Positions 1 through 64,000 of a stretch of 64,000 nt of DNA are shown one piece after another. Where the stretch lies: the NCBI GenBank assembly GCA_964359575.1, contig CAYHTV010000001.1, positions 5,547 to 69,546 on the forward strand. The letters are read 5' to 3'. Every line of letters starts with the position of its first letter. Positions within the stretch are counted from its first letter, which is position 1. Source of the DNA: an uncultured Planctomycetales bacterium (lineage in GTDB: Bacteria > Omnitrophota > Gorgyraeia > Zapsychrales > GWA2-47-8). Under the pieces are notes generated by a model, which made no database searches, had not been told where the DNA came from, and saw only the letters and a list, made by a program, of their open reading frames with translations. Both the position numbers and the translations under genes were made by a program.

Positions 1-129
1 GCGAGTTTTTATTATCTGTGTCATTACGAGGAGCCGCAAGGCGACGAAGTAATCTTTTTTCTATTAAAGATTGCTTCGCTTCGCTCGCAATGACACGAAA
101 CTTGCACACGGCGTACAATAGCAATTATT

Positions 130-2361
130 ATGCTCAGTGATTATTTTTGGAAAAGGTTAAGTCATGCGGCCGGCCTTCTCTCAATCAGCGGGATTTGTGC
201 CGTCTTGATCTTGATGGCCAACGTTGAGATTAAGGATTTGGATCTTTGGCTGCATATGGCCATGGGGCGGTTTATTGTCGAGAATGGTTATGTGCCTCAG
301 GTAGACGTCCTCTCTTGCACGATAGCGGGAAAACCGTGGGTCAACCACGAATGGTTGTTTCAAGTGATCGCTTATGCCGCAAATCAATGGCGCGGTCCTG
401 AGGGGCTGATTCTTCTGCAGGTTATCATTGTTGTTCTGACTCTGATCCTTTTGCTCCTGCTCGCTTATAACAAAAACAATCAGCTTGCTACGATTGTTCC
501 GTTTTTTTTGGTCCTTTTTGTTTATCGCGACCGCTTTACGATCCGTCCGGACTTATTCAGTCTGTTTTTTTTAGCATTTTTTCTGTACATTTTGTTTTAC
601 CATATCCACCGGCGGTGGGCCTGGTTTGCTTTGTTCATCATGCAGATCGCGTGGGCGAATATCCACGGATTTTTTATCTTGGGGCCATTGGTTGTTTTGC
701 TTCTTATTGTTTCCCAATGGCTCAAAAGGCGCGCCCCACTTGTGTATCACTGGAATCAGGTTGACCGCCTCGAGGATCAGGAATACCGGTCATTAAAGAA
801 TATTTTTTGGGTTCTCATTGTTGCTTGCCTTTTGAACCCTATGGGGATTCAGGGGGCATGGTATCCGATTAAAATCCTTATCCAGCTCCCTCATGAATCC
901 AAAATATTTTTTGCCAAAATTTTAGAACTGCAAAGACCAATCAATTGGCATGTTCCCTGGGCGCTCACGCCTTACCCGCATTATAAAATTTTGATCATTA
1001 TCTCCTTTTTAAGCTTTGTCGTTAACCGGCGGAAGATTAATCTTGATTTACTTTTATTGTGGATATTTTTTTTGGTCTTTTCGCTTTCTGCCATTCGGAA
1101 TTTGGTGTATTTTTCCTTTATGGCCTATTTTGTCTTTTTTGTAAACTTTTCCAATTTTTCCGGGGAACACATCCCGCTGGTAAAGGCATTCAGCGTTAAA
1201 ATGCGGCACATGCTTTCTCTGGTGGTCAAGGTGATGATCATTTTCTATCTGGTCGATTTTGGAACGCGGCTTTCGTATAACGGATATTATGATTTTGACA
1301 CGTATCAGCGCAAGAGTGAATTTGGCGGGGTGTCGTTACGTAATTTTCCTTACCAGGCCGCGGATTTTTTAATAAAGAATGATATAAAAGGAAATTTTTT
1401 TAACGATTTCAACTCCGGGGCATATCTGGCGGGCCGGTGTTTTCCCAATATCAAGGTTTTTATCGATGGCCGGACGGAATTGTACGGCGCGGAATTTTTT
1501 CAAACTCACGATCAAGCCTGGAAAGGTGATAAACAACTGTTGGATGAGCTCATAGAGAGGTATAAAATTTCCGGCCTTTTTTTGAATTCGGCGATGGCCC
1601 CGATTCCGCAAAAATTGCTTTGGCACATTTCGAAAGATAAAAAATGGGAATTGGTCTACTTGGATTATGACGCGGTCATATTTTTGCGGGTGATCCCGCA
1701 AAACGCGGAGTTCATTAGAAAATATAAAATTGATTTAGCGCGCTGGAAAACGAAGAAAATGGATCTTAAGCGTCTAGGCCTGACCAATGTTAAGCCTTAC
1801 CAAAATGTGCACCGGGCCTATTCCTTGATAGCCATGGATTTTCATGATGCGGCGTTAAAAGAGGCTTACGCGGCCGTGAAAATTATGCCAAATTATGCCG
1901 AGCCCCATAAAATTATCGGCGGCATCTTTTTGAAAAAAGGGTTATCCAAAAAAGCCTTTGAGGCGCTGCGGGTGGCGAGAATCTTGGATCCGCGGAATCC
2001 GGAAGTCCGTTACCAATTGGCGCTTTTCTTTGAAGAGCAAAACGATTTCAAACAGGCTTTGGAGCAGTGCCAAATTGCCGTGGCTTATAAACCGGGATAT
2101 CCGAGCTCGCTTCTTGCGTTAGTTCGGATTCAGGCAAAACAGGGGCAGGATAAAGAAGCGGTGGAAACTTTGAAATCCATTAAAGGGATGAGCGCCTTTG
2201 AGTCGAGTGATTTATTGTCGGTGGGGGATGTTTTTTACAATAATAAGAAATACACCTTGGCTAAAGAGGCTTACGTCATGGGTTTGAGTTTTGATCCAGA
2301 GAATCAAAATTTTAAGCTCCGACTGGATGAATTAAATAAGATGGAAGATAAACATGAGTGA
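130..2361 (+). CDS. Polytopic membrane protein with C-terminal TPR repeats (GT-C glycosyltransferase / O-antigen-ligase-like architecture), paralog 1
   Basis: 743 aa; about 10 hydrophobic segments N-terminally and TPR-like helical repeats C-terminally; about 40% identical in the membrane half to the next ORF (shared motifs DLDLWLH, KPWxNHEWLFQ, FIDGRTE); the stop overlaps the next start by 8 nt. Confidence 0.5.
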   Translation: MLSDYFWKRLSHAAGLLSISGICAVLILMANVEIKDLDLWLHMAMGRFIVENGYVPQVDVLSCTIAGKPWVNHEWLFQVIAYAANQWRGPEGLILLQVIIVVLTLILLLLLAYNKNNQLATIVPFFLVLFVYRDRFTIRPDLFSLFFLAFFLYILFYHIHRRWAWFALFIMQIAWANIHGFFILGPLVVLLLIVSQWLKRRAPLVYHWNQVDRLEDQEYRSLKNIFWVLIVACLLNPMGIQGAWYPIKILIQLPHESKIFFAKILELQRPINWHVPWALTPYPHYKILIIISFLSFVVNRRKINLDLLLLWIFFLVFSLSAIRNLVYFSFMAYFVFFVNFSNFSGEHIPLVKAFSVKMRHMLSLVVKVMIIFYLVDFGTRLSYNGYYDFDTYQRKSEFGGVSLRNFPYQAADFLIKNDIKGNFFNDFNSGAYLAGRCFPNIKVFIDGRTELYGAEFFQTHDQAWKGDKQLLDELIERYKISGLFLNSAMAPIPQKLLWHISKDKKWELVYLDYDAVIFLRVIPQNAEFIRKYKIDLARWKTKKMDLKRLGLTNVKPYQNVHRAYSLIAMDFHDAALKEAYAAVKIMPNYAEPHKIIGGIFLKKGLSKKAFEALRVARILDPRNPEVRYQLALFFEEQNDFKQALEQCQIAVAYKPGYPSSLLALVRIQAKQGQDKEAVETLKSIKGMSAFESSDLLSVGDVFYNNKKYTLAKEAYVMGLSFDPENQNFKLRLDELNKMEDKHE

Positions 2362-4666
2362 TATTTTTTGGCGAAGGGTAAGTTATTTTTGTGGGTTACT
2401 TTCAATAGGGATTTTATTTGGGATTATCGTTTTGATTGCCCATCTGGAAATCCGGGATTTGGATCTCTGGCTGCATTTGGGAATGGGGAAATTTATCGTA
2501 CAGCACGGTTATGTCCCGGATGTCGATATTTTGTCCTACATGGTGGAAGGAAAGCCGTGGATTAATCACGAATGGCTGTTCCAGATTTTCGTGTATTGGA
2601 TTCATAGCTTAAGAGGCGCGGAAGGGCTCATCCGCATGCAGGTCGTGGTGGTTTGGTCCACCATGGTTTTGTTATTGCTCTTGGGATATAACCGCGACAA
2701 ACAATTCATCGTCACCTTTTCTCTCTTATTAGTCCTTTTAATTTACATCACGCGTTTTACCATCCGGCCGGATATTTTTAGCCTGTTATTTTTTGTTCTC
2801 TATATTTATATTTTATCAATTCATATTGATAAACACTGGTCGCTGTTTGTCCTGTTTTTTGTCCAGGTTTTGTGGACCAATATGCATGGGTTTTTCTTTT
2901 TTGGTCCACTCTTTGTGCTGATTGCACTCAGCGCCGAATGGCTCAAGCGGCATGTGAAATTGCCTTACGAATGGAATAAAATCGGACGGTTAACCGACGC
3001 GGAGTACGCCCGGTTAAGGAGAATTTTGCTGGCCGTCATTTTGGCCTGTCTGATTAACCCCGTGACCTTTAAAGGCGCTTGGTACCCGATTGACGTTTTA
3101 CTTGAGCTTCCGGGTAAATCCAAGATATTCTTTGAATATATCCAAGAATTGCAAAAGCCCATCCTTAAAAGCAATGTTTTTTCGATTGAGAATTTGCCGT
3201 TTTATAAACTGATGATTGTCATTTCCATTTATAGTTTTCTTTTTAACCGGCGGAAAATCGATTTAGGGGCACTGCTTTTCTGGCTGATTTTTTTTGCTTT
3301 TTCTTTAGTGGCGGTGAGGAACTTAGTCTTTTTCGCGTTTGCTTCCTATCTCGTGATTGTCACCAACGCGCTCACAATCTCCATGAATGATATTGTACCG
3401 ATCCGTTTTACCCACAAAAGATTTCAATACATTACCGCGGCGCTGTTGAAGATTATCTTAGCGCTGTGGATGATCAATTTTAGCGTGATGATGCGCTCCG
3501 GCGGGTCGTTCGATTTTGATAAATTTGAGATAAAAAGCGATATGGAAGGCATTTCGCTTAAGAATTATCCGAATAAAGCCGTTGATTTTTTGGTGGATAA
3601 TAAGGTGCAGGGGAATATTTTAAATGATTTCAATTCCGGGGCCTATTTGGTTGGGCGATGCTATCCGGATATCAAGGTATTTATCGATGGCCGGACCGAA
3701 GTCTACGGGGCGGATTTTTTTAAAGGTATTTATCAACGGATTTGGCATCAGGGGGATATGGCCTTCTTTGAGCAGCTGGCCAGTGATCGCAATGTCACCA
3801 TCGTTTTGCTCAGCACAATCAATCAGGCAGCGCCAGAAAAAATCCTGGCACATTTTTATTCCAGAGAGGATTGGGTTCCCGTATATTTTAATTACGATGG
3901 GTTTATTTTTGTCAAAAAAGTTCCGGCTCATGAAAAACTCATTGAAAGATTTGCTATCGACTTAACGAAATGGCAGGCGCCTAAATTTGATTTGTATAAG
4001 TTGGGGGCCCGGCGGGTCTCGGCGTATCAATATACTCACCGCGCCTTTTCGTTGGAAACCTTAGGGCTGGAAGAGCCCGCTCTTGATGAAATAAATCAAG
4101 CGCTAAAGATTGATTCTGCGAGCTTCGAGGCGCATAAAATCTTAGGGAAAATTTATGGCAAGCGGGAAGATTTTCAAAAAGCCTTTGAGTATTTTCGGAT
4201 CGCCTCTTCCTTTGATCCAGGCAGCCGGCAGCTAAAGTTCAATCTGGCCCAGGCCTATTATGACTTAGGCGAATATGATTATGCGATTAAACACTATCAA
4301 TCTCTGGCTGAGTCGGATCGCAAAGATGCCAGAGCGCATTTTCTTTTAGCGCGGGCGTATGCGAAAAGCGGCCAATACGATAAGGCGCAGGAGGCGGCGG
4401 CCCGCGCCCATCAGCTGAGTCCCAGCAGCGCGAATGATTTGCTGATGATCGGGGATATCTTTTATGAGCAAAAGCAATTTACCGAGTCACAAAAAATTTA
4501 TCATCTGGTTTTGTCGATGAATAAGGAAACGGCAAAAGTCCGCAATAAGCTGGGATTGAGCTATAACGCCTTAGGAGATAAAGAGAAGGCGCAAGCGGAG
4601 TTTCAAGAGGGATTAAAAGTCGATCCAGAGAATGAGGAATTGAAAAAGAACGAAAAAGAATTATAA
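2354..4666 (+). CDS. Polytopic membrane protein with C-terminal TPR repeats, paralog 2 (tandem duplicate of the previous ORF)
   Basis: 770 aa with the same architecture and conserved motifs as 130-2361; the ATGA overlap suggests translational coupling. Confidence 0.5.
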   Translation: MSDIFWRRVSYFCGLLSIGILFGIIVLIAHLEIRDLDLWLHLGMGKFIVQHGYVPDVDILSYMVEGKPWINHEWLFQIFVYWIHSLRGAEGLIRMQVVVVWSTMVLLLLLGYNRDKQFIVTFSLLLVLLIYITRFTIRPDIFSLLFFVLYIYILSIHIDKHWSLFVLFFVQVLWTNMHGFFFFGPLFVLIALSAEWLKRHVKLPYEWNKIGRLTDAEYARLRRILLAVILACLINPVTFKGAWYPIDVLLELPGKSKIFFEYIQELQKPILKSNVFSIENLPFYKLMIVISIYSFLFNRRKIDLGALLFWLIFFAFSLVAVRNLVFFAFASYLVIVTNALTISMNDIVPIRFTHKRFQYITAALLKIILALWMINFSVMMRSGGSFDFDKFEIKSDMEGISLKNYPNKAVDFLVDNKVQGNILNDFNSGAYLVGRCYPDIKVFIDGRTEVYGADFFKGIYQRIWHQGDMAFFEQLASDRNVTIVLLSTINQAAPEKILAHFYSREDWVPVYFNYDGFIFVKKVPAHEKLIERFAIDLTKWQAPKFDLYKLGARRVSAYQYTHRAFSLETLGLEEPALDEINQALKIDSASFEAHKILGKIYGKREDFQKAFEYFRIASSFDPGSRQLKFNLAQAYYDLGEYDYAIKHYQSLAESDRKDARAHFLLARAYAKSGQYDKAQEAAARAHQLSPSSANDLLMIGDIFYEQKQFTESQKIYHLVLSMNKETAKVRNKLGLSYNALGDKEKAQAEFQEGLKVDPENEELKKNEKEL

Positions 4667-4750
4667 TTTATTTTGATTTTACATCTTTATTTGTTACAAT
4701 AAAAACATTGTTCAAAATAAAAGTCTTCAATACGAAATTTATCAAGATAA

Positions 4751-6340
4751 ATGAAAATCGCCCTTATTAACCCGCCCTATCTTATCATCTACAAAAAGTT
4801 GAATATTGAGCAGGATGCCTCTGTTCCCCTAGGACTTCTCTATGTCGCTGCTATGCTGGAAAGGCATGGCCATGAAGTCAAGGTTTTTGACTTTAATCTT
4901 CACGAAACCCTGCTTCCTGAAATGGCTGAGCAGATTGGCGAATTTCAGCCGCAGATGATCGGAATTACAGCGGTTACACCGACATTTAATTCGGCTCAGG
5001 AGATTGTGGCCAATTTCAAGCAAAGGTTTCCTCAAACCATTTTTGTTATGGGAGGCCCGCATTTAACTTCTTTACCTAAGCAGTCGCTTGAGCAAACACC
5101 AGCCGCCGATTTCGTCATCGCCGGTGAAGGGGAGTATGCCTTAACCGAGCTGGTTAAGGCCATCGAGGCTGGCCAGACCGATTTTTCTTCCATCAACGGG
5201 TTGACTTATCGGAAGGAAGGACAAGTGATTTCCAATCCGCGCGCCTCTATGATTGAGGATCTGGATCAATTGCCTTTTCCCGCGTATCATTTATTGCCGA
5301 TTACAGAATATGCCCCTTCGGTTGTCTTTCGTGTTGCTGAAAAAAGTACATTTATTATGTCCTCGCGGGGATGCGCGGCGTATTGCACGTTTTGCGCCAA
5401 TAACGTCACCGGCCGCCGGCTGCGCGATCACAGTATTGATTATTTTGTCGGCAAGATTAAATATTTACAAGAGACATATGGATTAAGACATTTTCATATT
5501 GTCGATGATAATTTTATGCATGATCAACAGCGCGTGATTGATATCTGCCAGCGCATCATTGACGAGAAATTAAAAATCACCTGGTTCATCTTTGCCCGGC
5601 CGGACCATTGTCAGAACCTGGAGACACTGAAAATGATGAAAAAAGCAGGATGCGTCTATTTGCAATTTGGGATCGAAAGCGGAAGCGAGCTCATTCTGCG
5701 GCAGATGGGAAAGAAAATTGAAAAGTCAGAATTATATCAGGCCTGTATGAACTGTAAAAAGGCAGGACTTGATTATTTTAATTCTTTTATGATCGGTAAT
5801 CCTAAAGAAACCGTTGAGACCGTGCGCGAGACGATTGATTTTGCAATCAAATTGGATGCGATTATGTCCGGCTTTAATATTTTGATTCCATACCCCGGAA
5901 CGGCTATATTCAAAAAATACTATGAGAAAGATTTTATGAATAACACAACGTGGGAAAAGTGGAACCATATCACCCATGAAGTGCCGATTGATTATCGCCA
6001 TACCAAGTTAACGAAAAAAGAGCTCGATGAGTTGCGTAAAGAATGTATCCGTCGTTATTATCTGCGCCCTCGGCACATACTGCGTTTGATTATGTTTTTT
6101 GGTGTTTCGCGTTTGCTATGGAAGTTTACCAGAAGTTCTTGGAAACATATTTTCTTTTTGTTCTCCGGATTCACGTTTAGTTCCACTAAAAAGAGAGTGC
6201 GCGATCTTGTTCGGCTCGAACCAGGACCTCTCGTGCGACCAGGTCTGAGTCAAGAGCCTGCCTTTGTAAAAACACAGGCTCGGAAAGTCTCCAGAATTTC
6301 AGATTTTATTGATTCCTTTCAAAGGGATAGTGTCGCCTAA
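4751..6340 (+). CDS. B12-binding domain radical SAM protein
   Basis: N-terminal Rossmann-like B12-binding-type domain (MKIALINPPY...GLLYVAAMLERHGHEV) followed by SSRGCAAYCTFC, a CxxxCxxC radical SAM cluster motif. Confidence 0.8.
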   Translation: MKIALINPPYLIIYKKLNIEQDASVPLGLLYVAAMLERHGHEVKVFDFNLHETLLPEMAEQIGEFQPQMIGITAVTPTFNSAQEIVANFKQRFPQTIFVMGGPHLTSLPKQSLEQTPAADFVIAGEGEYALTELVKAIEAGQTDFSSINGLTYRKEGQVISNPRASMIEDLDQLPFPAYHLLPITEYAPSVVFRVAEKSTFIMSSRGCAAYCTFCANNVTGRRLRDHSIDYFVGKIKYLQETYGLRHFHIVDDNFMHDQQRVIDICQRIIDEKLKITWFIFARPDHCQNLETLKMMKKAGCVYLQFGIESGSELILRQMGKKIEKSELYQACMNCKKAGLDYFNSFMIGNPKETVETVRETIDFAIKLDAIMSGFNILIPYPGTAIFKKYYEKDFMNNTTWEKWNHITHEVPIDYRHTKLTKKELDELRKECIRRYYLRPRHILRLIMFFGVSRLLWKFTRSSWKHIFFLFSGFTFSSTKKRVRDLVRLEPGPLVRPGLSQEPAFVKTQARKVSRISDFIDSFQRDSVA

Positions 6341-6381
6341 TCAATAAAGCAAAAAATCCTATCATTAAGCCCGCCTTTTTT

Positions 6382-8589
6382 ATGTCGTCTAAAAGTTTAA
6401 CTTCTCACGAAAAACGTTCGCTGGAAATCATTTTTGTCGCAGGTGCCTTTGTTCTGTGGCTTTTTATTTTCCGTGGTTATTTTCTCTATCAGTTAGCCCT
6501 CGGTGGGACAGCGCCGGCTTACTACTACAGGATTAAATATTATTTAGATGGTCTTTGGAATGGTATCTATCCGATGTGGAATCCTTTTCAGTCATGGGGA
6601 TACCCGGATGTTTTGGATATGCGGGTTTTAGGTGAATTTAATCCTTTTCTCTATGTGATCTGGCTTCTCCAAGGAGTCACACAATCGTTTTATCAGGCCT
6701 ATCTCGTTTATTTGGCACTCTATTATTGGTTAGGATTATTAGGGTTTTATTTATTGGCCAAATCAGTTTTGAAAGAATGGCCGCTGGCCTTTGTGGCCTA
6801 TGTGATGGTTATGTTTTCTTCCTTAGGACCAGCGACTTTTACGGAAAACGTCATAAATTTAATTTTTGTGCCACTCGCTTGGTTTTTCTATTTTATGATT
6901 AATTTTTTTAAGCAAGGCGGGCAGCGATTTTTGCTGGGGATGACGCTCGCTTTAATGATTATTCTGACAACGTATTTCCCTTTCTTTTTTGTGACAGTTT
7001 TTGTGATTTTTGCTATCGCTTTTAGCATGATATTTTTCTCTTTGCTCAAGGAAATTTTTGATCGCGGCCTAAAGCAAATTTGGCAATACAAAAAAGTAAC
7101 CATTTTTTGCATCACGGCCGTGTGTCTATCATTAGGGCCTGATCTCCTGTGGTACCGCATGTCCCATGAGGGACAGTTTATGTTTGATTTTCGCCACACG
7201 GGATCTCCTTATCAGGATGTCCTCAGCATGGATCAGGATATGATTAATAACAGCGGCATAAGCGGGGTCGTCACGTGGCGGGGATTGTTTTCGGATTTAG
7301 ATGTTTTTGCCGGAACAGAGCCAATCTTTTTCTACATTCCCATTTTTATTTATCTTATTCTTTTGCTCTCCATTCTGAACCGTGTCAATCGGCTTTTAGC
7401 CCTGCTGGGCACTTTAGGTTTTTTTCTTTTTTTTATAACGTTAGCTGATGCGACACCGATCCATCGTTTTTTGTATGATCATGTTTATTTTTTTAAATTA
7501 TTTAGAAATTTATTTTTTTTGCTGTATTTGTCTATTCCAATTTATGTCCTCTTTGCGATGGAACAATTAAGAATATTTTTGAGTGCTGCACCATTAATAA
7601 AGCAGAAAAAGGGATATTTACTTGTTTTTGTTACTTTTATCCATAGTGTGTTTGCTTTATTTTTGTATCGTTTGGGAAATGTTATGGGGCCTTCGTATCT
7701 CGCTGTTTTTCTGAGCTGGATTAGTTTTGTGCTTTATGGAGCGGGTTTTTTGAAAAGTCGCTTTGTTCTGCTGACTCTTTTATTGAGCATGGCGATTTTA
7801 AGTCAAGGGATTGCGGTCAATTTTTATGTTTGTCGAAATGCAAAACCTTACTTGATACAGATGGACAGTCCGCGGGAGACCCCATCATTTTCGTTTATTC
7901 GGCCGGCTGCGGATCATGATCCTCTTATCCCTGAGGCGCGCGGATATGCCGCTCGACGTAAAGTCATGCGTGATTCTTCCGGGTTTGTCGACAGCGAGTA
8001 TGTGGGGGTGCGATGGTCGCATTTTCTTTTAAATCATGCCGATCGGGAAAAATTAGAAAAATACACACGCTATAAATTTGTGCTTTATGACCGCGTTGAA
8101 TTCTTAAATGACAAAAGCACTGAGGCCGTAGCGGTCAATAAAATTTTTAGCGAGGTTGATAAAACAGCGTATATTTTTGATTCTTTTGCATCATCGGAAA
8201 ATAAGCAGGCTGATCAGCCGCCGAAAGAAGCCCAGTTTATTACGGAAAACTCAGATCAGTTTAAAATTGTTGATTTTAATTTAAATGAACTACGATTGAA
8301 GACCAATTTTCCGGTCCGCCATTTTTTAGTATATAATGACAGCTTTCATAAAGATTGGGCCGCGTTCATCAATGGTCAAAAGGTCAAGGTGTGGCGGGCG
8401 AATTATGCCTTTAAAGGCGTCTGGCTTCCAGCTGGAGAAAATGTTGTTTATTTCCGATACGGCCAGACTTGGTTGTATGGATATTATCTTTTTTTAATTG
8501 CGTTTATGGTATTTTTTTTGGGACGAGTGATTTGGTCGTTTCAACGCAAAAATTTAGGTGCACAATGTTTTATTCTTCAAGAGAATTAG
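6382..8589 (+). CDS. Large polytopic membrane protein, YfhO-like (possible GT-C type glycosyltransferase)
   Basis: 735 aa; many TM helices, a C-terminal soluble region, then a final TM helix; the family assignment rests on architecture only. Confidence 0.4.
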   Translation: MSSKSLTSHEKRSLEIIFVAGAFVLWLFIFRGYFLYQLALGGTAPAYYYRIKYYLDGLWNGIYPMWNPFQSWGYPDVLDMRVLGEFNPFLYVIWLLQGVTQSFYQAYLVYLALYYWLGLLGFYLLAKSVLKEWPLAFVAYVMVMFSSLGPATFTENVINLIFVPLAWFFYFMINFFKQGGQRFLLGMTLALMIILTTYFPFFFVTVFVIFAIAFSMIFFSLLKEIFDRGLKQIWQYKKVTIFCITAVCLSLGPDLLWYRMSHEGQFMFDFRHTGSPYQDVLSMDQDMINNSGISGVVTWRGLFSDLDVFAGTEPIFFYIPIFIYLILLLSILNRVNRLLALLGTLGFFLFFITLADATPIHRFLYDHVYFFKLFRNLFFLLYLSIPIYVLFAMEQLRIFLSAAPLIKQKKGYLLVFVTFIHSVFALFLYRLGNVMGPSYLAVFLSWISFVLYGAGFLKSRFVLLTLLLSMAILSQGIAVNFYVCRNAKPYLIQMDSPRETPSFSFIRPAADHDPLIPEARGYAARRKVMRDSSGFVDSEYVGVRWSHFLLNHADREKLEKYTRYKFVLYDRVEFLNDKSTEAVAVNKIFSEVDKTAYIFDSFASSENKQADQPPKEAQFITENSDQFKIVDFNLNELRLKTNFPVRHFLVYNDSFHKDWAAFINGQKVKVWRANYAFKGVWLPAGENVVYFRYGQTWLYGYYLFLIAFMVFFLGRVIWSFQRKNLGAQCFILQEN

Positions 8590-9434
8590 GGAATTTTCTA
8601 GTCAATATTCTTAAGCTCTCTTTAGTGTCTTATGTGATAGGGATAAGTATTTTATGGATCAGCCTGGATTATCGGGTGGTTCATTCCAGACGGCTTGATT
8701 ATTTAAAAGGATCGGTTGATTATCCGGTTTTATATCTTGATAAAAAAGTTTCCTTGAATCGCCGGTATCTCAAGGAGGTGGTTCGTTATTACCATGAGTT
8801 GATCGCCTTCTTGCCCTATCTTAAAGGAGAAGGCGATCAAGCGATGCCTGCCGCGCGGGCCTATGAAATGCTGGGATTGTGCTATTATTTTTTAGAGGAT
8901 TATTCTAAGGCCAATCTATTTTATCAAAAGGCCTTAAAGAAAAAACCGGATTATATTTGGATGCATTATAATGTGGCGGTACTTTATTTTAAGGAAGCAC
9001 GCTATGATAAATCCTTAGAGGAGCTTTCTTTTATTGCCCTTGACCAAATAGATCAAATAAAAAGCAGCGCCCCAGATAAAATTTTTTCACAAAAGGATCA
9101 AAGCATAAAATTAGAATTTGAGCGGATCAAGAAAAGGGAATTAGGGAGTCTGCGGCTGAAGGTTATCAACTTAACCATTCTTAATCGTCGGGCGTTAAAC
9201 CAGTTTTCTGATGAAGAAGGAACACGGCAAGAAAAAATTCTAAAATTAATGGAGCAAAAAGGGGTTCTGGTTGAACCATGGCTGCATCCTTTGAACCGTT
9301 TTGTGCCAGTGGGACGCGAGCCAATTTTAACGGAAGCTAAGGCCACGGGCTTGCCCGTGGATTTAGCTGCAGTACTTGCCCGTGGTTTTATGCCACGGGC
9401 AAGTGGCGACCCGAAGGGTCGTCCCTTGACATAG
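8564..9434 (+). CDS. TPR repeat-containing protein (hypothetical)
   Basis: The track ORF begins at 8469, inside the upstream gene; the start was trimmed to the ATG at 8564; N-terminal TM segment followed by TPR-like repeats (AYEMLGLCYYFLEDYSKANLFYQKALKKKPDY). Confidence 0.45.
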
Positions 9435-9445
9435 AAGTAGCGATA

Positions 9446-9549
9446 TTATTGACCTTTGTAGAACCAAAAGAATTGAGGTAGTCAATATTGGCCTTTGTCT
9501 CCTCAATGATAAATTAAAATTTTTTTCTTTAGTTGTACAAAGGCCCATA
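9446..9549 (+). mobile_element. MITE-like repeat family 1, copy 1 (~104 bp, imperfect TIRs TTATTGACCTTTGTAGAACC / GGGCCTTTGTACAACTA-rc, internal hairpin ATTGAGG...CCTCAAT)
   Basis: Near-identical sequence at 8 loci in both orientations; three CCTTTGT sub-motifs; intergenic. Confidence 0.8.
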
Positions 9550-9580
9550 AACGAAAATTGAAAAACTTCCAGTCTAAAGA

Positions 9581-9609
9581 TTGCAAAAGCAGATAACTGG
9601 TCGTATAAT
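9581..9609 (+). promoter_or_regulatory. Sigma-70-type promoter upstream of glgC (TTGCAA-17 nt-TATAAT)
   Basis: -35 TTGCAA at 9581-9586 and -10 TATAAT at 9604-9609, with an exact 17-nt spacer, about 50 nt upstream of the glgC start. Confidence 0.55.
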
Positions 9610-9656
9610 AATTGCCGTTTATAGCGGCTTAAGTCTGTCACAAAGAAGGATAAAAG

Positions 9657-10880
9657 ATGCGTGATGTTTTGACGTTTATATTGGCCGGGGGAAAAGGGGA
9701 GCGTTTGGACCCCTTAACGCGGGATCGGGCGAAACCCGCGGTTCCTTTCGGTGGGATTTACCGGATTATCGATTTCACTTTGAGCAATTGCATCAATTCT
9801 GGTTTGCGCAGGGTTTATGTGCTCATTCAATACAAATCGTTTTCTCTACAAAAACATATCCTCGCTGGCTGGGATGTCGTTTCCAGCCAGTTAGGGGAAT
9901 TCATTGATGTGATTCCTGCCCAACAGCGCATCGGTTCCGATTGGTACAAGGGGACCGCGGATGCGATCTATCAAAATATTTACGCAATCCAGGACCTTAA
10001 TGCGCGCATGGTCCTGGTCCTGGCCGGCGATCATATTTATAAAATGAATTACCGCAAGATGATTGATTACCATAAAGCCATGAACGCGGATGTGACGGTG
10101 GCGTGTGTCTTAATGCCCAAGGAAACCGCGAACAATTTTGGGGTCGTGGAGGTTGATTCTAAAAATCAGGTATGCGGTTTTCAGGAAAAGCCGCAAAATC
10201 CCAGAACCCTGCCGCGCGATCCGAGCCAAATTTTTGCCTCGATGGGAATTTATCTTTTTAATAAAGATGTGCTTTTTGAAGAATTAGAGATCGACGCCCA
10301 GTCGAAAATTTCAGAACATGATTTTGGGAAGAACGTGATCCCGCAGATGCTGCAGCATAAACGCAAGATTTATGTGCATAATTTCATTGATGAAAAAAAT
10401 AAGCCTTTGTATTGGCGGGACATTGGAACGCGCGATGCCTATTACCAGGCGAACATGGATTTAGTGCGCGAAAATCCGGCTTTTAATCTTTATGATAAAT
10501 CCTGGCCGGTGAGGACTTATCACGCGCAGTACCCGCCGATCAAGCTGGTCAGCGCGTCCACTCGGCAAAGTGTGAGCCGTGGTTCGGTTCTGGACTCCAT
10601 CATTGCGGGAGGGTGCGTGATCACGGGAGGGCATATTGAGCGGTCGATTCTTTCTCCCAACGTGCGGATTTATCATGAGGCGTCTATCGCGGATTCTATT
10701 TTAATGGAGGGTGTTATTGTGGGAGAGCATTCTAAAATAAAAAACGCGATCATCGACAAAGAAGTGAATATCCCGCCCCGTTCCGTGATCGGTTATGATT
10801 TGGAATTAGATAAAAAGCGTTTTGCCGTGACCACGTCAGGAGTTGTTATTGTGCCCAAAAAAACAGCCATCCCCGAGTAG
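9657..10880 (+). CDS. glgC: Glucose-1-phosphate adenylyltransferase
   Basis: N-terminal ILAGGKGERLDPLTRDRAKPAVPFGG nucleotidyltransferase motif and a C-terminal left-handed beta-helix domain; 407 aa. Confidence 0.9.
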   Translation: MRDVLTFILAGGKGERLDPLTRDRAKPAVPFGGIYRIIDFTLSNCINSGLRRVYVLIQYKSFSLQKHILAGWDVVSSQLGEFIDVIPAQQRIGSDWYKGTADAIYQNIYAIQDLNARMVLVLAGDHIYKMNYRKMIDYHKAMNADVTVACVLMPKETANNFGVVEVDSKNQVCGFQEKPQNPRTLPRDPSQIFASMGIYLFNKDVLFEELEIDAQSKISEHDFGKNVIPQMLQHKRKIYVHNFIDEKNKPLYWRDIGTRDAYYQANMDLVRENPAFNLYDKSWPVRTYHAQYPPIKLVSASTRQSVSRGSVLDSIIAGGCVITGGHIERSILSPNVRIYHEASIADSILMEGVIVGEHSKIKNAIIDKEVNIPPRSVIGYDLELDKKRFAVTTSGVVIVPKKTAIPE

Positions 10881-10894
10881 ATCATCGTTTGTAT

Positions 10895-10998
10895 TATGGG
10901 CCTTTGTACAACTAAAGAAAAAAATTTGGATTTATCATTGAGGAGACAAAGGCCAATATTGACTACCTCAATTCTTTTGGTTCTACAAAGGTCAATAA
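10895..10998 (-). mobile_element. MITE-like repeat family 1, copy 2 (reverse orientation)
   Basis: Reverse complement of the copy-1 sequence; lies between the glgC stop and the fabV RBS. Confidence 0.8.
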
Positions 10999-11016
10999 TA
11001 TAAAAAAGGGAACCTT

Positions 11017-12198
11017 ATGATTATTCAACCAAAAATTCGCGGATTTATTTGCACCACCGCCCACCCCGCCGGATGCGCGGCCAATGTGCAGAAGCAAATC
11101 GATTATGTTAAAGGCCAAGGACCTATTAAAAACGGCCCTACAAAAATTTTAGTGATCGGATCTTCCAACGGCTATGGTTTGGCCTCCCGAATTGTGGCGG
11201 CTTTTGGCTGCCAGGCCGCAACGGTTGGTGTTTTTTTTGAAAAAGAAGCGGAAGAAAAAAGGACAGCCACGGCAGGCTGGTACAATTCTATTGCTTTTGA
11301 TCGAGCCGCGAAAAAGGAAGGGCTGTATACCAAAAACTTCAATGGGGACGCGTTTTCCGATGAGATGAAAAAACAAGTTGTTGAAACAATTAAAAGGGAT
11401 TTGGGATCGGTGGATATGATCATGTACAGCCTGGCCGCTCCCCGACGGACACACCCGAAAACCGGAGGGATTGCGAAATCCGTGCTTAAACCCAAAGCTA
11501 TACCGTATACCAATAAATCTTTAGATTTTGATACGGATAAGCTTATTATGGTCACTTTGCAGCCAGCGAGCGAAGAGGAGATTCGCCAGACGGTTTCAGT
11601 CATGGGCGGGGAAGACTGGGAGATGTGGATTGATGGCCTGGATCAAGCAGGATGTTTAGCCAAAGGATGCATGACGGTTGCCTACTCTTATATTGGGCCG
11701 GACATTACAACCGCGGTTTATCGCAACGGAACGATTGGCGCGGCTAAGGATCACCTGGAAGCTACCGCGAAAAAATTGGATCAGCGGTTTAAAAAGATCG
11801 GCGGAAGGGCTTTTGTTTCCGTTAACAAGGCCTTAGTAACTCAATCCAGTTCCGCGATTCCATTTATCCCGTTATATTTTACAATTTTATCAAAAGTGCT
11901 TCGTGCCAAAGGAATCTACGAGGACTGCGTGCAGCAAATTTACCGTCTCTTTTCGCAGCGGCTTTATAACGGGCAGGGAATTCCGGTTGATGAAAAAGGC
12001 CGCATCCGCATCGATGATTTGGAAATGCGCGAAGATGTCCAGGAGGAAGTTAAAAAACTTTGGCAGCAGATCACGGAAGAAAATATTTCTCAAATAGCCG
12101 ATGTCAAAGGCTATCACGAAGATTTTTTAAAACTTTTTGGTTTTAGAGTTAAGGGTGTCGATTATCAAGCGGATGTTGACGCAGATATAAAGTTTTAG
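11017..12198 (+). CDS. fabV: Enoyl-[acyl-carrier-protein] reductase FabV (trans-2-enoyl-CoA reductase family)
   Basis: MIIQPKIRGFICTTAHPAGC N-terminus and GSSNGYGLASRI, characteristic of FabV/TER; 393 aa. Confidence 0.9.
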   Translation: MIIQPKIRGFICTTAHPAGCAANVQKQIDYVKGQGPIKNGPTKILVIGSSNGYGLASRIVAAFGCQAATVGVFFEKEAEEKRTATAGWYNSIAFDRAAKKEGLYTKNFNGDAFSDEMKKQVVETIKRDLGSVDMIMYSLAAPRRTHPKTGGIAKSVLKPKAIPYTNKSLDFDTDKLIMVTLQPASEEEIRQTVSVMGGEDWEMWIDGLDQAGCLAKGCMTVAYSYIGPDITTAVYRNGTIGAAKDHLEATAKKLDQRFKKIGGRAFVSVNKALVTQSSSAIPFIPLYFTILSKVLRAKGIYEDCVQQIYRLFSQRLYNGQGIPVDEKGRIRIDDLEMREDVQEEVKKLWQQITEENISQIADVKGYHEDFLKLFGFRVKGVDYQADVDADIKF

Positions 12199-12416
12199 CC
12201 TCCTCGCAGTTTTCTTGAATCCATAAAACCCAAATCAGTTAGCACTGTATTCCCTTTTTTACAGAATGTCATTTTATGTTAATAAGTGCGCATATATGCG
12301 GATTTATTGTGTTATGTGTATTAAATGTCAATAAAATAGATAATATAGTATAAAAAGTTAGAATTCCAAAGAAATTGTTGACATCTGTTTATATTTATAA
12401 TAAATTGACAATTGCT

Positions 12417-12523
12417 ATTATTGACCTTTGTAGAACCAAAAGAATTGAGGTAGTCAATATTGGCCTTTGTCTCCTCAATGATAAATCCAAATTTTTTTCT
12501 TTAGTTGTACAAAGGCCCATAAA
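12417..12523 (+). mobile_element. MITE-like repeat family 1, copy 3
   Basis: Same ~104-bp sequence, inside an AT-rich intergenic region. Confidence 0.8.
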
Positions 12524-12578
12524 TGTCTTCAAATCATTGAAAAAATATATGGTTGTGATATTTAGCAGTTAAAATTTT

Positions 12579-12761
12579 ATGCCATACGAAAATTTGCTAA
12601 CAATTGAGGAAGTGGCAAAATATCTCCGCGTGAAAAAGCGGACGATTTACGACTGGGTAAAAAAAGGAAAAATTCCAGCTATTAAAGCGGTCGGACAGTG
12701 GCGGTTTAAACGGGAAACAATCGATGCGTGGCTGGAGAGTATGAAAGAGAGTGTGAAATAA
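12579..12761 (+). CDS. Helix-turn-helix DNA-binding protein, excisionase (Xis/MerR-like) family
   Basis: 60 aa; LTIEEVAKYLRVKKRTIYDWVKKGKIPAIKAVGQWRF matches the excisionase-family HTH signature. Confidence 0.7.
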   Translation: MPYENLLTIEEVAKYLRVKKRTIYDWVKKGKIPAIKAVGQWRFKRETIDAWLESMKESVK

Positions 12762-12772
12762 GGAGGATAAAA

Positions 12773-13033
12773 ATGGCAATAGTAGATATTAATAATGTTG
12801 AAAAGGATATGCGCGAGCTTATCGCGGAAATTTTGGAAGGTGAGCCTTCCGATATCAAAGGGGAGGCCAATTTCGTGAAAGATCTTGGCATGGATTCGAT
12901 GATGGCTTTGGAAGTTTTGGCCGGCATTGAAAAAAAGTATCGTATTGTTATTCCTGAGGATCTGTTACCAAAATTTACCGATTTGAATGCCACGGTCACG
13001 ATCGTAAAAAAATTATTGGCTAATAAGAAATAA
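12773..13033 (+). CDS. Acyl carrier protein
   Basis: The track ORF starts at 12728; trimmed to the ATG at 12773, which is preceded by an AGGAGGA RBS; DLGMDSMMALEVL phosphopantetheine-attachment motif; 86 aa. Confidence 0.8.
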   Translation: MAIVDINNVEKDMRELIAEILEGEPSDIKGEANFVKDLGMDSMMALEVLAGIEKKYRIVIPEDLLPKFTDLNATVTIVKKLLANKK

Positions 13034-13087
13034 ATTTTAATAACTCTCCATTCGCAAGCACAGTAAAGAAAAAGGGAGGAGCGACGA

Positions 13088-16000
13088 ATGTATTTTAAAC
13101 GGCTGGAGATCTTTGGTTTCAAATCATTCGCGGATAAAACAACTCTTAATTTTGAGCCGGGGATCACCGCCATCGTGGGGCCTAATGGATGCGGCAAGAG
13201 CAATGTCTTTGATTCGATCCGCTGGGTTTTAGGAGAACAAAGCGTCAAAGAATTGCGCGGTTCGACGATGGAGGATGTTATTTTTAATGGGACCGATAAA
13301 AAACCTGCCCTGGGATTTGCCGAGGTCAGCCTCACCTTTTCCAATGAAGCGAAAATGTTGCCCATCGAATACGATGAAGTCACGGTGACCCGGCGGCTTT
13401 TCCGTTCGGGAGAAAGCGAATATCTCCTCAATAAAAGTGTCGTGCGTCTGCGCGACATTCAGGAGTTATTTATGGGAACGGGAGTCGGCGCAGAGGCTTA
13501 TTCGCTCGTCCAGCAGGGAAAAGTGGATCTGGTGGTGAGCGCGCGCCCTGAGGACCGCCGCATGATTTTGGACGAGGCCTCCGGCATCACCAAATATAAA
13601 TCCAAGAAAAAAGAGGCCTTGAACCGGCTCAAAGATACCGAAAATAATTTATTGCGCATCAATGACATTATTATCGAAGTCAAGCGGCAGATTGCCTCCA
13701 TTGAACGCCAGGCGACCAAGGCGAGAAAATATAAAGAAGAATTTCAGAAGTTGCAGAGTTTAGAAGTTCAATTGGCCCGGCACCAGTTGAAAAGGAACGC
13801 AGATGAGAAGAGCCAACTGCAGAATCAATTGAATGAGCTGCGCGAGCAAGAGTCGCGGTTGAGCCAAGAATTAACGGAAAATGGCAGTCTTTTAGAGAGC
13901 CAAGGACAATTGCTCAGCGACTTAGAGCAGAAGATCAATGAGCTTCATAGTGAAGATATTAAACTGGAAAGTCAACTGGATATCAATAACCGCCAAATTG
14001 GTTTTAATGAAGAGCGTATTGCGAACTTAACGGATACAGAAGTTCGCCTGGTCGAAAAGAAAACTCAGCTTCTGGAGCGCTGCCGTAAAGAGCAGGAGCG
14101 CATTGAAGAATTAAAGCAGGGTCTGGTGAGGCTAAGCGGCGAGCTGCAAGAAAAGGTGCAAGCCTTGCGCACAAGAAAAGAAAATTTAAATAGCATTACC
14201 ATTTCTGTTGCGGAGGCGCAGAGATCTATCCTCCAGTATGAAGAGAACATTCTCAACGTTACTTCAAAACAGGTGAGTATTAGAAATGAACTCACCGAAG
14301 TGATGAAAGAAATTCAAGGCTGCCTGGCCCGTAACCGCCGTTTGGAATTGGAAAATACCAAAGTTTCTTCAGAAAAACAAGAAGTGGATGAAAAATTACA
14401 GGCGATTTCGCAGCAGCTTCAGAAGGCCTTAGAAATATTGACCGGCCTGAGGGTCGAACAGGAAAACAATAATCAGATTTTAAATGATCTCAACGGCCAG
14501 TTGGGAATCTTGGAGCAGGACATCAACAGTTTGGAAAAAAATAAATTTTCGCTCGAATCGCAAAGGGAATTTATTGAAAAACTGCAAGTGCAATACAAAG
14601 ATATCCCCGATCCGATTATTGAGGGGCGGCTTATCACTTCCACACCGCCTTCAGAAAAGCATACCGGGATTATTGGAAAAGTTAAAGATGTGGTGGAGCT
14701 TGACCCGCAGCGGGCGGAGGTCATTCGTAACAGTTTTCAGGACTCAAATCGGGAGCATCTTTTTGAAGTCTATTGCGAAGCGAAATTTATTGAGCTGGAT
14801 CCCCAGCAGATTATCGACCGGATTCAACGGATACATGAAGAAATTGTCTTAAAACAAGAGCAGCGCCGAGAATGGGTAGCCAAGATCGAAGAACAAAAGT
14901 CCCGCAATGACGAGATCGATAAGGCCATATATGATGAAGAAAAAGTCATCTCAATCCTGGAATCGCAGAAAAAAGACATTCTGGATGATATGAACAAATT
15001 GCTCAATGAGCTGGAGTTGGTCGATAGCGAGCTCGGCGAAGTCAGGGAATCCTTAAATCACTTGAAAAAGAAAGAAGAAGAGTTAATCTTCCATTTTGAT
15101 ACTTTGGCGCAGGATTTGACATCTTACCAGAATAATATTAAAGAACGTCAGAATTTTATCAGTTTTAAGCGCCAGCAGAAGGAAGAGGTTACGGTGGCGA
15201 TTGCGCAACTAGAGACGGAAGTGGAATCGGGACGGGAAAAACAAAAAGCCCAATTGGAAAATTTAAATCTTTTCGAGCAAGGCCTTGATCAGGAGTTAGG
15301 AGAGATTAAGAAATTTGATGATGAACAGGCCGAGTACTTGCAGAAACGGGAACAGTTTCAAAATGAAATTGTTCAGCTGCAAGAAACCATTGAGCGGCTC
15401 AAAGATCAGAAGCAGTCTTTGAAAAATATTCTTATTGAGCAGGAACGTGAGAAGGCGGAAGTTCTTCAACGGCTCAATGGCTTCCGGGCGCATATGGCTT
15501 CACTGGAAGAGGAGATCATTGAAATTAAGCAAGCCTTGCATAGCCAAGAAATGAAGGAGCAGGAAATTTCCTTCAATGAAAGGGGGATTAAAGACCGCTT
15601 AGTACAGGCTTATCGGATTAATCTGGATGAGATGGCGGAGGATGCCTTGCCAGCGCCTGTTGGGGAGATTCCCGTTGGCTCGGATGAATTTATCGGTCAA
15701 GTTGAGCGTCTGAAAAAGCGCTGTGAGTCTTTTGGCTCGGTGAATTTGGTCGCGATTGAAGAATTTGAAGAATTAAAACAGCGGTTTGAGTTTTTAACCA
15801 AGCAGCAAAGCGATCTTTTGGAAGCGAAGGATTCGCTGCATAAAACTATCACGCAGATCAACCGTAAGACCCGTCAGATGTTTATGGAGACCTTCACCCG
15901 GGTCAGCGAAGAATTTAGGATTTATTTCCGGATGCTTTTTGGGGGAGGGGAAGCCCAGTTGGTTTTGTTAGATCAAGAAAATGTTTTAGAATCAGGTATT

Positions 16001-16369
16001 GAGATTGTGGCCCGTCCCCCCGGGAAGAAATTACAGAATATCAGCCTTCTCTCCGGCGGGGAAAAATCTTTAACCGCCATCGCGCTTATCTTCGGAGTTT
16101 TTAAGGTGCGCCCCAGTCCATTTTGCATTCTCGATGAAATCGATGCGGCTTTGGACGAATCTAACGTGGGCCGCTTCAGTTATCTGCTCAAAGACTTTGC
16201 GAAGATCGCCCAATTTATCATTATTACCCACAATAAACGCACCATCGCCAGTTCGGATGTGATGTATGGCATCACCATGCAAGAGACAGGGGTTTCTAGT
16301 ATTGTCTCGGTAAAATTTTCAGAAGAAGAGAAGAATAAGAATCAGGAAGAAGTTGCGGCGGGCGTTTAA
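13088..16369 (+). CDS. smc: Chromosome segregation protein SMC
   Basis: N-terminal Walker A (GPNGCGKSN), long coiled coils, hinge, and a C-terminal signature/Walker B region (LSGGEKSLTAIALIFG...ILDEIDAALD); 1093 aa. Confidence 0.95.
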   Translation: MYFKRLEIFGFKSFADKTTLNFEPGITAIVGPNGCGKSNVFDSIRWVLGEQSVKELRGSTMEDVIFNGTDKKPALGFAEVSLTFSNEAKMLPIEYDEVTVTRRLFRSGESEYLLNKSVVRLRDIQELFMGTGVGAEAYSLVQQGKVDLVVSARPEDRRMILDEASGITKYKSKKKEALNRLKDTENNLLRINDIIIEVKRQIASIERQATKARKYKEEFQKLQSLEVQLARHQLKRNADEKSQLQNQLNELREQESRLSQELTENGSLLESQGQLLSDLEQKINELHSEDIKLESQLDINNRQIGFNEERIANLTDTEVRLVEKKTQLLERCRKEQERIEELKQGLVRLSGELQEKVQALRTRKENLNSITISVAEAQRSILQYEENILNVTSKQVSIRNELTEVMKEIQGCLARNRRLELENTKVSSEKQEVDEKLQAISQQLQKALEILTGLRVEQENNNQILNDLNGQLGILEQDINSLEKNKFSLESQREFIEKLQVQYKDIPDPIIEGRLITSTPPSEKHTGIIGKVKDVVELDPQRAEVIRNSFQDSNREHLFEVYCEAKFIELDPQQIIDRIQRIHEEIVLKQEQRREWVAKIEEQKSRNDEIDKAIYDEEKVISILESQKKDILDDMNKLLNELELVDSELGEVRESLNHLKKKEEELIFHFDTLAQDLTSYQNNIKERQNFISFKRQQKEEVTVAIAQLETEVESGREKQKAQLENLNLFEQGLDQELGEIKKFDDEQAEYLQKREQFQNEIVQLQETIERLKDQKQSLKNILIEQEREKAEVLQRLNGFRAHMASLEEEIIEIKQALHSQEMKEQEISFNERGIKDRLVQAYRINLDEMAEDALPAPVGEIPVGSDEFIGQVERLKKRCESFGSVNLVAIEEFEELKQRFEFLTKQQSDLLEAKDSLHKTITQINRKTRQMFMETFTRVSEEFRIYFRMLFGGGEAQLVLLDQENVLESGIEIVARPPGKKLQNISLLSGGEKSLTAIALIFGVFKVRPSPFCILDEIDAALDESNVGRFSYLLKDFAKIAQFIIITHNKRTIASSDVMYGITMQETGVSSIVSVKFSEEEKNKNQEEVAAGV

Positions 16370-16375
16370 ATCATC

Positions 16376-16479
16376 TATTGACCTTTGTAGAACCAAAAGA
16401 ATTGAGGTAGTCAATATTGGCCTTTGTCTCCTCAATGATAAATCCAAATTTTTTTCTTTAGTTGTACAAAGGCCCATAA
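16376..16479 (+). mobile_element. MITE-like repeat family 1, copy 4
   Basis: Sits between the convergent stops of smc and the GGDEF gene. Confidence 0.8.
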
Positions 16480-16494
16480 GATTTCCAGCTGAGA

Positions 16495-17700
16495 TTAAAT
16501 CTTTTCCTTGTCAGTCACGCAGGTTTGATTCTTTCCGGCAAATTTGGCAATGTACATGGTCTTGTCGGCCTTGGCAATCAACTCTTCCTTGCTCTGGGCA
16601 TCATCGGGGAAAGTGGCTAAGCCAATGCTGACTGTAATATTCAAATTTTGATTCAAATGAAATTTAGAAAAATCGTGATGCGCAATTTCTTCACGCATCC
16701 GTTCGGCGATGTCAAAACCTTGCTCTTTGCTGGTTTGAGTGAGAACAATCGAAAATTCCTCTCCGCCGTAGCGGCAAACGAAATCCCGATCGCGGGATGA
16801 TTTTTTCAATAATGTGGCTAATTCACGCAAGAGGATGTCCCCGTTTTGGTGGCCGTAGGTATCATTGAATTTTTTAAAATTATCGATGTCGATCATCAGT
16901 AAAGTCAATTTTTCGCTGCTCTTTTGGGTCTTTTCCATTTCTTCGGAAAGAATGTGCTGAAAGAATCCGTGATTCCAGACTTGCGTGATGGAATCGGTGT
17001 GGCTTTTTTGGACAACCATTTCATAGAGCTGCGAATTTTCGATGGCAAGTCCTGCCTGGTTGGCTAACATGACAAAAATTTTGACGTCTTGCGGTGTAAT
17101 CGGCTTCTGGGTAAATAAGTTGTCAGCCACAATGAGACCGATGATTTTTTCCTTCCCCTTAAGCGGAGCGACAATCAATTCACTGCTATGAAAAGTTTGC
17201 AGGAGAGGGGAATTGCGGTATGGATCGAGTTCCGGCCCGCGCAGCAGTAAAGGGGTTCCTTTATGAAATGCCATGGCGAGTAAACTGCCGTCACTGGCAT
17301 AAAGCGGAATTTTTAAATTTTTGACGGCCTCATAAAGCGTGGACGAATTTTGTATCAGAGACAATTTGTCAGCGGCGATGAGATCTTCAAGCTTTTGATC
17401 TGACTCTTTGATATAGGTCCAAATTTGATCAGCGTGTTCTCCCGATGCTGGGCCGATGGCCATTTTGGTTTCCAGGCACCTTTCGTGTTTATTGACCAAG
17501 AAAAGAATGGCCCGGTTAAAGCCTAATCCCTCATGAGAGGTCACGCCGGTTAGAATGATGTACATGATATGGTTAAGCTCGAGCGTGGTGCGCATCGCAT
17601 TGCTGATGTCATAAAGGACGGAGAGTTCTTTCTGCGCTTGGTCAAGCTGGCCTTTAAGGCTTTCCATATCTCTGGCTATTGGTTTATCCATGATTTCCAT
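16495..17700 (-). CDS. GAF domain-containing diguanylate cyclase (GGDEF)
   Basis: N-terminal GAF-like region and a C-terminal GGDEF domain (RYGGEEF active-site motif, IDIDNFKKFND). Confidence 0.85.
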   Translation of the reverse strand: MEIMDKPIARDMESLKGQLDQAQKELSVLYDISNAMRTTLELNHIMYIILTGVTSHEGLGFNRAILFLVNKHERCLETKMAIGPASGEHADQIWTYIKESDQKLEDLIAADKLSLIQNSSTLYEAVKNLKIPLYASDGSLLAMAFHKGTPLLLRGPELDPYRNSPLLQTFHSSELIVAPLKGKEKIIGLIVADNLFTQKPITPQDVKIFVMLANQAGLAIENSQLYEMVVQKSHTDSITQVWNHGFFQHILSEEMEKTQKSSEKLTLLMIDIDNFKKFNDTYGHQNGDILLRELATLLKKSSRDRDFVCRYGGEEFSIVLTQTSKEQGFDIAERMREEIAHHDFSKFHLNQNLNITVSIGLATFPDDAQSKEELIAKADKTMYIAKFAGKNQTCVTDKEKI

Positions 17701-17943
17701 AGGTTTTTTGTATTCAATATTTTAACTTATAATTAAGAAATTTATTACTAAAAATAATATTTTTTTGTGACCGCACATACATATCAAAATGGGTAGTTAA
17801 TTATTAGTGCTTTGGAAAGATACCATTTTTCGTTTGCGTTGTCAAGGTCGTGGGCTGTTGCCCCTGGGGAGTAAATATCATAAGGCAATAATTATCAACA
17901 GCTTACAGTCGTTTTAAAGGCGATGTTTCATGTAAGCGTTTTC

Positions 17944-17973
17944 TTGACATTAAACAAGGCTGTATGTTATACT
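17944..17973 (+). promoter_or_regulatory. Candidate sigma-70 promoter for cvpA (TTGACA-18 nt-TATACT)
   Basis: -35 TTGACA at 17944-17949 and -10 TATACT at 17968-17973. Confidence 0.35.
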
Positions 17974-17999
17974 TGAGCACCTAAGGCAGAATTTTATCT

Positions 18000-18590
18000 A
18001 TGATTGATGACTTATTTGTCAATTTTAACTGGATTGACATTCTGATCGTTATTATTATTTTCAGAATTGTTTATTCTGGGATTAAGAGCAATATCCTGGT
18101 AGAGTTTTTGGCTTTACTTGGTGTTGTCATGGCAAATTTTGTGATACTCCACTACTACACACGCTTTTCTGACTTCTTGCATGAAAAGCTTTTTATGCCC
18201 AGGGGTGTACAGGATTTTTTTGCTTTTTTACTCATTTGGTTAACGGTGTATGTGATATTTAAGTTAATTATTAACGGTTGGATGCTGCTTATTAAAGCGC
18301 AGACCCATCCGGCAGTGGATCAGTGGGGAGGAGCTTCTCTTTCCTTTGTGCGCAGTTTGTTTGTGTGCGGTTTGATCTTCATGGTCTTTTTGGTCTCGGG
18401 GAATGAGTATTTTCAAAAAATTTCCAGGCAGTCTTTTTCCGGTTTTTATTTGTTGGATTTTTCGCCAAAAGTGTACCGGTATTGTTATGATAATGTGGTG
18501 GTTAAGTTTTTCCCTGATGAGCAGTTGAATGAACACGCATTTCAGGTATTAGCGCAAGCCCAAAAACAGAGTCACCAGAAGAAAAAGTAG
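18000..18590 (+). CDS. cvpA: CvpA family membrane protein
   Basis: N-terminal NWIDILIVIIIF... TM pattern typical of the colicin V production protein family; 196 aa. Confidence 0.55.
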   Translation: MIDDLFVNFNWIDILIVIIIFRIVYSGIKSNILVEFLALLGVVMANFVILHYYTRFSDFLHEKLFMPRGVQDFFAFLLIWLTVYVIFKLIINGWMLLIKAQTHPAVDQWGGASLSFVRSLFVCGLIFMVFLVSGNEYFQKISRQSFSGFYLLDFSPKVYRYCYDNVVVKFFPDEQLNEHAFQVLAQAQKQSHQKKK

Positions 18591-18627
18591 CATTCATACC
18601 GTTGCAGTGTTTACCCGCGCGCGACAC

Positions 18628-18730
18628 TATGGGCCTTTGTACAACTAAAGAAAAAAATTTGGATTTATCATTGAGGAGACAAAGGCCAATATTGACTACC
18701 TCAATTCTTTTGGTTCTACAAAGGTCAATA
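18628..18730 (-). mobile_element. MITE-like repeat family 1, copy 5 (reverse orientation)
   Basis: Immediately upstream of dnaG. Confidence 0.8.
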
Positions 18731-18744
18731 AGAAATTAATAGCC

Positions 18745-20523
18745 ATGGGAATGATTCCACAAGAAATTATCCGAGAGATCGTAGAGCGCGCCGATATCGT
18801 TACGACAGTGACTGCCTATATCCCGCTTAAACGGGCCGGGCGTAATTATAAGGCATTGTGCCCTTTTCATAATGAAAAGACGCCCTCGTTTGTGGTAAAT
18901 CCGGATAAGCAGATTTTTCATTGTTTTGGTTGCGGCGAAGGAGGAAATGCTATTACCTTTGTCATGAAACAAGAGCATTTGGATTTTCCGGAGGCGGTTC
19001 GCCGGATGGCCGAACGCGCGGGGATCACGATCCCTGAGCGAGAAACAGTCAATCCTCAAGTCAAGGATCGCAAGCAAGCTATCTCCCACGCGCATGAGCT
19101 GGCCGCGCAATTTTTTCATCACCATTTGATGGCCAGCCGGGATGACGCAGCCACACAGGCCAGAGATTATTTGAAGCAGCGCGCGGTAAGCTTGGAAATT
19201 GTTGAAAAGTTTAAGTTGGGTTTTGCGCCGGATCAGTGGGACAGCTTGTTAAATTTTTTGAGAAAGAAAGATATTAATGCCGGCCTCATGGAGAAGGCGG
19301 GGCTCATTATCGCACGCGAGAAGCAGGACGGCCATTATGACCGGTTCCGCAACCGTATTATGTTTCCGATCTTTGATGTTAAAGGGCAGTGTGTCGCGTT
19401 CGGCGGCCGGGCAATAAAAAAGGACGACGCGGCAAAATATATCAATTCGCCAGAGACCGAAATTTATGTGAAGGGCCAGCATTTATACGGCCTGCCGATA
19501 GCTAAGCAGGCGGTGGCGCAGGAAGACGCGGTTGTTGTTGTCGAAGGATATATGGATTTCATTATGCCGTATCAAGCGGGAGTGTCTAATGTGGTGGCCT
19601 CGCTGGGGACAGCCTTAACGGTTGAACAAATCCGGCTGCTCCGGCGCTATACCCGTAATATTATCATGCTGTATGATACGGATAAGGCAGGAGAGTCGGC
19701 TACGCTGCGCAGCCTTGATTTGCTCATTGAGGAGGGAATGAATGTTAAGGTCGCCACTTTGACTCAAGGTGATGATCCGGATTCCTTTGTCCGCAAATTT
19801 GGCGCAGCGGCTTTGCGCGAGCGAATTGAGAAAGCGCAGAGTTTATTTGATTATAAATTGGCGGCTTTAAAGCAGCATTTCGATAGCCGGACGGTGGAAG
19901 GCCGGGCGCAAATATCGGGTGAGATGCTCACCACGATCAATAAGTTTGAGAATGCCATTATCAAATCTGAGTATATGAAGCAATTAGCTCAGGCGTTAGC
20001 AATTTCTCAGGAAGCGTTGATCGCGCAGCTGCAGAAGATGCTTTCCAATTCGCGCCGTGAATCGAAAGAGCTGCCGCGGTCGAGAGTTATCAGTAAGGAA
20101 CCGCCGCGCCGGGTCGAAGAAAGCATCCTCAAATTGCTGATGGAAGGCGAAAATTTTGTCCAATTGACCAAAGAAGAAATTTATTTATCAGATTTTCGCG
20201 ATGAAAATATCCGCGCGATCATCAATGAAATTTTTAAATTGTTTGACGGCGGGAAGGAAATCAATCCCTTGGTGTTAATGAATAGCTTTGACGATCAGCG
20301 CATTCGTAATATCATTGCGGGTTTGACGGTCCACGAAGAAACCATGGTCGTTGATAAAAATAAAATGCACCGCGATTGCTTAGATCGGATTATTCACGAG
20401 CGCCTCAAATCGCAGCGTCAGGAACTGCTGGTGAAAATCCGTTCGGCCGAGGTCACCGGAAATCAGGATATTCTTAACCAGCTAAAAGAGCAGTATAACC
20501 AATTGATTAAAAATAGAGGTTAA
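18745..20523 (+). CDS. dnaG: DNA primase
   Basis: CHC2 zinc finger (CPFHNEKTPSFVVNPDKQIFHCFGCGEGGNAITF) and a TOPRIM domain; 592 aa. Confidence 0.95.
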   Translation: MGMIPQEIIREIVERADIVTTVTAYIPLKRAGRNYKALCPFHNEKTPSFVVNPDKQIFHCFGCGEGGNAITFVMKQEHLDFPEAVRRMAERAGITIPERETVNPQVKDRKQAISHAHELAAQFFHHHLMASRDDAATQARDYLKQRAVSLEIVEKFKLGFAPDQWDSLLNFLRKKDINAGLMEKAGLIIAREKQDGHYDRFRNRIMFPIFDVKGQCVAFGGRAIKKDDAAKYINSPETEIYVKGQHLYGLPIAKQAVAQEDAVVVVEGYMDFIMPYQAGVSNVVASLGTALTVEQIRLLRRYTRNIIMLYDTDKAGESATLRSLDLLIEEGMNVKVATLTQGDDPDSFVRKFGAAALRERIEKAQSLFDYKLAALKQHFDSRTVEGRAQISGEMLTTINKFENAIIKSEYMKQLAQALAISQEALIAQLQKMLSNSRRESKELPRSRVISKEPPRRVEESILKLLMEGENFVQLTKEEIYLSDFRDENIRAIINEIFKLFDGGKEINPLVLMNSFDDQRIRNIIAGLTVHEETMVVDKNKMHRDCLDRIIHERLKSQRQELLVKIRSAEVTGNQDILNQLKEQYNQLIKNRG

Positions 20524-20549
20524 AACTTTTTGGAATTTTTAATTTTTTT

Positions 20550-20682
20550 AGGAAAGCCATACAGCAAAGAAGTTACGACGCACTTACTTTTCTAAAAATT
20601 ATTAGAGGAAGTAAGTGCTGTACTGATTTCCTCTAAAATATTTAAGGGAAAATCAGTACGAACGAAGTGAGGAGTTTTCTTG
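20550..20682 (+). repeat. Structured repeat family 2, copy A (composite: AGGAAAGCCATACAGCAAAGAAG... two inserted hairpins ...GAACGAAGTGAGGAGTTTTCTTG)
   Basis: Shares its 5' module with copy D and the 3' module CGAACGAAGTGAGGAGTTTTCTTG with copies B, C and D; the inserted hairpins have CTAAAA(A)TATT loops. Confidence 0.7.
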
Positions 20683-20734
20683 ATTATGCCACGGCGTATT
20701 CATATATTTGTTAAAGCGCAAATGAAAGGGTCGT

Positions 20735-22345
20735 ATGAAAAAGCAAGTTAAACAATCGAATAAAGCCAGCAGGGACCAAGACTTCAAGCAGGATGTCGAA
20801 AAGCTTGTGACGCTGGGCCAGAAGAAAGGATTCCTGACCTATGAGGATGTGAATACAACCTTATCGGAAGATAATTCCTCGGAGGACATGGACCAAGTTT
20901 TTGACATTCTCGATGGAAATGATATCAAAATCATTGAGTCGGAAGAGGAGCCGGGAGGGGATGCGCTGGAAGATGTAGAATCCCGAGAACAGCAAATCCG
21001 CCGTCTGCGCGAAGCGCAAAATAAAGAAGAAGATGTTTATGCGGATAAGTTCATCCCCCTCGATGACCCTGTCAAGATGTATCTCAAACAGATGGGATCT
21101 ATTCCGCTTTTGTCGCGCGAAGATGAAATCAGCCTCGCTAAGCGCATCGAAGAGACAGAAAATAAATTTGCCGAGGCGCTTTTTAAAACAGCATTCGCAC
21201 GCAAGGAAGCCCTGCGCATCATCAATAGCGTCTTAAAGGAAGAGACTAACGTTGAAGACGTTATCAAAGATGAGTTAGAGCGGCGTCCCAAATTGATCCG
21301 TGATTTAAAAAGAATCATTGAGCGAGTCCGGCACGCGCGGCTGGGGACAGATCAATCCGCCAAGGCCTTAGCCGAATTCAAGCTCACCTCCAACATCAAC
21401 GAAGAAATTGTTGCTAAAATTACCGAGATTATCGATCGTGTGGAGCGGATTGATAGAATATTTAAAGGAAAGCGTAAAGTTGAGAATGTTAAAGAGCTGC
21501 GCAAGGAAAAGGCGAAACTTTTACGCGAGATTGGCGAATCTATCAATAGTGTGAAGGAACAGTTTAAGGGAATTAAAGTCCGCCAAGCCAAATTTAACAA
21601 AGCCAAGAAACTCCTTGTTGAGGCAAACTTAAGATTGGTTGTGAGCATCGCCAAAAAGTATATCAATCGCGGCCTTTCTTTTTTGGATCTTATTCAAGAA
21701 GGGAACATGGGGCTGATCCGCGCGGTGGAGAAATTTGAATATAAACGGGGATATAAATTTTCTACCTATGCCACTTGGTGGATCCGCCAGGCGATCACCC
21801 GTTCCATTGCCGACCAGTCGCGTACGATCCGTATTCCGGTTCACATGACGGAAACGATTAATAAAATTATTCGTGTTTCTCGTCTCTTTGTCCAGGAATA
21901 TGGCCGAGAACCCACCGCTCAAGAAATTGCCAAACAGATGCGCATCCCGATCAGTAAAGTGAAGGAAATTTTAAAGATTTCGCAAGTGCCAATTTCTTTG
22001 CAAACCCCCATCGGGGATGAAGGTGATACGCATTTTGGAGATTTTATTGAGGATCGTAAGGCGGTCTCACCGGCCAATGCGACGGTGCAATCTATGCTGA
22101 AGGAAGAAATATCGTCCGTTTTGTCGACACTTGATGAACGGGAGAGAAAGATTTTGGAATTGCGATTTGGAATTCACGATGGTTCCACCCGCACCTTAGA
22201 GGAAGTTGGCAGTGAGTTTAACGTCACGCGCGAGCGTGTGCGGCAGATCGAATCCAAGGCCTTACGCAAATTGCGCCATCCCACACGTTCTCGACGGATA
22301 AAGGCCTTTCTTGATATGGCATCAAAAGATGAAGGGATTGTCTAA
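20735..22345 (+). CDS. rpoD: RNA polymerase sigma factor RpoD (sigma-70)
   Basis: Region 2 ([37 protein letters not shown]) and region 4 are present; conserved dnaG-rpoD order. Confidence 0.95.
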
Positions 22346-22364
22346 AATAACCGTGTATTAAGTC

Positions 22365-22406
22365 AAAAGCAGCCTGCTCCGCAGCAAGGGGCGGGCTGCT
22401 TTTTTG
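22365..22406 (+). terminator. Rho-independent terminator after rpoD
   Basis: GC-rich hairpin AAAAGCAGCC...GGCTGC followed by TTTTTT. Confidence 0.55.
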
Positions 22407-22416
22407 GAATCAGGGC

Positions 22417-23244
22417 ATGATAAAATTTTGTAAAATTTTAAGATTTTCAATGATTTTATTTGGGATGATCTTAATCTCTCCGGCGTTTGGTGACAATCCA
22501 CCTGTCCTTGACTCCGAGATAAAAGCGATCGCCAATCAAGTCATGCTTAATATTTATGATGAAATCTTAAGAGTTAAAGCTAAGCATCCCGAGCTCGAAC
22601 AGTTTGCCGAACAAACAATGTATGAAAATCAACAAGGGGTTTATGCGATTGTTTATCAACGTCCACAATTGGATGCAAAGATGAAAAGAGAGCCGTATGA
22701 ATTTGCGGTTACGATTGTCCCGATGGATAATCGTATTTTTCAGGAACAAGGCCGGTACGCGTTCAATTTTGCTTTTCCTTTTTTGGACATCAAATTTGCC
22801 GGATATGAAAAAATGACTTATGGCAAAGGGCATTATGATATTTTGAAGGCTATCAATCTCCACGGCGAATTATTGGCCGAGTATCAGCAAAAATTTGTGC
22901 CGTTACAAATGATTTTGAAACCAACGAAAGCCTCCTATAAAGTCAAAGAGCCTATTGAATTCGAAGTAGAGTTGAAAAATGTCACTAACCATCACATGTT
23001 TGTTCATGAGATCAACGAAGCGAGTTTGTATTGTCAGTTTAATAATAAAATTTGGGGCACGCAGCAAAGAGGAAATCTTGGGACAAAAGACCTAGTCGTT
23101 AAATCCAAAGAGTCGGTGCGCCGGACATTTTTGGGAGAAGGGCTCAAAACGCCCGGGCAGCTTAACCTTTCGTGCTCTTATAATATGAGTATTAAAGGGG
23201 TTAAACCTTTTGCCAATCTAAGTGTAAAAGTGGTTAATGAATAG
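22417..23244 (+). CDS. Hypothetical secreted protein
   Basis: N-terminal signal-peptide-like hydrophobic segment; no recognisable motif. Confidence 0.4.
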   Translation: MIKFCKILRFSMILFGMILISPAFGDNPPVLDSEIKAIANQVMLNIYDEILRVKAKHPELEQFAEQTMYENQQGVYAIVYQRPQLDAKMKREPYEFAVTIVPMDNRIFQEQGRYAFNFAFPFLDIKFAGYEKMTYGKGHYDILKAINLHGELLAEYQQKFVPLQMILKPTKASYKVKEPIEFEVELKNVTNHHMFVHEINEASLYCQFNNKIWGTQQRGNLGTKDLVVKSKESVRRTFLGEGLKTPGQLNLSCSYNMSIKGVKPFANLSVKVVNE

Positions 23245-23413
23245 CGTTCGATGAGGCAAAGGTTTGTAACTCATTGATCAATAGTCATTTTTGAACCTCT
23301 TTTTTATTTTCTGGCCTCATTTCCGCGATTAATTCTGTTGAAAAGATATACCGCATATGATATGCTTAAAAATAAATTTTATTCGTAAAAATCGACTGAT
23401 TAGCTATTTATTC

Positions 23414-23487
23414 GGGCCCATAGCTCAGTCGGTCAGAGCAGTTGACTCATAATCAATTGGTCCCTGGTTCGAGTCCAGGTGGGCCCA
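23414..23487 (+). tRNA. tRNA-Met (anticodon CAT; elongator-type, could instead be tRNA-Ile2/lysidine)
   Basis: Cloverleaf with acceptor stem GGGCCCA/TGGGCCC, anticodon loop CTCATAA and TTCGAGT T-loop; G1-C72 pairs, so it is not an initiator; no encoded CCA. Confidence 0.8.
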
Positions 23488-23503
23488 GAGAAAAGTTGTT
23501 TCA

Positions 23504-23580
23504 GGGCGTATAGCTCAGCTGGTTAGAGCGCTGCCCTCACATGGCAGAGGCCGAGGGTTCGAGTCCTTCTATGCCCACCA
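23504..23580 (+). tRNA. tRNA-Val (anticodon CAC)
   Basis: Acceptor stem GGGCGTA/TATGCCC, anticodon stem CTGCC/GGCAG with loop CTCACAT, T-loop TTCGAGT, encoded CCA. Confidence 0.85.
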
Positions 23581-23670
23581 GTCTATTTTCCATGCAAAAA
23601 CGTTAGAAGGATAACAGCGTCTTTTTAAATGCCGCAGATCAAGGCCAATAAATGATAAGGACCATGACAC

Positions 23671-24396
23671 GTGCCACAGGTTTCCATTCGCGATCAAATT
23701 AAGAAGCTCATCGAGCTGCAAAAAATCGATAAAGAAATTTTCGATTACAGAAAGGAATTGGAAGAACGGCCGGCTTTGTTGAGCGAGCTCAAAGAAAAAT
23801 TTGAGAATCAAAAGGCGGCTTTAAAGCAGCTCGAGGAGAAGGTTAAGGCGATCTATTTGGACCGCAAAGCCAAGGAATTGGATCTGAAAACAAAAGAAGA
23901 TGAAATCACGAAAGCCAATTTACAACTTTTCCAAATCAAGACGAACAAAGAATATACTGCCAAGTTAACCGAGATCGAAACGCTTAAGGCCAATAAATCA
24001 ATCTTTGAAGAGAAAATATTGGCTTCGTATGATGAATCCGACGCCATTAATGCTAAAATTGAGAAGGAGAAAGCCTTTCTCGCGGCAGAAGAAAAATTCT
24101 ATTTAGCGCAGAAAAAAGAAATTGAAGATACTGTTAAAATTTTTCAGGATAAGGTCAAAGTTTTACAGAGCCAGCGGAATCAGCAATCTCCGGAGGTTGA
24201 TAAAGAAATTTTGCTGCGGTACGAAAGAATTTTAGAGAAACGAAACGGTATCGCCATTGTTCCGGTGCAGAACGAAGTATGCGGGGGATGTTATATGAAC
24301 GTGACCACCCAATCTGTCAACGAAATCAAGATGCATGAAAAGCTGATGATCTGTGAAATGTGCGCGCGGATTTTATATCTTGAGGATGATCTTTGA
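23671..24396 (+). CDS. Coiled-coil protein with C-terminal C4 zinc ribbon (COG1579-like)
   Basis: Long heptad-rich region, then CGGCY...CEMC zinc-ribbon; overlaps rnhA by 4 nt. Confidence 0.65.
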   Translation: MPQVSIRDQIKKLIELQKIDKEIFDYRKELEERPALLSELKEKFENQKAALKQLEEKVKAIYLDRKAKELDLKTKEDEITKANLQLFQIKTNKEYTAKLTEIETLKANKSIFEEKILASYDESDAINAKIEKEKAFLAAEEKFYLAQKKEIEDTVKIFQDKVKVLQSQRNQQSPEVDKEILLRYERILEKRNGIAIVPVQNEVCGGCYMNVTTQSVNEIKMHEKLMICEMCARILYLEDDL

Positions 24397-24854
24397 TGAA
24401 AGTTTTGGAAATATTTACCGATGGGGCGTGCCGCGGCAATCCGGGGCCGTCAGCCATCGGGGTGGTTATTAAGGAAAACGGCAAGGTTGTTAAAAAGATT
24501 GCACAATCAATAGGGGAAGCCACCAATAATATTGCCGAATACACGGCCTTAGTTTGCGCCCTGAAGGCGGCGGCAGGGCTTAAAGCCCAGCAGTTAAAAA
24601 TTTATACCGATAGTGAACTGCTTTATTATCAGTTGACCGGCACCTATCAGATTAAAAATGAGAATTTGAAATTACTTTTTGCTAAGGCTCAGGAAGCGGG
24701 GAAGAAATTTGAGCATATCCAAATTAAGCGTATTCCCCGTGAGCAAAATCAAGACGCCGATAAGTTGGCGACCCAAGCTATAAAAAAAGAGCAGGCCAAG
24801 GTGGTTGCCTCGGTGTTTTACACCGGGGAGGAAAGTCCGAGCTCCGCAGGATAA
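24393..24854 (+). CDS. rnhA: Ribonuclease HI
   Basis: LEIFTDGACRGNPGPSAIGVV, IAEYTALVCAL and IYTDSELL catalytic motifs of the RNase H fold; the last ~22 codons overlap the rnpB 5' region. Confidence 0.85.
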   Translation: MMKVLEIFTDGACRGNPGPSAIGVVIKENGKVVKKIAQSIGEATNNIAEYTALVCALKAAAGLKAQQLKIYTDSELLYYQLTGTYQIKNENLKLLFAKAQEAGKKFEHIQIKRIPREQNQDADKLATQAIKKEQAKVVASVFYTGEESPSSAG

Positions 24855-25263
24855 TGTATCCCGGTAATGCGGGACGATCCTAGTACTGTGTTTCCGAAAT
24901 TATGTACATAGAGGGACACAGTACTGTACTATGTTCCTCTGAATAAAATTAAAGTAACATAGTACTGGTTTATCGATTGAATAAAATCAATCAGTGGAAA
25001 TCTAGGAACGGATTAGAGCTACAGTGACGATGATCTCGGTGTTTACATCGAGGGAAGTGAAACGAGCAATCTCTACATGGAGCAAGGCCAAATAGGAAGA
25101 GAGCCTTAGCAAAATAATGGGGCACGAATCGATCCGGTTCGTTATTATCTTCGGGTAGGCTGCAAGAGTCAAGAGAGTAATCTCTTAGAGTGAGTGAGAT
25201 AACTACCCCTCATGCCTAAAAACATCATGAGGAACATAACTCGGCTTATTGGTCTGCTCAATT
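24786..25263 (+). ncRNA. rnpB: RNase P RNA (bacterial type A)
   Basis: GGAGGAAAGTCCGAGCTCC (P4 5' strand) at 24826-24844; CCCGGTAATGCGGG; GGAGCAAGGCCAAATAGG at 25079; CGGGTAGGCTGC; ACATAACTCGGCTTATTGG (P4 3' strand) with compensatory change CCGAG/CTCGG relative to E. coli CCGGG/CCCGG; P1 pairing AAGAGCAGGCCAA (24787-24799) with TTGGTCTGCTCAA (25248-25260); about 476 nt including an expansion around 24880-24960. Confidence 0.8.
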
Positions 25264-25266
25264 ATC

Positions 25267-25371
25267 TATGGGCCTTTGTACAACTAAAGAAAAAAATTTG
25301 AATTTATCATTGAGGAGACAAAGGCCAATATTGACTACTTCAATTCTTTTGGTTCTACAAAGGTCAATAAT
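25267..25371 (-). mobile_element. MITE-like repeat family 1, copy 6 (reverse orientation)
   Basis: Lies between the rnpB 3' end and the yebC RBS. Confidence 0.8.
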
Positions 25372-25393
25372 ATAGAAAACAGGAGGAAGTTCG

Positions 25394-26149
25394 ATGTCAG
25401 GTCATTCAAAATGGGCTAAAATTAAGCATAAAAAAGGCGCCACGGATGCTAAAAGAGGAGCGGCCTTTACAAAAATTATACGCGAGGTCACCGCAGCCGC
25501 TAAAGCGGGCGGCGGGGATCCAAATAAAAATCCGCGCCTGCGCACGGCCATTGCCCGTGCCAAGATTATTAATATGCCTGGCTCAAACGTAGAGAACGCG
25601 ATTAAAAAGGGTACCGGAGAACTGCCAGGGGTGGTTTATGAAACGGTTGTCTTTGACGCTTATGGCCCGGGCGGCGTGGCACTTCTTATTGAAGGATTAA
25701 CCGATAACAAGAACCGCACCACCGCAGAAGTGCGTAACATTCTTGCTAAGAAAAATGGGAGTTTGGCCGGCGCTGGGAGCACCGCCTGGATGTTCACAAA
25801 GAAAGGCTTTTTGTCTATCGAGAAAAATAAAATTGGCGAAGAGGAGCTTATGAATATTGTCCTGGATGCAGGCGCTGATGATATTAAATCGGAGGGGAGT
25901 TATTATGAAATCACCTGTGACCCTTCGGTTTTCGAATCCGTCAAGGCAGTCGTGGAAGCAAAAAAAATCATGCCCGACACTGCGGAAATTACGATGATTC
26001 CAAACTCAACAGTGAAAGTTCAAGGCGAAGATGCTAAAAATATTTTAACCCTTTTGGAATTTTTGGAGGATCATGAGGATGTGCAGGCGGTTCATGCGAA
26101 TTTTGATATTTCTGAGGAAGATTTAGAAAAAGTCGCTGGCTCATCATGA
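25394..26149 (+). CDS. yebC: YebC/PmpR family DNA-binding transcriptional regulator
   Basis: MSGHSKWAKIKHKKGATDAKRGAAFTKIIREV is the YebC family signature; 251 aa. Confidence 0.95.
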   Translation: MSGHSKWAKIKHKKGATDAKRGAAFTKIIREVTAAAKAGGGDPNKNPRLRTAIARAKIINMPGSNVENAIKKGTGELPGVVYETVVFDAYGPGGVALLIEGLTDNKNRTTAEVRNILAKKNGSLAGAGSTAWMFTKKGFLSIEKNKIGEEELMNIVLDAGADDIKSEGSYYEITCDPSVFESVKAVVEAKKIMPDTAEITMIPNSTVKVQGEDAKNILTLLEFLEDHEDVQAVHANFDISEEDLEKVAGSS

Positions 26150-26637
26150 GAATCTTAGGGATCGATCCTGGATTAAAAGCAACCGGATATGGTTTTATCG
26201 ATTTTGAAGGACAGCACATGGCAAGCATTAAATTGCGCGAAACAGGAACAATCGAGCCCAAGCAAAACGATTTAATACAAAATAGAATTGCGAAGGTCTA
26301 TCAATATCTCGATGAGCTTCTGGTTGAGCATAAACCGGATGTCATGGTCCTTGAAAAATTATATGCGCATTACAACCACCCGGTCACGGCATGTAAGCTG
26401 GGCCATGTGCGCGGAGTGATTTGCCTTTTATGCGCGCAGCGGAAGATTAAACTTGTGGAGCATAGTGTGAAGCGGATTCGCATCGCCTTAGTGGGAAATG
26501 GCAATGCCTCGAAGCTTCAGACCCAGCAAGTCGTAGCACATATGCTCAAGATTGAGCAAAGTCAACTGACTCCGGATGCCAGTGACGCGTTGGCCTTAGC
26601 GCTGGGATATGTGCATATTCACAGCCGATCACTATGA
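26146..26637 (+). CDS. ruvC: Crossover junction endodeoxyribonuclease RuvC
   Basis: MRILGIDPGLKATGYG N-terminus; conserved yebC-ruvC-ruvA linkage. Confidence 0.95.
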   Translation: MRILGIDPGLKATGYGFIDFEGQHMASIKLRETGTIEPKQNDLIQNRIAKVYQYLDELLVEHKPDVMVLEKLYAHYNHPVTACKLGHVRGVICLLCAQRKIKLVEHSVKRIRIALVGNGNASKLQTQQVVAHMLKIEQSQLTPDASDALALALGYVHIHSRSL

Positions 26638-27269
26638 TTGTTAAACTCTCGGGTAAATTGATTCAAAAGGCAGAGCAGTCGTTGATCCTCAATGTCCAAG
26701 GGGTGCATTACGAGATTTTAGTCCCGGGGTCGGTGTTAAGCCGTATTGATCAGCATTTGAATTCCGACAGCCATGTTGATTTAATTGTTTATCATTATTT
26801 TCAAATCGGGACGGGAAGCGGTTTTCCGGTTATGGTAGGCTTCTTAAACGAAGTGGAACGGGATTTCTTTCTGCAGTTTATTAAAGTTTCCGGCATCGGG
26901 CCGCGCGCGGCGATCAAGGCCTTTAATAAACCTATTTCAGAAATTGCCACGGCTATCGAGGAGGGAAACCATAAATTTCTTCAGACCTTGCCCGGGATAG
27001 GCGTGCAAAAAGCCAGGGAAATTATTGCCAAACTGCAGGGCAAAGTCGGTAAATACGGTTTGATTCAAGATAAAGGTGTAGCTGCCCAGCGAGCTGCCAC
27101 ACAACCCGCTGAGGTTTGGCAGGAAGAAGCACTCGCCGTTCTTTTGCAATTGCAGTATAAACGACTGGAAGCTGCCGAAATGATTCAAAAAGCCCTACAG
27201 CGTTCCACGGGGATCAAAACAGCGGAAGATTTATTAAATGAGATTTATAAACAAAGGATAAAAGCGTAA
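26634..27269 (+). CDS. ruvA: Holliday junction branch migration protein RuvA
   Basis: OB-fold N-terminus and an HhH region (GIGPRAAIKA...LPGIGVQKAREI); 211 aa. Confidence 0.9.
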   Translation: MIVKLSGKLIQKAEQSLILNVQGVHYEILVPGSVLSRIDQHLNSDSHVDLIVYHYFQIGTGSGFPVMVGFLNEVERDFFLQFIKVSGIGPRAAIKAFNKPISEIATAIEEGNHKFLQTLPGIGVQKAREIIAKLQGKVGKYGLIQDKGVAAQRAATQPAEVWQEEALAVLLQLQYKRLEAAEMIQKALQRSTGIKTAEDLLNEIYKQRIKA

Positions 27270-28153
27270 TGGACCAGGCATCGATGGATCATGTCAAAGG
27301 TGTGGTTGAGGCCTTGTTATTTGTTAATGAAAAGCCGGTGACGCTGCAGCAGATGAAAGAGGTCATGGAGGGCGTTAGTGCGGCGGAATTGAAGCAGATC
27401 ATCCAAAATCTCAAAGACGAATCCGAGCAGAAAAAAAGCGGCATGCTGGTCGTTGAAATCGCCGAGGGCTATCAAATGTTGACCAACCCGCTCTATGCCT
27501 CGTATGTGCGCAGTTTTTATAAAACCCGCCATAAGGAGCGTTTATCGAAACCCGCTCTGGAGACTTTAGCCATTATTGCGTATAAACAACCCGTGACGCG
27601 CGCGGATGTGGAATTGATTCGCGGAGTTAATTCGGATGGGGTCATGGTGCATTTGTTAAATAAAGAATTGATTAAAGCTGTTGGGCGAAAAGATATTCCT
27701 GGGCGGCCTTTTCTCTATGGAACGACAAAACAATTTTTAGAATATTTTGGCTTGAAGTCTCTATCCGACCTGCCGAAACTAGAAGAGTTTCCATCACTGC
27801 AGCCTGTTCAAGCTTCTGGAGAGGGCCCAGTTGTCGAGGCGGCTCCACAGGCTCCAGCCGTTGTCGAAACAGGTATCAATAATCCGCCCAGCGTTGTTGA
27901 AATTTTTCAACAACCTGCTGCGCTTGAAGAGCAGGTTTTGGATTCTTCACGATTGGATCAGATTGAAAAGGGAAACCGCGATGACCTGCCCCTCATGGGT
28001 GAGCCTAATTTAAAGGAGGCTATGGAACAGGTTAGCGCGCCAGAAAATAATGACGAGGCGGTCAACTTGCCGCTGGAAGTTCAGCCCGAATCACGTTTGG
28101 CCAATATTCTTAAACAAGAATCAGAATTGTCATCGGATCATGATGAGGCCTAA
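27269..28153 (+). CDS. scpB: Segregation and condensation protein B
   Basis: Two winged-helix repeats (LSKPALETLAIIAYKQPVTRADVELIRGV...) and an acidic C-terminal tail. Confidence 0.85.
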   Translation: MDQASMDHVKGVVEALLFVNEKPVTLQQMKEVMEGVSAAELKQIIQNLKDESEQKKSGMLVVEIAEGYQMLTNPLYASYVRSFYKTRHKERLSKPALETLAIIAYKQPVTRADVELIRGVNSDGVMVHLLNKELIKAVGRKDIPGRPFLYGTTKQFLEYFGLKSLSDLPKLEEFPSLQPVQASGEGPVVEAAPQAPAVVETGINNPPSVVEIFQQPAALEEQVLDSSRLDQIEKGNRDDLPLMGEPNLKEAMEQVSAPENNDEAVNLPLEVQPESRLANILKQESELSSDHDEA

Positions 28154-28155
28154 AT

Positions 28156-29211
28156 ATGAGTATCGAAAGTCTGCGAAAAAAAATTGATGCCCTGGATAAA
28201 AAAATCGTCGCGTTATTAAATGACCGCGCCAAAATCAGCCTTTTGATCGGGCAGGAGAAAATGAGAAGTAAGAAAGGCATTTATTCTCCCGGCCGGGAAA
28301 AACAAGTGCTTAAGCACATCGCCTCACTCAATCAAGGCCCAGTTTCTCTCGAAGCGCTGGATGCTATTTATCGTGAGATTATGTCTTCTTCACTTTCCCT
28401 GGAAAGAATTAAAGATGTTGCTTATTTGGGAACGCAGGGATCATTTACGCATGCCGCCGCTTTAAAAAAGTTTGGCTCTCAGGTGAATTATCAGTCATGC
28501 AATACAATCCTGGAAGTTTTTCAAAAGGTTGAGCGTGACGAATGTGATTATGGGATTGTGCCCATCGAAAATTCTACCGAAGGCGCGGTGACGCACACGT
28601 TAGATATGTTCGTTGATTCGGATCTAAAAATCTGCGCTCAGATTCTCTGCCCAATTTCCCATAATCTTTTATCCAAAGCGCGTTTAGATAAAATCAAAAA
28701 GATTTATTCGAATCCGCAGGTTTTTGGTCAATGCCGGAATTGGCTGCTAGAGCATTTGCCTAAGGCCGGCCAGATTTCTGTTTCTTCAACGACCCAGGCG
28801 GCGCGCACAGCCGTGCACGAAAAAGGTAGTGCAGCCATTGCCTCGGTTTTAGCCGCGGAAGTTTACAAACTGCCGGTTTTGCGCAGGAATATTCAAGACA
28901 TTGCCAATAACACGACGCGATTTTTGGTGATTGGCACCCAAGAGGCTCAGCCAACGGGACATGACCGCACTTCGATTTTATTCTCCATCAAAGATAAGGT
29001 GGGCGCGCTGCACGCGATGATAACTCCTTTTTATCAAAATAAAATTAATCTTACGAAAATTGAATCGCGGCCTTCAAAAAGACGGGCCTGGGATTATTAT
29101 TTTTTTGTGGATTTCGAAGGCCATCGTTTGGATAGAAATGCCAAGCGGGCCCTCGCGAAATTGGAAGATATGTGCAAATATTTAAAAATTTTGGGTTCTT
29201 ACCCGGTGTGA
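28156..29211 (+). CDS. pheA: Bifunctional chorismate mutase / prephenate dehydratase
   Basis: N-terminal chorismate mutase II (LRKKIDALDKKIVALLNDRAKIS), a prephenate dehydratase core (VAYLGTQGSFTHAAA), and a C-terminal ACT domain. Confidence 0.9.
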   Translation: MSIESLRKKIDALDKKIVALLNDRAKISLLIGQEKMRSKKGIYSPGREKQVLKHIASLNQGPVSLEALDAIYREIMSSSLSLERIKDVAYLGTQGSFTHAAALKKFGSQVNYQSCNTILEVFQKVERDECDYGIVPIENSTEGAVTHTLDMFVDSDLKICAQILCPISHNLLSKARLDKIKKIYSNPQVFGQCRNWLLEHLPKAGQISVSSTTQAARTAVHEKGSAAIASVLAAEVYKLPVLRRNIQDIANNTTRFLVIGTQEAQPTGHDRTSILFSIKDKVGALHAMITPFYQNKINLTKIESRPSKRRAWDYYFFVDFEGHRLDRNAKRALAKLEDMCKYLKILGSYPV

Positions 29212-29215
29212 TTTT

Positions 29216-30301
29216 ATGAAAACAATCGTCAATCGGCATGTGCTGCGGGCTGAACCTTATGTCCCGGGAAAACCCATCGCGGAGGTCAAGCGCGAATTGG
29301 GATTAAAACAGGTTGTTAAATTGGCTTCGAATGAAAGTCCATTTGCTCCCTCACCCAAAGTCCTGCAGGCTATCGCTGCCGAGGCAAAAAGTCTTAATCG
29401 TTATCCTGATGGGCAGTGCTTTTATCTCCGGCAAGAGCTTGCCAAACGCCTCAAGGTGGCTCCAGAACAACTCATTTTTGGCAATGGGTCGGATGAGATC
29501 ATTGTTATGGCTATCCGCGCCTTCGTTGAGCCTGGGAATGAAGTCGTGATCGCCAAGCCGTCTTTTCTTATTTATGAAATCGCCGCGAAATTAGCCGGTG
29601 CCAAAATCAAGGCTGTTCCTTTGCGTAATTTTTTTTATGATTTGGACAATATGAAGCGAGCGGTCACGGAAAAGACCAAAATGATCTTTATTGGTAATCC
29701 CGATAATCCGGCCGGGACATATGTCACGCACAGCGAAATTTTAGATTTTTTAAGCAATCTTCGACGTGATATTATTATTTTTTTCGATGAGGCCTATTTT
29801 GAATATGTGTTGGAAAAAGATTATCCCGATACGCTTAAATTGTTGAGTGATTATAAAAATGTCATTATCACGCGGACGTTTTCAAAGCTTTACGGTTTGG
29901 CAGGATTGCGGGTGGGGTATGGCATCGCCGATAAGGAAGTTGTTGAGATCTTAAATCGGGTACGGGAACCGTTCAATGTGAATTCCGTAGCACAGGCGGC
30001 GGCCTTGGCGTGCTTGAAAGATCAGGCGTATTATCAGCGCGTTGTCCGGTATACTCACAAACAAAAAAAGATTATTTATGCCGCACTGGAAAAACTGAAT
30101 TTATTGTTTAGGGAAAGCGCGGCAAATTTTATTTTGCTTGATGTGAAACGCAATAGCAGCGAAGTGGCAAGGGAAATGCTCAAGCGAGGGGTCATTGTGC
30201 GCGACATGTCTCCTTGGGGATTGCGGAATTTTATCCGTCTGACGATTGGAATGGAAAACGAAAATAAGCGATTTTTGGAGGTTTTGAAGGAGGTCTTATG
30301 A
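29216..30301 (+). CDS. hisC: Histidinol-phosphate / aromatic-amino-acid aminotransferase (class II PLP enzyme)
   Basis: LASNESPFAPSP, NRYPDG and FSKLYGLAGLRVGY motifs; sits in an aromatic amino-acid context. Confidence 0.8.
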   Translation: MKTIVNRHVLRAEPYVPGKPIAEVKRELGLKQVVKLASNESPFAPSPKVLQAIAAEAKSLNRYPDGQCFYLRQELAKRLKVAPEQLIFGNGSDEIIVMAIRAFVEPGNEVVIAKPSFLIYEIAAKLAGAKIKAVPLRNFFYDLDNMKRAVTEKTKMIFIGNPDNPAGTYVTHSEILDFLSNLRRDIIIFFDEAYFEYVLEKDYPDTLKLLSDYKNVIITRTFSKLYGLAGLRVGYGIADKEVVEILNRVREPFNVNSVAQAAALACLKDQAYYQRVVRYTHKQKKIIYAALEKLNLLFRESAANFILLDVKRNSSEVAREMLKRGVIVRDMSPWGLRNFIRLTIGMENENKRFLEVLKEVL

Positions 30302-31314
30302 TTATTATTCTTAAACCCGACGCAACGGAACAGCAGATTCAGCATATCATTGAAAAAGCCGAGAAATTAGGGCTGAGCGCTCATATCTCGCGCGGGGTGG
30401 AGCGGACGATTATTGGCTTTATCGGACCCGAAGATGTATTACGCAATACGCCTTTGGAAATATTCCCGGGAGTGGAACGGGTCATGCCCGTCTTAGCGCC
30501 GTATAAACTTGTTTCGCGTGAATTCAAAAGAGAAGACACGATTGTTTCCATCGGCAAAGATGTGAAGGTGGGCGGCAAAAAAATTGTGCTCATGGCTGGG
30601 CCGTGCTCGATCGAGGATTTTGATTCTTTATTGTCCTTGGCCACTCAAGTGAAGCGGGCAGGGGCAACGGTTTTGCGCGGTGGTGCCTTTAAGCCCAGAA
30701 CCTCACCTTATGATTTTCAGGGTCTGGGTGAGGAAGGATTGAAATATTTGGCCGATGTTGGCAAACAGGTCGGCATTGCCACGGTCACGGAAGTTATGGA
30801 TCCGCGCGATGTGGGGCTCATCGCTAAATACGTGGATGTCTTTCAAATAGGGGCAAGAAATATGCAAAATTTTTCACTCCTCAAAGAAGTCGGCTTGACC
30901 CAAAAACCCGTGATGCTCAAACGCGGTATGAGTGCTACGATTAAAGATTTGTTGATGTCGGCGGAGTATATCCTTTCGCAGGGGAATTTTAATGTGATAT
31001 TGTGTGAACGGGGAATCCGGACATTTGAAACAGCTACCCGCAACACCTTGGATATTAACGCTGTTGCGGTTGTGAAGCAATTGTCTCATTTACCAATTGT
31101 CGTGGATCCAAGCCATGCAACCGGGCGGTGGGGATTAGTGCCCAGCGCGGCCAAGGCGGCCGTCGCTGCCGGATGTGATGGCTTAATGATTGAAGTGCAT
31201 GAAAATCCTGAGGAGGCATTATCGGATGGGCCGCAGTCTTTGATTCCGGAAAATTTTAGCGTGCTCGTCAAGGATCTGCAATTAATCGCGACAGCTGTCT
31301 CGCGTGAAATTTAG
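30298..31314 (+). CDS. aroF: 3-deoxy-7-phosphoheptulonate (DAHP) synthase, class I-beta with N-terminal regulatory domain
   Basis: N-terminal ferredoxin-like domain, then [12 protein letters not shown]...[13 protein letters not shown]...LPIVVDPSH. Confidence 0.85.
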
Positions 31315-31355
31315 TTTAGCATCGTAGATTTGTTAATTTAATCAAGGAGCCAGCT

Positions 31356-32246
31356 GTGTTAGGACACATTTTTAAATCTTCTATGCCTTTGCGCACGCCA
31401 TTATTTCGAAGGATTTCCATTATCGGGGTTGGGCTGATTGGCGGCTCTTTAGGGCTCGCGATCAAAAAACAGAATGTGGCTCGCGAGATTGTGGGTTTCT
31501 CTCATACCGCCGCATCTCTCAATTACGCCTTGGAGCATAAAATCATTGATCATGCGGCGCAGGATTTAAAGACGGCTGTGCATAACGCCGATTTAGTTAT
31601 TTTAGCGACACCGGTTAAAACGATTATCAATTTAATGCCGTTGATTGCTTCCTATTTGAGCCGGTATTGCATCGTCACGGATGTTGGGAGCACCAAGGCC
31701 TCGATCGTGGAAGCCGCACAAAAGAATTTGCCATCTTATCCGATGTTCGTGGGGTCACATCCTTTGGCCGGGTCTGAGAAAAAAGGGCCCACCCATGCCA
31801 GCGCAGAGTTGTTCGAGGGCGCAGTTTGTATCATGACGCCGATGGATCAAACCAACCGTCTGGCCAAGGAGAAAGTGAAACATTTTTGGACGAATTTGGG
31901 ATCCCATGTAAAATTTCTAGCACCCGATCAACATGACAAAATTTTAGCTTATATCAGCCATCTCCCGCATGCCGTTGCCTATTCCTTGGTCGAAACGATT
32001 CCGGCAGAATATTTGGAATTTTCCGTCCAAGGGTTTAAGGACACAACACGCATTGCGTCCTCCTCGCCGCAGATGTGGACTGATATCTGTCTGGCGAATC
32101 CCAAAAATATCGTTAAGTCCCTCGATGAGGTTGTAAAAAATCTTTCCGCAATCCGCAAAATGATTTTAGCGAAAGATGAGCAGGGGCTAAACGACCATTT
32201 TCAGAAATCCAAAACCAAACGCGACAGTATTGAAAAACGTGAGTAG
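31356..32246 (+). CDS. tyrA: Prephenate/arogenate dehydrogenase
   Basis: Rossmann motif ISIIGVGLIGGS, catalytic SHPLAGSE, and a C-terminal dimerisation domain. Confidence 0.8.
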   Translation: MLGHIFKSSMPLRTPLFRRISIIGVGLIGGSLGLAIKKQNVAREIVGFSHTAASLNYALEHKIIDHAAQDLKTAVHNADLVILATPVKTIINLMPLIASYLSRYCIVTDVGSTKASIVEAAQKNLPSYPMFVGSHPLAGSEKKGPTHASAELFEGAVCIMTPMDQTNRLAKEKVKHFWTNLGSHVKFLAPDQHDKILAYISHLPHAVAYSLVETIPAEYLEFSVQGFKDTTRIASSSPQMWTDICLANPKNIVKSLDEVVKNLSAIRKMILAKDEQGLNDHFQKSKTKRDSIEKRE

Positions 32247-32919
32247 TGCGGTGCGAACAACGGTGGTCACAATCGATGGGCCAGCCGGAGCAGGGAAAAG
32301 CACGGTGGCCAAACAATTGGCCCGGCGGCTGCTTTTTTCTTATCTCGATACCGGTGCGATGTACCGCGCCTTGACACTCAAAGCGCTGCAGCTTAAGGCG
32401 GATCTGGAGGATGAAAGCGCGCTGGTTATTTTGGCAATGGGAACGGCGATTGATTTTAAAGAAGACAGCCAAAATGGTTTGCGTGTCTTGTTGGACGGGA
32501 GGGACGTTACTGAAGCGATCCGCACACTGGAGGTGACCAATAATACGTTTTATATTGCCCGTGCGTCAAAGGTGCGCGCGATCATGGTGGACTGGCAGCG
32601 GCAAATTGGCACAAAGCATAATGTTGTTGCCGAAGGCCGGGATGTCGGTACAGTGGTTTTTCCCAATGCCGCGTACAAATTTTATTTGGATGCCAATTTT
32701 GCGGAGCGGGCCCATCGCAGGATTCGAGAATTGGAAGAAAAAGGCCAAAGTGTCGAAGCCAAAAAATTGAAGCAAGAATTGCAAGAGCGTGACCAAAAAG
32801 ATTTGACGCGTAAAGTTGGGCCCTTGAAGAAGGCGGACGATGCGGTTTTTATTGATTCCACGAACTTCTCCGTTGAGGAAGTGGTGGGGATGATGATGAA
32901 ATATATTAAAAAGCAATAA
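32230..32919 (+). CDS. cmk: (d)CMP kinase
   Basis: VTIDGPAGAGKSTVAK P-loop and YLDTGAMYRA motif; 229 aa. Confidence 0.95.
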   Translation: MKNVSSAVRTTVVTIDGPAGAGKSTVAKQLARRLLFSYLDTGAMYRALTLKALQLKADLEDESALVILAMGTAIDFKEDSQNGLRVLLDGRDVTEAIRTLEVTNNTFYIARASKVRAIMVDWQRQIGTKHNVVAEGRDVGTVVFPNAAYKFYLDANFAERAHRRIRELEEKGQSVEAKKLKQELQERDQKDLTRKVGPLKKADDAVFIDSTNFSVEEVVGMMMKYIKKQ

Positions 32920-33003
32920 ATCATCAGCCGTCAGCCTTCAGTCATCAGCCAAGTGCTTTTAGCTGAAGACTGAAGACTGAAAACTGATAGCCGAAAGTTA
33001 AAC

Positions 33004-34794
33004 ATGGACAAATCACTTATTCGAAATTTTTCGATTATCGCGCACATTGATCACGGGAAATCCACCCTCGCGGATCGGCTATTGCTTTTTTCCGGGGCCA
33101 TCGACGAACGAAAATTCAGAAATCAAGTGCTGGATGATATGGACTTAGAGCGCGAGCGCGGTATTACGATCAAGGCCTCAGCGGTACGCCTGGATTACAA
33201 AGCCAATGACGGCAGATTTTATATTTTTAATCTTATCGACACGCCGGGCCATGTGGATTTTACCTATGAAGTTGAAAAATCCCTGCGCGCCTGTGAAGGG
33301 GCGCTTTTGGTTGTTGATGTTTCGCAGGGAGTTGAGTCGCAAACCGTGGCCAATTATTATTTGGCGATTGATAACAATTTGGAAATTTTGCCCGTAATTA
33401 ACAAGATTGATATCGTTAACGCCGATATTGAATTGTCAAAAAAAGAAATGGTTGAGGCGCTCGGTTTTAAGGAAAAGGACATTCAACTGGTTTCCGCCAA
33501 AGAAGGCATTGGGGTCAAAGAACTTTTCGAAAAGATTCTTGCCTTTATTCCTCATCCAGAAGGCGATGAAAATGCGCCCCTGCAGGCGTTTATCTTTGAT
33601 ATGAAATATGATATTTATAAAGGGATCATCATTTATGTGCGGATTATGAATGGTATTCTAAAACCGGATATGCGCATCCGGATGATGCATCGGAATAAAG
33701 AATTCTCCGTTGAAGAAGTTGGCGTTTTCCGCCCTGAGGCGGTTAAGGTCAACGAATTATCGTGCGGGGAGGTTGGGTACATGACCTGCAATATTCACAA
33801 TCCGCAGGAGGTTAAAGTTGGCGATACAATTACGGCGGCGGAAAATCCTGCCCCAAAGCCGCTGCCTGGTTACCGGCAATTGAAGCCTTTAGTTTTCTGC
33901 GGGGTTTATCCGGTCAACGCCGCGGATTTCATGAATCTGCGTGAGGCGATTGAAAAATTGCGACTGAATGACCCGAGTTTTGTCCACGAGCCGGAGACGT
34001 CCGAATCTTTTGGCCATGGGTTTCGCTGCGGGTTTCTGGGATTGCTGCACATGGAAGTGATCCAAGAGCGGCTGCAGCGCGAATATGATTTGAATCTCAT
34101 TCTTACGACACCGAACGTTGGATATCGCGTTATCATGAAAGAAAAAAAAGTGATTCAGTTAGAGAATCCTTCGCAGCTCCCCGGTGCCAGTGATATGGAC
34201 AGTATCGAAGAGCCGTATTTAAAAGTTTCCATCCTCACTCCGGTTTCGTCGATGGATAAAGTCATGGAATTGGCCAAGGCCAAGCGCGGGATTTTCCAAA
34301 AAAGCGAATTCGTCTCGGATAGAATGCGGATTGTTTTTGATATCCCACTCTCGGAAGTCATTGTGGATTTTAACGACCAGATCAAATCCGTGACCCGCGG
34401 TTATGGATCGATCGACTATGAATTCAAGGGTTACCTGCCGGCGAAGATTGCGAAGTTGGATATTTTGATTAACGATAAAGTGTGCGATGCCTTTTCGTGC
34501 TTGGTTCACAAGGAGCGCGCGTATGAAAAAGGGTTAGCCTTGGTGACCAAACTCAAAGATCTCATCCCGCAGCAATTGTTCGAAGTTAAAATTCAGGCCA
34601 GCGCCGATGGGAGAATTATTTCCAGTGCCAAGGTAAAGGCCATGGGCAAAAATGTCACGGCCAAATGTTACGGCGGCGATATTACCCGTAAGCGTAAACT
34701 TTGGGAAAAGCAAAAAGAGGGGAAGAAGAAGCTTAAACAAATCGGCAATGTCGAGGTTCCGCAGGAAGCCTTTTTGGCCGCGCTCAAAATATAG
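33004..34794 (+). CDS. lepA: Elongation factor 4 (LepA)
   Basis: IRNFSIIAHIDHGKSTLADRLL and DTPGHVDF GTPase motifs; 596 aa. Confidence 0.95.
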   Translation: MDKSLIRNFSIIAHIDHGKSTLADRLLLFSGAIDERKFRNQVLDDMDLERERGITIKASAVRLDYKANDGRFYIFNLIDTPGHVDFTYEVEKSLRACEGALLVVDVSQGVESQTVANYYLAIDNNLEILPVINKIDIVNADIELSKKEMVEALGFKEKDIQLVSAKEGIGVKELFEKILAFIPHPEGDENAPLQAFIFDMKYDIYKGIIIYVRIMNGILKPDMRIRMMHRNKEFSVEEVGVFRPEAVKVNELSCGEVGYMTCNIHNPQEVKVGDTITAAENPAPKPLPGYRQLKPLVFCGVYPVNAADFMNLREAIEKLRLNDPSFVHEPETSESFGHGFRCGFLGLLHMEVIQERLQREYDLNLILTTPNVGYRVIMKEKKVIQLENPSQLPGASDMDSIEEPYLKVSILTPVSSMDKVMELAKAKRGIFQKSEFVSDRMRIVFDIPLSEVIVDFNDQIKSVTRGYGSIDYEFKGYLPAKIAKLDILINDKVCDAFSCLVHKERAYEKGLALVTKLKDLIPQQLFEVKIQASADGRIISSAKVKAMGKNVTAKCYGGDITRKRKLWEKQKEGKKKLKQIGNVEVPQEAFLAALKI

Positions 34795-34805
34795 AGGGAA
34801 AAATC

Positions 34806-35414
34806 ATGTTTAAGAAGATAAACCAATGGCTCACAAAAGTTTTAGGCCCTAAGAATTCAACGCTTCGCGAGTGGGTCGAATCGATTGTTGTCGCTTTTAT
34901 TATGGCGATGTTTATCCGCACCTTTATGGTGCAGGCTTTTAAAATTCCCAGCGGCTCCATGCGCATGACCCTTTTGGAAGGAGACCGCCTGCTGGTTAAT
35001 AAGCTGCGTTATGGGGCTAAAATTCCCTTTACCGACAAACGGCTTCCTGGCTTCAGTAAACCCAGCCGCGGGGACATTATTGTTTTTGTCTATCCCGAGG
35101 ACCCGAAACGGGATTTTATTAAACGCCTTATTGCCTTTGGGGGCGAAACCATCGAGATTAGATACGGGGACATATACATCAATGATCAGCTGATTGAAGA
35201 TCCACGGATCAACAATATGTATTATTACAATCGCGGGATGTATAGCGATGTTGGAAAAAAGATCAAAGTCCCGCCGGGTTTTCTTTTTGTTCTCGGAGAT
35301 AATAGCGCTTCCAGCCATGACAGCCGTTTTTGGGGATTTGTTCCGGAAAAAAATGTTGTGGGCCGGGCCGAATTGATTTACTGGCCGCTTCAGCGGATTC
35401 GATTTATCCATTGA
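34806..35414 (+). CDS. lepB: Signal peptidase I
   Basis: Catalytic SGSM (Ser) and KRLIAFGGE (Lys) boxes plus GDNSASSHDSRFWGFV; conserved lepA-lepB order. Confidence 0.9.
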   Translation: MFKKINQWLTKVLGPKNSTLREWVESIVVAFIMAMFIRTFMVQAFKIPSGSMRMTLLEGDRLLVNKLRYGAKIPFTDKRLPGFSKPSRGDIIVFVYPEDPKRDFIKRLIAFGGETIEIRYGDIYINDQLIEDPRINNMYYYNRGMYSDVGKKIKVPPGFLFVLGDNSASSHDSRFWGFVPEKNVVGRAELIYWPLQRIRFIH

Positions 35415-35415
35415 T

Positions 35416-35781
35416 ATGACGCGAGGACATTATTTTTCAGTTATAATTTTTTTATTCGTGCTGGCAGGGTGCGCAACGTCGGCGAATAAAAAAAATGTCC
35501 GGCAGGCGGCTTCTGCCGAGAGCGCCGAAGAAGTGTCGGCCGCGCTGCAGTCCATCGTGGGAGCGGTGAGCGGACAAAAGGTCGATGAGAAAAAACTCCG
35601 GGATCTCGCACAGGAGATGAAAAAGGATAAAACCACCGAGGCCGCGGTTCAGTCCGTTACCGAGGCCTTGACCGGGACGAACCGCGTTATCAAATATTGC
35701 CCGGTCGATGGGAAACGTTTCGGCGGTAAAGTGGAAACCTGTCCGGAACATAATGTTTTATTAGAAAATTTGGAAGAATAG
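35416..35781 (+). CDS. Hypothetical lipoprotein with C-terminal CPxDG...CPEH zinc-ribbon-like motif
   Basis: Lipobox LAGC; C-terminal CPVDGKRFGGKVETCPEHN. Confidence 0.45.
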   Translation: MTRGHYFSVIIFLFVLAGCATSANKKNVRQAASAESAEEVSAALQSIVGAVSGQKVDEKKLRDLAQEMKKDKTTEAAVQSVTEALTGTNRVIKYCPVDGKRFGGKVETCPEHNVLLENLEE

Positions 35782-35784
35782 TTT

Positions 35785-36363
35785 TTGGAAATACATATGG
35801 GTTTGACTTTTGCCAATAAAGTGACGATCGGGCGGATTTTGGCGGTGCCTTTTTTTATTGCCGCGGTTTTGTATTATTCCCCCGAGCGTGATTACTTAAG
35901 GTATGTGGCCTTAGGCGTATTCCTTTTCGCCGTGATTTCAGATGTGATCGATGGGTATATTGCACGAACGAGGAATCAAAAGACCCAAGCCGGCGCGATC
36001 CTTGATCCCTTGGCCGATAAAATTCTTATCATTAGCGCGTTTCTGTGTTTGTATAAAATCGGTACTTATTTTCCGGGGCCGGGTGGTGTGCAGTTTCCGA
36101 TATGGCTGGTGGTGGCCGTGATTAGCCGCGATGTCATCCTGCTTTTGGGATCGATGATCATCCATTTGGTCCGCGGAGAATTTAATGTGAATCCCACAAA
36201 ATGGGGGAAGGTTACCACATTTTTTCAAGTTTTTTGTGTCTTAGGGATACTTTTGCAGTGGTCCTTTTCAGCGGCCATTTGGTATGTTACGGTAGTTTTT
36301 ACTGTTATTTCGGGGTTAGGATATATCCGTAAAGGAATTAAAATTTTAAACGAAAATGTTTAG
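35785..36363 (+). CDS. pgsA: CDP-diacylglycerol--glycerol-3-phosphate 3-phosphatidyltransferase
   Basis: CDP-alcohol phosphatidyltransferase motif DGYIAR...GAILDPLADK. Confidence 0.8.
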   Translation: MEIHMGLTFANKVTIGRILAVPFFIAAVLYYSPERDYLRYVALGVFLFAVISDVIDGYIARTRNQKTQAGAILDPLADKILIISAFLCLYKIGTYFPGPGGVQFPIWLVVAVISRDVILLLGSMIIHLVRGEFNVNPTKWGKVTTFFQVFCVLGILLQWSFSAAIWYVTVVFTVISGLGYIRKGIKILNENV

Positions 36364-36988
36364 TCAAATCATTATTGCCGTTATTCTGAGCTATCTTTTG
36401 GGATCCATTCCTACTGCGTATATTTTTGGCCGGGTTTTCAAGGGCATTGATATCCGCGGGCACGGCTCCGGTAACGTCGGAGCCACCAATGCCTTCCGCG
36501 TTTTGGGGAAGGGACAGGGGAGTGCGGTACTTTTGATTGATATTTGCAAGGGAATTTTGGCAACTACGCTTTTGCCGAATGTCTTAGGATTGAGCAAAAT
36601 TTGGCAGTATGTCCTTCTCTCCTTGGTCGTTGTCTGCGGCCACAATTGGACGATTTTTTTAAATTTTAAAGGTGGAAAAGGAATTGCTACCAGTTTAGGA
36701 GTCTTGATTGGATTGACTATTCAGATTGCCGCGATACGGCCGGTGTTGCTTGCCACGGTGCTTATTTGGGGCAGCATTTTTTTAGTTACGGGATTGGTGT
36801 CGCTTGCGTCAATTGTCGCGGCAAGTTTTTTGCCCATTATTATGGTGCTGACCAACCAGTCAACGGCTATCGTGGTCTTGGGAGTCATTTTCTGTCTCTT
36901 GGTCGTGCTGCGTCACCGTAACAATATCAAACGCCTCCTTAAAGGCGAAGAGCCGCGGGTTATTTTTCCTTTCCCAAAGCGTCGGTAA
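36356..36988 (+). CDS. plsY: Glycerol-3-phosphate acyltransferase PlsY
   Basis: LLGSIPTAYIFGR...GSGNVGATNAFR signature; 210 aa. Confidence 0.95.
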   Translation: MFSQIIIAVILSYLLGSIPTAYIFGRVFKGIDIRGHGSGNVGATNAFRVLGKGQGSAVLLIDICKGILATTLLPNVLGLSKIWQYVLLSLVVVCGHNWTIFLNFKGGKGIATSLGVLIGLTIQIAAIRPVLLATVLIWGSIFLVTGLVSLASIVAASFLPIIMVLTNQSTAIVVLGVIFCLLVVLRHRNNIKRLLKGEEPRVIFPFPKRR

Positions 36989-37176
36989 TCCTGCATTCTT
37001 AATATTGTGTCGTAACCTCCTCTCAATCCATACGTTAGAAGTTCTGTTAAATCTGAAAACGTTTTCCCCAAACGGCCTTATCCATCTTGTTTGCCGGTTG
37101 ATGGGTGTTATACTTTCATCATCGGTAACATAGAGGAGTTTAAAACGGCTATGTTACTCAAATTGAGGAAAATCCT

Positions 37177-37530
37177 ATGCGAAAAATTTTTTACCGTAAG
37201 CGGCATTCGTTAAAAAATCGGCATAAAATGATGTCGATCTGCGAAACTTCCGATGAGCAGGATTGCCAAACATCGGTGCGCAAGCATTTTATATATGTTG
37301 TCAGCAAAGAAGATAAAATTGAACAGCATATCAGCCCGCCACGGATTGATATTAAGAAATACTTAAATAGCAAAACCAGGGAGGAGAGATTCCATTTCAG
37401 GGTGAAGGGATATTTTTATATCTCGCGCGAACAGTCTTTATTCAAAGTCCGCTTTTGTCACTCGCTCAAAATCGGGATCATTTGGAAGTCTAAGGAGCTC
37501 TCCCCCAAAAAGTCAGCGACCCTGACTTAA
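37177..37530 (+). CDS. Hypothetical small basic protein (doubtful)
   Basis: 117-aa ORF with no motif, inside an AT-rich 750-nt gap; a hairpin lies upstream and a strong terminator downstream. Confidence 0.25.
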   Translation: MRKIFYRKRHSLKNRHKMMSICETSDEQDCQTSVRKHFIYVVSKEDKIEQHISPPRIDIKKYLNSKTREERFHFRVKGYFYISREQSLFKVRFCHSLKIGIIWKSKELSPKKSATLT

Positions 37531-37554
37531 CATGCGTGCTGAAAAAGCACGTCT

Positions 37555-37591
37555 GACCAGCGGAAGCCAAAAGCCTCCGCTGGTCTTTTTT
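37555..37591 (+). terminator. Rho-independent terminator
   Basis: GACCAGCGGA / TCCGCTGGTC stem followed by TTTTTT. Confidence 0.65.
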
Positions 37592-37744
37592 GCCCCGCCA
37601 AAATTCTTAAAAATTCTTAAAAAATTCTTCAAGAATCGATTTCCATAAAAAAACTTTATGCTACAATACGGGTGTTAACAAATTTTAAAAATATCGATAA
37701 GGGGTAATTTCTTAAGTCATAACATTTCAGCAAAGGAGGAAGAC

Positions 37745-38194
37745 GTGTTAGCAAAATTATTCGTTATGATGATGTTGACCACGACTCTGGTGGGATGCGC
37801 TTCAACGCAGCAAAAAACAGCGCTTAACCAGTTGCAAATGCAGGTTGCGGACTTGGAGCGCCAAGTAGGGGAAAAGGATGATGAAATCGCTGACCTGCAG
37901 GATGAGGTGGATCGTTTGAATGTAGATCTGCAAAAAAAGACAAAAATGGCAAGCGAGGAAGCTATAAAACCGTTGAGCAAAAAGGACGGTGAAATTATTC
38001 GTGTCGGGGCAAGCGTGGGACAAGTTCAGATCGCCTTAAAAAAAGCCGGGTATTATGACGGCGCTATCGATAGCAAGTTAGGAGAAAATACCAAGCGCGC
38101 TATTGTTCAATTCCAAAAAGATAATAATCTTAATGCTGATGGGCTTCTTGGAAAAAAGACCTGGGAAAAGTTAAAGACTTATTTTGAAGAATAG
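37745..38194 (+). CDS. Lipoprotein with coiled-coil and peptidoglycan-binding (PG_binding_1) domain
   Basis: GTG start after an AAAGGAGGA RBS; LVGC lipobox; C-terminal GQVQIALKKAGYYDGAIDSKLGENTKRAIVQFQKDNNL. Confidence 0.7.
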   Translation: MLAKLFVMMMLTTTLVGCASTQQKTALNQLQMQVADLERQVGEKDDEIADLQDEVDRLNVDLQKKTKMASEEAIKPLSKKDGEIIRVGASVGQVQIALKKAGYYDGAIDSKLGENTKRAIVQFQKDNNLNADGLLGKKTWEKLKTYFEE

Positions 38195-38303
38195 TTTAGA
38201 AAAATAGCTTGATGCCATTTCGGATTGTCAGTGTTTTGGGGTGTGGTTGGTTAGGATTTTTGCATCTCCTCCATTGCCATCCGGATATAAACGGAAAAGA
38301 CAT

Positions 38304-38942
38304 TTACAATAGTGAGGGTTGGGCAAGTACTGACCATTTGCTTGTTTTAAGATCAAGTTCCGAAACGGCATGATAATTGTGGCGCTCACGGATGTGCTTA
38401 AGAAAGTCCTTGAGCGTTGTGGTGTGTGTTTTTCTTAATTCCGCGTTGTCAAACCAAAAATAATACCCATCGGCTTGAAAAGCGCAAATCGCATGCGCTC
38501 GATGGTTTTTTCTCACCGCTAAAAAACGCGGCTGGTAGCCTAAAACCTGTAAAACCTCTGCGTTTAAAAAAGTGTAATCCTCGCAATCGCCCTTTTTTAT
38601 GTTGAGAGTTTCCTCTGGTGTAGCCCAGTGATCTTGTGTTTCATCCGTTGTGTAATGGATATTTTGCTTGAGCCAGCCGGCGTAATCTTCTAAGGAACGG
38701 ATATGATGAGCTTGAATAAGGTTGATAATTTTGAAGTCAATGGATTTAGGGCGGACGATAAGAACGCCATCTTTATGTCTGATTTTTTCCTGCTGAATAT
38801 GAAATCGTGAAGCTGGAAGCGAGGTCGCCGCGCTCACTGAAACGGTGAGAACGGTTGTAGAAAATAGAAAAAAGAATGTGCTGCTAGAAATTTTTAAGGG
38901 CATGGGGCATAAGTCCGTTTTGAGAGTAAATCTCATGGACAT
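38304..38942 (-). CDS. Secreted transglutaminase-like (papain-fold) cysteine peptidase-domain protein
   Basis: Signal peptide; GDCEDYTFLNAEVLQVLGYQPRF (TGc Cys motif) followed by a His (HAICAF) and an Asp (FDN). Confidence 0.5.
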   Translation of the reverse strand: MSMRFTLKTDLCPMPLKISSSTFFFLFSTTVLTVSVSAATSLPASRFHIQQEKIRHKDGVLIVRPKSIDFKIINLIQAHHIRSLEDYAGWLKQNIHYTTDETQDHWATPEETLNIKKGDCEDYTFLNAEVLQVLGYQPRFLAVRKNHRAHAICAFQADGYYFWFDNAELRKTHTTTLKDFLKHIRERHNYHAVSELDLKTSKWSVLAQPSLL

Positions 38943-39032
38943 TTGCCTGCGGCTTGATTAGAATGATTCCACTATTCATGAAATTGTACTAAATAAATTT
39001 TAGCAGTCCGCCAGCAGAAAAAAAAGCTTTTT

Positions 39033-39977
39033 ATGAAAAAATTTGTTTTGACCGTTACCTTAAATCCGGCCGTGGATGAAGTGCTGCAAATTAAAAAATG
39101 CGTATCTCCTAGAGGGTTTTTTGTTGAACGAAGGCTGCAGAGTGCCGGTGGCAAAGGTATCAATGTCTCGCGTGTCTTGACACGTTTGGGCACGCCGACA
39201 TTGGCCACGGGATTGCTGGGCGGCCCCACGGGAGAATTTATAATAAGAGAATTGGATCACGAAGGCGTCAAAAACGATTTTGTTGAAAGTGCCGTTCCTG
39301 CCAGGATCAATTTAACGATTCTGTTTGCCCAGCCGCATAAAATGACTCGTTGTGTGGAAGATGGTTTGCCGGTTTCCTATTTGGATATTCAAAGATTTAA
39401 AAAGAAATTTAAGATATTGTTGAAAAAGTGTTCGTGGGTCGTATTCGCGGGACGGATTCCTCGTGATGCAGGAGAAAGGCTTTACGCCAACTTGATTTAT
39501 ATTGCCCAGCGGGAAGGAGTGCGAACATTTTTAGACAGCCAAGGCCGAGCATTGGCAGCAGGCCTGAAAGCCAAGCCAATGTACATTAAGCCGAATCTCC
39601 AAGAGGCACAGCAGTTTTTACGGCAGCAGCTTAATTCCAAAGGAAAATTAAAGGAAGCGGTCCGTTGCTTTTTATGTTTAGGCGTTCAAAATGTTTTTAT
39701 TACTTTAGGCTCGCGCGGGGCGGTGGGTTCGGATGGCCGCCAGTTATGGTTAGCCAGGCCGCCGCGGGTTCAATGTGTCAATCCTGTTGGCGGCGGGGAT
39801 GCATTTATTGGCGGATTTATTAGCGCTTTTGAAAGGAATAAAGATTTTTGGCAGGCTTTAAAGAGCGCTGTGGCCGCGGGCACGGCTAATGCCTTGAGCT
39901 TACAGCCGGGGACGGTTGCGAAAAATATTGTTCACAAAATAGCCGCAAAGGTTAGAATAGAAGCAATAAAATTTTAA
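39033..39977 (+). CDS. PfkB-family carbohydrate kinase (1-phosphofructokinase/tagatose-6-P kinase-like)
   Basis: N-terminal VTLNPAVDE...GGKGINVS and C-terminal NPVGGGDAFIGGF anion-hole motif. Confidence 0.85.
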   Translation: MKKFVLTVTLNPAVDEVLQIKKCVSPRGFFVERRLQSAGGKGINVSRVLTRLGTPTLATGLLGGPTGEFIIRELDHEGVKNDFVESAVPARINLTILFAQPHKMTRCVEDGLPVSYLDIQRFKKKFKILLKKCSWVVFAGRIPRDAGERLYANLIYIAQREGVRTFLDSQGRALAAGLKAKPMYIKPNLQEAQQFLRQQLNSKGKLKEAVRCFLCLGVQNVFITLGSRGAVGSDGRQLWLARPPRVQCVNPVGGGDAFIGGFISAFERNKDFWQALKSAVAAGTANALSLQPGTVAKNIVHKIAAKVRIEAIKF

Positions 39978-39994
39978 ACGAAACGGAGAAAGAT

Positions 39995-40651
39995 ATGGCA
40001 ACATTTGATGCGACACTGTATGACGGCAAAAAACAACAGAAAATTCCCGATGTGTTGAGCGATACCTTGCGCGAGCAGCTGTTGCAATACGCTAAGGATT
40101 TTAAAACTTCCTGGGTGAACCTTGGACAGAATCTTTATAGCGTTTGGCGGGATAAATTGTATTACACTTGGGGTTATGAGAAGTTTGAGCATTATACCCA
40201 GGAAGAGTTAGGGATGCAAAAGCCGCTGGCCATCAAATTGCTCAAGACGTATTTTTTCTTGGAGCAGGAAGAACCGGCGTACCTTAAAGAAGAATTCACG
40301 CAGTCGCGGTCGCCGGTTGCGGTGCCAGGTTATGAAGCTGTTAACATCCTGCGGTTGGCTAAGAAAAATAAGGATCTGAATAAAAGCGATTACATCAAAT
40401 TAAAAAAAGATATTTTTGAAAACGGTAAAGATGCCGCCGCCATTCGTAAGGATTTAACGGCATTAATAAAAGAGCGCAAGGTTGTGGACCCCGAGGAAGA
40501 GCGGGAAAGGCGCAGTGAACTGACTGTCCGCAAATTGCTCAACGCGATCCGTTTGTTTACGAAGGACGCGGAGGCCTTAAAATTATTGCCGGCGAATTTG
40601 ATTACCGAGGCCGAAGGGCTTATGGAAAAATTGGAAGCCGAGATCGCCTAA
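39995..40651 (+). CDS. Hypothetical acidic helical protein (first gene of the peptidase/ATP-grasp operon)
   Basis: No recognisable motif; 4-nt gap to the next gene. Confidence 0.4.
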   Translation: MATFDATLYDGKKQQKIPDVLSDTLREQLLQYAKDFKTSWVNLGQNLYSVWRDKLYYTWGYEKFEHYTQEELGMQKPLAIKLLKTYFFLEQEEPAYLKEEFTQSRSPVAVPGYEAVNILRLAKKNKDLNKSDYIKLKKDIFENGKDAAAIRKDLTALIKERKVVDPEEERERRSELTVRKLLNAIRLFTKDAEALKLLPANLITEAEGLMEKLEAEIA

Positions 40652-40654
40652 CGT

Positions 40655-41722
40655 ATGGAAACGCAAACCATCCCGCCTGCGGAAATTAAATATCCTATGG
40701 ATATCGCCATCATTTCAGAAGAGGATTTGCTGAATACCCGCATTTGTGACTTGCCCGTTAAAATCGAGGGGACCTGGCTGGAAGAATGTATCGCTCAACT
40801 TTACCAGGAACTTGCCGCGAAGGGATTGCAATTTTATCCGGCGTGTTATCTTGCCGATGAATGGCTGACCCCGCAGAACGAAACCGTGATCGGCATCCCA
40901 TTTTATTTAGCGCATTCCCGCTTGACGGCCCTCGAACGGAAGATGATGCTGGAAGCTGAAGGGGAAACCAAAGACTGGTGCATGAAACTTTTGCGCCACG
41001 AGACCGGGCACGCGATCAGTTACGCCTACAATTTGTATAAGCGCAAGAAATGGCAAAATATTTTTGGCTCTCCCCGCGCAGAGTATAAAGACACCTACCG
41101 TTTCCGGCCGTATAGCAAAAATTATGTTCGGCATCTCGAGGCGTATTATGCCCAGTATCATCCAGACGAAGATTTTGTTGAGACCTTTGCTGTCTGGTTG
41201 ACACCCCATATGGATTGGCGCAATCAATATGGGGGATGGGGCGCGCTAGAAAAGCTCATCTATGTCGATGAGGTGATGGCCGAGATCCAAGGCCAAGCGC
41301 CGATTGTCAAAAGCCAGCAGAAATTTTGGCGGCTTTCGACTTTAAAAATTACCTTGGCAAATTATTATAAGAAGAAAAGGGAATACCGCGCCGAAGATTT
41401 CCTGGATTTTCACGATGGAAATTTGAAGAAAATTTTTAGTGAAAAAGGTCCCGAAGGCCAGCCTGTTTTCTTAGCCGCCGATATTATAGAAAAGTATCAG
41501 CGGGAAATTTTAAAAAGTTCTGCCCTTTGGACCGGTGAGAAGAAATATATCATTAATCAGCTTATTAAGACGATTCAAAAACGCTGTCAGGAATTGAAAT
41601 TGGCTGCCGCTGATCCAGAGCCCATGGCCGTGTTGCGATTAACGACTTATATCACGACTCTGGTCATGAACTATCTCTATACTGGCTGGTTTCGCGGCGA
41701 GAAGAGCAAGAAGAAAAAATGA
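40655..41722 (+). CDS. Putative zinc-dependent peptidase-like protein (HExxH)
   Basis: LRHETGHAISY (HExxH) with a downstream acidic residue in HPDEDFVETFAVW; its stop overlaps the ATP-grasp start. Confidence 0.5.
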   Translation: METQTIPPAEIKYPMDIAIISEEDLLNTRICDLPVKIEGTWLEECIAQLYQELAAKGLQFYPACYLADEWLTPQNETVIGIPFYLAHSRLTALERKMMLEAEGETKDWCMKLLRHETGHAISYAYNLYKRKKWQNIFGSPRAEYKDTYRFRPYSKNYVRHLEAYYAQYHPDEDFVETFAVWLTPHMDWRNQYGGWGALEKLIYVDEVMAEIQGQAPIVKSQQKFWRLSTLKITLANYYKKKREYRAEDFLDFHDGNLKKIFSEKGPEGQPVFLAADIIEKYQREILKSSALWTGEKKYIINQLIKTIQKRCQELKLAAADPEPMAVLRLTTYITTLVMNYLYTGWFRGEKSKKKK

Positions 41723-42744
41723 AAAAGAAATTAAAAATTTTGCTTTTGTTCAATAGCCCGTATCAAAAGCCGCGCGGCTATGATTATAAAGATGAGATGT
41801 CTGACCCAGAGAATATGTATACGGAAAGAGATGTCTTAGGGGCGCTGCAGGCCAATGGCTATGAAGTAAGAATTCTTGGTATTTTTAATGATGCCACGCC
41901 ATTATTTGAGGAAATCAAAGAGTTTCCGCCCGATGTGATTTTTAATATGGTGGAAATTTTTCAGGATAAAGCGCACCTGGATAAAAATATCGCCGCAATT
42001 TTGGAAATGCTCAATATCCCTTACACAGGCGCTTCCTTGGGCAGTTTATTTTTATGCAATAACAAAGCGTTGAGCAAAAAAATTTTGAGTTTTCACCGGA
42101 TTAAAGTCCCGTGGTTTTATACGTTTTACCGCGGCAAAAGGGTTTGGCTTCCTAAAAAGATGAAACTTCCGGTGGTCATTAAGCCTTTGTGCGAGGAGGC
42201 CTCGCGCGGAATTTCCCAGGCCTCGGTTGTAGATAACGAGGAGGCTTTTATCGAACGCATCCGATTTATCCACGAAAGCATGAGCATGGATGCGATTGCC
42301 GAAGAGTATGTACAGGGGCGAGAGCTTTATGTGAGCGTTTTGGGGAGTAAAAGATTAAACGTTTTTCCGCCGCGCGAATTAAAGTTTGGCCAATTGCCTG
42401 AGGACGAGCCGCGGATTGCCACTTACCGTGCCAAATGGGATGATGATTACCGCGACCGCTGGGGGATCAAGAGTGTTTTTCCGGGCAAACTCGCCGATGG
42501 TGTTGAAGAGGAAATCCACGCGGTGTGCAAGCGGGCTTTCCGGGCGCTGGATTTGGATGGCTATGTGCGTTTTGATATCCGCGTGACACCGGAAGGGAAG
42601 ATATATATCATCGAACCTAATGCGAATCCGTGCATTGCCAAAATTGATGAAATGGCACAATCCGCCAACAAAATTGGGATCACTTACGAAGAGTTAATCC
42701 GCAAAATTGTTATGGTGGGCTTTCAGCGAAATATGAGATCATGA
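41719..42744 (+). CDS. ATP-grasp ligase, D-alanine--D-alanine ligase family
   Basis: Pre-ATP-grasp N domain, LPVVIKP, EEYVQGRELYVSVLG, IIEPNANPC; 341 aa. Confidence 0.8.
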   Translation: MKKKLKILLLFNSPYQKPRGYDYKDEMSDPENMYTERDVLGALQANGYEVRILGIFNDATPLFEEIKEFPPDVIFNMVEIFQDKAHLDKNIAAILEMLNIPYTGASLGSLFLCNNKALSKKILSFHRIKVPWFYTFYRGKRVWLPKKMKLPVVIKPLCEEASRGISQASVVDNEEAFIERIRFIHESMSMDAIAEEYVQGRELYVSVLGSKRLNVFPPRELKFGQLPEDEPRIATYRAKWDDDYRDRWGIKSVFPGKLADGVEEEIHAVCKRAFRALDLDGYVRFDIRVTPEGKIYIIEPNANPCIAKIDEMAQSANKIGITYEELIRKIVMVGFQRNMRS

Positions 42745-42747
42745 GCT

Positions 42748-43998
42748 ATGACTGATAAAATTTCAGAATTTATCAACAATAATTTTGAATTGCTCCTCTG
42801 GCTGAACATTGCCTGGCTGTTATTTTTTGTTGTGATGCTGGTCCTCCTGAAAATTCAGGATATCGCGGGTGATCGGCCGCGGACGTTGATTCCCAAAGTC
42901 TTGCTGATTTTTGTGGTCATGGGGCAGATAGCCTTGGTACTCTTGTCCGGTTATATTTATTGGTTCAATTATCAGCGCAAAAGTGTCGCAACATTCAGCC
43001 AGCGGCTTATTCCAGGGACCCATTGGGTCAAAGAGGACTTGATGGTTTATTTTATTTCCGGCAGGGATTTAATTTCCATTCATGCCAATGGCTCGAATAA
43101 GCAAAAGATTTTTCAGTCTCCCGATAAAATCCGGGAATATCATTTCTCGCCGGATGGTCAATATCTGTTGGTTGTGACCGAACGGGAACTTTATCAAGTC
43201 AATCTGGCCACTTTACACCGCGAACTCATCGATTTCATCCCCATTGCTGATCCTGGAAAGCAGTTAAGCGGTGTCATCGGGAGAATCAGTTGGTCGCCGG
43301 ATAGCCAAAGATTTTGTTATGAAATCACCAAATGGTCGAATGTCTCCTCCTATAATCAATTTTATATTTATCATGTGCAAAATAAGCAGAAGCAGCCGCT
43401 GCGAAAATTAACCAAGAAGATTTCCTACTTGTTTTGGGATAAAAAAGCAACCAGCCTTTACTTTTTTCAGCAAGAGGCCATGGATACTTCGCGGTATCCG
43501 TATCCCTATAAAATAAAGATTTATAAAATTCCTTTATCGACTCTGACTGCCGAAATGGTCGCGGAGGTGTTAACGAAAAAGGCGGAAATCTCTCGGCTGG
43601 AGGTGACGGGCCGTGGCATTAATCTTTTTTGGAAAGGAAATAATTTTTCTTTTAACCGTTCCGGCCAGCGGGATTACGATTGGGTGTCGGAAACCGGTGC
43701 GCGGCTGGGAATCGATGAGGATGACTTCCTCTATTATATTAAGAACCGCTGGTGGCGAAAGCGACTGTTTCGGGTGCCGCGCGATCCTCTCCCCGGTGAT
43801 TTTAACCGTTACCAATTTAGTGGAGGGATGCTTTCGGTTGGGCATCTGCGCTGGCTGCCGGGGGGGCGTTATGTGATTATGGGGCACAGCACCATGGGCA
43901 TTTTGATATTGGAGCCAAGCACAGGAAAAATCGGACGATTGACGGATACGCCCGGGTATACCTTTGGGTGGTATCAAGAACTTAAAACTCAAAATTAA
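42748..43998 (+). CDS. Membrane-anchored PD40/TolB-like beta-propeller protein
   Basis: N-terminal TM helices, then repeated SPDGQYLL / WSPDSQRF PD40 motifs. Confidence 0.55.
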   Translation: MTDKISEFINNNFELLLWLNIAWLLFFVVMLVLLKIQDIAGDRPRTLIPKVLLIFVVMGQIALVLLSGYIYWFNYQRKSVATFSQRLIPGTHWVKEDLMVYFISGRDLISIHANGSNKQKIFQSPDKIREYHFSPDGQYLLVVTERELYQVNLATLHRELIDFIPIADPGKQLSGVIGRISWSPDSQRFCYEITKWSNVSSYNQFYIYHVQNKQKQPLRKLTKKISYLFWDKKATSLYFFQQEAMDTSRYPYPYKIKIYKIPLSTLTAEMVAEVLTKKAEISRLEVTGRGINLFWKGNNFSFNRSGQRDYDWVSETGARLGIDEDDFLYYIKNRWWRKRLFRVPRDPLPGDFNRYQFSGGMLSVGHLRWLPGGRYVIMGHSTMGILILEPSTGKIGRLTDTPGYTFGWYQELKTQN

Positions 43999-44327
43999 AA
44001 AGTCAAGACAGAGAGACGCTTCGCGACACCACAATTTTACCTTTTGCGTTTTAAATTTTAAGTTCATTATAAAAAGGAGCTAAGATGGACTTGCCAAATC
44101 CTTTACAAAAATCAAAAACTCAATACCAGGAAACAATCAACGTGATTCAGTCGGATGCCTCGCCCGTTGGGATTGATCCGCAATACACCCATGCGATTAT
44201 CATCGAATTCTTAAAGCAAATTTCTGCCCGCTTGGATCGTCTCGAAACAATCATGAGGTGCGATAAAAAATGAGATGAAAAGGGTTGTTTTGTATTGACA
44301 ATCAAGACCATTTTGCCATAATAAAAA

Positions 44328-44951
44328 TTGTCGAGAAATTTAATTTTTTCAAAAAAAAGGAGAACTTATATGGGAAGCGAAAAAAATCAATGGATGTTGT
44401 GGGTGATTGTCATTGGGGTGGTTATTATCACGTTGATCGCTTTTAATTATCACGGTGATAAATCAGACTCAATCCCTTTAAGTGAGATTTTCCCAGAAGA
44501 AATGGGGACGCAGGAAGGACAAAATATTGAGTATGAGTTTGTCGACAGTAAACCGGCGCAAACCCAAGCCGCAGCGCCTGCGCTAGCGGGTGGTAAGCTG
44601 GTTCTCGCTAAGCCAGCCGTTTCTAAAGCTGTCGCTGTTCCCGCAGCGCCGGCAAAGACTTCCCCAGCTGTTCCCGCGGCCGCGCCAGTAACTGTTTCTC
44701 CGTCCACGAGGGGAGACTACTCAATCCAGGTGTTGTCCTCCAAAGATAAGGCCGCCACGGAGAAATCTTTGGAAAGAATAAAAGCCAAAGGGCATGCCGC
44801 TTATCTGGTAACCCGGGATCTCGGGGAGAAGGGAATTTGGTACCGTGTGAACATCGGTCCGTTTGAAACGAAACAGCAGGCTGAGGCGTATTTGCCAAAA
44901 ATTCAAGCGGATTATAAAAGTAGTTTTGTAATTAGTGGAAAGAAAGAATAG
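44328..44951 (+). CDS. SPOR domain-containing protein
   Basis: N-terminal TM anchor, Ala/Pro-rich linker, and a C-terminal SPOR fold (YSIQVLSSKDKAATE...YRVNIGPFETKQQAEA). Confidence 0.75.
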   Translation: MSRNLIFSKKRRTYMGSEKNQWMLWVIVIGVVIITLIAFNYHGDKSDSIPLSEIFPEEMGTQEGQNIEYEFVDSKPAQTQAAAPALAGGKLVLAKPAVSKAVAVPAAPAKTSPAVPAAAPVTVSPSTRGDYSIQVLSSKDKAATEKSLERIKAKGHAAYLVTRDLGEKGIWYRVNIGPFETKQQAEAYLPKIQADYKSSFVISGKKE

Positions 44952-44974
44952 TCTAAAAATTTACGGAGTGGACC

Positions 44975-45274
44975 ATGCGAAGTTTTTTCATTTTAGTCTT
45001 AGTAGCATTGGTAGCATTGGTAGCTGGCTGCACAACGGCTCAAAAAGGAGCGGCGGTTGGCGCGCTGGGGGGTGGGGCGTTGGGTGGCATTATCGGCCAT
45101 CAGTCCGGCCACGGCGGGACAGGAGCGGCGATTGGGGCCGCTGCCGGTGCGATAACCGGGGTAATTGTCGCTGAGAAAATGGCTGATAAATTCTGTCCGG
45201 TTTGCGGCGCAACTTATACAAATAGCACAGAGTTTTGCCCCAAGGATGGGACGGAATTAAAAGAGAAGCAATAA
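44975..45274 (+). CDS. Glycine-zipper lipoprotein with C-terminal CPxCG...CP zinc-ribbon-like motif
   Basis: LVAGC lipobox, a GxxxG-rich zipper, and C-terminal CPVCGATYTNSTEFCPKDG. Confidence 0.55.
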   Translation: MRSFFILVLVALVALVAGCTTAQKGAAVGALGGGALGGIIGHQSGHGGTGAAIGAAAGAITGVIVAEKMADKFCPVCGATYTNSTEFCPKDGTELKEKQ

Positions 45275-45328
45275 GAAAAAAAGGTTAATGTCATTATGTA
45301 CCGCGCAAACTAGAAATAAAACCTCATT

Positions 45329-45874
45329 ATGCACCAAAATATCAAAATACTATTAACCTGTTCTATTTTGATTCATGGCGGGATCAACTTGTTGGCGCCG
45401 ATATACGCTATTTTTATAAGAAATATTGGCGGAACAATCTTTGATGCCGGCGCGACCATTGGATGTTATGCTTTCTTAAAGGGAATATTTTATTTTCTTT
45501 TTCGAAAGCTTAAGGAAAGTAGATTCAGCCGGAAATGTATGATCTCTGCCGGTTATTTTTTGTTCTTTGTTGGCTATATTTTTTATTTATTTGCTTCTAA
45601 TATTTTTCATGTGGTAGCGATCCAGGCATTGTTGGCCTGTGCCGAGGTGATTATAAATCCTTCATGGAGTGCGGTTATTGCCAACGCTCTTGATCAAGGA
45701 AAGGAGCGGACGATTTACTCTAATTTTTACGGATACAGATCTCTCTTTGAAGGAATCGCGGCTATTTTGGGCGGGATCGTTGCTTCCAGTTTAGGTTTTT
45801 ATTTTCTTTTTAGTTTAATGGCCGCTTTTGCTTTAACCGCCAGTATCTTGGCATTATTTCTGACGGACAATTAG
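45329..45874 (+). CDS. Hypothetical membrane protein (MFS-half-like)
   Basis: About 6 TM segments; no motif. Confidence 0.3.
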   Translation: MHQNIKILLTCSILIHGGINLLAPIYAIFIRNIGGTIFDAGATIGCYAFLKGIFYFLFRKLKESRFSRKCMISAGYFLFFVGYIFYLFASNIFHVVAIQALLACAEVIINPSWSAVIANALDQGKERTIYSNFYGYRSLFEGIAAILGGIVASSLGFYFLFSLMAAFALTASILALFLTDN

Positions 45875-46249
45875 GGGTACAGAGCAGTATTGAACTGGTT
45901 GAGAAAAAAGGGCCGCAATTTTTTCCTATGAATAAAATCCGCATTATTCTGCGTTGGCTGCACATTATCATCGGCCTCATCCTTTTGTGCTATATTTACT
46001 CGCCTTTTTCCAAGTACGCGGCCTTCCAAATTTTTGTTAAATTTATTGCCATTCCTATCGTTGTGATAAGCGGTCTGTGGATTTGGAAATTTACTGCCTT
46101 CAATAAATTTTTACGGGCCCGCTGGAGCATTCTTGCGGGATATAGAGGGAACGAAATTTCTTGAAGATTTATTGAAGATTTATGTTGCCAAAGCAGTTTG
46201 CAGTGTGTATAATCCCGCCTGTCAATATGGTTGAAAGGAAGCCCCCAAT

Positions 46250-47893
46250 ATGAACCCAGTTGTCATGTCATCGCCGCTTGAAAAATTTTTGCACAGTATT
46301 GGGATTAAACAGTGGAAAAATCTTTTCTATGCGCTATCCCATGATGAACTTTTTAGCCACGAAACTGATCCGTCCTTAGAAGGTTATGAGCGGGCAATTG
46401 TCACCACGACCGGCGCGGTCGCCGTTGATACCGGCAAATTTACCGGACGTTCCCCCAAAGACAAATATATCGTAAAAGAGCCAAGCTCGCAGGATAGTGT
46501 ATGGTGGTCTGATGACCCTTGCGCGGGTTCTGACAACAAATCACTTTCCCCAGAAGCCTGGGCGCATCTTAAAAGTATTTCTCTCCAGCAACTCAACGGC
46601 AAAAAATTATATGTGATGGATGGTTTTTGCGGGACGAATCCGCAAACCCGCATTTGTGTCCGGCTGGTGACCGAGGTTGCCTGGATGGCGCATTTTTTTA
46701 AAAATATGTTCATTCGGCCTACCGCTGATGAATTGAAAAATTTTAAGCCTGACTGGACCATCCTTAATGCCTGTAAGACGTCGTGCGTTGATTTTGCCAA
46801 GTATGGATTGCGATCGGAAGTTTTCGTCGCCTTTCACATTAAGGAGCGCATGACAGTCATTGGCGGCACCTGGTACGGCGGTGAAATCAAAAAAGGCATT
46901 TTTTCGATCATGAATTATTTTTTGCCGCTGCAAGGCATCGGCGCGTTTCATTGTTCGGCGAATATGGGTGAAAGGGGTGACACGGCTTTATTTTTTGGTT
47001 TATCCGGGACCGGTAAGACTTCGCTTTCGACCGACCCCAAGCGGGCGCTGATTGGCGACGACGAGCATGGCTGGGACAATGACGGTGTGTTTAATTTTGA
47101 GGGCGGATGCTATGCCAAATGCATCGGGTTAACCCGCGAGCGGGAACCGGAAATCTTTGATGCGATCCGCCGGGATGCTTTATTAGAGAACGTTGATATG
47201 AATGCGAACGGTCAAGTAGATTTTGCCTCAAAGAAAAAAACGGAAAACACCCGCGTTTCGTATCCACTGGATCACATTCAAAATATTGTTAAGCCCATTT
47301 CAAAGGGCGGCCATCCAAAATATATTATTTTTCTTACGTGCGATGCCTTTGGAATTTTGCCGCATGTTTCTAAGCTCACCAAAGAGCAGGCGATGTACCA
47401 TTATTTGAGCGGTTATACAGCGAAAGTGGCGGGAACAGAGTTGGGCGTCACTGAGCCAAAGGCCGCGTTCTCCTCGTGTTTTGGCCAGGCGTTTTTGCTG
47501 GTTCATCCAACCCAATACGCGGATATTTTAGGTAAGAAAATGGATGAGCACGGCTCTCAGGCGTATCTTGTCAATACCGGCTGGATTGGTGGAAAATACG
47601 GTGTGGGCAAACGTATGCCATTGGCGGAAAACCGCCGGTCCATTGACGCGATCTTTAGCGGCGCGTTTGCTAAAGCGGAATTTGAAACATTGCCGATTTT
47701 TAATTTGCAGTTCCCCAGGGCACTCCCCGGTGTCTCCCCCGAGACACTGCATCCTCGCAACAGCTGGGCCAATAAAGAAGAATACGATCAGACGGCCCGC
47801 AAACTCGCCCAAATGTTCAGCGACAACTTCAAAAAATTTGAGACAACCGAGAAAGGCCGCGCCCTCGCCGCTGTGGCCGGGCCGAAGTTGTAA
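46250..47893 (+). CDS. pckA: Phosphoenolpyruvate carboxykinase (ATP)
   Basis: [12 protein letters not shown], kinase-1a [11 protein letters not shown], and IGDDEHGW motifs; 547 aa. Confidence 0.95.
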
Positions 47894-48042
47894 AATCCAA
47901 GTTTTGCTTAATCATTTCTTTAGTTTTAAATAATTAGGGTAATTAGGGTAATTTGAGCCGTAATCAAAATTTGAATTTACCAATCCCTCTTTTGTGCTAA
48001 AATAAAATTCAAATTATTCACCCTTTTCGTTCATTTCCGGAG

Positions 48043-48696
48043 ATGATTATGCCCAAAAAAATTCAACCCCCAAAAATTTCTAAGAAAAGTTTTACGCTTA
48101 TTTTGATTTTGACTGCGGCAGCCGCTGTTTTAGGCGTGCGCTGGTATTTGGAGTCGTCCCGCTCTGCTGTTCAGACAACGCAGACACGCGCCAAAGGCCA
48201 TCCTAACGCGCCGATTCAAATCAGCGAGTACATTGATTTTCAATGCTCGGCCTGCGCCGCCGGGGCCAAACAATTAAAAGAGTATCTCGCGCAATATCCG
48301 GATAAGATTCATCTGGAAATGCGCTATTATCCGCTCGTCAACATGCACCCGCATGCCTTGCCGGCGGCCCGTTATGCCCAATGCGCCGCAAAACAGGGAA
48401 AATTTTGGTCGCTGCACGATCTTTTGATTGAACGGCAGAATGAATGGAAAGTTTTAACCAATGCCGACTCGGCTTTCTTACAGATGGCCAAGGAAGTACC
48501 ATTGGATATGAAATCTCTGGAAGTCTGCCTGCAGGATGAGAATATTGTCAAAACGATTTTTGAAGAAAAAGATCAAGGCAGTTCTTTGGGCGTTCAGTCA
48601 ACCCCGACGTATTTTATTAATGGAAAAATGGTGGTGGGGGTTAAATCGTTAACCGATATGTTATTGCCGCTTTTGCAAGATGATACAAAAAAATAA
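48043..48696 (+). CDS. DsbA-family thioredoxin-fold protein (CxxC)
   Basis: Signal anchor; DFQCSACA CxxC active site; thioredoxin-like fold. Confidence 0.75.
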   Translation: MIMPKKIQPPKISKKSFTLILILTAAAAVLGVRWYLESSRSAVQTTQTRAKGHPNAPIQISEYIDFQCSACAAGAKQLKEYLAQYPDKIHLEMRYYPLVNMHPHALPAARYAQCAAKQGKFWSLHDLLIERQNEWKVLTNADSAFLQMAKEVPLDMKSLEVCLQDENIVKTIFEEKDQGSSLGVQSTPTYFINGKMVVGVKSLTDMLLPLLQDDTKK

Positions 48697-49135
48697 TATT
48701 GTGGTCATTGCGCGTATTCTTCTCGGGACGATTTTTATTGTCTCGGGAATCGAAAAACTCCTGAGTCCCTACCAGAATTTTCTTTATGTCATCCAAAATT
48801 ATGAGGTGATTGGCCCGCCGTGGGATGAAATAACCGCGAAATTTTTTCCCTGGCTGGAATTTCTTTCAGGTTTATTTTGCTTTTTGGGTTTATGGTTACG
48901 GCAGGCGCTGACCGGCGCCTTAGTCCTTTTGACAGTTTTTATCGGCGTTGTGGGGCAGGCGCTCATCCGGCAGTTACCCATTGTGGAATGCGGGTGTTTT
49001 GGCAGCCTTTTTTCAATTCCGCTGGAGGCGGTGCTGGTAATGGACAGCAGTCTTTGGCTGTTATCCTCATGGCTGCTTTCCAGGATACCCCAGGCTTCCC
49101 GCTTCAGTCTCGATGAATATTTTGGAACCAAATAA
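48680..49135 (+). CDS. MauE/DoxX-family membrane protein
   Basis: Four TM helices and a CGCFG motif typical of the MauE family; overlaps the DsbA-like gene by 17 nt. Confidence 0.7.
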   Translation: MIQKNNIVVIARILLGTIFIVSGIEKLLSPYQNFLYVIQNYEVIGPPWDEITAKFFPWLEFLSGLFCFLGLWLRQALTGALVLLTVFIGVVGQALIRQLPIVECGCFGSLFSIPLEAVLVMDSSLWLLSSWLLSRIPQASRFSLDEYFGTK

Positions 49136-49140
49136 TATTT

Positions 49141-50739
49141 TTGCCAAGACTATGCTCGCGAGGGTCTATGAAAAAATTTTTAATCATTATGTTAGGACTG
49201 GCAGCGATGATTCCATTCGGTTTTGCAAATTCAGAAATTAAAGAACCCAATGTCAGCGGGAAATTTTATGATGCCGACCCCAAGCGTCTGGCTGCTGCGG
49301 TTGATACTTTTATTAACCGCGCCGAGGTTGCGGACTTGGATAAAAATATCGCGATGATTATTGCTCCGCACGCTGGGTATATTTATTCCGGCGCGGTTGC
49401 GGGATACAGTTTTAAGGCAGCGCGCCGCGGGCAATATAAGACGATCGTTATTATCGCGCCGAGTCATTTTTATGGATTTGACGGAATTTCGATTTGGCCG
49501 GAAGGAGGGTTTCAAACACCGCTGGGAATCGCGCCGGTCGATCACGATTTTACGCAGAAGCTCATCGGCCGTAATGAAAAATTTTATTTTGACGCCTTGG
49601 CGTTTGAGCAAGAGCATGCGCTGGAGGTCGAAATCCCATTTTTGCAAAGAACCTTCAGTGATTTTAAGATTGTGCCGGTCGTGATGGGACAGCCGACATT
49701 TCAGACATGCGAGGCCTTTGCCGCGGCGTTAAAAGAAAACATTGGCGAGCGAGATGATGTCTTGGTTGTGGTCAGCACAGATTTGTCGCATTATCACGAT
49801 GATACCTTTGCCCGCGCAATGGATCAGCGGACGTTAGCCATGGTCAAGGCAGGCGACGCGAAGGAATTGTGGAAACAGTGCCGCCTGGGAACAATGGAGA
49901 TGTGCGGCTTTGTGCCGGTCACCACGGCATTATTGTACGCCAAGCTGCAAGGTTTGCGGGATGTGGAAATCGCGCGTTATGCCAATTCTGGGGATGTGAC
50001 CGGTGATCGGCACAGCGTGGTGGGGTATGCGTCGGTTATTTTTTACAGCATAGGAAAGTATAAAACTTTCCTAGCTGCTAAAAACTCCTTTCCTATGCAG
50101 CAAAGAAGATGCGACGAACGAAGTGAGGAGTTTTCTTGTGCGCCGGCCGCTGGAGACCAAGAGGGGCTGCTCAGTCTGGAACAAAAGAAAAAATTATTAT
50201 CGATCGCGCGTAAATCCATTGAAAACCACGTGCGCACTGGCACAAAATTGGGGATAGAGGAATCTGATCCTCGTCTTTTCAAAGAGGAAGGGGCTTTTGT
50301 GACGATTCATCGGCAGGGACGATTGCGTGGGTGCATCGGGAATATTATTGGGCAGGGTCCATTGTATCTTACTGTGCGCGACATGGCGATTACCGCGGCT
50401 TCGCGTGATCCGCGATTTCAACCCGTGAGCGAGGAAGAATTGAAAGATATTACGGTCGAGGTCTCGGTTCTCTCGGAGCCCAAACCCGTCAAGGACATGG
50501 ACGAAATTGTCATGGGTGTGCATGGCGTTATTGTGAGCCGAGGAGCGCATCATGGAGTTTTTTTGCCGCAGGTAGCGACCGAAACCGGCTGGAGCCAAGA
50601 AGAGTTCCTCGCACAGCTGTGTGAACAAAAAGCCGGCCTGCCGCGGGACTGCTGGAAAGACCATCAAACGCGTTTAGAAATTTTCACCGCCCAAGTTTTT
50701 GCCGAGAAAGATATAAATTATGGGCCTTTGTACAACTAA
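49141..50739 (+). CDS. Memo-like (AmmeMemoRadiSam system protein B) fused in frame to an AMMECR1 domain (protein A); real start probably the ATG at 49168
   Basis: N-terminal half has IIAPHAGYIYSG...APSHFY...DLSHYHDD (MEMO1/extradiol-dioxygenase-like); C-terminal half has GAFVTIHRQGRLRGCIG...HGVIVSRGAHHGVFLPQV (AMMECR1); the 94-bp repeat family 2 copy B is translated in frame between them; the stop codon lies inside MITE copy 7. Confidence 0.7.
   Translation: MPRLCSRGSMKKFLIIMLGLAAMIPFGFANSEIKEPNVSGKFYDADPKRLAAAVDTFINRAEVADLDKNIAMIIAPHAGYIYSGAVAGYSFKAARRGQYKTIVIIAPSHFYGFDGISIWPEGGFQTPLGIAPVDHDFTQKLIGRNEKFYFDALAFEQEHALEVEIPFLQRTFSDFKIVPVVMGQPTFQTCEAFAAALKENIGERDDVLVVVSTDLSHYHDDTFARAMDQRTLAMVKAGDAKELWKQCRLGTMEMCGFVPVTTALLYAKLQGLRDVEIARYANSGDVTGDRHSVVGYASVIFYSIGKYKTFLAAKNSFPMQQRRCDERSEEFSCAPAAGDQEGLLSLEQKKKLLSIARKSIENHVRTGTKLGIEESDPRLFKEEGAFVTIHRQGRLRGCIGNIIGQGPLYLTVRDMAITAASRDPRFQPVSEEELKDITVEVSVLSEPKPVKDMDEIVMGVHGVIVSRGAHHGVFLPQVATETGWSQEEFLAQLCEQKAGLPRDCWKDHQTRLEIFTAQVFAEKDINYGPLYN
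50045..50138 (+). repeat. Structured repeat family 2, copy B (inside CDS, in frame)
   Basis: ACAGCATAGGAAAGTATAAAACTTTCCTAGCTGCTAAAAACTCC...CGAACGAAGTGAGGAGTTTTCTTG; translated as SIGKYKTFLAAKNSFPMQQRRCDERSEEFS; contains an internal ATG and a GAGGAG-7nt-GTG arrangement. Confidence 0.75.
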
Positions 50740-50823
50740 AGAAAAAAATTTGAATTTATCATTGAGGAGACAAAGGCCAATATTGACTACCTCAATTCTT
50801 TTGGTTCTACAAAGGTCAATAAA
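50719..50823 (-). mobile_element. MITE-like repeat family 1, copy 7 (reverse orientation)
   Basis: Its first 21 nt encode the last 6 codons and the stop (YGPLYN*) of the Memo-AMMECR1 ORF. Confidence 0.8.
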
Positions 50824-50853
50824 ATCAAAAATTGAAATTTAAAAATCAAAATT

Positions 50854-51324
50854 TTGAAACGCGATACCATTATCTCTATCTTTGTTGTCCTCTGGCTTTT
50901 GGTTTTTAACTATGAGTCTATTCACCGTTATTATTTGGAGCCGTGGCTGAAGCGCCCGCTGCCAAAACTGAAGCTGCTTTTTCCGCCAGTGGGCTGGATT
51001 ATGTTTTATGATGTGGGTGATGAATACAGTTGCGCGGAGATTTATGGTGTCAACGCGGACGGGATTCAGCAAATCGATCCGCATGAAATTTTAGCCACCA
51101 GGACATTTGGGTTTGATAATATTCACCGCAATGTTCTTTCCATCGTTTTTGCCGACAGTATGCAGTCGCCCGTGTGCCGTTTCTTGGAGCACAAGTTCCC
51201 GGAATTTGAGAATTTTTTGATTACCGCGGTTCATTATCCCTCGGTGACCCAAACGCCGCATAAACGATTGCAGCGGGTGATGTATCAGTGTCAAGATAAG
51301 GAAGAAGTAAAAACTAAAAACTAA
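50854..51324 (+). CDS. Hypothetical protein upstream of the HTTM gene
   Basis: N-terminal TM helix; no motif. Confidence 0.35.
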   Translation: MKRDTIISIFVVLWLLVFNYESIHRYYLEPWLKRPLPKLKLLFPPVGWIMFYDVGDEYSCAEIYGVNADGIQQIDPHEILATRTFGFDNIHRNVLSIVFADSMQSPVCRFLEHKFPEFENFLITAVHYPSVTQTPHKRLQRVMYQCQDKEEVKTKN

Positions 51325-51393
51325 AAAGTCAAAAGTAAGACAGATCGCGAAGCGATGCCACAGTTTTTAGTTTTAATTTTTGAGTTTTAACTT

Positions 51394-52686
51394 ATGCGAT
51401 ATATTTCAAAAATCTGGCATCGTTTATTCCTCATTGAGCGCCCCTCGCTCAGCTTATCCTTGTTTCGCGTCGCTGTGGCAATCACGGTTGGCGCGCATGT
51501 CATTCCAACACTGTTTAATCTGCCGGACAACTATTATTCGACGGCCCTCAAAACGTATAATTTTGATTTTTTTACTCCGCGGATGATTGAATGCGTCCAG
51601 CGCAGCCCGGATCAGGTGGTTTTGTTTTTTGTTATCTTCTTTTATGTTACCTGGCTCTTCTTTTTCATTGGCCTTTTTAGCCAGATCAGCTGCATTTTCA
51701 TGACCTTGGCATGTTATTATTTTTATGCGCTCAACTCCCTGCATGTGGGTACACTTTCGTGGGATATCCTGCTGGTGACGCTTTTTTTAATGTGCTTAAC
51801 GCCGTATCACGGCGATTATTTCTCGGTTGATGCCCTGAGGAGGGGAGACCCGGAAAGTTATAAAAGGAAACGGCCGTTTTTTATCCAGCGTCTTTTACAA
51901 ATCCAAATTGCCCTGACATTTTTTTATACTGCGCTTTATAAAATCACAGGCGCCGGCAATTGGCTTAAGGATAATCCCATCCATTATTTGATGAATTATC
52001 CGCCAGCCGGCGTGACCAAATGGTTTCTGTTGCGGGATTTCTTTAGGGATAAGCCGGAGTTGTGTTATGCGACAGGTCTTTTGATTGTGGCGATTGAAAT
52101 CTCCATGCCGGTTTTGCTGTTTCTTAGGCGAGCACGATTATCAGCGATTTACTTAGGGTGCTTTTTCCATCTCACTTTAATTCTCACGCTGGATGTGCCG
52201 GCCATATTCTTTTTTCTGTTTCCACCCCAGCTTTTTTTATTTATTAATCCTGATCATATCGTCCGTTGGATTGAGCAAAAACGTTGCGTGAATGCACAAA
52301 CGCCGCAGAGCCAGCTCATCTACGATGGGCATTGCGGATTCTGCCAAAAAAGCGTACAGCAATTGCGCGTGATGGATTTGTTCAACGCGGTTAAAATGGT
52401 GGATTTTCAAAGCCATCCGCATCTGGAGCAATTGCATCCGCAGCTGACTCAAGAGCACTGCGCCAGCCAGCTGCATTTGCGGGAGCCCGATGGAACGTTA
52501 TACGGCGGGTTTGTTGTTTTTAAGCGGTTGTGTTTCGTCATGCCGATGCTGTATCCGCTCATTCTGCTATTTTATTTTCCCGGTGCCGGAATTGTTGGCC
52601 CATGGGTTTACCGCTGGGTTGCAAAAAACCGCTATCTTTTTCATTTTAATAAAATGTGTAAGGGTAATGCCTGTTTTCGTTATTGA
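51394..52686 (+). CDS. HTTM domain (vitamin K gamma-carboxylase-like) membrane protein fused to a DCC-family thiol-disulfide oxidoreductase domain
   Basis: N-terminal multi-TM HTTM-like region; C-terminal LIYDGHCGFCQKSVQ (CxxC of the DCC/DUF393 family). Confidence 0.7.
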   Translation: MRYISKIWHRLFLIERPSLSLSLFRVAVAITVGAHVIPTLFNLPDNYYSTALKTYNFDFFTPRMIECVQRSPDQVVLFFVIFFYVTWLFFFIGLFSQISCIFMTLACYYFYALNSLHVGTLSWDILLVTLFLMCLTPYHGDYFSVDALRRGDPESYKRKRPFFIQRLLQIQIALTFFYTALYKITGAGNWLKDNPIHYLMNYPPAGVTKWFLLRDFFRDKPELCYATGLLIVAIEISMPVLLFLRRARLSAIYLGCFFHLTLILTLDVPAIFFFLFPPQLFLFINPDHIVRWIEQKRCVNAQTPQSQLIYDGHCGFCQKSVQQLRVMDLFNAVKMVDFQSHPHLEQLHPQLTQEHCASQLHLREPDGTLYGGFVVFKRLCFVMPMLYPLILLFYFPGAGIVGPWVYRWVAKNRYLFHFNKMCKGNACFRY

Positions 52687-52695
52687 TTTTTTTTT

Positions 52696-52789
52696 ACAGC
52701 ATAGGAAAGTATAAAACTTTCCTAGCTGCTAAAAACTCCTCTCCTATGCAGCAAAGAAGTTACGACGAACGAAGTGAGGAGTTTTCTTG
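52696..52789 (+). repeat. Structured repeat family 2, copy C
   Basis: Near-identical to copy B; intergenic. Confidence 0.75.
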
Positions 52790-52846
52790 TTAATAATAAA
52801 AGCGGTGTGGTAATATAGCGATGGATTTAAAAATAAGGGGCTGTCC

Positions 52847-53314
52847 ATGCAACTTCCAATTATTATGACGATAATATTTTTTTGTTTAAACTCCGCTGCT
52901 TCGGCCGATGAGATATCAGAGAGAACACTGAAAGAATTTGAGCAAGCCTACCGCAGAGAAAAGACGCAGCAGACGGAAAAACAAAAATTGCTTAAAAGTC
53001 AAAAGAATTTTGAGGCACAAAATAAGAAACGGTTCGATGAGCAATACCAACAGCGCATGAAAAAAATGGCGCAAGAACGGCAAGGGCAATTAGGAGAGCG
53101 GTTTAAGGATCGGCAAAAAAATATTCGTCAAGAACGCGCCAAAATTAAGAGAGAAATGACCGAGGCCGTGGACCCGATGTACAAAGAGGCGCTGCAGGCC
53201 TACAAAGCCAAAGATTATTCCAGGGCGCAAGCGATATTCGCTGAAATTGAGCAGCTGTTGCCTGGTTATAAACAAACCCAAGAGTATTTAGCCCGGAGGG
53301 AGTCGCAGAGGTGA
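52847..53314 (+). CDS. Hypothetical secreted coiled-coil protein (K/E/Q-rich)
   Basis: Signal peptide followed by a charged helical sequence. Confidence 0.35.
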   Translation: MQLPIIMTIIFFCLNSAASADEISERTLKEFEQAYRREKTQQTEKQKLLKSQKNFEAQNKKRFDEQYQQRMKKMAQERQGQLGERFKDRQKNIRQERAKIKREMTEAVDPMYKEALQAYKAKDYSRAQAIFAEIEQLLPGYKQTQEYLARRESQR

Positions 53315-53315
53315 A

Positions 53316-53660
53316 ATGATGAGCCGTAAAAATTTTTTAATCATGCTTTTTATTTTGGAATTTTCTGGCGCGGCCTGGGCGGTCCCGCCATCGAAAATTG
53401 AACTGAGCTATGATCCGGAAAAAAAGAATTTGCACATCGAAGTGGACCACGTGACGCGGAAAAACCGCAAGCATTATATCCGCTATATTAATGTTTATCA
53501 AAACGATGCGGAAGTCAAATCCTTTCATTATGTTGTGCAGGAGCAATCGTCCAGCGTCGCGGAGGATTTGTTTTTAGAAGCGAACAAAGCCGACGTGGTC
53601 CGTGTCAAAGCCCAGTGCACGGAATCCGGCCCTAAAGAGGAAGCATTGGTCATTCCTTAG
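53316..53660 (+). CDS. Hypothetical small secreted protein
   Basis: Signal peptide; no motif. Confidence 0.35.
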
Positions 53661-55792
53661 TGAAATATCAATCTCCCAATAAACTCATCCAAGAAAAGAG
53701 TCCCTATCTTCTCCAGCATGCCCATAATCCGGTGGATTGGTATCCCTGGGGAAAGGAAGCCTTTGCTAAAGCAAAAAAAGAAAATAAACCGGTATTCCTT
53801 TCCATCGGCTATTCAACCTGCCATTGGTGCCATGTGATGGCGCACGAATCTTTTGAGGATAAAGAAATCGCTAATTTGCTAAATGAATATTTTGTACCCA
53901 TTAAAGTGGATCGGGAAGAGCGCCCTGATTTGGATAATATTTATATGACCGCGGTGACGGCCTTGACGGGAAGCGGAGGCTGGCCATTGTCGGTTTTTCT
54001 CACTCCTGATAAAAAGCCTTTTTTCGGAGGGACTTATTTTCCTCCGCAAGCCCGCTGGGGCGCGGTAGGATTTAAGGATGTGCTTCTTTCTATTCATAGC
54101 AGCTGGCAGACCCAACACGCAGAGATTCTGAAATCCGGTCAATCGATCACGCAAGCCTTGCAAGAACGATCTTCGGCCCGGCAGGGAGAAAAAATTGATT
54201 TGGATGTTCAACTGCTGCGCGGCGGCTATCAGGAGTTGGCTGCCAATTATGATGCCCGTTTCGGCGGATTTGGGCAGGCGCCCAAATTTCCGATGGGGCA
54301 CAGTTTGTCTTTTTTGCTGCGGTATTGGAAACGCTCTGGCGAGCCTCAGGCCTTGGCCATGGTCGAAAAAACCCTGACGGCCATGGCGCAGGGCGGGATG
54401 TACGATCAGCTAGGCGGCGGTTTTCATCGGTATTCGACGGATCAGATTTGGCAAGTTCCCCATTTTGAAAAAATGTTGTACGACCAGGCGATTTTGGCGC
54501 GGGCGTATTTAGAAAGTTATCAATCTACGGGTCAGGAATTTTATGCGCGCATCGCCCGTGAGACTTTGGATTATGTCCTGCGGGATATGCAGTCACCGGA
54601 GGGGGGATTTTTTTCCGCACAGGACGCCGACAGCCTTGAGTCATCCACCGGGAAAGAAAGCGGAGAAAAAAAAGAGGGGGCCTTTTATATCTGGGATGCG
54701 GCTGAAATCAACACTGTTCTGGATGCCCAAGAGGCGGAAATTTTTAACCATTACTTTGGGATTGAAAAAAACGGCAATGCCCAGTTGGATCCCCATGGCG
54801 AATTCACCGGAAAAAATATTCTTTTTGTCGCTCATGCGCCTGAAGAAAGCGCGCCGAAATTTCATAAAACGCCGTCCGACATGGAAAAAGTCATCCAGCA
54901 GGCCAAGCAAAAATTATCCACCGTCCGGACAAAGCGGCCGCGTCCGCATCTTGATGATAAAATTTTGGTTGATTGGAACGGCTTAATGATTTCGAGCCTG
55001 GCCTTTGCTTCTTCGGTCCTGGATGAGCCGCGCTACCGGCAGGCGGCCCAGCGAGCGGCAGATTTTATTCTAAAAAATCTTGTCAATTCTCAGAGACGTT
55101 TGCTGCACCGGTTTCGCGATGGGGAGGCGGCGATTTTGGGGACGATCGAAGACTATGCCTTTTTTATTTCTGGCCTCATTGAGCTTTATGAGGCGACATT
55201 TGAGGTGAAGTATTTTCAGGAAGCCAGGCGCCTGGCCGAGGAGATGCTGCATCTCTTTTGGGATGAAGAGTACGGCGGGTTCTTTTTTACCGCGGCGGAC
55301 AGCGAAGACTTACTCTTTCGGCAAAAGGAAGTTTATGACGGGGCGATCCCTTCGGGAAATTCGGTGGCGGCGTTGGATCTTCTGCGTTTGGCCCGGATGA
55401 GTGGGGATAAAACTCTCGCTGATAAGGCTGAGGTGCTTTTACAATTTTTTGGGATGGAAATCCTTAAGCGGCCCAGCGCCTACACGCAGCTGTTGATAGC
55501 TTTAAATTTTGCTTTGGGTCCGACGCGGGAGATTGTGCTCGCCGGCCCCAACACGGAAGATCCGCGGGTGAGGGATATGTTGAAAATCATTAGAGCATTT
55601 TTTATGCCGAACGCTGTTATATTACTTCGGCCTAGTGATAAGCAAAAGCTAACGGAGCTCGTTGAACTGTCGCCTTTTGTGGAAAATCAAGCCCCCTTAA
55701 ACGGCCAGCCAACCGCCTATGTCTGTCAAAATTATGTCTGTGAGCTGCCTACCTCAGCGAGCGAAAAACTCAAAGAGTTTTTATCCCGTTAG
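53660..55792 (+). CDS. Thioredoxin-domain protein of the DUF255/YyaL family (thioredoxin fold plus six-hairpin glycosidase-like domain)
   Basis: [22 protein letters not shown]...[15 protein letters not shown] signature; 710 aa. Confidence 0.9.
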
Positions 55793-55813
55793 AGAACTGC
55801 GTTCTCTAACGGG
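55785..55813 (+). promoter_or_regulatory. Perfect 13-bp stem hairpin overlapping the stop codon of the DUF255 gene, followed by tandem TAACGGGATTGC x2
   Basis: CCCGTTAGAGAAC-TGC-GTTCTCTAACGGG; no T-run follows; possibly a terminator or a protein-binding site. Confidence 0.4.
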
Positions 55814-55842
55814 ATTGCTAACGGGATTGCTGGACTTTGCAA

Positions 55843-55871
55843 TTGACAAAGCCTATGGCCGCTCTTAAAAT
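55843..55871 (+). promoter_or_regulatory. Sigma-70-type promoter upstream of asmA (TTGACA-17 nt-TAAAAT)
   Basis: -35 at 55843-55848 and -10 at 55866-55871. Confidence 0.5.
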
Positions 55872-55907
55872 AACGGGGGTTTGCGAAAAGTATATATAAG
55901 GAAATCC

Positions 55908-57770
55908 ATGAAAAGTCTTAAAATTGCAGTAACGATTATTTTTAGTCTTTTGGCGGTACTCTTGGCGGCCGTGTTCTTTTTTCTCAAGACGGTGGATATC
56001 AATAATTTCAAATCCCAGATCATTGCCCAATTGGAGGCGGCCGTGGGGCGGGACGTATCAATTCAGAACATGGCCTTTTCGCTGTCTTTTCAAAAAGGTA
56101 TTATTTTGAATGTCGAGGGGCTAACGATGGCCAATGATCCTGGGGAAGTTGAAAAGAATTTTCTTGAAGTGGAACGCATTGGCGTGGAAGTGGATTTTAT
56201 GGCGTTGTTGCGCGAACGGAAGATTTCCGTCAAAAGTGTGCAGGTCCATTCCCCTAAGATTGTGATTATTCGCTCAGAGGCAAATGTCTTGAATGTCCAG
56301 ACATTAGGCAATGCGTCTGCGGCTAAAGCAGTAGCAGCCGCGAATAATGTTCCTGTGCCATCTCCTTCACCGGTACCCCTAAGTGACATTTCCACTAAAA
56401 CCATTAACCTCGACACCTTGCCGGCCTTGCTCGTTAAGTCCATGGCCCTGGATAACGGAACTTTGGTTTATATTGATCGAGCTATAAAACCAGAGATGTC
56501 GATTGTTGTTTCAAAGATTGATGTAGAAGTGGCAAATTTTTCGCTTAAGGACAAATTCCATTTTTCTGTGGCAGGCGCGATTTTGGGAAAACAGCAAAAC
56601 GTACATATAGAAGGTCAAGCGCAATTGGATTTAATAAATTCGCAGGCCCGTTTGGAGAGGACAAAAATAGCCGTGGATTTATCGCAGCTGCTGCGCGATG
56701 AGCTCATGCAGATAGGGCCGATGCTGGATAGTCTCGAACTGGTCGGGCAGTGGAGCGGCCTGCTGGAGGCGGATTTAAATCAAATGGTCGCTGGAGCGCA
56801 AGGGATTATGGCGTTGTCTTTGGAAGGTCAGCTTAAAGAGGGAAGGGCGAGCGTCAATGTTTTAGCCAAGCCGTTAGAAAATATTCATGCTGTTTTTAGC
56901 GCGACCGAAGCGGATTTTACAATTAAAGATTATTCGCTCAATATCGGCACGGGGAAAATTTTTGGAGAAGCGAAGTTGAGCGATTATCTTGAAGCGGCGA
57001 ATTCCAGCCTCACCATCAATTTAGAGGACATTAAGATTGAAGAAGTGCATGATGCCGAGACGCTGCCGGTGAAAGCGCAAGGGAATATTTTTGGCCAGTT
57101 TAAAATTCAGGCGCGAGGATTGGATCCAAAAGTATTTTTACAAACCTTGACCGCCGATGGCGCAGCGGAAGTCCGCGAGGGGAAAATTGTTGATATCAAC
57201 GTGTTGAGCTCGGTGTTGGATAAACTTTCCGTTGTGCCGCCTTTGGCCGGTATTAAAGATAAAATTCAGGCGGGCCTGCCGGAGAAGTATCGCGGCGTTT
57301 TAGAGCAAAGGGATACCAATTTCCAAAAAATTCAATGTGCGGTTAATGTGAAAAATGAGACTGCCAGCCTTACCCGCGTCAATATTCAATCTGATGGCTT
57401 TGGAATGGCGGCCAACGGCACGTGTGATTTTAAACAAATTCTGCATCTGGAATCAGCGTTTGCGATAGCGCAGGATCTCTCGGCTGCTATGGGGACGGCA
57501 ATTCCGGAATTGCAGTTGTTATTTGATCAAGCCGGACAAATTTATATTCCCATGACGACCTACGATGGGCCGGCGGCCAAAATGAAGGTCTTCCCGGATC
57601 CGGTTTATTTAGTGAAGCGCGTCATTGCCAATAGGGGACAAGAGGAGCTGCAAAAATTGATCAACAAGGCGTTAGGGACAGAGGAATCGTCCGAAGAACC
57701 TTCTTCCGGCGAAGAGAAACCCTCGGAACAAAAAATCATTAGCGATATCTTACAGTCGATCTTCCAATAA
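55908..57770 (+). CDS. asmA: AsmA family protein
   Basis: The track ORF starts at 55881; the ATG at 55908 is preferred because it follows an RBS and the predicted promoter; N-terminal TM anchor and a long beta-rich periplasmic domain typical of AsmA. Confidence 0.65.
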   Translation: MKSLKIAVTIIFSLLAVLLAAVFFFLKTVDINNFKSQIIAQLEAAVGRDVSIQNMAFSLSFQKGIILNVEGLTMANDPGEVEKNFLEVERIGVEVDFMALLRERKISVKSVQVHSPKIVIIRSEANVLNVQTLGNASAAKAVAAANNVPVPSPSPVPLSDISTKTINLDTLPALLVKSMALDNGTLVYIDRAIKPEMSIVVSKIDVEVANFSLKDKFHFSVAGAILGKQQNVHIEGQAQLDLINSQARLERTKIAVDLSQLLRDELMQIGPMLDSLELVGQWSGLLEADLNQMVAGAQGIMALSLEGQLKEGRASVNVLAKPLENIHAVFSATEADFTIKDYSLNIGTGKIFGEAKLSDYLEAANSSLTINLEDIKIEEVHDAETLPVKAQGNIFGQFKIQARGLDPKVFLQTLTADGAAEVREGKIVDINVLSSVLDKLSVVPPLAGIKDKIQAGLPEKYRGVLEQRDTNFQKIQCAVNVKNETASLTRVNIQSDGFGMAANGTCDFKQILHLESAFAIAQDLSAAMGTAIPELQLLFDQAGQIYIPMTTYDGPAAKMKVFPDPVYLVKRVIANRGQEELQKLINKALGTEESSEEPSSGEEKPSEQKIISDILQSIFQ

Positions 57771-57814
57771 ACCCCGATAGAGAGCGCAGTTTTCTATCGG
57801 GATAAATTCCATCC

Positions 57815-58321
57815 ATGAAGAATTTTAAATTTCGAGGGAAAGTCATTACCGTCACGCGCAAAAGAGCGCGCCTGCCCAACGGTCATGTGAGCGAACTTGA
57901 TTTGGTTGAGCATCCAGGCGCGGTACTGCTCGTGCCCTTTGTCAATGCGCGAGAGATTTTGCTGCTGCGGCAGTACCGGCCGGTGATTGGGAAATACCTT
58001 TATGAATTACCTGCGGGAACTTTAAAGCCTAAGGAAAGCGCCCTCTCCTGCGCTCAGCGTGAATTAGCCGAAGAGACGGGTTACGCGGCTAGGAAAATTT
58101 CGCTGTTGGGAAGGATTTATCCAGTGCCTGGTTATTCGACGGAAATTATTTTTATTTACCAAGCAACACAGCTTATCGAAAAGGCGCTTCCCAAAGAACC
58201 GGATGAAGTGATTGCGGTGCATCGTTTTGGGAAAGCGCGGGTTGTCGAAATGTTTAAACGCGGCCAGATCAGCGATGCCAAGACGATTTGCGCGCTTGCC
58301 TTCTGCGGCTGGCTCAATTGA
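57815..58321 (+). CDS. NUDIX hydrolase (ADP-ribose pyrophosphatase-like)
   Basis: Nudix box GTLKPKESALSCAQRELAEETGY. Confidence 0.85.
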   Translation: MKNFKFRGKVITVTRKRARLPNGHVSELDLVEHPGAVLLVPFVNAREILLLRQYRPVIGKYLYELPAGTLKPKESALSCAQRELAEETGYAARKISLLGRIYPVPGYSTEIIFIYQATQLIEKALPKEPDEVIAVHRFGKARVVEMFKRGQISDAKTICALAFCGWLN

Positions 58322-58332
58322 GGAAAATTCAA

Positions 58333-58836
58333 ATGAAAGAACCGTATCTGTGTATCGCCAACGATGTGAAGCTGGGAAAGAATGTGAAGCTTTCCAAATT
58401 TATTAATTTGTACGGCTGCACCATTCAAGACAATACAAAAATAGGCGCTTTCGTGGAAATCCAAAAAGGCGCGGTCATCGGAAAAAATTGCAAAATTTCG
58501 TCGCACACGTTTATTTGCGAGGGCGTTACCATCGGGGAAGGGTCTTTTGTCGGGCATGCGGTGGTATTTATCAATGACAATCATCCGCGCGCAGTCAATC
58601 GTTGGGGAATTTTAGAGAATGAAAAGGAATGGAAACCCCGCTTTGTGAAAACCAAAATCGGAGAGCAGGTTTCGATCGGCAGCAATGTCACAATTTTGGG
58701 AGGGATCATGATTGGCGATGGTGCTGTGGTTGGTGCCGGATGTGTTGTCACAAAGAATATCCCGGCCGGCGAGGTCTGGGTCGGCAATCCCGCGCGCTTT
58801 TTGCGGAAGGTTGAGAAAAAAAATCTGCACATTTAA
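58333..58836 (+). CDS. Hexapeptide-repeat (left-handed beta-helix) acetyltransferase
   Basis: The track ORF starts at 58288, inside the NUDIX gene; trimmed to the ATG at 58333 after a GAGGAAA RBS; repeated [LIV]G-x4 hexapeptides (IGKNCKI, IGEGSFVG, IGDGAVVGAG). Confidence 0.8.
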   Translation: MKEPYLCIANDVKLGKNVKLSKFINLYGCTIQDNTKIGAFVEIQKGAVIGKNCKISSHTFICEGVTIGEGSFVGHAVVFINDNHPRAVNRWGILENEKEWKPRFVKTKIGEQVSIGSNVTILGGIMIGDGAVVGAGCVVTKNIPAGEVWVGNPARFLRKVEKKNLHI

Positions 58837-58978
58837 AATCTCCTTGTCATTTTGCCAGGGTGGGCGTATACTTGTTTTCCAGATGATGGCCACCATGTCA
58901 GAAATCAATTTGCCACCCAGGGGCCTTCAGACATAAAATTTATCAGAAATACACATTTGAAAAAGGAGTAATGAAGAA

Positions 58979-60028
58979 ATGAGCTGGGATGCACAAAGTA
59001 CTGTCACTGAAATGCGCCGTGGTTTAAGAATTAAAGAGAGTTTGCCAGTCAGATGGTCCACTCCCGAAGGTGAAACAGGCGAGGGAAAAATATTAAATAT
59101 TAGCACCTCGGGCCTGCTCTTAGATACCAATAAAGATTTTTCTCCGGTCGAGCAGGCCAGATTTTCTTTAGAATCACTGGGACTTAGCAATGGCCATTTC
59201 CTTCCTCAAGAGGGGCGCCTCGTTTGGTCCAAGAGCCAAGGAGCACGCAATAATCGTTTGTGTGGAATTGAGTTTGTCCAGCCGGAAGAGAAGGTCGTCT
59301 CTCACTTGCGCGAAAGAGTGCAAAACGGAATTACCAAAGCCGCCAATACCCGCCGCGTTCACAGCATTATCGGAACCATCCTGTTTATCATCATGACTGG
59401 CTTAACAATTTTTTCTCTCTATCAGTACAATAAAAATTATCGTAATATTGACCAAACCAATCAGGCATTAACCAGCGCGTACGAACAGCAAGCGGCTTTG
59501 TCAAAATATTATGCGGATGAAGTGGCATCCACCAAAATTTTATTGGCCCAAGCGGAAAAAGATTTGGAAGAAGCCAAACAGGACAATGACCAGCTTAAGA
59601 ACTTAGTCAGCGCGCGCGATAATGAAATTACTCAAAATAAAATTGTGATTGAGCAGCTTAAGAACTTAGTCAGCGCGCGCGATAATGAAATTACTCAAAA
59701 TAAAATTGTGATTGAACAGCTTAACACGGAAATTCAGACGATTAAGGAACGGCTGCGTATTTTAGAAGGTGATGTGGTGAATCTCGATGAAGGCCGCTCA
59801 ACGGTGGCCCTTTATAAGCAAAAGGTTCATAAAGTTAAAGGAAAAATTCATGAATTTAAGGAGCAGGCCCACGCCGCCAGAGTCGCCGCTCAAAAAGAGC
59901 GAGACCGCATAGCAGTCGCCTTAGGCAATAACGGTTATCTTATTAAAGGTGGAAAACCTTTTAACCCCAATTATTCCGCGGTTAAATCTCCCCAAAATAT
60001 CGAAATTAACGTTGAGTTTGTAAAGTAA
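58979..60028 (+). CDS. PilZ domain protein with TM segment and coiled-coil containing a 21-codon tandem duplication
   Basis: PilZ motifs RRGLR...NISTSGLLL; TM helix; 63-bp near-perfect tandem repeat at 59591-59716. Confidence 0.65.
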   Translation: MSWDAQSTVTEMRRGLRIKESLPVRWSTPEGETGEGKILNISTSGLLLDTNKDFSPVEQARFSLESLGLSNGHFLPQEGRLVWSKSQGARNNRLCGIEFVQPEEKVVSHLRERVQNGITKAANTRRVHSIIGTILFIIMTGLTIFSLYQYNKNYRNIDQTNQALTSAYEQQAALSKYYADEVASTKILLAQAEKDLEEAKQDNDQLKNLVSARDNEITQNKIVIEQLKNLVSARDNEITQNKIVIEQLNTEIQTIKERLRILEGDVVNLDEGRSTVALYKQKVHKVKGKIHEFKEQAHAARVAAQKERDRIAVALGNNGYLIKGGKPFNPNYSAVKSPQNIEINVEFVK

Positions 60029-60150
60029 TTGAAGATTTATTTCCTCGTTTGAAAAAGGCAGATGGAAACAGTTGCCTTTTTTATTTCTATAAATATAATA
60101 AGCACGTGCCTTTATTTGAAGAATCCCGCCAGTTATTTTCCGTTTCGGGT

Positions 60151-60861
60151 ATGGCCATTCCATATACGCTGAGGCATTCGTCTAAGCGTCAAAGTCTAGC
60201 AATCAGAATTGAAGAGGATGGCGGGGTGCGCGTTTTGGCGCCGGCACGGTTGGATGAACCGGTGATTGAGCGTTTTCTGCAGCAAAAACATAATTGGATT
60301 CATAAAAAAGTTGGCCAGGCGAAAGCGCGTTTTCAATATCTTAGCCAGCGTGCTTTTAGCGATGGACAAGAGTTTCCGTTTTTGGGGCGAAAATTTAGAA
60401 TTACAATTGATAGAGCCAATATCGCGCGAGTTCAAGTGATTTTTGACGGCAGTCAATGGCTGATTCGCCTGCCGGAAGTTGAATCAGGCGAGCCGCACCG
60501 CACGCACATCCGGCCCAAAATGATTCAATGGTATCAGCAGCAGGCCAAAGAGATCATTGGCGGGCGCGTTTGGCATTACGCGCGGATTATGAATGTGCAG
60601 CCGCAGACAATTGCCATCCGAAATCAACGAAGGATTTGGGGGAGCTGTGATTACCGTAAAAAAAGTATTCGGTTGAATTGGCAGATTGTGATGACGCCGC
60701 TTTCGGTGATTGATTATGTTGTTGTTCATGAATTGTGCCATTTGGCGGTCCCCAACCATTCGCCGCGTTTCTGGAGAAAAGTCGCGCAGGTCATACCGGA
60801 TTATCTGCATCGGCAAAAATGGTTAAAAGACAATGCGTGGGAGTTGATCCTGCCCTCATGA
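60151..60861 (+). CDS. YgjP-like metal-dependent hydrolase (DUF45/M48-like, HExxH)
   Basis: VVHELCHLAVPNHSPRFW signature; start trimmed from 60049 to the ATG at 60151. Confidence 0.7.
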   Translation: MAIPYTLRHSSKRQSLAIRIEEDGGVRVLAPARLDEPVIERFLQQKHNWIHKKVGQAKARFQYLSQRAFSDGQEFPFLGRKFRITIDRANIARVQVIFDGSQWLIRLPEVESGEPHRTHIRPKMIQWYQQQAKEIIGGRVWHYARIMNVQPQTIAIRNQRRIWGSCDYRKKSIRLNWQIVMTPLSVIDYVVVHELCHLAVPNHSPRFWRKVAQVIPDYLHRQKWLKDNAWELILPS

Positions 60862-60903
60862 ACCTCGAAGTCAAAGTGATCCCGCAAGCCAGAAAGAATT
60901 CCA

Positions 60904-61038
60904 TTATGGGCCTTTGTACAACCATTAGCAATAATTTTAAGAGAACAAAGCGACCTGCCTGATGAGCTCGTCTTATGACGAGCTCATCAGGCAGGAATAT
61001 TGACTACCTTCTGCTTTTAGTTAAGCAAAGGTCAATAA
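60904..61038 (-). mobile_element. MITE-like repeat family 1, copy 8 (diverged, with an inserted 40-bp perfect palindrome)
   Basis: Termini TATGGGCCTTTGTACAAC and AATATTGACTACC...CAAAGGTCAATAA are conserved; the interior carries CCTGCCTGATGAGCTCGTC-TTAT-GACGAGCTCATCAGGCAGG. Confidence 0.65.
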
Positions 61039-61188
61039 GAATATCCAGAGGAAATTAGGACTATCCCTATTTCCTCTGACGATATTAAGGAAAATAGGGG
61101 TTGAAATCCCGCAGGAAAACAATTATCATAAATGCCTAAATTAGCCATCAGCTATCGGTCGTCAGCCATCAGTAACCAAAAGTTTTTC

Positions 61189-61359
61189 ACAGCATAGAAA
61201 AGTATAAAACTTTCCTAGTACTAGCTGCTAAAAACTCCTCTCCTATGCAGGCCGACTTTCCTAAAGAATTAGAAGAAGTCGGCACAGTAATGGCTTCCTC
61301 TAAAATTTTAGGAAAGCCATACAGCAAAGAAGGTACGAACGAAGTGAGGAGTTTTCTTG
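61189..61359 (+). repeat. Structured repeat family 2, copy D (composite with inserted hairpins)
   Basis: 5' module ACAGCATAGAAAAGTATAAAACTTTCCT...CCTATGCAG, then two hairpins (GCCGACTT...AAGTCGGC; ATGGCTTCCT...AGGAAAGCCAT), then CAAAGAAGGTACGAACGAAGTGAGGAGTTTTCTTG. Confidence 0.7.
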
Positions 61360-61399
61360 ACTGAACGCTAATGGCTGGAAGCTAAAATCGGAGGTTTAT

Positions 61400-61849
61400 A
61401 TGCTGCAAGACAAAATCGATCATGATTATAAAAAAGCGATGCTCGCCAGAGATCAATTGAAATCTTCCACGTTAAGTTTTTTAAGAGCGCAATTGAAGAA
61501 TGTGATCATTGATAAAAAAATGGATAAACTACCGGATGAAGAAGTAGTGGCGGTCATTAAAAAGCAGGTCAAGCAGCGGCAGGATTCGATTGAGCAATTT
61601 GCCAAAGGAGGACGCGCGGACTTGGTGGAAAAAGAAAAGGCAGAATGGAATATCCTTGTGAGCTATCTGCCGGCTGAGATGCCTGATGGAGAATTGAAAA
61701 GTGCTGTCGAGGGTGCGATTAGGGATGCGCAGGCGGCAGGCATGAAAGACATGGGAAAGGTTATGAAGGTTTTGCTGCCGCAGGTGGCGGGAAAGGCGGA
61801 CGGAAAACGGGTGAGCGATCTGGTCAAGGAGTTATTATCTAAGATGTAG
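61400..61849 (+). CDS. yqeY: GatB/YqeY domain-containing protein
   Basis: AMLARDQLKSSTLSFLRAQLKN...LVSYLP motif pattern; 149 aa. Confidence 0.85.
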   Translation: MLQDKIDHDYKKAMLARDQLKSSTLSFLRAQLKNVIIDKKMDKLPDEEVVAVIKKQVKQRQDSIEQFAKGGRADLVEKEKAEWNILVSYLPAEMPDGELKSAVEGAIRDAQAAGMKDMGKVMKVLLPQVAGKADGKRVSDLVKELLSKM

Positions 61850-61891
61850 TTTTTGTGATTTTGTTTCATGGTGTCATGACAAAGGATCAAC

Positions 61892-62674
61892 ATGAAGAGG
61901 TTTTGGCTTATTGCATTTTCTCTGCTGCCTTTGATTGGTGGGTTGTCATTTTGGGTTTCCAATCAATACGTTGTCCCGGTCGTTATGTACCATAGCGTTC
62001 ATCAAGTCGCTACGCCGCATTTACAAAATGCCGTCACGACCAGCACGGATTCTCTTAAATATCATTTTGATTTTCTCAAGAAAAATAAATATGATGTTAT
62101 CACAGTGGAAGAATTAGTTGCTGGAATCAAGACGGGCAGGCATTTTTTGCACCGAACCATAGCGCTTACTTTTGATGACGGGTATGAAGACAATTATATA
62201 AATGCTTTTCCCTTGCTTAAAGAATATCAATTTCCCGCCGCGATATTTGTTGTTGCTAAATATATCGGTGAGAAGGAATATTTGAATTGGGATCAAGTCA
62301 TAGAAATGGTCAAAAGTGGCTGGGTGACAATTGGAAATCATTCGCACTCGCATGCCTATTTGCCGGGGGTCTTGCCGGATCAGCAGCATGAAGAAATTCT
62401 CAAGAGCAAGGAATTCTTAGAAAGAAAAATAGGACGCTCAGTTGATTATTTTAGTTATCCCGTGGGTGGATTTAACAAACAGATCATCGAAATTGTTCAG
62501 CGGGCGGGATACCAGGCCGCCTTTACAACCAATCGCGGCTATAATCGTTATAATAAGGATGTGTATTCCTTAAAGCGTATTCGCCTTTCGGATAAAGACA
62601 ACTCGGATATGATCCTGTGGTTTAAATTATCCGGATTTTATAATTTTTTTAGGGCCGAAAGACCTTCGGATTAA
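61892..62674 (+). CDS. Polysaccharide deacetylase (NodB homology domain) family protein
   Basis: Signal anchor; LTFDDGYEDNY (Asp-Asp metal motif) and GNHSHSH (His motifs). Confidence 0.85.
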   Translation: MKRFWLIAFSLLPLIGGLSFWVSNQYVVPVVMYHSVHQVATPHLQNAVTTSTDSLKYHFDFLKKNKYDVITVEELVAGIKTGRHFLHRTIALTFDDGYEDNYINAFPLLKEYQFPAAIFVVAKYIGEKEYLNWDQVIEMVKSGWVTIGNHSHSHAYLPGVLPDQQHEEILKSKEFLERKIGRSVDYFSYPVGGFNKQIIEIVQRAGYQAAFTTNRGYNRYNKDVYSLKRIRLSDKDNSDMILWFKLSGFYNFFRAERPSD

Positions 62675-62695
62675 TCGACTTCGGCAGTCATAACA

Positions 62696-64000
62696 ATGCA
62701 CACAACGGCTGATATAAAATATTCCCTTGATGATCAAGGATGTTTTGTCATCGAGAATTATAATCGCGCAAAAGCGTTTAGTAATTTTTTTCCCGGCATT
62801 GCGGGATTGTGGGGGACTCCGATGTGGGTCTTTTATGTCAACCGCGGCCAGTGTATTTCGAGTTTCGGGATACAAGGGAAAGACAAATCCATCTTAGAAT
62901 TTCAGCCGGCCAATAAAGCCTACCGGTTAACCTCTCTGCAAGGCTTTCGAACATTTTTAAAATTAAAATCTGGCAGTAAGACGATTTTTTGGGAACCCTT
63001 TCAGAATCAATTCTGCGGGAGTCGTTTTAAAACAAAACAGAAGATGCGCATGACCTCGCATGATTTAACCATTGAAGAGGAAAATGCCTCGCTAGGATTG
63101 ACGATCCGTGTCAATTATTTCACCCTTGCGCAGGAGCCTTTGGCAGCTTTGGTCCGGCGCGTCACGCTTTTGAATTCTGGACGAAAAAAATGGAATGTTG
63201 AGATGATTGATGGACTTCCGGTGATTTTTCCATATGGTTTAAATGACTGGGCGGCCAAAAATATGTCCCGCACGGTTGAGGCCTGGGTCAATGTGCGTAA
63301 TCTTAAAAGAAAAGTTCCTTATTATCACTTGAAGGTCGAGGTAGCCGATACCCCACAGGTAAAACATATTAAGGAAGGAAATTTTTATTTCGCCTTTGAA
63401 CAAGGCAGCGCGAAAGCAAAATTGTTGGAACCGATCGTTGAGGCAGCGTGTGTCTTTGGGAGTTCTTTGGACTTTGTTCAGCCGGAAATATTTTTGAATA
63501 CTGGAAAATTTGAGGTACCGCGCACCCAGCAGACCAGCAACCGGACCCCAGCGGCGATGAGTTTTAGCCGTTTTTCATTGGCGCGGGGAATGAAGAAGGA
63601 TTTTATATCGGTTGCCGGTTTTGCTTATAACGAGACCCAGTTAAATCAATTTGTGGCAAAGGCCGTACGAAAAAAATTTATTGCCCAAAAGGCCGAGCAA
63701 AATAAAAATATTGTTAACGACATTAAACATTTTACTTTCACGCAGAGTTCTTCGCCACAGTTTGACCTCTATTGCCAGCAGACGTTCTTAGATAATATTT
63801 TGCGCGGCGGACTGCCGGTCTCACTAAAAACTCAAGAAGCGGCAGTTGTCTTTAACGTATTCAGCCGTAAGCACGGAGACTTAGAGCGCGATTACAATTG
63901 GTTTGTTCTTGCGCCGACATATTTTTCGCAGGGCAACGGCAATTACCGGGATGTCAACCAAAACCGGCGCAATGACGTTTGGTTTAATGCCGATGTGCGG
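62696..64000 (+). CDS. Hypothetical protein, 5'-partial view (ORF continues past the window end); possible glycoside hydrolase/phosphorylase-like
   Basis: 435 codons open from the ATG at 62696 to the window edge with no stop; absent from the ORF track because unterminated; no firm motif. Confidence 0.4.
   Translation, partial: MHTTADIKYSLDDQGCFVIENYNRAKAFSNFFPGIAGLWGTPMWVFYVNRGQCISSFGIQGKDKSILEFQPANKAYRLTSLQGFRTFLKLKSGSKTIFWEPFQNQFCGSRFKTKQKMRMTSHDLTIEEENASLGLTIRVNYFTLAQEPLAALVRRVTLLNSGRKKWNVEMIDGLPVIFPYGLNDWAAKNMSRTVEAWVNVRNLKRKVPYYHLKVEVADTPQVKHIKEGNFYFAFEQGSAKAKLLEPIVEAACVFGSSLDFVQPEIFLNTGKFEVPRTQQTSNRTPAAMSFSRFSLARGMKKDFISVAGFAYNETQLNQFVAKAVRKKFIAQKAEQNKNIVNDIKHFTFTQSSSPQFDLYCQQTFLDNILRGGLPVSLKTQEAAVVFNVFSRKHGDLERDYNWFVLAPTYFSQGNGNYRDVNQNRRNDVWFNADVR

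Follow-up and report, generated by a model that had tools for sequence, protein, structure and literature searches.

A conserved gene pair encoding a predicted zinc peptidase and a Ddl-like ATP-grasp ligase in diverse bacteria

In an Omnitrophota genome, a relative of D-alanine-D-alanine ligase (Ddl) is encoded next to a protein with the HExxH motif of zinc peptidases, in a run of tightly spaced genes. Which of these genes belong together, and what might they do? We analyzed 64 kb around them (the window), which is a housekeeping stretch of the chromosome. We will call the peptidase-like protein Mx and the ATP-grasp protein AG. All six open reading frames were present at exactly these coordinates:

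38304-38942, minus strand: transglutaminase-like protein (212 aa) with a signal-peptide-like N-terminus, opposite in orientation to the operon
39033-39977, plus strand: PfkB-family hexose-phosphate kinase (314 aa; TIGR03168, 280 bits against a cut-off of 216)
39995-40651, plus strand: 218-aa all-helical, net-neutral protein
40655-41722, plus strand: Mx, core gene 1 (355 aa), an HExxH zincin, predicted to be cytosolic, whose C-terminal part (residues ~220-345) is a helical domain
40997-41011, plus strand: HETGH motif of Mx (H115 and H119, predicted zinc ligands; E116, predicted general base)
41147-41182, plus strand: YAQYHPDEDFVE motif of Mx (Y165...E172...E176), with the predicted catalytic Tyr and the predicted third zinc ligand, a Glu
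41719-41722, plus strand: ATGA overlap of the Mx stop codon and the AG start codon
41719-42744, plus strand: AG, core gene 2 (341 aa), predicted Ddl-like ATP-grasp carboxylate-amine ligase with a specificity other than that of Ddl
42574-42621, plus strand: Mg/phosphoryl-transfer segment of AG, D286...E299-x-N301 (DdlB D257, E270, and N272)
42748-43998, plus strand: propeller protein (416 aa), with two N-terminal transmembrane (TM) helices and a probable beta-propeller

The original prediction, which was made from the DNA alone, held that the four plus-strand genes at 39995-43998 lie 4 nt apart or overlap by 4 nt. We counted a 3-nt gap from the 218-aa gene to Mx, a 4-nt overlap (ATGA) from Mx to AG, and a 3-nt gap from AG to the propeller gene, which agrees within counting convention. 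The proposed operon was right about the tight spacing but left out the PfkB gene, whose stop codon is 17 nt before the 218-aa gene. Judging from gene spacing only, PfkB, the 218-aa protein, Mx, AG, and the propeller protein form an apparent operon in this clade of Omnitrophota. None of the five proteins that we compared to PADLOC's models of anti-phage defence had a match.

Across genomes, it is Mx and AG that stay together. Of the Mx loci in GTDB species representatives, 78 extend far enough downstream for this comparison, and AG adjoins Mx (within 1.5 kb) in 69 of them. The suggestion that the ATP-grasp protein and its HExxH neighbor are a functional pairing thus fits their conservation. The paired loci span Acidobacteriota, Gemmatimonadota, Planctomycetota, Myxococcota, Gammaproteobacteria, Eisenbacteria, and Omnitrophota; the cultured myxobacterium Archangium gephyra (Myxococcota) is among the carriers. 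AG also adjoins Mx in the additional loci L006 and L088-L090, and it lies 3.5 kb downstream of Mx in L005, all with unrelated flanks. The genes that flank the pair are unrelated from phylum to phylum, and we found no third conserved gene beside it across the compared loci. This shows that the conserved functional unit is Mx and AG only, co-inherited in at least eight bacterial phyla, rather than the four genes first proposed. Conservation of the neighborhood had been chosen beforehand as the test that could refute the idea, and the adjacency of Mx and AG is kept across phyla. We found no published characterization of this pair in the literature; it is uncharacterized.

The 69 paired loci comprise 53 co-directional and 16 convergent arrangements, so translational coupling is not obligatory. 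The 4-nt overlap of Mx and AG recurs in the distant loci L006 and L088. The matrices of pairwise identities for Mx and for AG are strongly correlated (r = 0.95; 0 of 999 permutations in a Mantel test reached this value), which is weak evidence alone because any two vertically inherited genes give correlated distances. Could Mx and AG be unrelated housekeeping genes that are kept adjacent by synteny, with no shared function? Within Omnitrophota, synteny extends over the entire region (LepB, PlsY, PG_binding, TGase, and PfkB), so synteny alone could account for the local conservation. But the pair stays together in other phyla while every flanking gene differs, and the pairing survives inversion of one partner, as in the convergent loci. 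Also, identities between loci range from 26% to 94%, which speaks against recent horizontal copies of one element. We strongly disfavor this explanation: the tight coupling of Mx and AG is far beyond chance. In seven Mx loci, AG was out of reach, and five of these seven contain an unrelated protein of ~580 amino acids and unknown fold. This neighbor may be a second, unrecognized partner enzyme in a clade of Mx without AG.

The 218-aa protein, the propeller protein, the transglutaminase-like protein, and PfkB are local passengers and not components of the system. The 218-aa protein was proposed to be an acidic, helical substrate or carrier with no recognizable family. It is helical, and it matches no family in Pfam or NCBIfam, but it is not acidic (pI 6.7; 37 D+E and 37 K+R). 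It may have a weak fold likeness to the DNA-binding domain of ParB/KorB and to Raf1-alpha. A role as substrate or carrier is also hard to reconcile with its distribution: it is confined to Omnitrophota, it precedes Mx in 26 of its own 63 loci and is unlinked in the other 37, it is tied to Mx-AG in one clade only, and its C-terminus is not conserved.

As for the membrane-anchored beta-propeller of the original prediction, two TM segments are indeed predicted (12-42 and 45-73), but the propeller matches are all below threshold (PD40, 19.4 versus 20.9 bits; DPPIV_N, 17.4 versus 22 bits). The best match in PDB is the propeller 2ojh (E = 0.022), and the orthologous protein in locus L001 bears a precomputed match to Tricorn_2nd. 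The propeller gene is 3' of AG only in the window and in its closest relative, L091. In L001 it is 5 kb away, and in L098 it is 3' of a homolog of the 218-aa gene, with Mx-AG absent there. PfkB is upstream of the pair only in L001-L004, L091, and L127; it is probably co-transcribed with the pair in the window and unlinked to it elsewhere.

The transglutaminase-like protein belongs to that superfamily (DUF553, 45.2 bits versus a cut-off of 20.5; Transglut_core, 27.8 versus 23) and is predicted to be secreted. It does have a signal-peptide-like N-terminus and does lie one gene away, as first described, but its homologs are found only in L001-L004, L091, and L127. They are absent from 80 loci beyond the close relatives within Omnitrophota, including every locus from outside that phylum. 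This bears on a proposed kinship with the ATP-grasp/Alpha-E/transglutaminase peptide-modification systems that Iyer et al. reportedly described in 2009. Those systems also combine a predicted amidoligase with a peptidase-type protein in a conserved operon, and the window does have a transglutaminase-like gene nearby. However, that gene is on the opposite strand, has the signal-peptide-like N-terminus where such a system would have a cytoplasmic transglutaminase, and is not conserved with Mx-AG; and the Pfam search gave no hit to Alpha-E or to a circularly permuted ATP-grasp (CP_ATPgrasp). The proposed kinship is not supported.

Mx matches Peptidase_Mx (PF15887) at 31.2 bits, as compared to a gathering cut-off of 27, but only across positions 89-164 of the 236-position profile. 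What Mx has in common with this family (PDB 4l7a, BACCAC_01431) is just the catalytic core. It scores far below the cut-off for the HExxH lipoproteins associated with substrate import in Bacteroidota (TIGR04549; 19.6 versus 75). Unlike those lipoproteins, Mx has no TM segment (nor does AG) or recognizable lipoprotein signal, and it has a distinct C-terminal helical domain and an ATP-grasp partner. The HETGH motif is invariant in 50 Mx sequences from Omnitrophota; in a set of 86 sequences that spans many phyla, its conservation is at least 95%. Y165, H169, P170, D171, E172, D173, and E176 are also at least 95% conserved across phyla. Y165 and E172 are 7 residues apart, which we take to be the same spacing as in lethal factor (Y728/E735) and the Pro-Pro endopeptidase PPEP-1 (Y178/E185). 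The AlphaFold2 model of Mx has a zincin fold that may resemble that of anthrax lethal factor, with an extra helical domain of ~130 residues. From the conserved residues and this model, we predict catalytic activity for Mx, as a cytosolic gluzincin of the lethal factor/PPEP/MtfA type. Mx has no family match to these proteins at the sequence level, and they are secreted toxins or proteases or, for MtfA, a regulator-titrating peptidase. None of them is known to have a ligase partner.

The closest sequence relatives of AG are Ddl proteins. AG matches the Pfam domain Dala_Dala_lig_C (PF07478; 5.7e-25), its best hit in PDB is the Ddl 3r23 (E = 2e-18), and its best non-Ddl match in Pfam is ATP-grasp_3 (7e-07). 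AG has the fold and the nucleotide- and Mg-binding residues of the Ddl-like clade of the ATP-grasp superfamily. K116, K155, E195, E202, K239, R284, D286, E299, and N301 are 97-100% conserved in 70 members of the AG family, and the equivalents of DdlB K97, K144, S151, E180, E187, K215, R255, D257, E270, and N272 are conserved to the same degree. R284 (DdlB R255) is just upstream of the D286...E299-x-N301 segment. (A caveat is that the DdlB reference for this mapping was not a database copy, although it aligned as expected.) AG has kept all of the ATP, Mg, and catalytic residues and is predicted to be an active carboxylate-amine ligase.

In contrast, AG has neither the model scores nor the D-Ala-binding residues of a canonical Ddl (EC 6.3.2.4). 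It scores 123.4 bits against PRK01372 (cut-off 243) and 105.3 bits against TIGR01205 (cut-off 245.65). AG is far below these cut-offs and is therefore not a canonical Ddl, as had been predicted. Against the AG family, the median score is 71 bits for E. coli DdlB and 191 bits for the AG of the window. AG lacks the GGxSxExxVS motif with DdlB's E15, and H63, S150, Y216, G276, S281, and L282 are not conserved. Instead, E79 (99%) is at the position of H63, E311 (97%) is at the position of L282, S150 is replaced by Ala or Gly, Y216 by Trp or variable residues, and position 281 is variable. The substrate pocket appears to be rebuilt, so AG would not be expected to make D-Ala-D-Ala. With low confidence, the new acidic residues suggest that the amine partner is positively charged; candidates would be a polyamine, the side chain of Lys, or the N-terminus of a peptide.

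Could AG nevertheless be a divergent but working D-Ala-D-Ala ligase, with Mx as a cytosolic VanX-like dipeptidase that tunes the D-Ala-D-Ala pool? This would be ordinary cell-wall housekeeping. All of AG's top matches in PDB and NCBIfam are Ddl, and JGI names some of its homologs "D-alanine-D-alanine ligase," but NCBI goes no further than "ATP-grasp domain-containing" or "hypothetical" in naming the homologs. Among many Omnitrophota, AG shows 67-90% identity, as for an essential enzyme, and cell-wall-related genes are nearby (PG_binding_1, SPOR, and the predicted secreted transglutaminase-like protein). Also, a preprint scores K01921 as present in 176 of 176 Omnitrophota genomes, with the gene not specified. 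Against this, besides the low scores and the replaced D-Ala1/D-Ala2 binding residues (two of them by invariant Glu), AG pairs with a zincin and lies outside any mur/fts cluster: we found no mur or fts genes among the scanned ORFs of the window, nor a second Ddl-like gene within it. Furthermore, the AG family, paired with Mx, is also found in Acidobacteriaceae and Myxococcota. Those groups have ordinary ddl genes in the dcw cluster. We consider a housekeeping Ddl to be unlikely.

We propose instead that Mx and AG are a cytosolic ligase/hydrolase couple that acts on one amide-linked product, with a probability of about 0.5; we infer the shared substrate from conserved adjacency only. AG would activate a carboxylate as an acyl-phosphate, which would then be attacked by an amine. 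In Mx, zinc would be held by H115, H119, and E172, with E116 as the base and Y165 steadying the transition state, and Mx would trim or remove the amide bond made by AG. Alternatively, a single peptide or protein might be the substrate of both, first of one enzyme and then of the other. By analogy, this would parallel glutathionylspermidine synthetase/amidase, RimK with the protease RimB, and TTL/TTLL with carboxypeptidases, which all couple an ATP-dependent amide ligase, genetically or physically, to a peptidase that acts on the product. The likeness would be functional only: those ligases are GspS-like, RimK-like, or TTL, instead of Ddl-like, and their peptidases are CHAP, aspartic, or M14, instead of a lethal-factor-like zincin.

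More tentatively, Mx-AG might write and erase an ATP-dependent aminoacylation on a cationic amine, either on a conserved protein (a Lys side chain or N-terminus) or on a polyamine-type metabolite. If so, it would be a bacterial counterpart of the TTL/carboxypeptidase cycle of tubulin, assembled from a ligase of the Ddl fold and a zincin of the lethal-factor fold. A doubtful but related possibility is protein tagging, in which one specific conserved protein would receive an amino acid from AG, on a Lys side chain or at a terminus, and Mx would either take this residue off again or uncover the acceptor beforehand. The putative structural relatives of Mx (lethal factor, PPEPs, and MtfA) act on polypeptides, the extra helical domain could bind a protein, and the invariant acidic residues in AG's pocket suit a cationic nucleophile. 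Conservation within Omnitrophota is unusually high for both proteins (57-73% identity for Mx and 67-90% for AG). Within Omnitrophota, a role as target or adaptor is conceivable for the 218-aa protein, whose gene has a tight junction with Mx in one clade, but the absence of this protein from other phyla, its 37 unlinked loci, and its variable C-terminus argue otherwise. No candidate target gene is kept beside Mx-AG, and the Ddl-fold enzymes characterized so far use small substrates.

An ATP-grasp enzyme with a protease also matches the logic of graspetides: a ribosomal precursor would be cross-linked or extended by AG and would lose its leader through Mx. The genomic contexts of the cassette are variable, too. 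But no small ORF (18-90 aa) beside the pair recurs beyond closely related genomes, which leaves no conserved precursor across phyla, nor is a transporter or any further tailoring gene kept with the pair. AG is in the Ddl clade, with only a distant best match outside it, and graspetide ligases form a clade apart. Very high conservation in a reduced-genome phylum is atypical of secondary metabolism as well. We view a RiPP cassette as very improbable.

The labels that JGI gives to AG homologs imply that KEGG-style surveys of peptidoglycan synthesis in uncultured phyla could miscount AG genes as D-Ala-D-Ala ligases. Because Archangium gephyra is a cultured carrier of the pair, its function is an experimentally tractable question. 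The Mx family comprises 2,096 cluster representatives. Mx-AG occurs in soil and sediment phyla as well as in many Omnitrophota, and if the pairing is functional, it would be a widespread enzyme couple without an assigned chemistry.

All six open reading frames that the original prediction named or implied are present in the window, with exact coordinates. We call the HExxH protein Mx and the Ddl-like ATP-grasp protein AG (Ddl is D-Ala-D-Ala ligase).

38304-38942, minus strand: transglutaminase-like (TGase) gene, 212 aa
39033-39977, plus strand: PfkB gene, upstream of the 218-aa gene
39995-40651, plus strand: 218-aa gene, between PfkB and Mx
40655-41722, plus strand: Mx (the HExxH gene), between the 218-aa gene and AG
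41719-42744, plus strand: AG (the ATP-grasp gene), its start overlapping the end of Mx
42748-43998, plus strand: propeller-like gene, 416 aa, downstream of AG

The junctions are as tight as claimed: there are 3-nt gaps between the 218-aa gene and Mx and between AG and the propeller-like gene, and Mx and AG overlap by 4 nt (ATGA). But only 17 nt separate the end of PfkB from the 218-aa gene, which probably makes the apparent operon one of five genes, not four. Promoter and terminator consensus scans of the region gave no excess over shuffled expectation, and searches for riboswitches and other leader RNAs came up empty, both in the window and in 8 loci of other phyla.

The gene content of the window is that of ordinary chromosome, with SMC, DnaG, RpoD, YebC, ScpB, LepA, LepB, PlsY, PEP carboxykinase, two tRNAs, RNase P RNA, and aromatic amino-acid genes; the ORFs scanned included no mur or fts gene. 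Nor does the base composition, which stays flat through the region, hint at a foreign island. The best homologs of the central three proteins are from Candidatus Omnitrophota (73-90% identity to proteins that bear the name of "Omnitrophica WOR_2 RIFCSPHIGHO2_01_FULL_48_9"). Other features of the window include:

130-4666: two large TPR proteins, upstream of the 735-aa ORF
4751-6340: B12-binding radical SAM enzyme, also upstream of that ORF
6382-8589, plus strand: 735-aa ORF that matches no Pfam family at E ≤ 1e-5
23414-23487 and 23504-23577, both plus strand: tRNA genes
24788-25264, plus strand: RNase P RNA, bacterial class A (137.7 bits)
37745-38194, plus strand: coiled-coil protein that carries a PG_binding_1 domain and starts with a lipoprotein-like N-terminus
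44328-44951, plus strand: SPOR-domain protein
44975-45274, plus strand: Gly-rich protein of 99 aa, lipoprotein-like at the N-terminus and with a CxxC...CP motif at the C-terminus
49141-50739, plus strand: 532-aa protein in which Memo-like and AMMECR1 domains are fused (AmmeMemoRadiSam type)

The coiled-coil, SPOR-domain, and Gly-rich proteins are envelope-related and flank the operon; their linkage to it is restricted to Omnitrophota synteny.

Mx was originally described as zinc-peptidase-like, and it does exceed the gathering score of Pfam's Peptidase_Mx (31.2 against 27), in a match that spans the catalytic core only. An AlphaFold2 model built with 50 homologs (pLDDT 84) has a zincin domain and, after it, a helical domain that spans residues ~220-345. 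Across 86 sequences from many phyla, the HExxH motif (H115-E116-x-x-H119), Y165, and E172 are at least 95% conserved. Y165 and E172 are seven residues apart, which we take to be the spacing in lethal factor (Y728/E735) and PPEP-1 (Y178/E185). Given the conserved motif and this spacing, Mx looks like an active metallopeptidase. Longer homologs of Mx that we checked for domain fusions had no informative additional domain. When the full set of 1.84 billion cluster representatives was scanned by HMMER, Mx had 2096 relatives, of which 564 were below 1e-30.

AG belongs to the Ddl family of ATP-grasp proteins, as proposed (Dala_Dala_lig_C in Pfam, 5.7e-25), and its PDB matches are to Ddl structures only (best E = 2e-18). 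To map residues, we aligned 70 family members to a hand-entered sequence of E. coli DdlB. The positions that match K97, K144, S151, E180, E187, K215, R255, D257, E270, and N272 of DdlB are 97-100% conserved. In contrast, the D-Ala-specific positions are unconserved across the 70 members: the E15 motif is absent, and S150, Y216, G276, and S281 are altered. The position of H63 is E79 in AG (99% conserved) and the position of L282 is E311 (97%). Because the catalytic residues are kept and the D-Ala-specific positions are not, AG is predicted to be a competent ligase with a specificity other than Ddl's. By residue conservation, then, the active sites of both Mx and AG are intact, and the pocket of AG is not a Ddl pocket. 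By score, the AG family is also clearly separate from DdlB (median of 191 bits for the window's AG vs. 71 bits for DdlB).

There is a small probability that AG is instead the housekeeping Ddl. A preprint reported K01921 in 176/176 Omnitrophota genomes, without naming which gene. Against this, AG scores 105-123 bits with NCBIfam's Ddl models, whose cut-offs are 243-246, and the residues for D-Ala are replaced. Also, the AG family occurs in phyla that have ordinary ddl genes. Using tblastn with AG and DdlB, we found no further Ddl-like gene in the window, and a search of all of the fetched loci with DdlB matched the AG genes themselves and nothing else.

Four loci from closely related Omnitrophota (L001-L004) retain the gene order, with TGase (on the minus strand), PfkB, 218-aa, Mx, and AG in succession; the propeller is missing or 5 kb off. 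LepB and PlsY are retained farther upstream as well, so the conservation in these loci is general synteny. To look across phyla, we searched a single genome for each GTDB species, using an alignment of distant Mx members. This yielded 80 loci from Gemmatimonadota, Acidobacteriota (Terriglobia and Thermoanaerobaculia), Planctomycetota, Myxococcota (including the cultured Archangium gephyra), Gammaproteobacteria, Ca. Eisenbacteria, Ca. Rokubacteria, and Omnitrophota. In the A. gephyra locus (L069), AG is at about 3,695,590-3,696,630 of the record. An AG ortholog lies within 1.5 kb of Mx in 69 of the 78 Mx loci that have 1.1 kb or more of sequence downstream: 53 co-directional, often with a 4-nt overlap, and 16 convergent. 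In five extra loci, picked at 34-45% identity, the flanking genes are mutually unrelated; the pair is adjacent in three of these, and in L005, AG is 3.5 kb downstream. Mx and AG co-vary in their pairwise identities (r = 0.95). This adjacency across phyla strongly disfavors mere synteny as the explanation for the pairing.

No third conserved gene accompanies Mx and AG across the loci compared, nor does any conserved Rfam element. Homologs of TGase, PfkB, the propeller, and the 218-aa protein are absent from the Mx-seeded loci outside close Omnitrophota. Since the pair is adjacent across phyla and the other genes are confined to close Omnitrophota loci, the real unit is a conserved two-gene cassette, Mx-AG, which in the window's clade is set among local backbone genes. 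The four-gene system that was first proposed is rejected. The 212-aa protein does carry a genuine transglutaminase-like domain, preceded by a signal-peptide-like N-terminus, and two TM helices are predicted for the 416-aa protein (its propeller matches are all sub-threshold), but neither is linked to the pair beyond close Omnitrophota, and we rejected a role for the transglutaminase-like protein.

The 218-aa protein was expected to be acidic, helical, and without a family. The model is all-helical (pLDDT 80), and the protein has no relative in Pfam, NCBIfam, or PDB by sequence, but it is net-neutral (pI 6.7). For the family, neither Pfam at E ≤ 1, run with 49 members, nor a profile search of the PDB gave a match, and hhalign did not connect it to the 195-aa gene that precedes Mx in L005. 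That the protein binds DNA, in a ParB/KorB-like way, is only a lead. When metagenomes were surveyed separately with this family as the seed, they gave 80 Omnitrophota-type loci. The family is widespread in Omnitrophota, in varied contexts (L098 and 36 other loci among L091-L170): Mx directly follows it in 26 of 63 loci with room, and 37 have other neighbors. The proposal that it is a dedicated substrate or carrier was not borne out. In L098, the 218-aa gene (7001-7651) is followed directly by a propeller homolog, about 960-2225 nt downstream of its start, without Mx-AG between them, which suggests that the cassette was inserted into, or lost from, a 218-aa/propeller backbone.

Seven Mx loci lack AG. 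In five of these, Mx has beside it a conserved protein of ~580 aa, the copies of which share 51-65% identity:

L017:5221-6969, minus strand
L031:1054-2781, minus strand
L032:11062-12795, minus strand
L033:10971-13190, minus strand
L028:7938-9989, plus strand

This protein may be an alternative partner of Mx. It has no match in Pfam, NCBIfam, or PDB profile searches. The idea that it carries glutamine-synthetase-like motifs lacked support and was dropped. Its fold could reveal whether Mx always pairs with a ligase. In four Gemmatimonadota loci only (L062, L063, L076, and L084), a conserved ~50-80-aa ORF with the motif ...EPVGIVISRG...F/YxWG... lies just upstream of Mx.

A simple hydropathy scan found no TM segments in Mx or AG, which is consistent with both being cytosolic. 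We infer that AG and Mx act on one amide-linked molecule, which AG would ligate and Mx would hydrolyze or process. The same pattern of ligase with hydrolase or peptidase is seen in glutathionylspermidine synthetase/amidase, RimK with its protease, and TTL/TTLL with carboxypeptidases. Two glutamates that are new and invariant in AG's pocket hint, at low confidence, that its amine partner might be positively charged. Either a small metabolite or part of a protein, its tail or a side chain, could be the substrate: the Ddl fold of AG would lean towards a small molecule, and the polypeptide-directed relatives and extra domain of Mx might lean slightly towards a peptide or protein. A RiPP cassette is disfavored because no conserved small ORF or precursor peptide lies beside Mx-AG across phyla. 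A defense system would be another reading, but PADLOC's models gave no match. No plasmid copy of the cassette was found.

The general kind of system, an ATP-grasp amidoligase coupled to a peptidase, is already known. In the searchable literature, which did not extend to the survey of Iyer et al. 2009, we found no description of a Ddl-fold ligase coupled to a lethal-factor-fold Peptidase_Mx zincin; literature on Peptidase_Mx/PF15887, on "zinc-binding metallopeptidase" with ATP-grasp, and on amidoligase neighborhoods had nothing on the pair. The Mx-AG couple, a predicted ligase with a predicted peptidase, is widespread and conserved, and it is experimentally approachable in a cultured myxobacterium.

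What the first reader, a model, noticed from the sequence alone, without database searches (positions are those of the whole stretch)
49141..50823. Memo-like (AmrB) and AMMECR1 (AmrA) domains joined in one ORF by an in-frame repeat element, with the stop donated by a MITE
The N-terminal half is a MEMO1-family protein and the C-terminal half an AMMECR1 domain; these are normally separate AmmeMemoRadiSam-system genes. The 94 bp joining them (50045-50138) is a copy of repeat family 2, also found intergenically at 52696 and 61189, translated as SIGKYKTFLAAKNSFPMQQRRCDERSEEFS without a stop. The repeat also contains an in-frame ATG and a GAGGAG-7nt-GTG arrangement. The AMMECR1 half could therefore be expressed separately from a repeat-borne RBS, so the repeat may act as a portable RBS/start module. 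The final 6 codons and the stop of the ORF come from MITE copy 7. No cognate AmrS radical SAM gene is adjacent; the only radical SAM in the window is a B12-binding type at 4751.
Basis: partly seen in the sequence, partly recalled or inferred. Interest (0 to 1): 0.7.

Follow-up and report, generated by a model that had tools for sequence, protein, structure and literature searches.

The report
Selfish repeats inside a fused gene
An Omnitrophota gene that has always encoded a fused Memo-AMMECR1 protein has picked up two small mobile repeats, one read through in frame in the flexible linker and one in its stop codon, so the repeats decorate the fusion and did not create it.

Summary
The sequence observation holds. 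One ORF (49168-50739, 523 aa from the ATG) encodes Memo/AmrB plus AMMECR1/AmrA. A 93-nt repeat copy (50045-50137) is read through in frame between the domains. A ~100-bp MITE supplies the last six codons and the stop.

The main interpretation fails. All 120 best homologues, the named ones Omnitrophota, carry the same fusion. Four syntenic loci (closest protein 71% identical) lack both insertions. The repeat landed in a pre-existing, variable, disordered linker. The MITE landed in the TA of the ancestral TAA stop.

The repeat's GAGGAG-TTG/GTG starts are out of frame with AMMECR1, so it cannot act here as a separate start module. Elsewhere its GAGGAG does lie 7 nt before a map GTG and 11 nt before a glycosyltransferase ATG.

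The repeat belongs to a modular hairpin family found in several Omnitrophota genomes. It has no terminal inverted repeats and no target duplication longer than 2 nt. Only one of its six frames is open. That frame is read through in roughly ten unrelated host proteins, three confirmed against insertion-free homologues. This matches the behaviour of Rickettsia palindromic elements. It is a new member of a known kind, of moderate interest.

The parts
49168..50739 (+). CDS of the Memo(AmrB)-AMMECR1(AmrA) fusion protein, 523 aa from the ATG (an upstream in-frame TTG at 49141 would give 532 aa)
   Evidence: ORF list; Pfam and NCBIfam hits; 120 full-length fused homologues; identical protein in an independent assembly
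49168..49230 (+). N-terminal signal-peptide-like segment (MKKFLIIMLGLAAMIPFGFA)
   Evidence: Read from the sequence. A hydrophobic N-terminal extension is shared by the homologues ahead of the conserved IKxPNVSGQFY motif. AlphaFold gives a helix at residues 2-13 followed by low confidence at 14-19. Export itself is inferred.
49243..50037 (+). Memo / AmrB domain (residues 26-290)
   Evidence: PF01875 2.6e-61; TIGR04336 3.3e-82; pLDDT about 90
50045..50137 (+). It lies inside the inter-domain linker. Boundaries are good to within 1-2 nt.
   Evidence: Repeat detection. The segment is missing from all 17 aligned homologues and from the syntenic orthologue DNA. pLDDT is below 50 over residues 298-331.
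50200..50700 (+). AMMECR1 / AmrA domain (residues 345-511)
   Evidence: PF01871 5.4e-58; TIGR04335 6.5e-57
50719..50821 (+). MITE copy. The core is 50721-50819, flanked by TA (50719-20) and TA (50820-21). It is inserted in the TA of the ancestral TAA stop. It encodes YGPLYN and the new TAA stop at 50737-50739.
   Evidence: Alignment of 7 copies plus a variant with flanks. The inverted ends are TATGGGCCTTTGTACAAC and GTTCTACAAAGGTCAATA. Removing the core and one TA restores GAT ATA AAT TAA, a stop at the same position as in the orthologue L001 and the other homologues.
52696..52788 (+). Intergenic short-form copy of the same repeat. It starts 10 nt after the stop of the DCC1-like gene.
61189..61359 (+). 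Long form of the repeat: 5' module, an extra hairpin module, then the 3' module. Intergenic, upstream of the yqeY-like gene.
20546..20682 (+). Partial copy (internal hairpin modules plus the 3' module, no 5' module) between the dnaG-like and rpoD-like genes
60905..61038 (+). Variant MITE with the same ends as the 107-bp MITE but a different palindromic interior

Best explanation
The gene is the normal Omnitrophota form of AmrB-AmrA: one polypeptide with an N-terminal signal-peptide-like segment, a Memo domain, a short variable linker and an AMMECR1 domain.

Two unrelated small non-coding mobile repeats have since inserted into it and are tolerated.

1. A 93-nt short form of a modular hairpin repeat inserted into the linker. 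It lies in the one orientation and frame (1 of 6) that has no stop codon, and its length is a multiple of three. It therefore adds about 30 disordered residues and leaves both domains in frame.
2. A TA-targeting MITE inserted into the TA of the TAA stop codon. Translation now runs six codons into the MITE to a TAA that the MITE carries.

Shown here: the ancestral fusion, the presence/absence comparisons, the frames, and the disorder of the inserted segments. Inferred: that the 523-aa protein is made and works, and how the repeat moves. The mobilisation is probably strand-specific and hairpin-dependent, because the repeat has no terminal inverted repeats, no target duplication longer than 2 nt, and a stem kept by compensatory changes.

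The hairpin repeat behaves like Rickettsia palindromic elements. The same open frame is read through in roughly ten unrelated proteins.
For: **The fusion is ancestral.**
- All 120 best hits carry PF01875 and PF01871 at 93-100% coverage.
- The alignment places the extra residues only in the unconserved linker and at the C-terminus. Every invariant column is kept in the window protein.
- The gene order DsbA, MauE/DoxX, fusion, small membrane protein, HTTM/DCC1 is conserved in L001, L021, L022 and L025, all without the repeat in the fusion gene.
- DNA alignment with L001 shows both insertions as clean gaps.

**The sequence is real.** An independent assembly is identical.

**The MITE.** Seven copies with TA at both ends; the empty-site reconstruction gives a TAA at the orthologous stop position.

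**The repeat family.**
- The exact 25-mer occurs in 3 other Omnitrophota MAGs, and a 47-mer in JGI metagenomes. That gives 17 distinct copies, mostly intergenic.
- Only one of six frames is open.
- A clean filled/empty pair exists in a Wzy_C gene: exactly 31 extra aa against 6 homologues, with GTGTT[93 nt]TTGTGGG against GTGTTTTGCGGG.
- A second pair uses the window's own 53316-53660 gene as the empty site for a 59-aa long-form insertion in P0257.
- An exhaustive peptide search finds the element peptide inside NYN_YacP, HAD, TPR membrane and other proteins.
- The 5' stem shows compensatory change, GCATAGG/CCTATGC to GTGTAGG/CCTACAC. In the peptides this appears as I..M against V..T.

**Structure.** AlphaFold gives pLDDT about 90 for both domains and below 50 for residues 298-331 and 518-523.
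Against: - No expression or protein data, so read-through of the 523-aa product is inferred from the intact frame.
- The closest insertion-free orthologue is only 71% identical, so the exact pre-insertion linker sequence is unknown. The remaining native linker (about 14 aa) is shorter than in most homologues, so a small deletion may have accompanied the insertion.
- No transposase or other mobilising gene was identified for either repeat.
- Repeat boundaries are ambiguous by 1-2 nt.
- The conservation of the 3' half of the repeat is partly forced by the exact-match patterns used to find copies.
- The taxonomic origin of most host proteins found by the peptide search was not checked.
Confidence: 0.85

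Rival explanations
1. One reading: two originally separate genes, amrB and amrA, were welded into one ORF by the in-frame repeat.
For: The repeat lies exactly between the two domains and has no stop in this frame. AmrA and AmrB are separate genes in the systems the TIGR04335/TIGR04336 models were defined on (established knowledge of those models). One protein in the database (P0255, Tex_N + repeat + the C-terminus of P0258) shows that the repeat can sit at a junction of unrelated coding sequences.
Against: All 120 nearest homologues are fused without the repeat. Four syntenic loci have the fusion and no repeat in it. Residues on both sides of the repeat align with the linker ends of those homologues.
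Confidence: 0.02
2. The repeat acts here as an internal ribosome-binding and start module, so the AMMECR1 half is also made as a separate protein.
For: The repeat ends in GAGGAG-TTTTC-TTG. In L003 the GTG start of map lies 7 nt after GAGGAG. In L012 the ATG of a GT2 gene lies 11 nt after it. In L007 the repeat's TTG is in frame with the C-terminal part of a HAD gene. 15 of 18 copies point the same way as the downstream gene.
Against: In the window copy the TTG (50136) and the GTG (50138) are in the two non-AMMECR1 frames and hit stops after 25 and 39 codons. The in-frame ATG at 50095 is preceded by CTCCTTTCCT, with no Shine-Dalgarno. Any copy read through in the open frame has its TTG out of frame. 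The three intergenic window copies end 40-57 nt before the next start codon. Only about 16 of 43 genes in the window have any SD-like motif.
Confidence: 0.05
3. The read-through is an assembly or sequencing artefact, with a repeat copy misplaced into the gene or an indel hiding a frameshift.
For: Repeats are classic sites of misassembly. Several related contigs end inside copies (L007, P0254, P0123). P0255 looks like a chimera at the repeat.
Against: A second, independently assembled contig from another ENA record carries the same sequence over 12.6 kb with 3 mismatches, none in the gene, since the protein is identical. Both flanks of the repeat belong to the same gene by homology and synteny. 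The same kind of clean in-frame insertion is seen in other genes and genomes.
Confidence: 0.03
4. The insertions have damaged the gene. The ORF is intact by luck, but the protein no longer works or is on its way to decay.
For: Thirty extra residues in a linker and six at the C-terminus could disturb how the domains sit together. The native part of the linker is unusually short.
Against: There are no stops or frameshifts in 523 codons. Every column invariant across the 18 aligned sequences, the window protein among them, is therefore kept in it. Linker length varies naturally among homologues, which range from 468 to 547 aa. Both inserted segments are predicted disordered and lie outside the folded domains.
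Confidence: 0.1
5. The hairpin repeat has been co-opted. Its RNA structure or peptide has a role in this gene, for example pausing translation between the two domains or during export.
For: The repeat folds more stably than shuffled sequence (z -3.0 to -3.4 on the coding strand). Its stem is kept by compensatory changes.
Against: The same stem is kept in intergenic copies, so the constraint belongs to the element and not to this gene. Every orthologue examined lacks the insertion. The host genes are functionally unrelated.
Confidence: 0.05

Closest known systems
Rickettsia palindromic elements (RPEs)
   Same: Short (about 100-150 bp) hairpin-forming interspersed repeats. They are found in intergenic DNA and also inserted in frame in unrelated protein-coding genes, adding a conserved peptide without destroying the host protein (review PMC10969869, read). 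Here one frame is read through in roughly ten unrelated host proteins. The insertion sits in a disordered region.
   Different: A different phylum, and sequence relationship to RPEs was not tested. This family is modular, with short 91-95-nt forms and long forms up to about 316 nt. Among the 17 DNA copies sampled, only 2 are read through in frame inside genes, and one more interrupts a HAD gene. In Rickettsia nearly half of the copies from the in-frame RPE families lie inside genes.
Pneumococcal BOX elements (boxA, a variable number of boxB, boxC)
   Same: The same kind of modular build: a constant 5' module, a variable number of internal hairpin modules, and a constant 3' module. Copies cluster with other small repeats in intergenic regions (window 60905-61359; PMC10969869).
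   Different: No sequence relationship is known. BOX elements are not noted for in-frame residence in genes. The resemblance is architectural only.
Classical bacterial MITEs with TA target duplication (derivatives of IS630/Tc1-mariner-type elements)
   Same: The ~100-bp element at 50719-50821 has imperfect terminal inverted repeats (14 of 18), TA on both sides, many near-identical copies in both orientations and no coding capacity.
   Different: No parent insertion sequence was found. The notable detail here is that the target TA was part of a stop codon, so the element replaces the stop and lengthens the protein by six residues.
AmmeMemoRadiSam system (AmrA, AmrB, AmrS; TIGR04335, TIGR04336, TIGR04337)
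   Same: Both halves score well above the curated cut-offs of the AmrB and AmrA models.
   Different: The halves are fused into one protein and preceded by a signal-peptide-like segment. No AmrS radical SAM gene lies nearby in the window or in the four orthologous loci. The neighbours are envelope thiol-redox genes instead (DsbA, MauE/DoxX, HTTM/DCC1, DsbH).
IS200/IS605-derived hairpin elements (PATEs) and REP/RAYT repeats
   Same: No terminal inverted repeats, no target duplication longer than 2 nt, hairpins near both ends, insertion next to a T-rich motif (often TTTTAC), and an orientation bias.
   Different: No Y1 (HUH) transposase was looked for or found. The left hairpin starts only a few bases from the end. 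This is a lead from memory, not a tested membership.

Membership tests
AmmeMemoRadiSam system | AmrB (Memo-like) protein matching TIGR04336 | tested here: met
   275.8 bits against a cut-off of 26, residues 25-292; Pfam Memo 2.6e-61
AmmeMemoRadiSam system | AmrA (AMMECR1) protein matching TIGR04335 | tested here: met
   191.7 bits against a cut-off of 99, residues 342-511; Pfam AMMECR1 5.4e-58
AmmeMemoRadiSam system | Cognate AmrS radical SAM gene in the same gene neighbourhood | tested here: not met
   The only CxxxCxxC ORF in the 64 kb is 4751-6340, a B12-binding radical SAM about 44 kb away. No Radical_SAM gene lies in the flanks held for L001, L021, L022 and L025, which reach from under 1 kb to 8 kb on a side. 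An AmrS gene elsewhere in the genome cannot be excluded.
RPE-like in-frame palindromic repeats | Short, non-coding, multi-copy interspersed repeat | tested here: met
   4 copies in the window and 17 distinct copies across the window, three other MAGs and metagenomes
RPE-like in-frame palindromic repeats | Forms stable hairpins | tested here: met
   Folding z-scores of -3.0 to -6.0. Consensus of two stems. Two positions of the 5' stem change on both sides in the L025 subfamily.
RPE-like in-frame palindromic repeats | Inserted in frame in unrelated protein-coding genes, adding a conserved peptide | tested here: met
   Confirmed against insertion-free homologues for Memo-AMMECR1, Wzy_C and the 114-aa family. 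The peptide also occurs inside NYN_YacP, HAD, TPR membrane and other proteins.
RPE-like in-frame palindromic repeats | Sequence homology to a Rickettsia RPE family | not tested
   No RPE sequences were compared. The claim is that it behaves like an RPE, not that it descends from one.
MITE (terminal inverted repeats plus target-site duplication) | Terminal inverted repeats (the 107-bp element at 50719-50821) | tested here: met
   TATGGGCCTTTGTACAAC against the reverse complement TATTGACCTTTGTAGAAC, 14 of 18 matching, in all 7 copies
MITE (terminal inverted repeats plus target-site duplication) | Target-site duplication (the 107-bp element) | tested here: met
   TA flanks all copies. Keeping a single TA restores a TAA stop at the position where the orthologues stop. 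This is a reconstruction, not an observed empty site in the same species.
MITE (terminal inverted repeats plus target-site duplication) | Terminal inverted repeats and target duplication (the 93-nt hairpin repeat) | tested here: not met
   The ends ACAGCATAGG and GAGTTTTCTT are not inverted repeats. The filled/empty pair L010/L023 allows at most a 2-nt TT duplication. The hairpin repeat is therefore not filed as a classical MITE.
IS200/IS605-type or REP/RAYT hairpin elements | Associated Y1 (HUH) transposase and a fixed target tetra- or pentanucleotide | not tested
   Left flanks are T-rich, often TTTTAC, but variable.

The most novel reading that the evidence does not exclude
The hairpin repeat may be an undescribed, Omnitrophota-wide class of modular palindromic element that has evolved, independently of Rickettsia RPEs, to live inside genes.
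- It keeps one stop-free frame in both short and long forms.
- It maintains its stem by compensatory change.
- It moves without terminal inverted repeats or target duplication, possibly as single-stranded DNA.
- It occasionally donates a Shine-Dalgarno sequence or start to downstream genes.
- It may even have placed hairpin modules into the RNase P RNA gene (window about 24876-25009).
Probability: 0.3. Interest if true: 0.7.

Novelty: new member of a known kind. Interest (0 to 1): 0.45.

Why it matters
**For annotation.** The Memo-AMMECR1 fusion is the native gene form in this phylum and should not be read as a repeat-made chimera. The odd linker and C-terminal tail are mobile-element scars.

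**For mobile-element biology.** Clear cases of small repeats living in frame inside many different proteins are few, and Rickettsia RPEs are the textbook example. A second such family in an uncultivated phylum, with clean filled and empty sites and a stem kept by compensatory changes, gives new material for two questions: how such elements move, and how proteins tolerate or use inserted peptides.

**For the AmrA/AmrB proteins.** The Omnitrophota context (signal peptide, DsbA/DoxX/HTTM-DCC1 neighbours, no radical SAM partner) hints at an envelope role that differs from the three-gene system these proteins are named after.

Tried and rejected
- **Rfam.** A gathering-threshold search of the whole window and an E-value search over 61100-61420 found no RNA family for the repeat, only weak chance snoRNA/miRNA hits.
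- **Promoter and terminator scan** of 47800-53400: counts no higher than in shuffled sequence, and nothing inside either repeat.
- **Word-indexed protein search** with a doubled element peptide. The exhaustive HMMER search replaced it.
- **Viral contig scans.** The repeat 25-mer was absent. The MITE end matched one 17-mer with no other similarity to the MITE, judged to be chance.
- **Covariation in the short-form alignment.** It was uninformative because the copies are nearly identical. The informative compensatory changes came from the diverged L025 subfamily.
- **Search for a parent insertion sequence or transposase** for either repeat.
- **False positives.** P0248 and P0251 from the peptide search are unrelated or only distantly similar tandem-repeat proteins. 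They were not counted as hosts.
Full report
**1. What is in the sequence**

The + strand has one ORF from 49141 (TTG) or 49168 (ATG) to the TAA at 50737-50739. From the ATG it is 523 aa.
- Pfam finds Memo at residues 26-290 and AMMECR1 at 345-511.
- NCBIfam finds AmrB (TIGR04336, 276 bits) and AmrA (TIGR04335, 192 bits).
- The finding's end coordinate, 50823, is roughly the end of the MITE, not of the ORF.

- It recurs at 52687-52790 (96% identical over 104 nt), as a long form at 61189-61359, and as a partial copy ending at 20682.
- This is far beyond chance: a 52-mer with up to 3 mismatches is found twice against 0 expected, and nhmmer E-values reach 5e-30.

The last six codons and the stop lie in a ~107-bp element. 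It has seven near-identical copies in both orientations and one variant.

An independently assembled ENA contig (L002) matches window 43990-56565 with three mismatches and encodes the identical protein. The read-through is therefore not an artefact of one assembly.

**2. The fusion is old and the repeat is new**

- The 120 best homologues (52-71% identity, 93-100% coverage, 468-547 aa) all contain both domains. Every one that carries a source name is from Omnitrophota, and some are labelled by JGI as "protein B/protein A".
- In an 18-sequence alignment the window protein has extra residues in only two places: about 30 in the unconserved linker and 6 at the C-terminus. All invariant columns are kept.
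- The closest orthologue (P0002, 71% identical, locus L001) sits in the same gene order: PEPCK, then DsbA, MauE/DoxX, the fusion, and a 150-aa protein. Its DNA aligns across both sites with clean gaps where the window has the repeat and the MITE.
- Three further syntenic loci (L021, L022, L025) have the fusion without the repeat.

The repeat did not join two genes. It landed in an existing linker.

**3. The MITE and the stop codon**

All copies share TATGGGCCTTTGTACAAC at one end and GTTCTACAAAGGTCAATA at the other, which are imperfect inverted ends with TA on each side.

If TA is a target duplication, removing the core (50721-50819) and one TA gives GAT ATA AAT TAA. That protein ends one residue after the conserved EKDI/V motif, as the homologues do (L001 reads GAC GTA AAA TAA). 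If TA belonged to the element, the ancestral protein would run on for several more codons, unlike any close homologue.

So the MITE most likely hit the TA of the stop codon. Translation now continues through TAT GGG CCT TTG TAC AAC to a TAA inside the MITE.

**4. What the linker repeat is**

*Distribution.* The exact 25-mer at its 3' end occurs in three other Omnitrophota MAGs. A 47-mer occurs in JGI metagenome contigs. With the window this gives 17 distinct copies.

*Architecture.*
- Short forms are 91-95 nt, counted from CAGCATAGG to the final CTTG.
- Long forms, up to about 316 nt, carry extra hairpin modules at fixed junctions.
- The short form folds into a 5' stem (GCATAGGAAAG/CTTTCCTATGC) around a variable loop, plus a 3' hairpin.
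- A diverged subfamily in L025 has GTGTAGG/CCTACAC instead of GCATAGG/CCTATGC. These are two compensatory pair changes.
- The same coupling shows in the translated copies: I..M in at least nine, V..T in at least seven, and two mixed or diverged copies, P0256 and P0252.

*Ends.* There are no terminal inverted repeats. The best filled/empty pair is L010 against L023, in Wzy_C genes 78-83% identical. It shows a net insertion of exactly 93 nt with at most a 2-nt duplication. Left flanks are T-rich, often TTTTAC.

*Other tests.* Rfam has no matching family. The repeat was not found in viral contigs.

**5. In-frame residence in genes is a recurring habit of this family**

Only one of the six frames of the short form is stop-free. 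Both coding copies found at the DNA level are 93 nt long and use that frame.

An exhaustive HMMER search with the 35-aa peptide against 1.84 billion representative proteins returned 15 hits. Together with the earlier hits, the sequences show the element peptide inside these proteins:
- a NYN_YacP protein, which has two insertions
- a HAD hydrolase (long form)
- several membrane and TPR proteins
- a YkgJ-like protein
- the Wzy_C protein
- a homologue of the window's own 114-aa gene (53316-53660)

For that last case the window gene serves as the empty site. BLASTP aligns residues 6-61 and 62-114 to residues 13-66 and 126-178 of P0257, so the insertion is 59 aa.

One entry, P0255, joins a Tex N-terminal domain to the C-terminus of P0258 at the repeat. 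This is either recombination between copies or a misassembly.

The overall behaviour matches what is described for Rickettsia palindromic elements (PMC10969869). I found no description of such repeats in Omnitrophota in the paper library.

**6. The "portable RBS/start" idea**

The repeat ends in GAGGAG-TTTTC-TTG. At other loci this is plausibly used:
- In L003 the repeat lies between adk and map, and the map GTG is 7 nt after GAGGAG.
- In L012 a GT2 gene's ATG is 11 nt after it.
- In L007 the repeat's TTG is in frame with the C-terminal part of a HAD gene.
- 15 of 18 copies point the same way as the next gene.

In the window copy it cannot work.
- The TTG (50136) and the GTG (50138) fall in the two frames that do not encode AMMECR1, and both frames stop soon after.
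- This must be so for any copy read through in the open frame.
- The in-frame ATG (50095) follows a pyrimidine-rich stretch.
- The three intergenic window copies end 40-57 nt before the next start.
- Only about 16 of 43 genes in the window have any SD-like motif.

Separate expression of the AMMECR1 half from the repeat is therefore unlikely.

**7. Why the insertions are tolerated**

An AlphaFold model built on the 18-sequence alignment is confident for both domains (10-residue block means mostly 77-98). It is very low only at residues 14-19, 298-331 and 518-523. These are the region after the signal-peptide helix, the repeat plus native linker, and the MITE-encoded tail. Linker length already varies among homologues. 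That the protein is made and is active remains an inference.

**8. Context**

The window has no AmrS gene. The only radical SAM ORF is a B12-binding type at 4751-6340. None lies in the flanks held for the four orthologous loci either.

The fusion instead lies in a conserved cluster with DsbA, MauE/DoxX, a small membrane protein, an HTTM/DCC1 protein and often DsbH. It carries an N-terminal signal-peptide-like segment shared by its homologues.

The domains therefore belong to the AmrA and AmrB families. The three-gene system, as defined, is not present here.

**9. Verdict**

The locus is an ancestral fusion gene carrying two tolerated selfish insertions. The more interesting result is the repeat family itself. 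It is an RPE-like, modular, hairpin-constrained element that lives in frame in many Omnitrophota proteins. That makes it a new member of a known kind.

Noticed in passing
window 48043-55792; loci L001, L021, L022, L025: In Omnitrophota the Memo-AMMECR1 fusion carries an N-terminal signal-peptide-like segment. It sits in a conserved cluster: DsbA, MauE/DoxX, the fusion, a ~150-aa membrane protein, and an HTTM/DCC1-like protein, often with DsbH further on. No radical SAM gene lies in the flanks held for any of these loci. This suggests an envelope thiol-redox context, not the classical three-gene AmmeMemoRadiSam system.
   Followed up: partly
window 24788-25264, especially about 24876-25009: The bacterial RNase P RNA gene has 134 nt where the Rfam model has 13. 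The extra segment folds into nested hairpins (z -4.8) that resemble the internal hairpin modules of the linker repeat family (62% match to 20596-20642). A MITE copy abuts the 3' end of the gene at 25265.
   Followed up: partly
proteins P0255 and P0258: P0255 joins a Tex N-terminal domain to the repeat peptide and then to a C-terminal TPR region identical to that of P0258. This is either recombination between two repeat copies or a metagenome misassembly at the repeat.
   Followed up: no
L003 (JAFGFL010000055.1), repeat at 4705-4798 on the - strand: A repeat copy lies between adk and map. The adk reading frame runs into the repeat and stops at a TAG inside it. The map GTG start lies 7 nt after the repeat's GAGGAG.
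   Followed up: partly
L007 (MHGR01000098.1) 1-400: A long-form repeat sits at the contig start, directly upstream of the C-terminal third of a HAD hydrolase, and its TTG is in frame with that fragment. The gene may be split by the repeat. The upstream half is beyond the contig end.
   Followed up: no
window 60905-61359: The intergenic region upstream of the yqeY-like gene holds a variant MITE (same ends, different palindromic interior) and a long-form hairpin repeat about 150 nt apart. This clustering of small repeats resembles what is reported for pneumococcal BOX, RUP and SPRITE elements.
   Followed up: no
protein P0251: A 261-aa protein made of four tandem units (…NSLGKFFDFLKLVNDFPAQTNRCRLPGEGA…) is 45% identical to the repeat peptide. 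It could be a distant relative of the element in another organism, or chance similarity.
   Followed up: no
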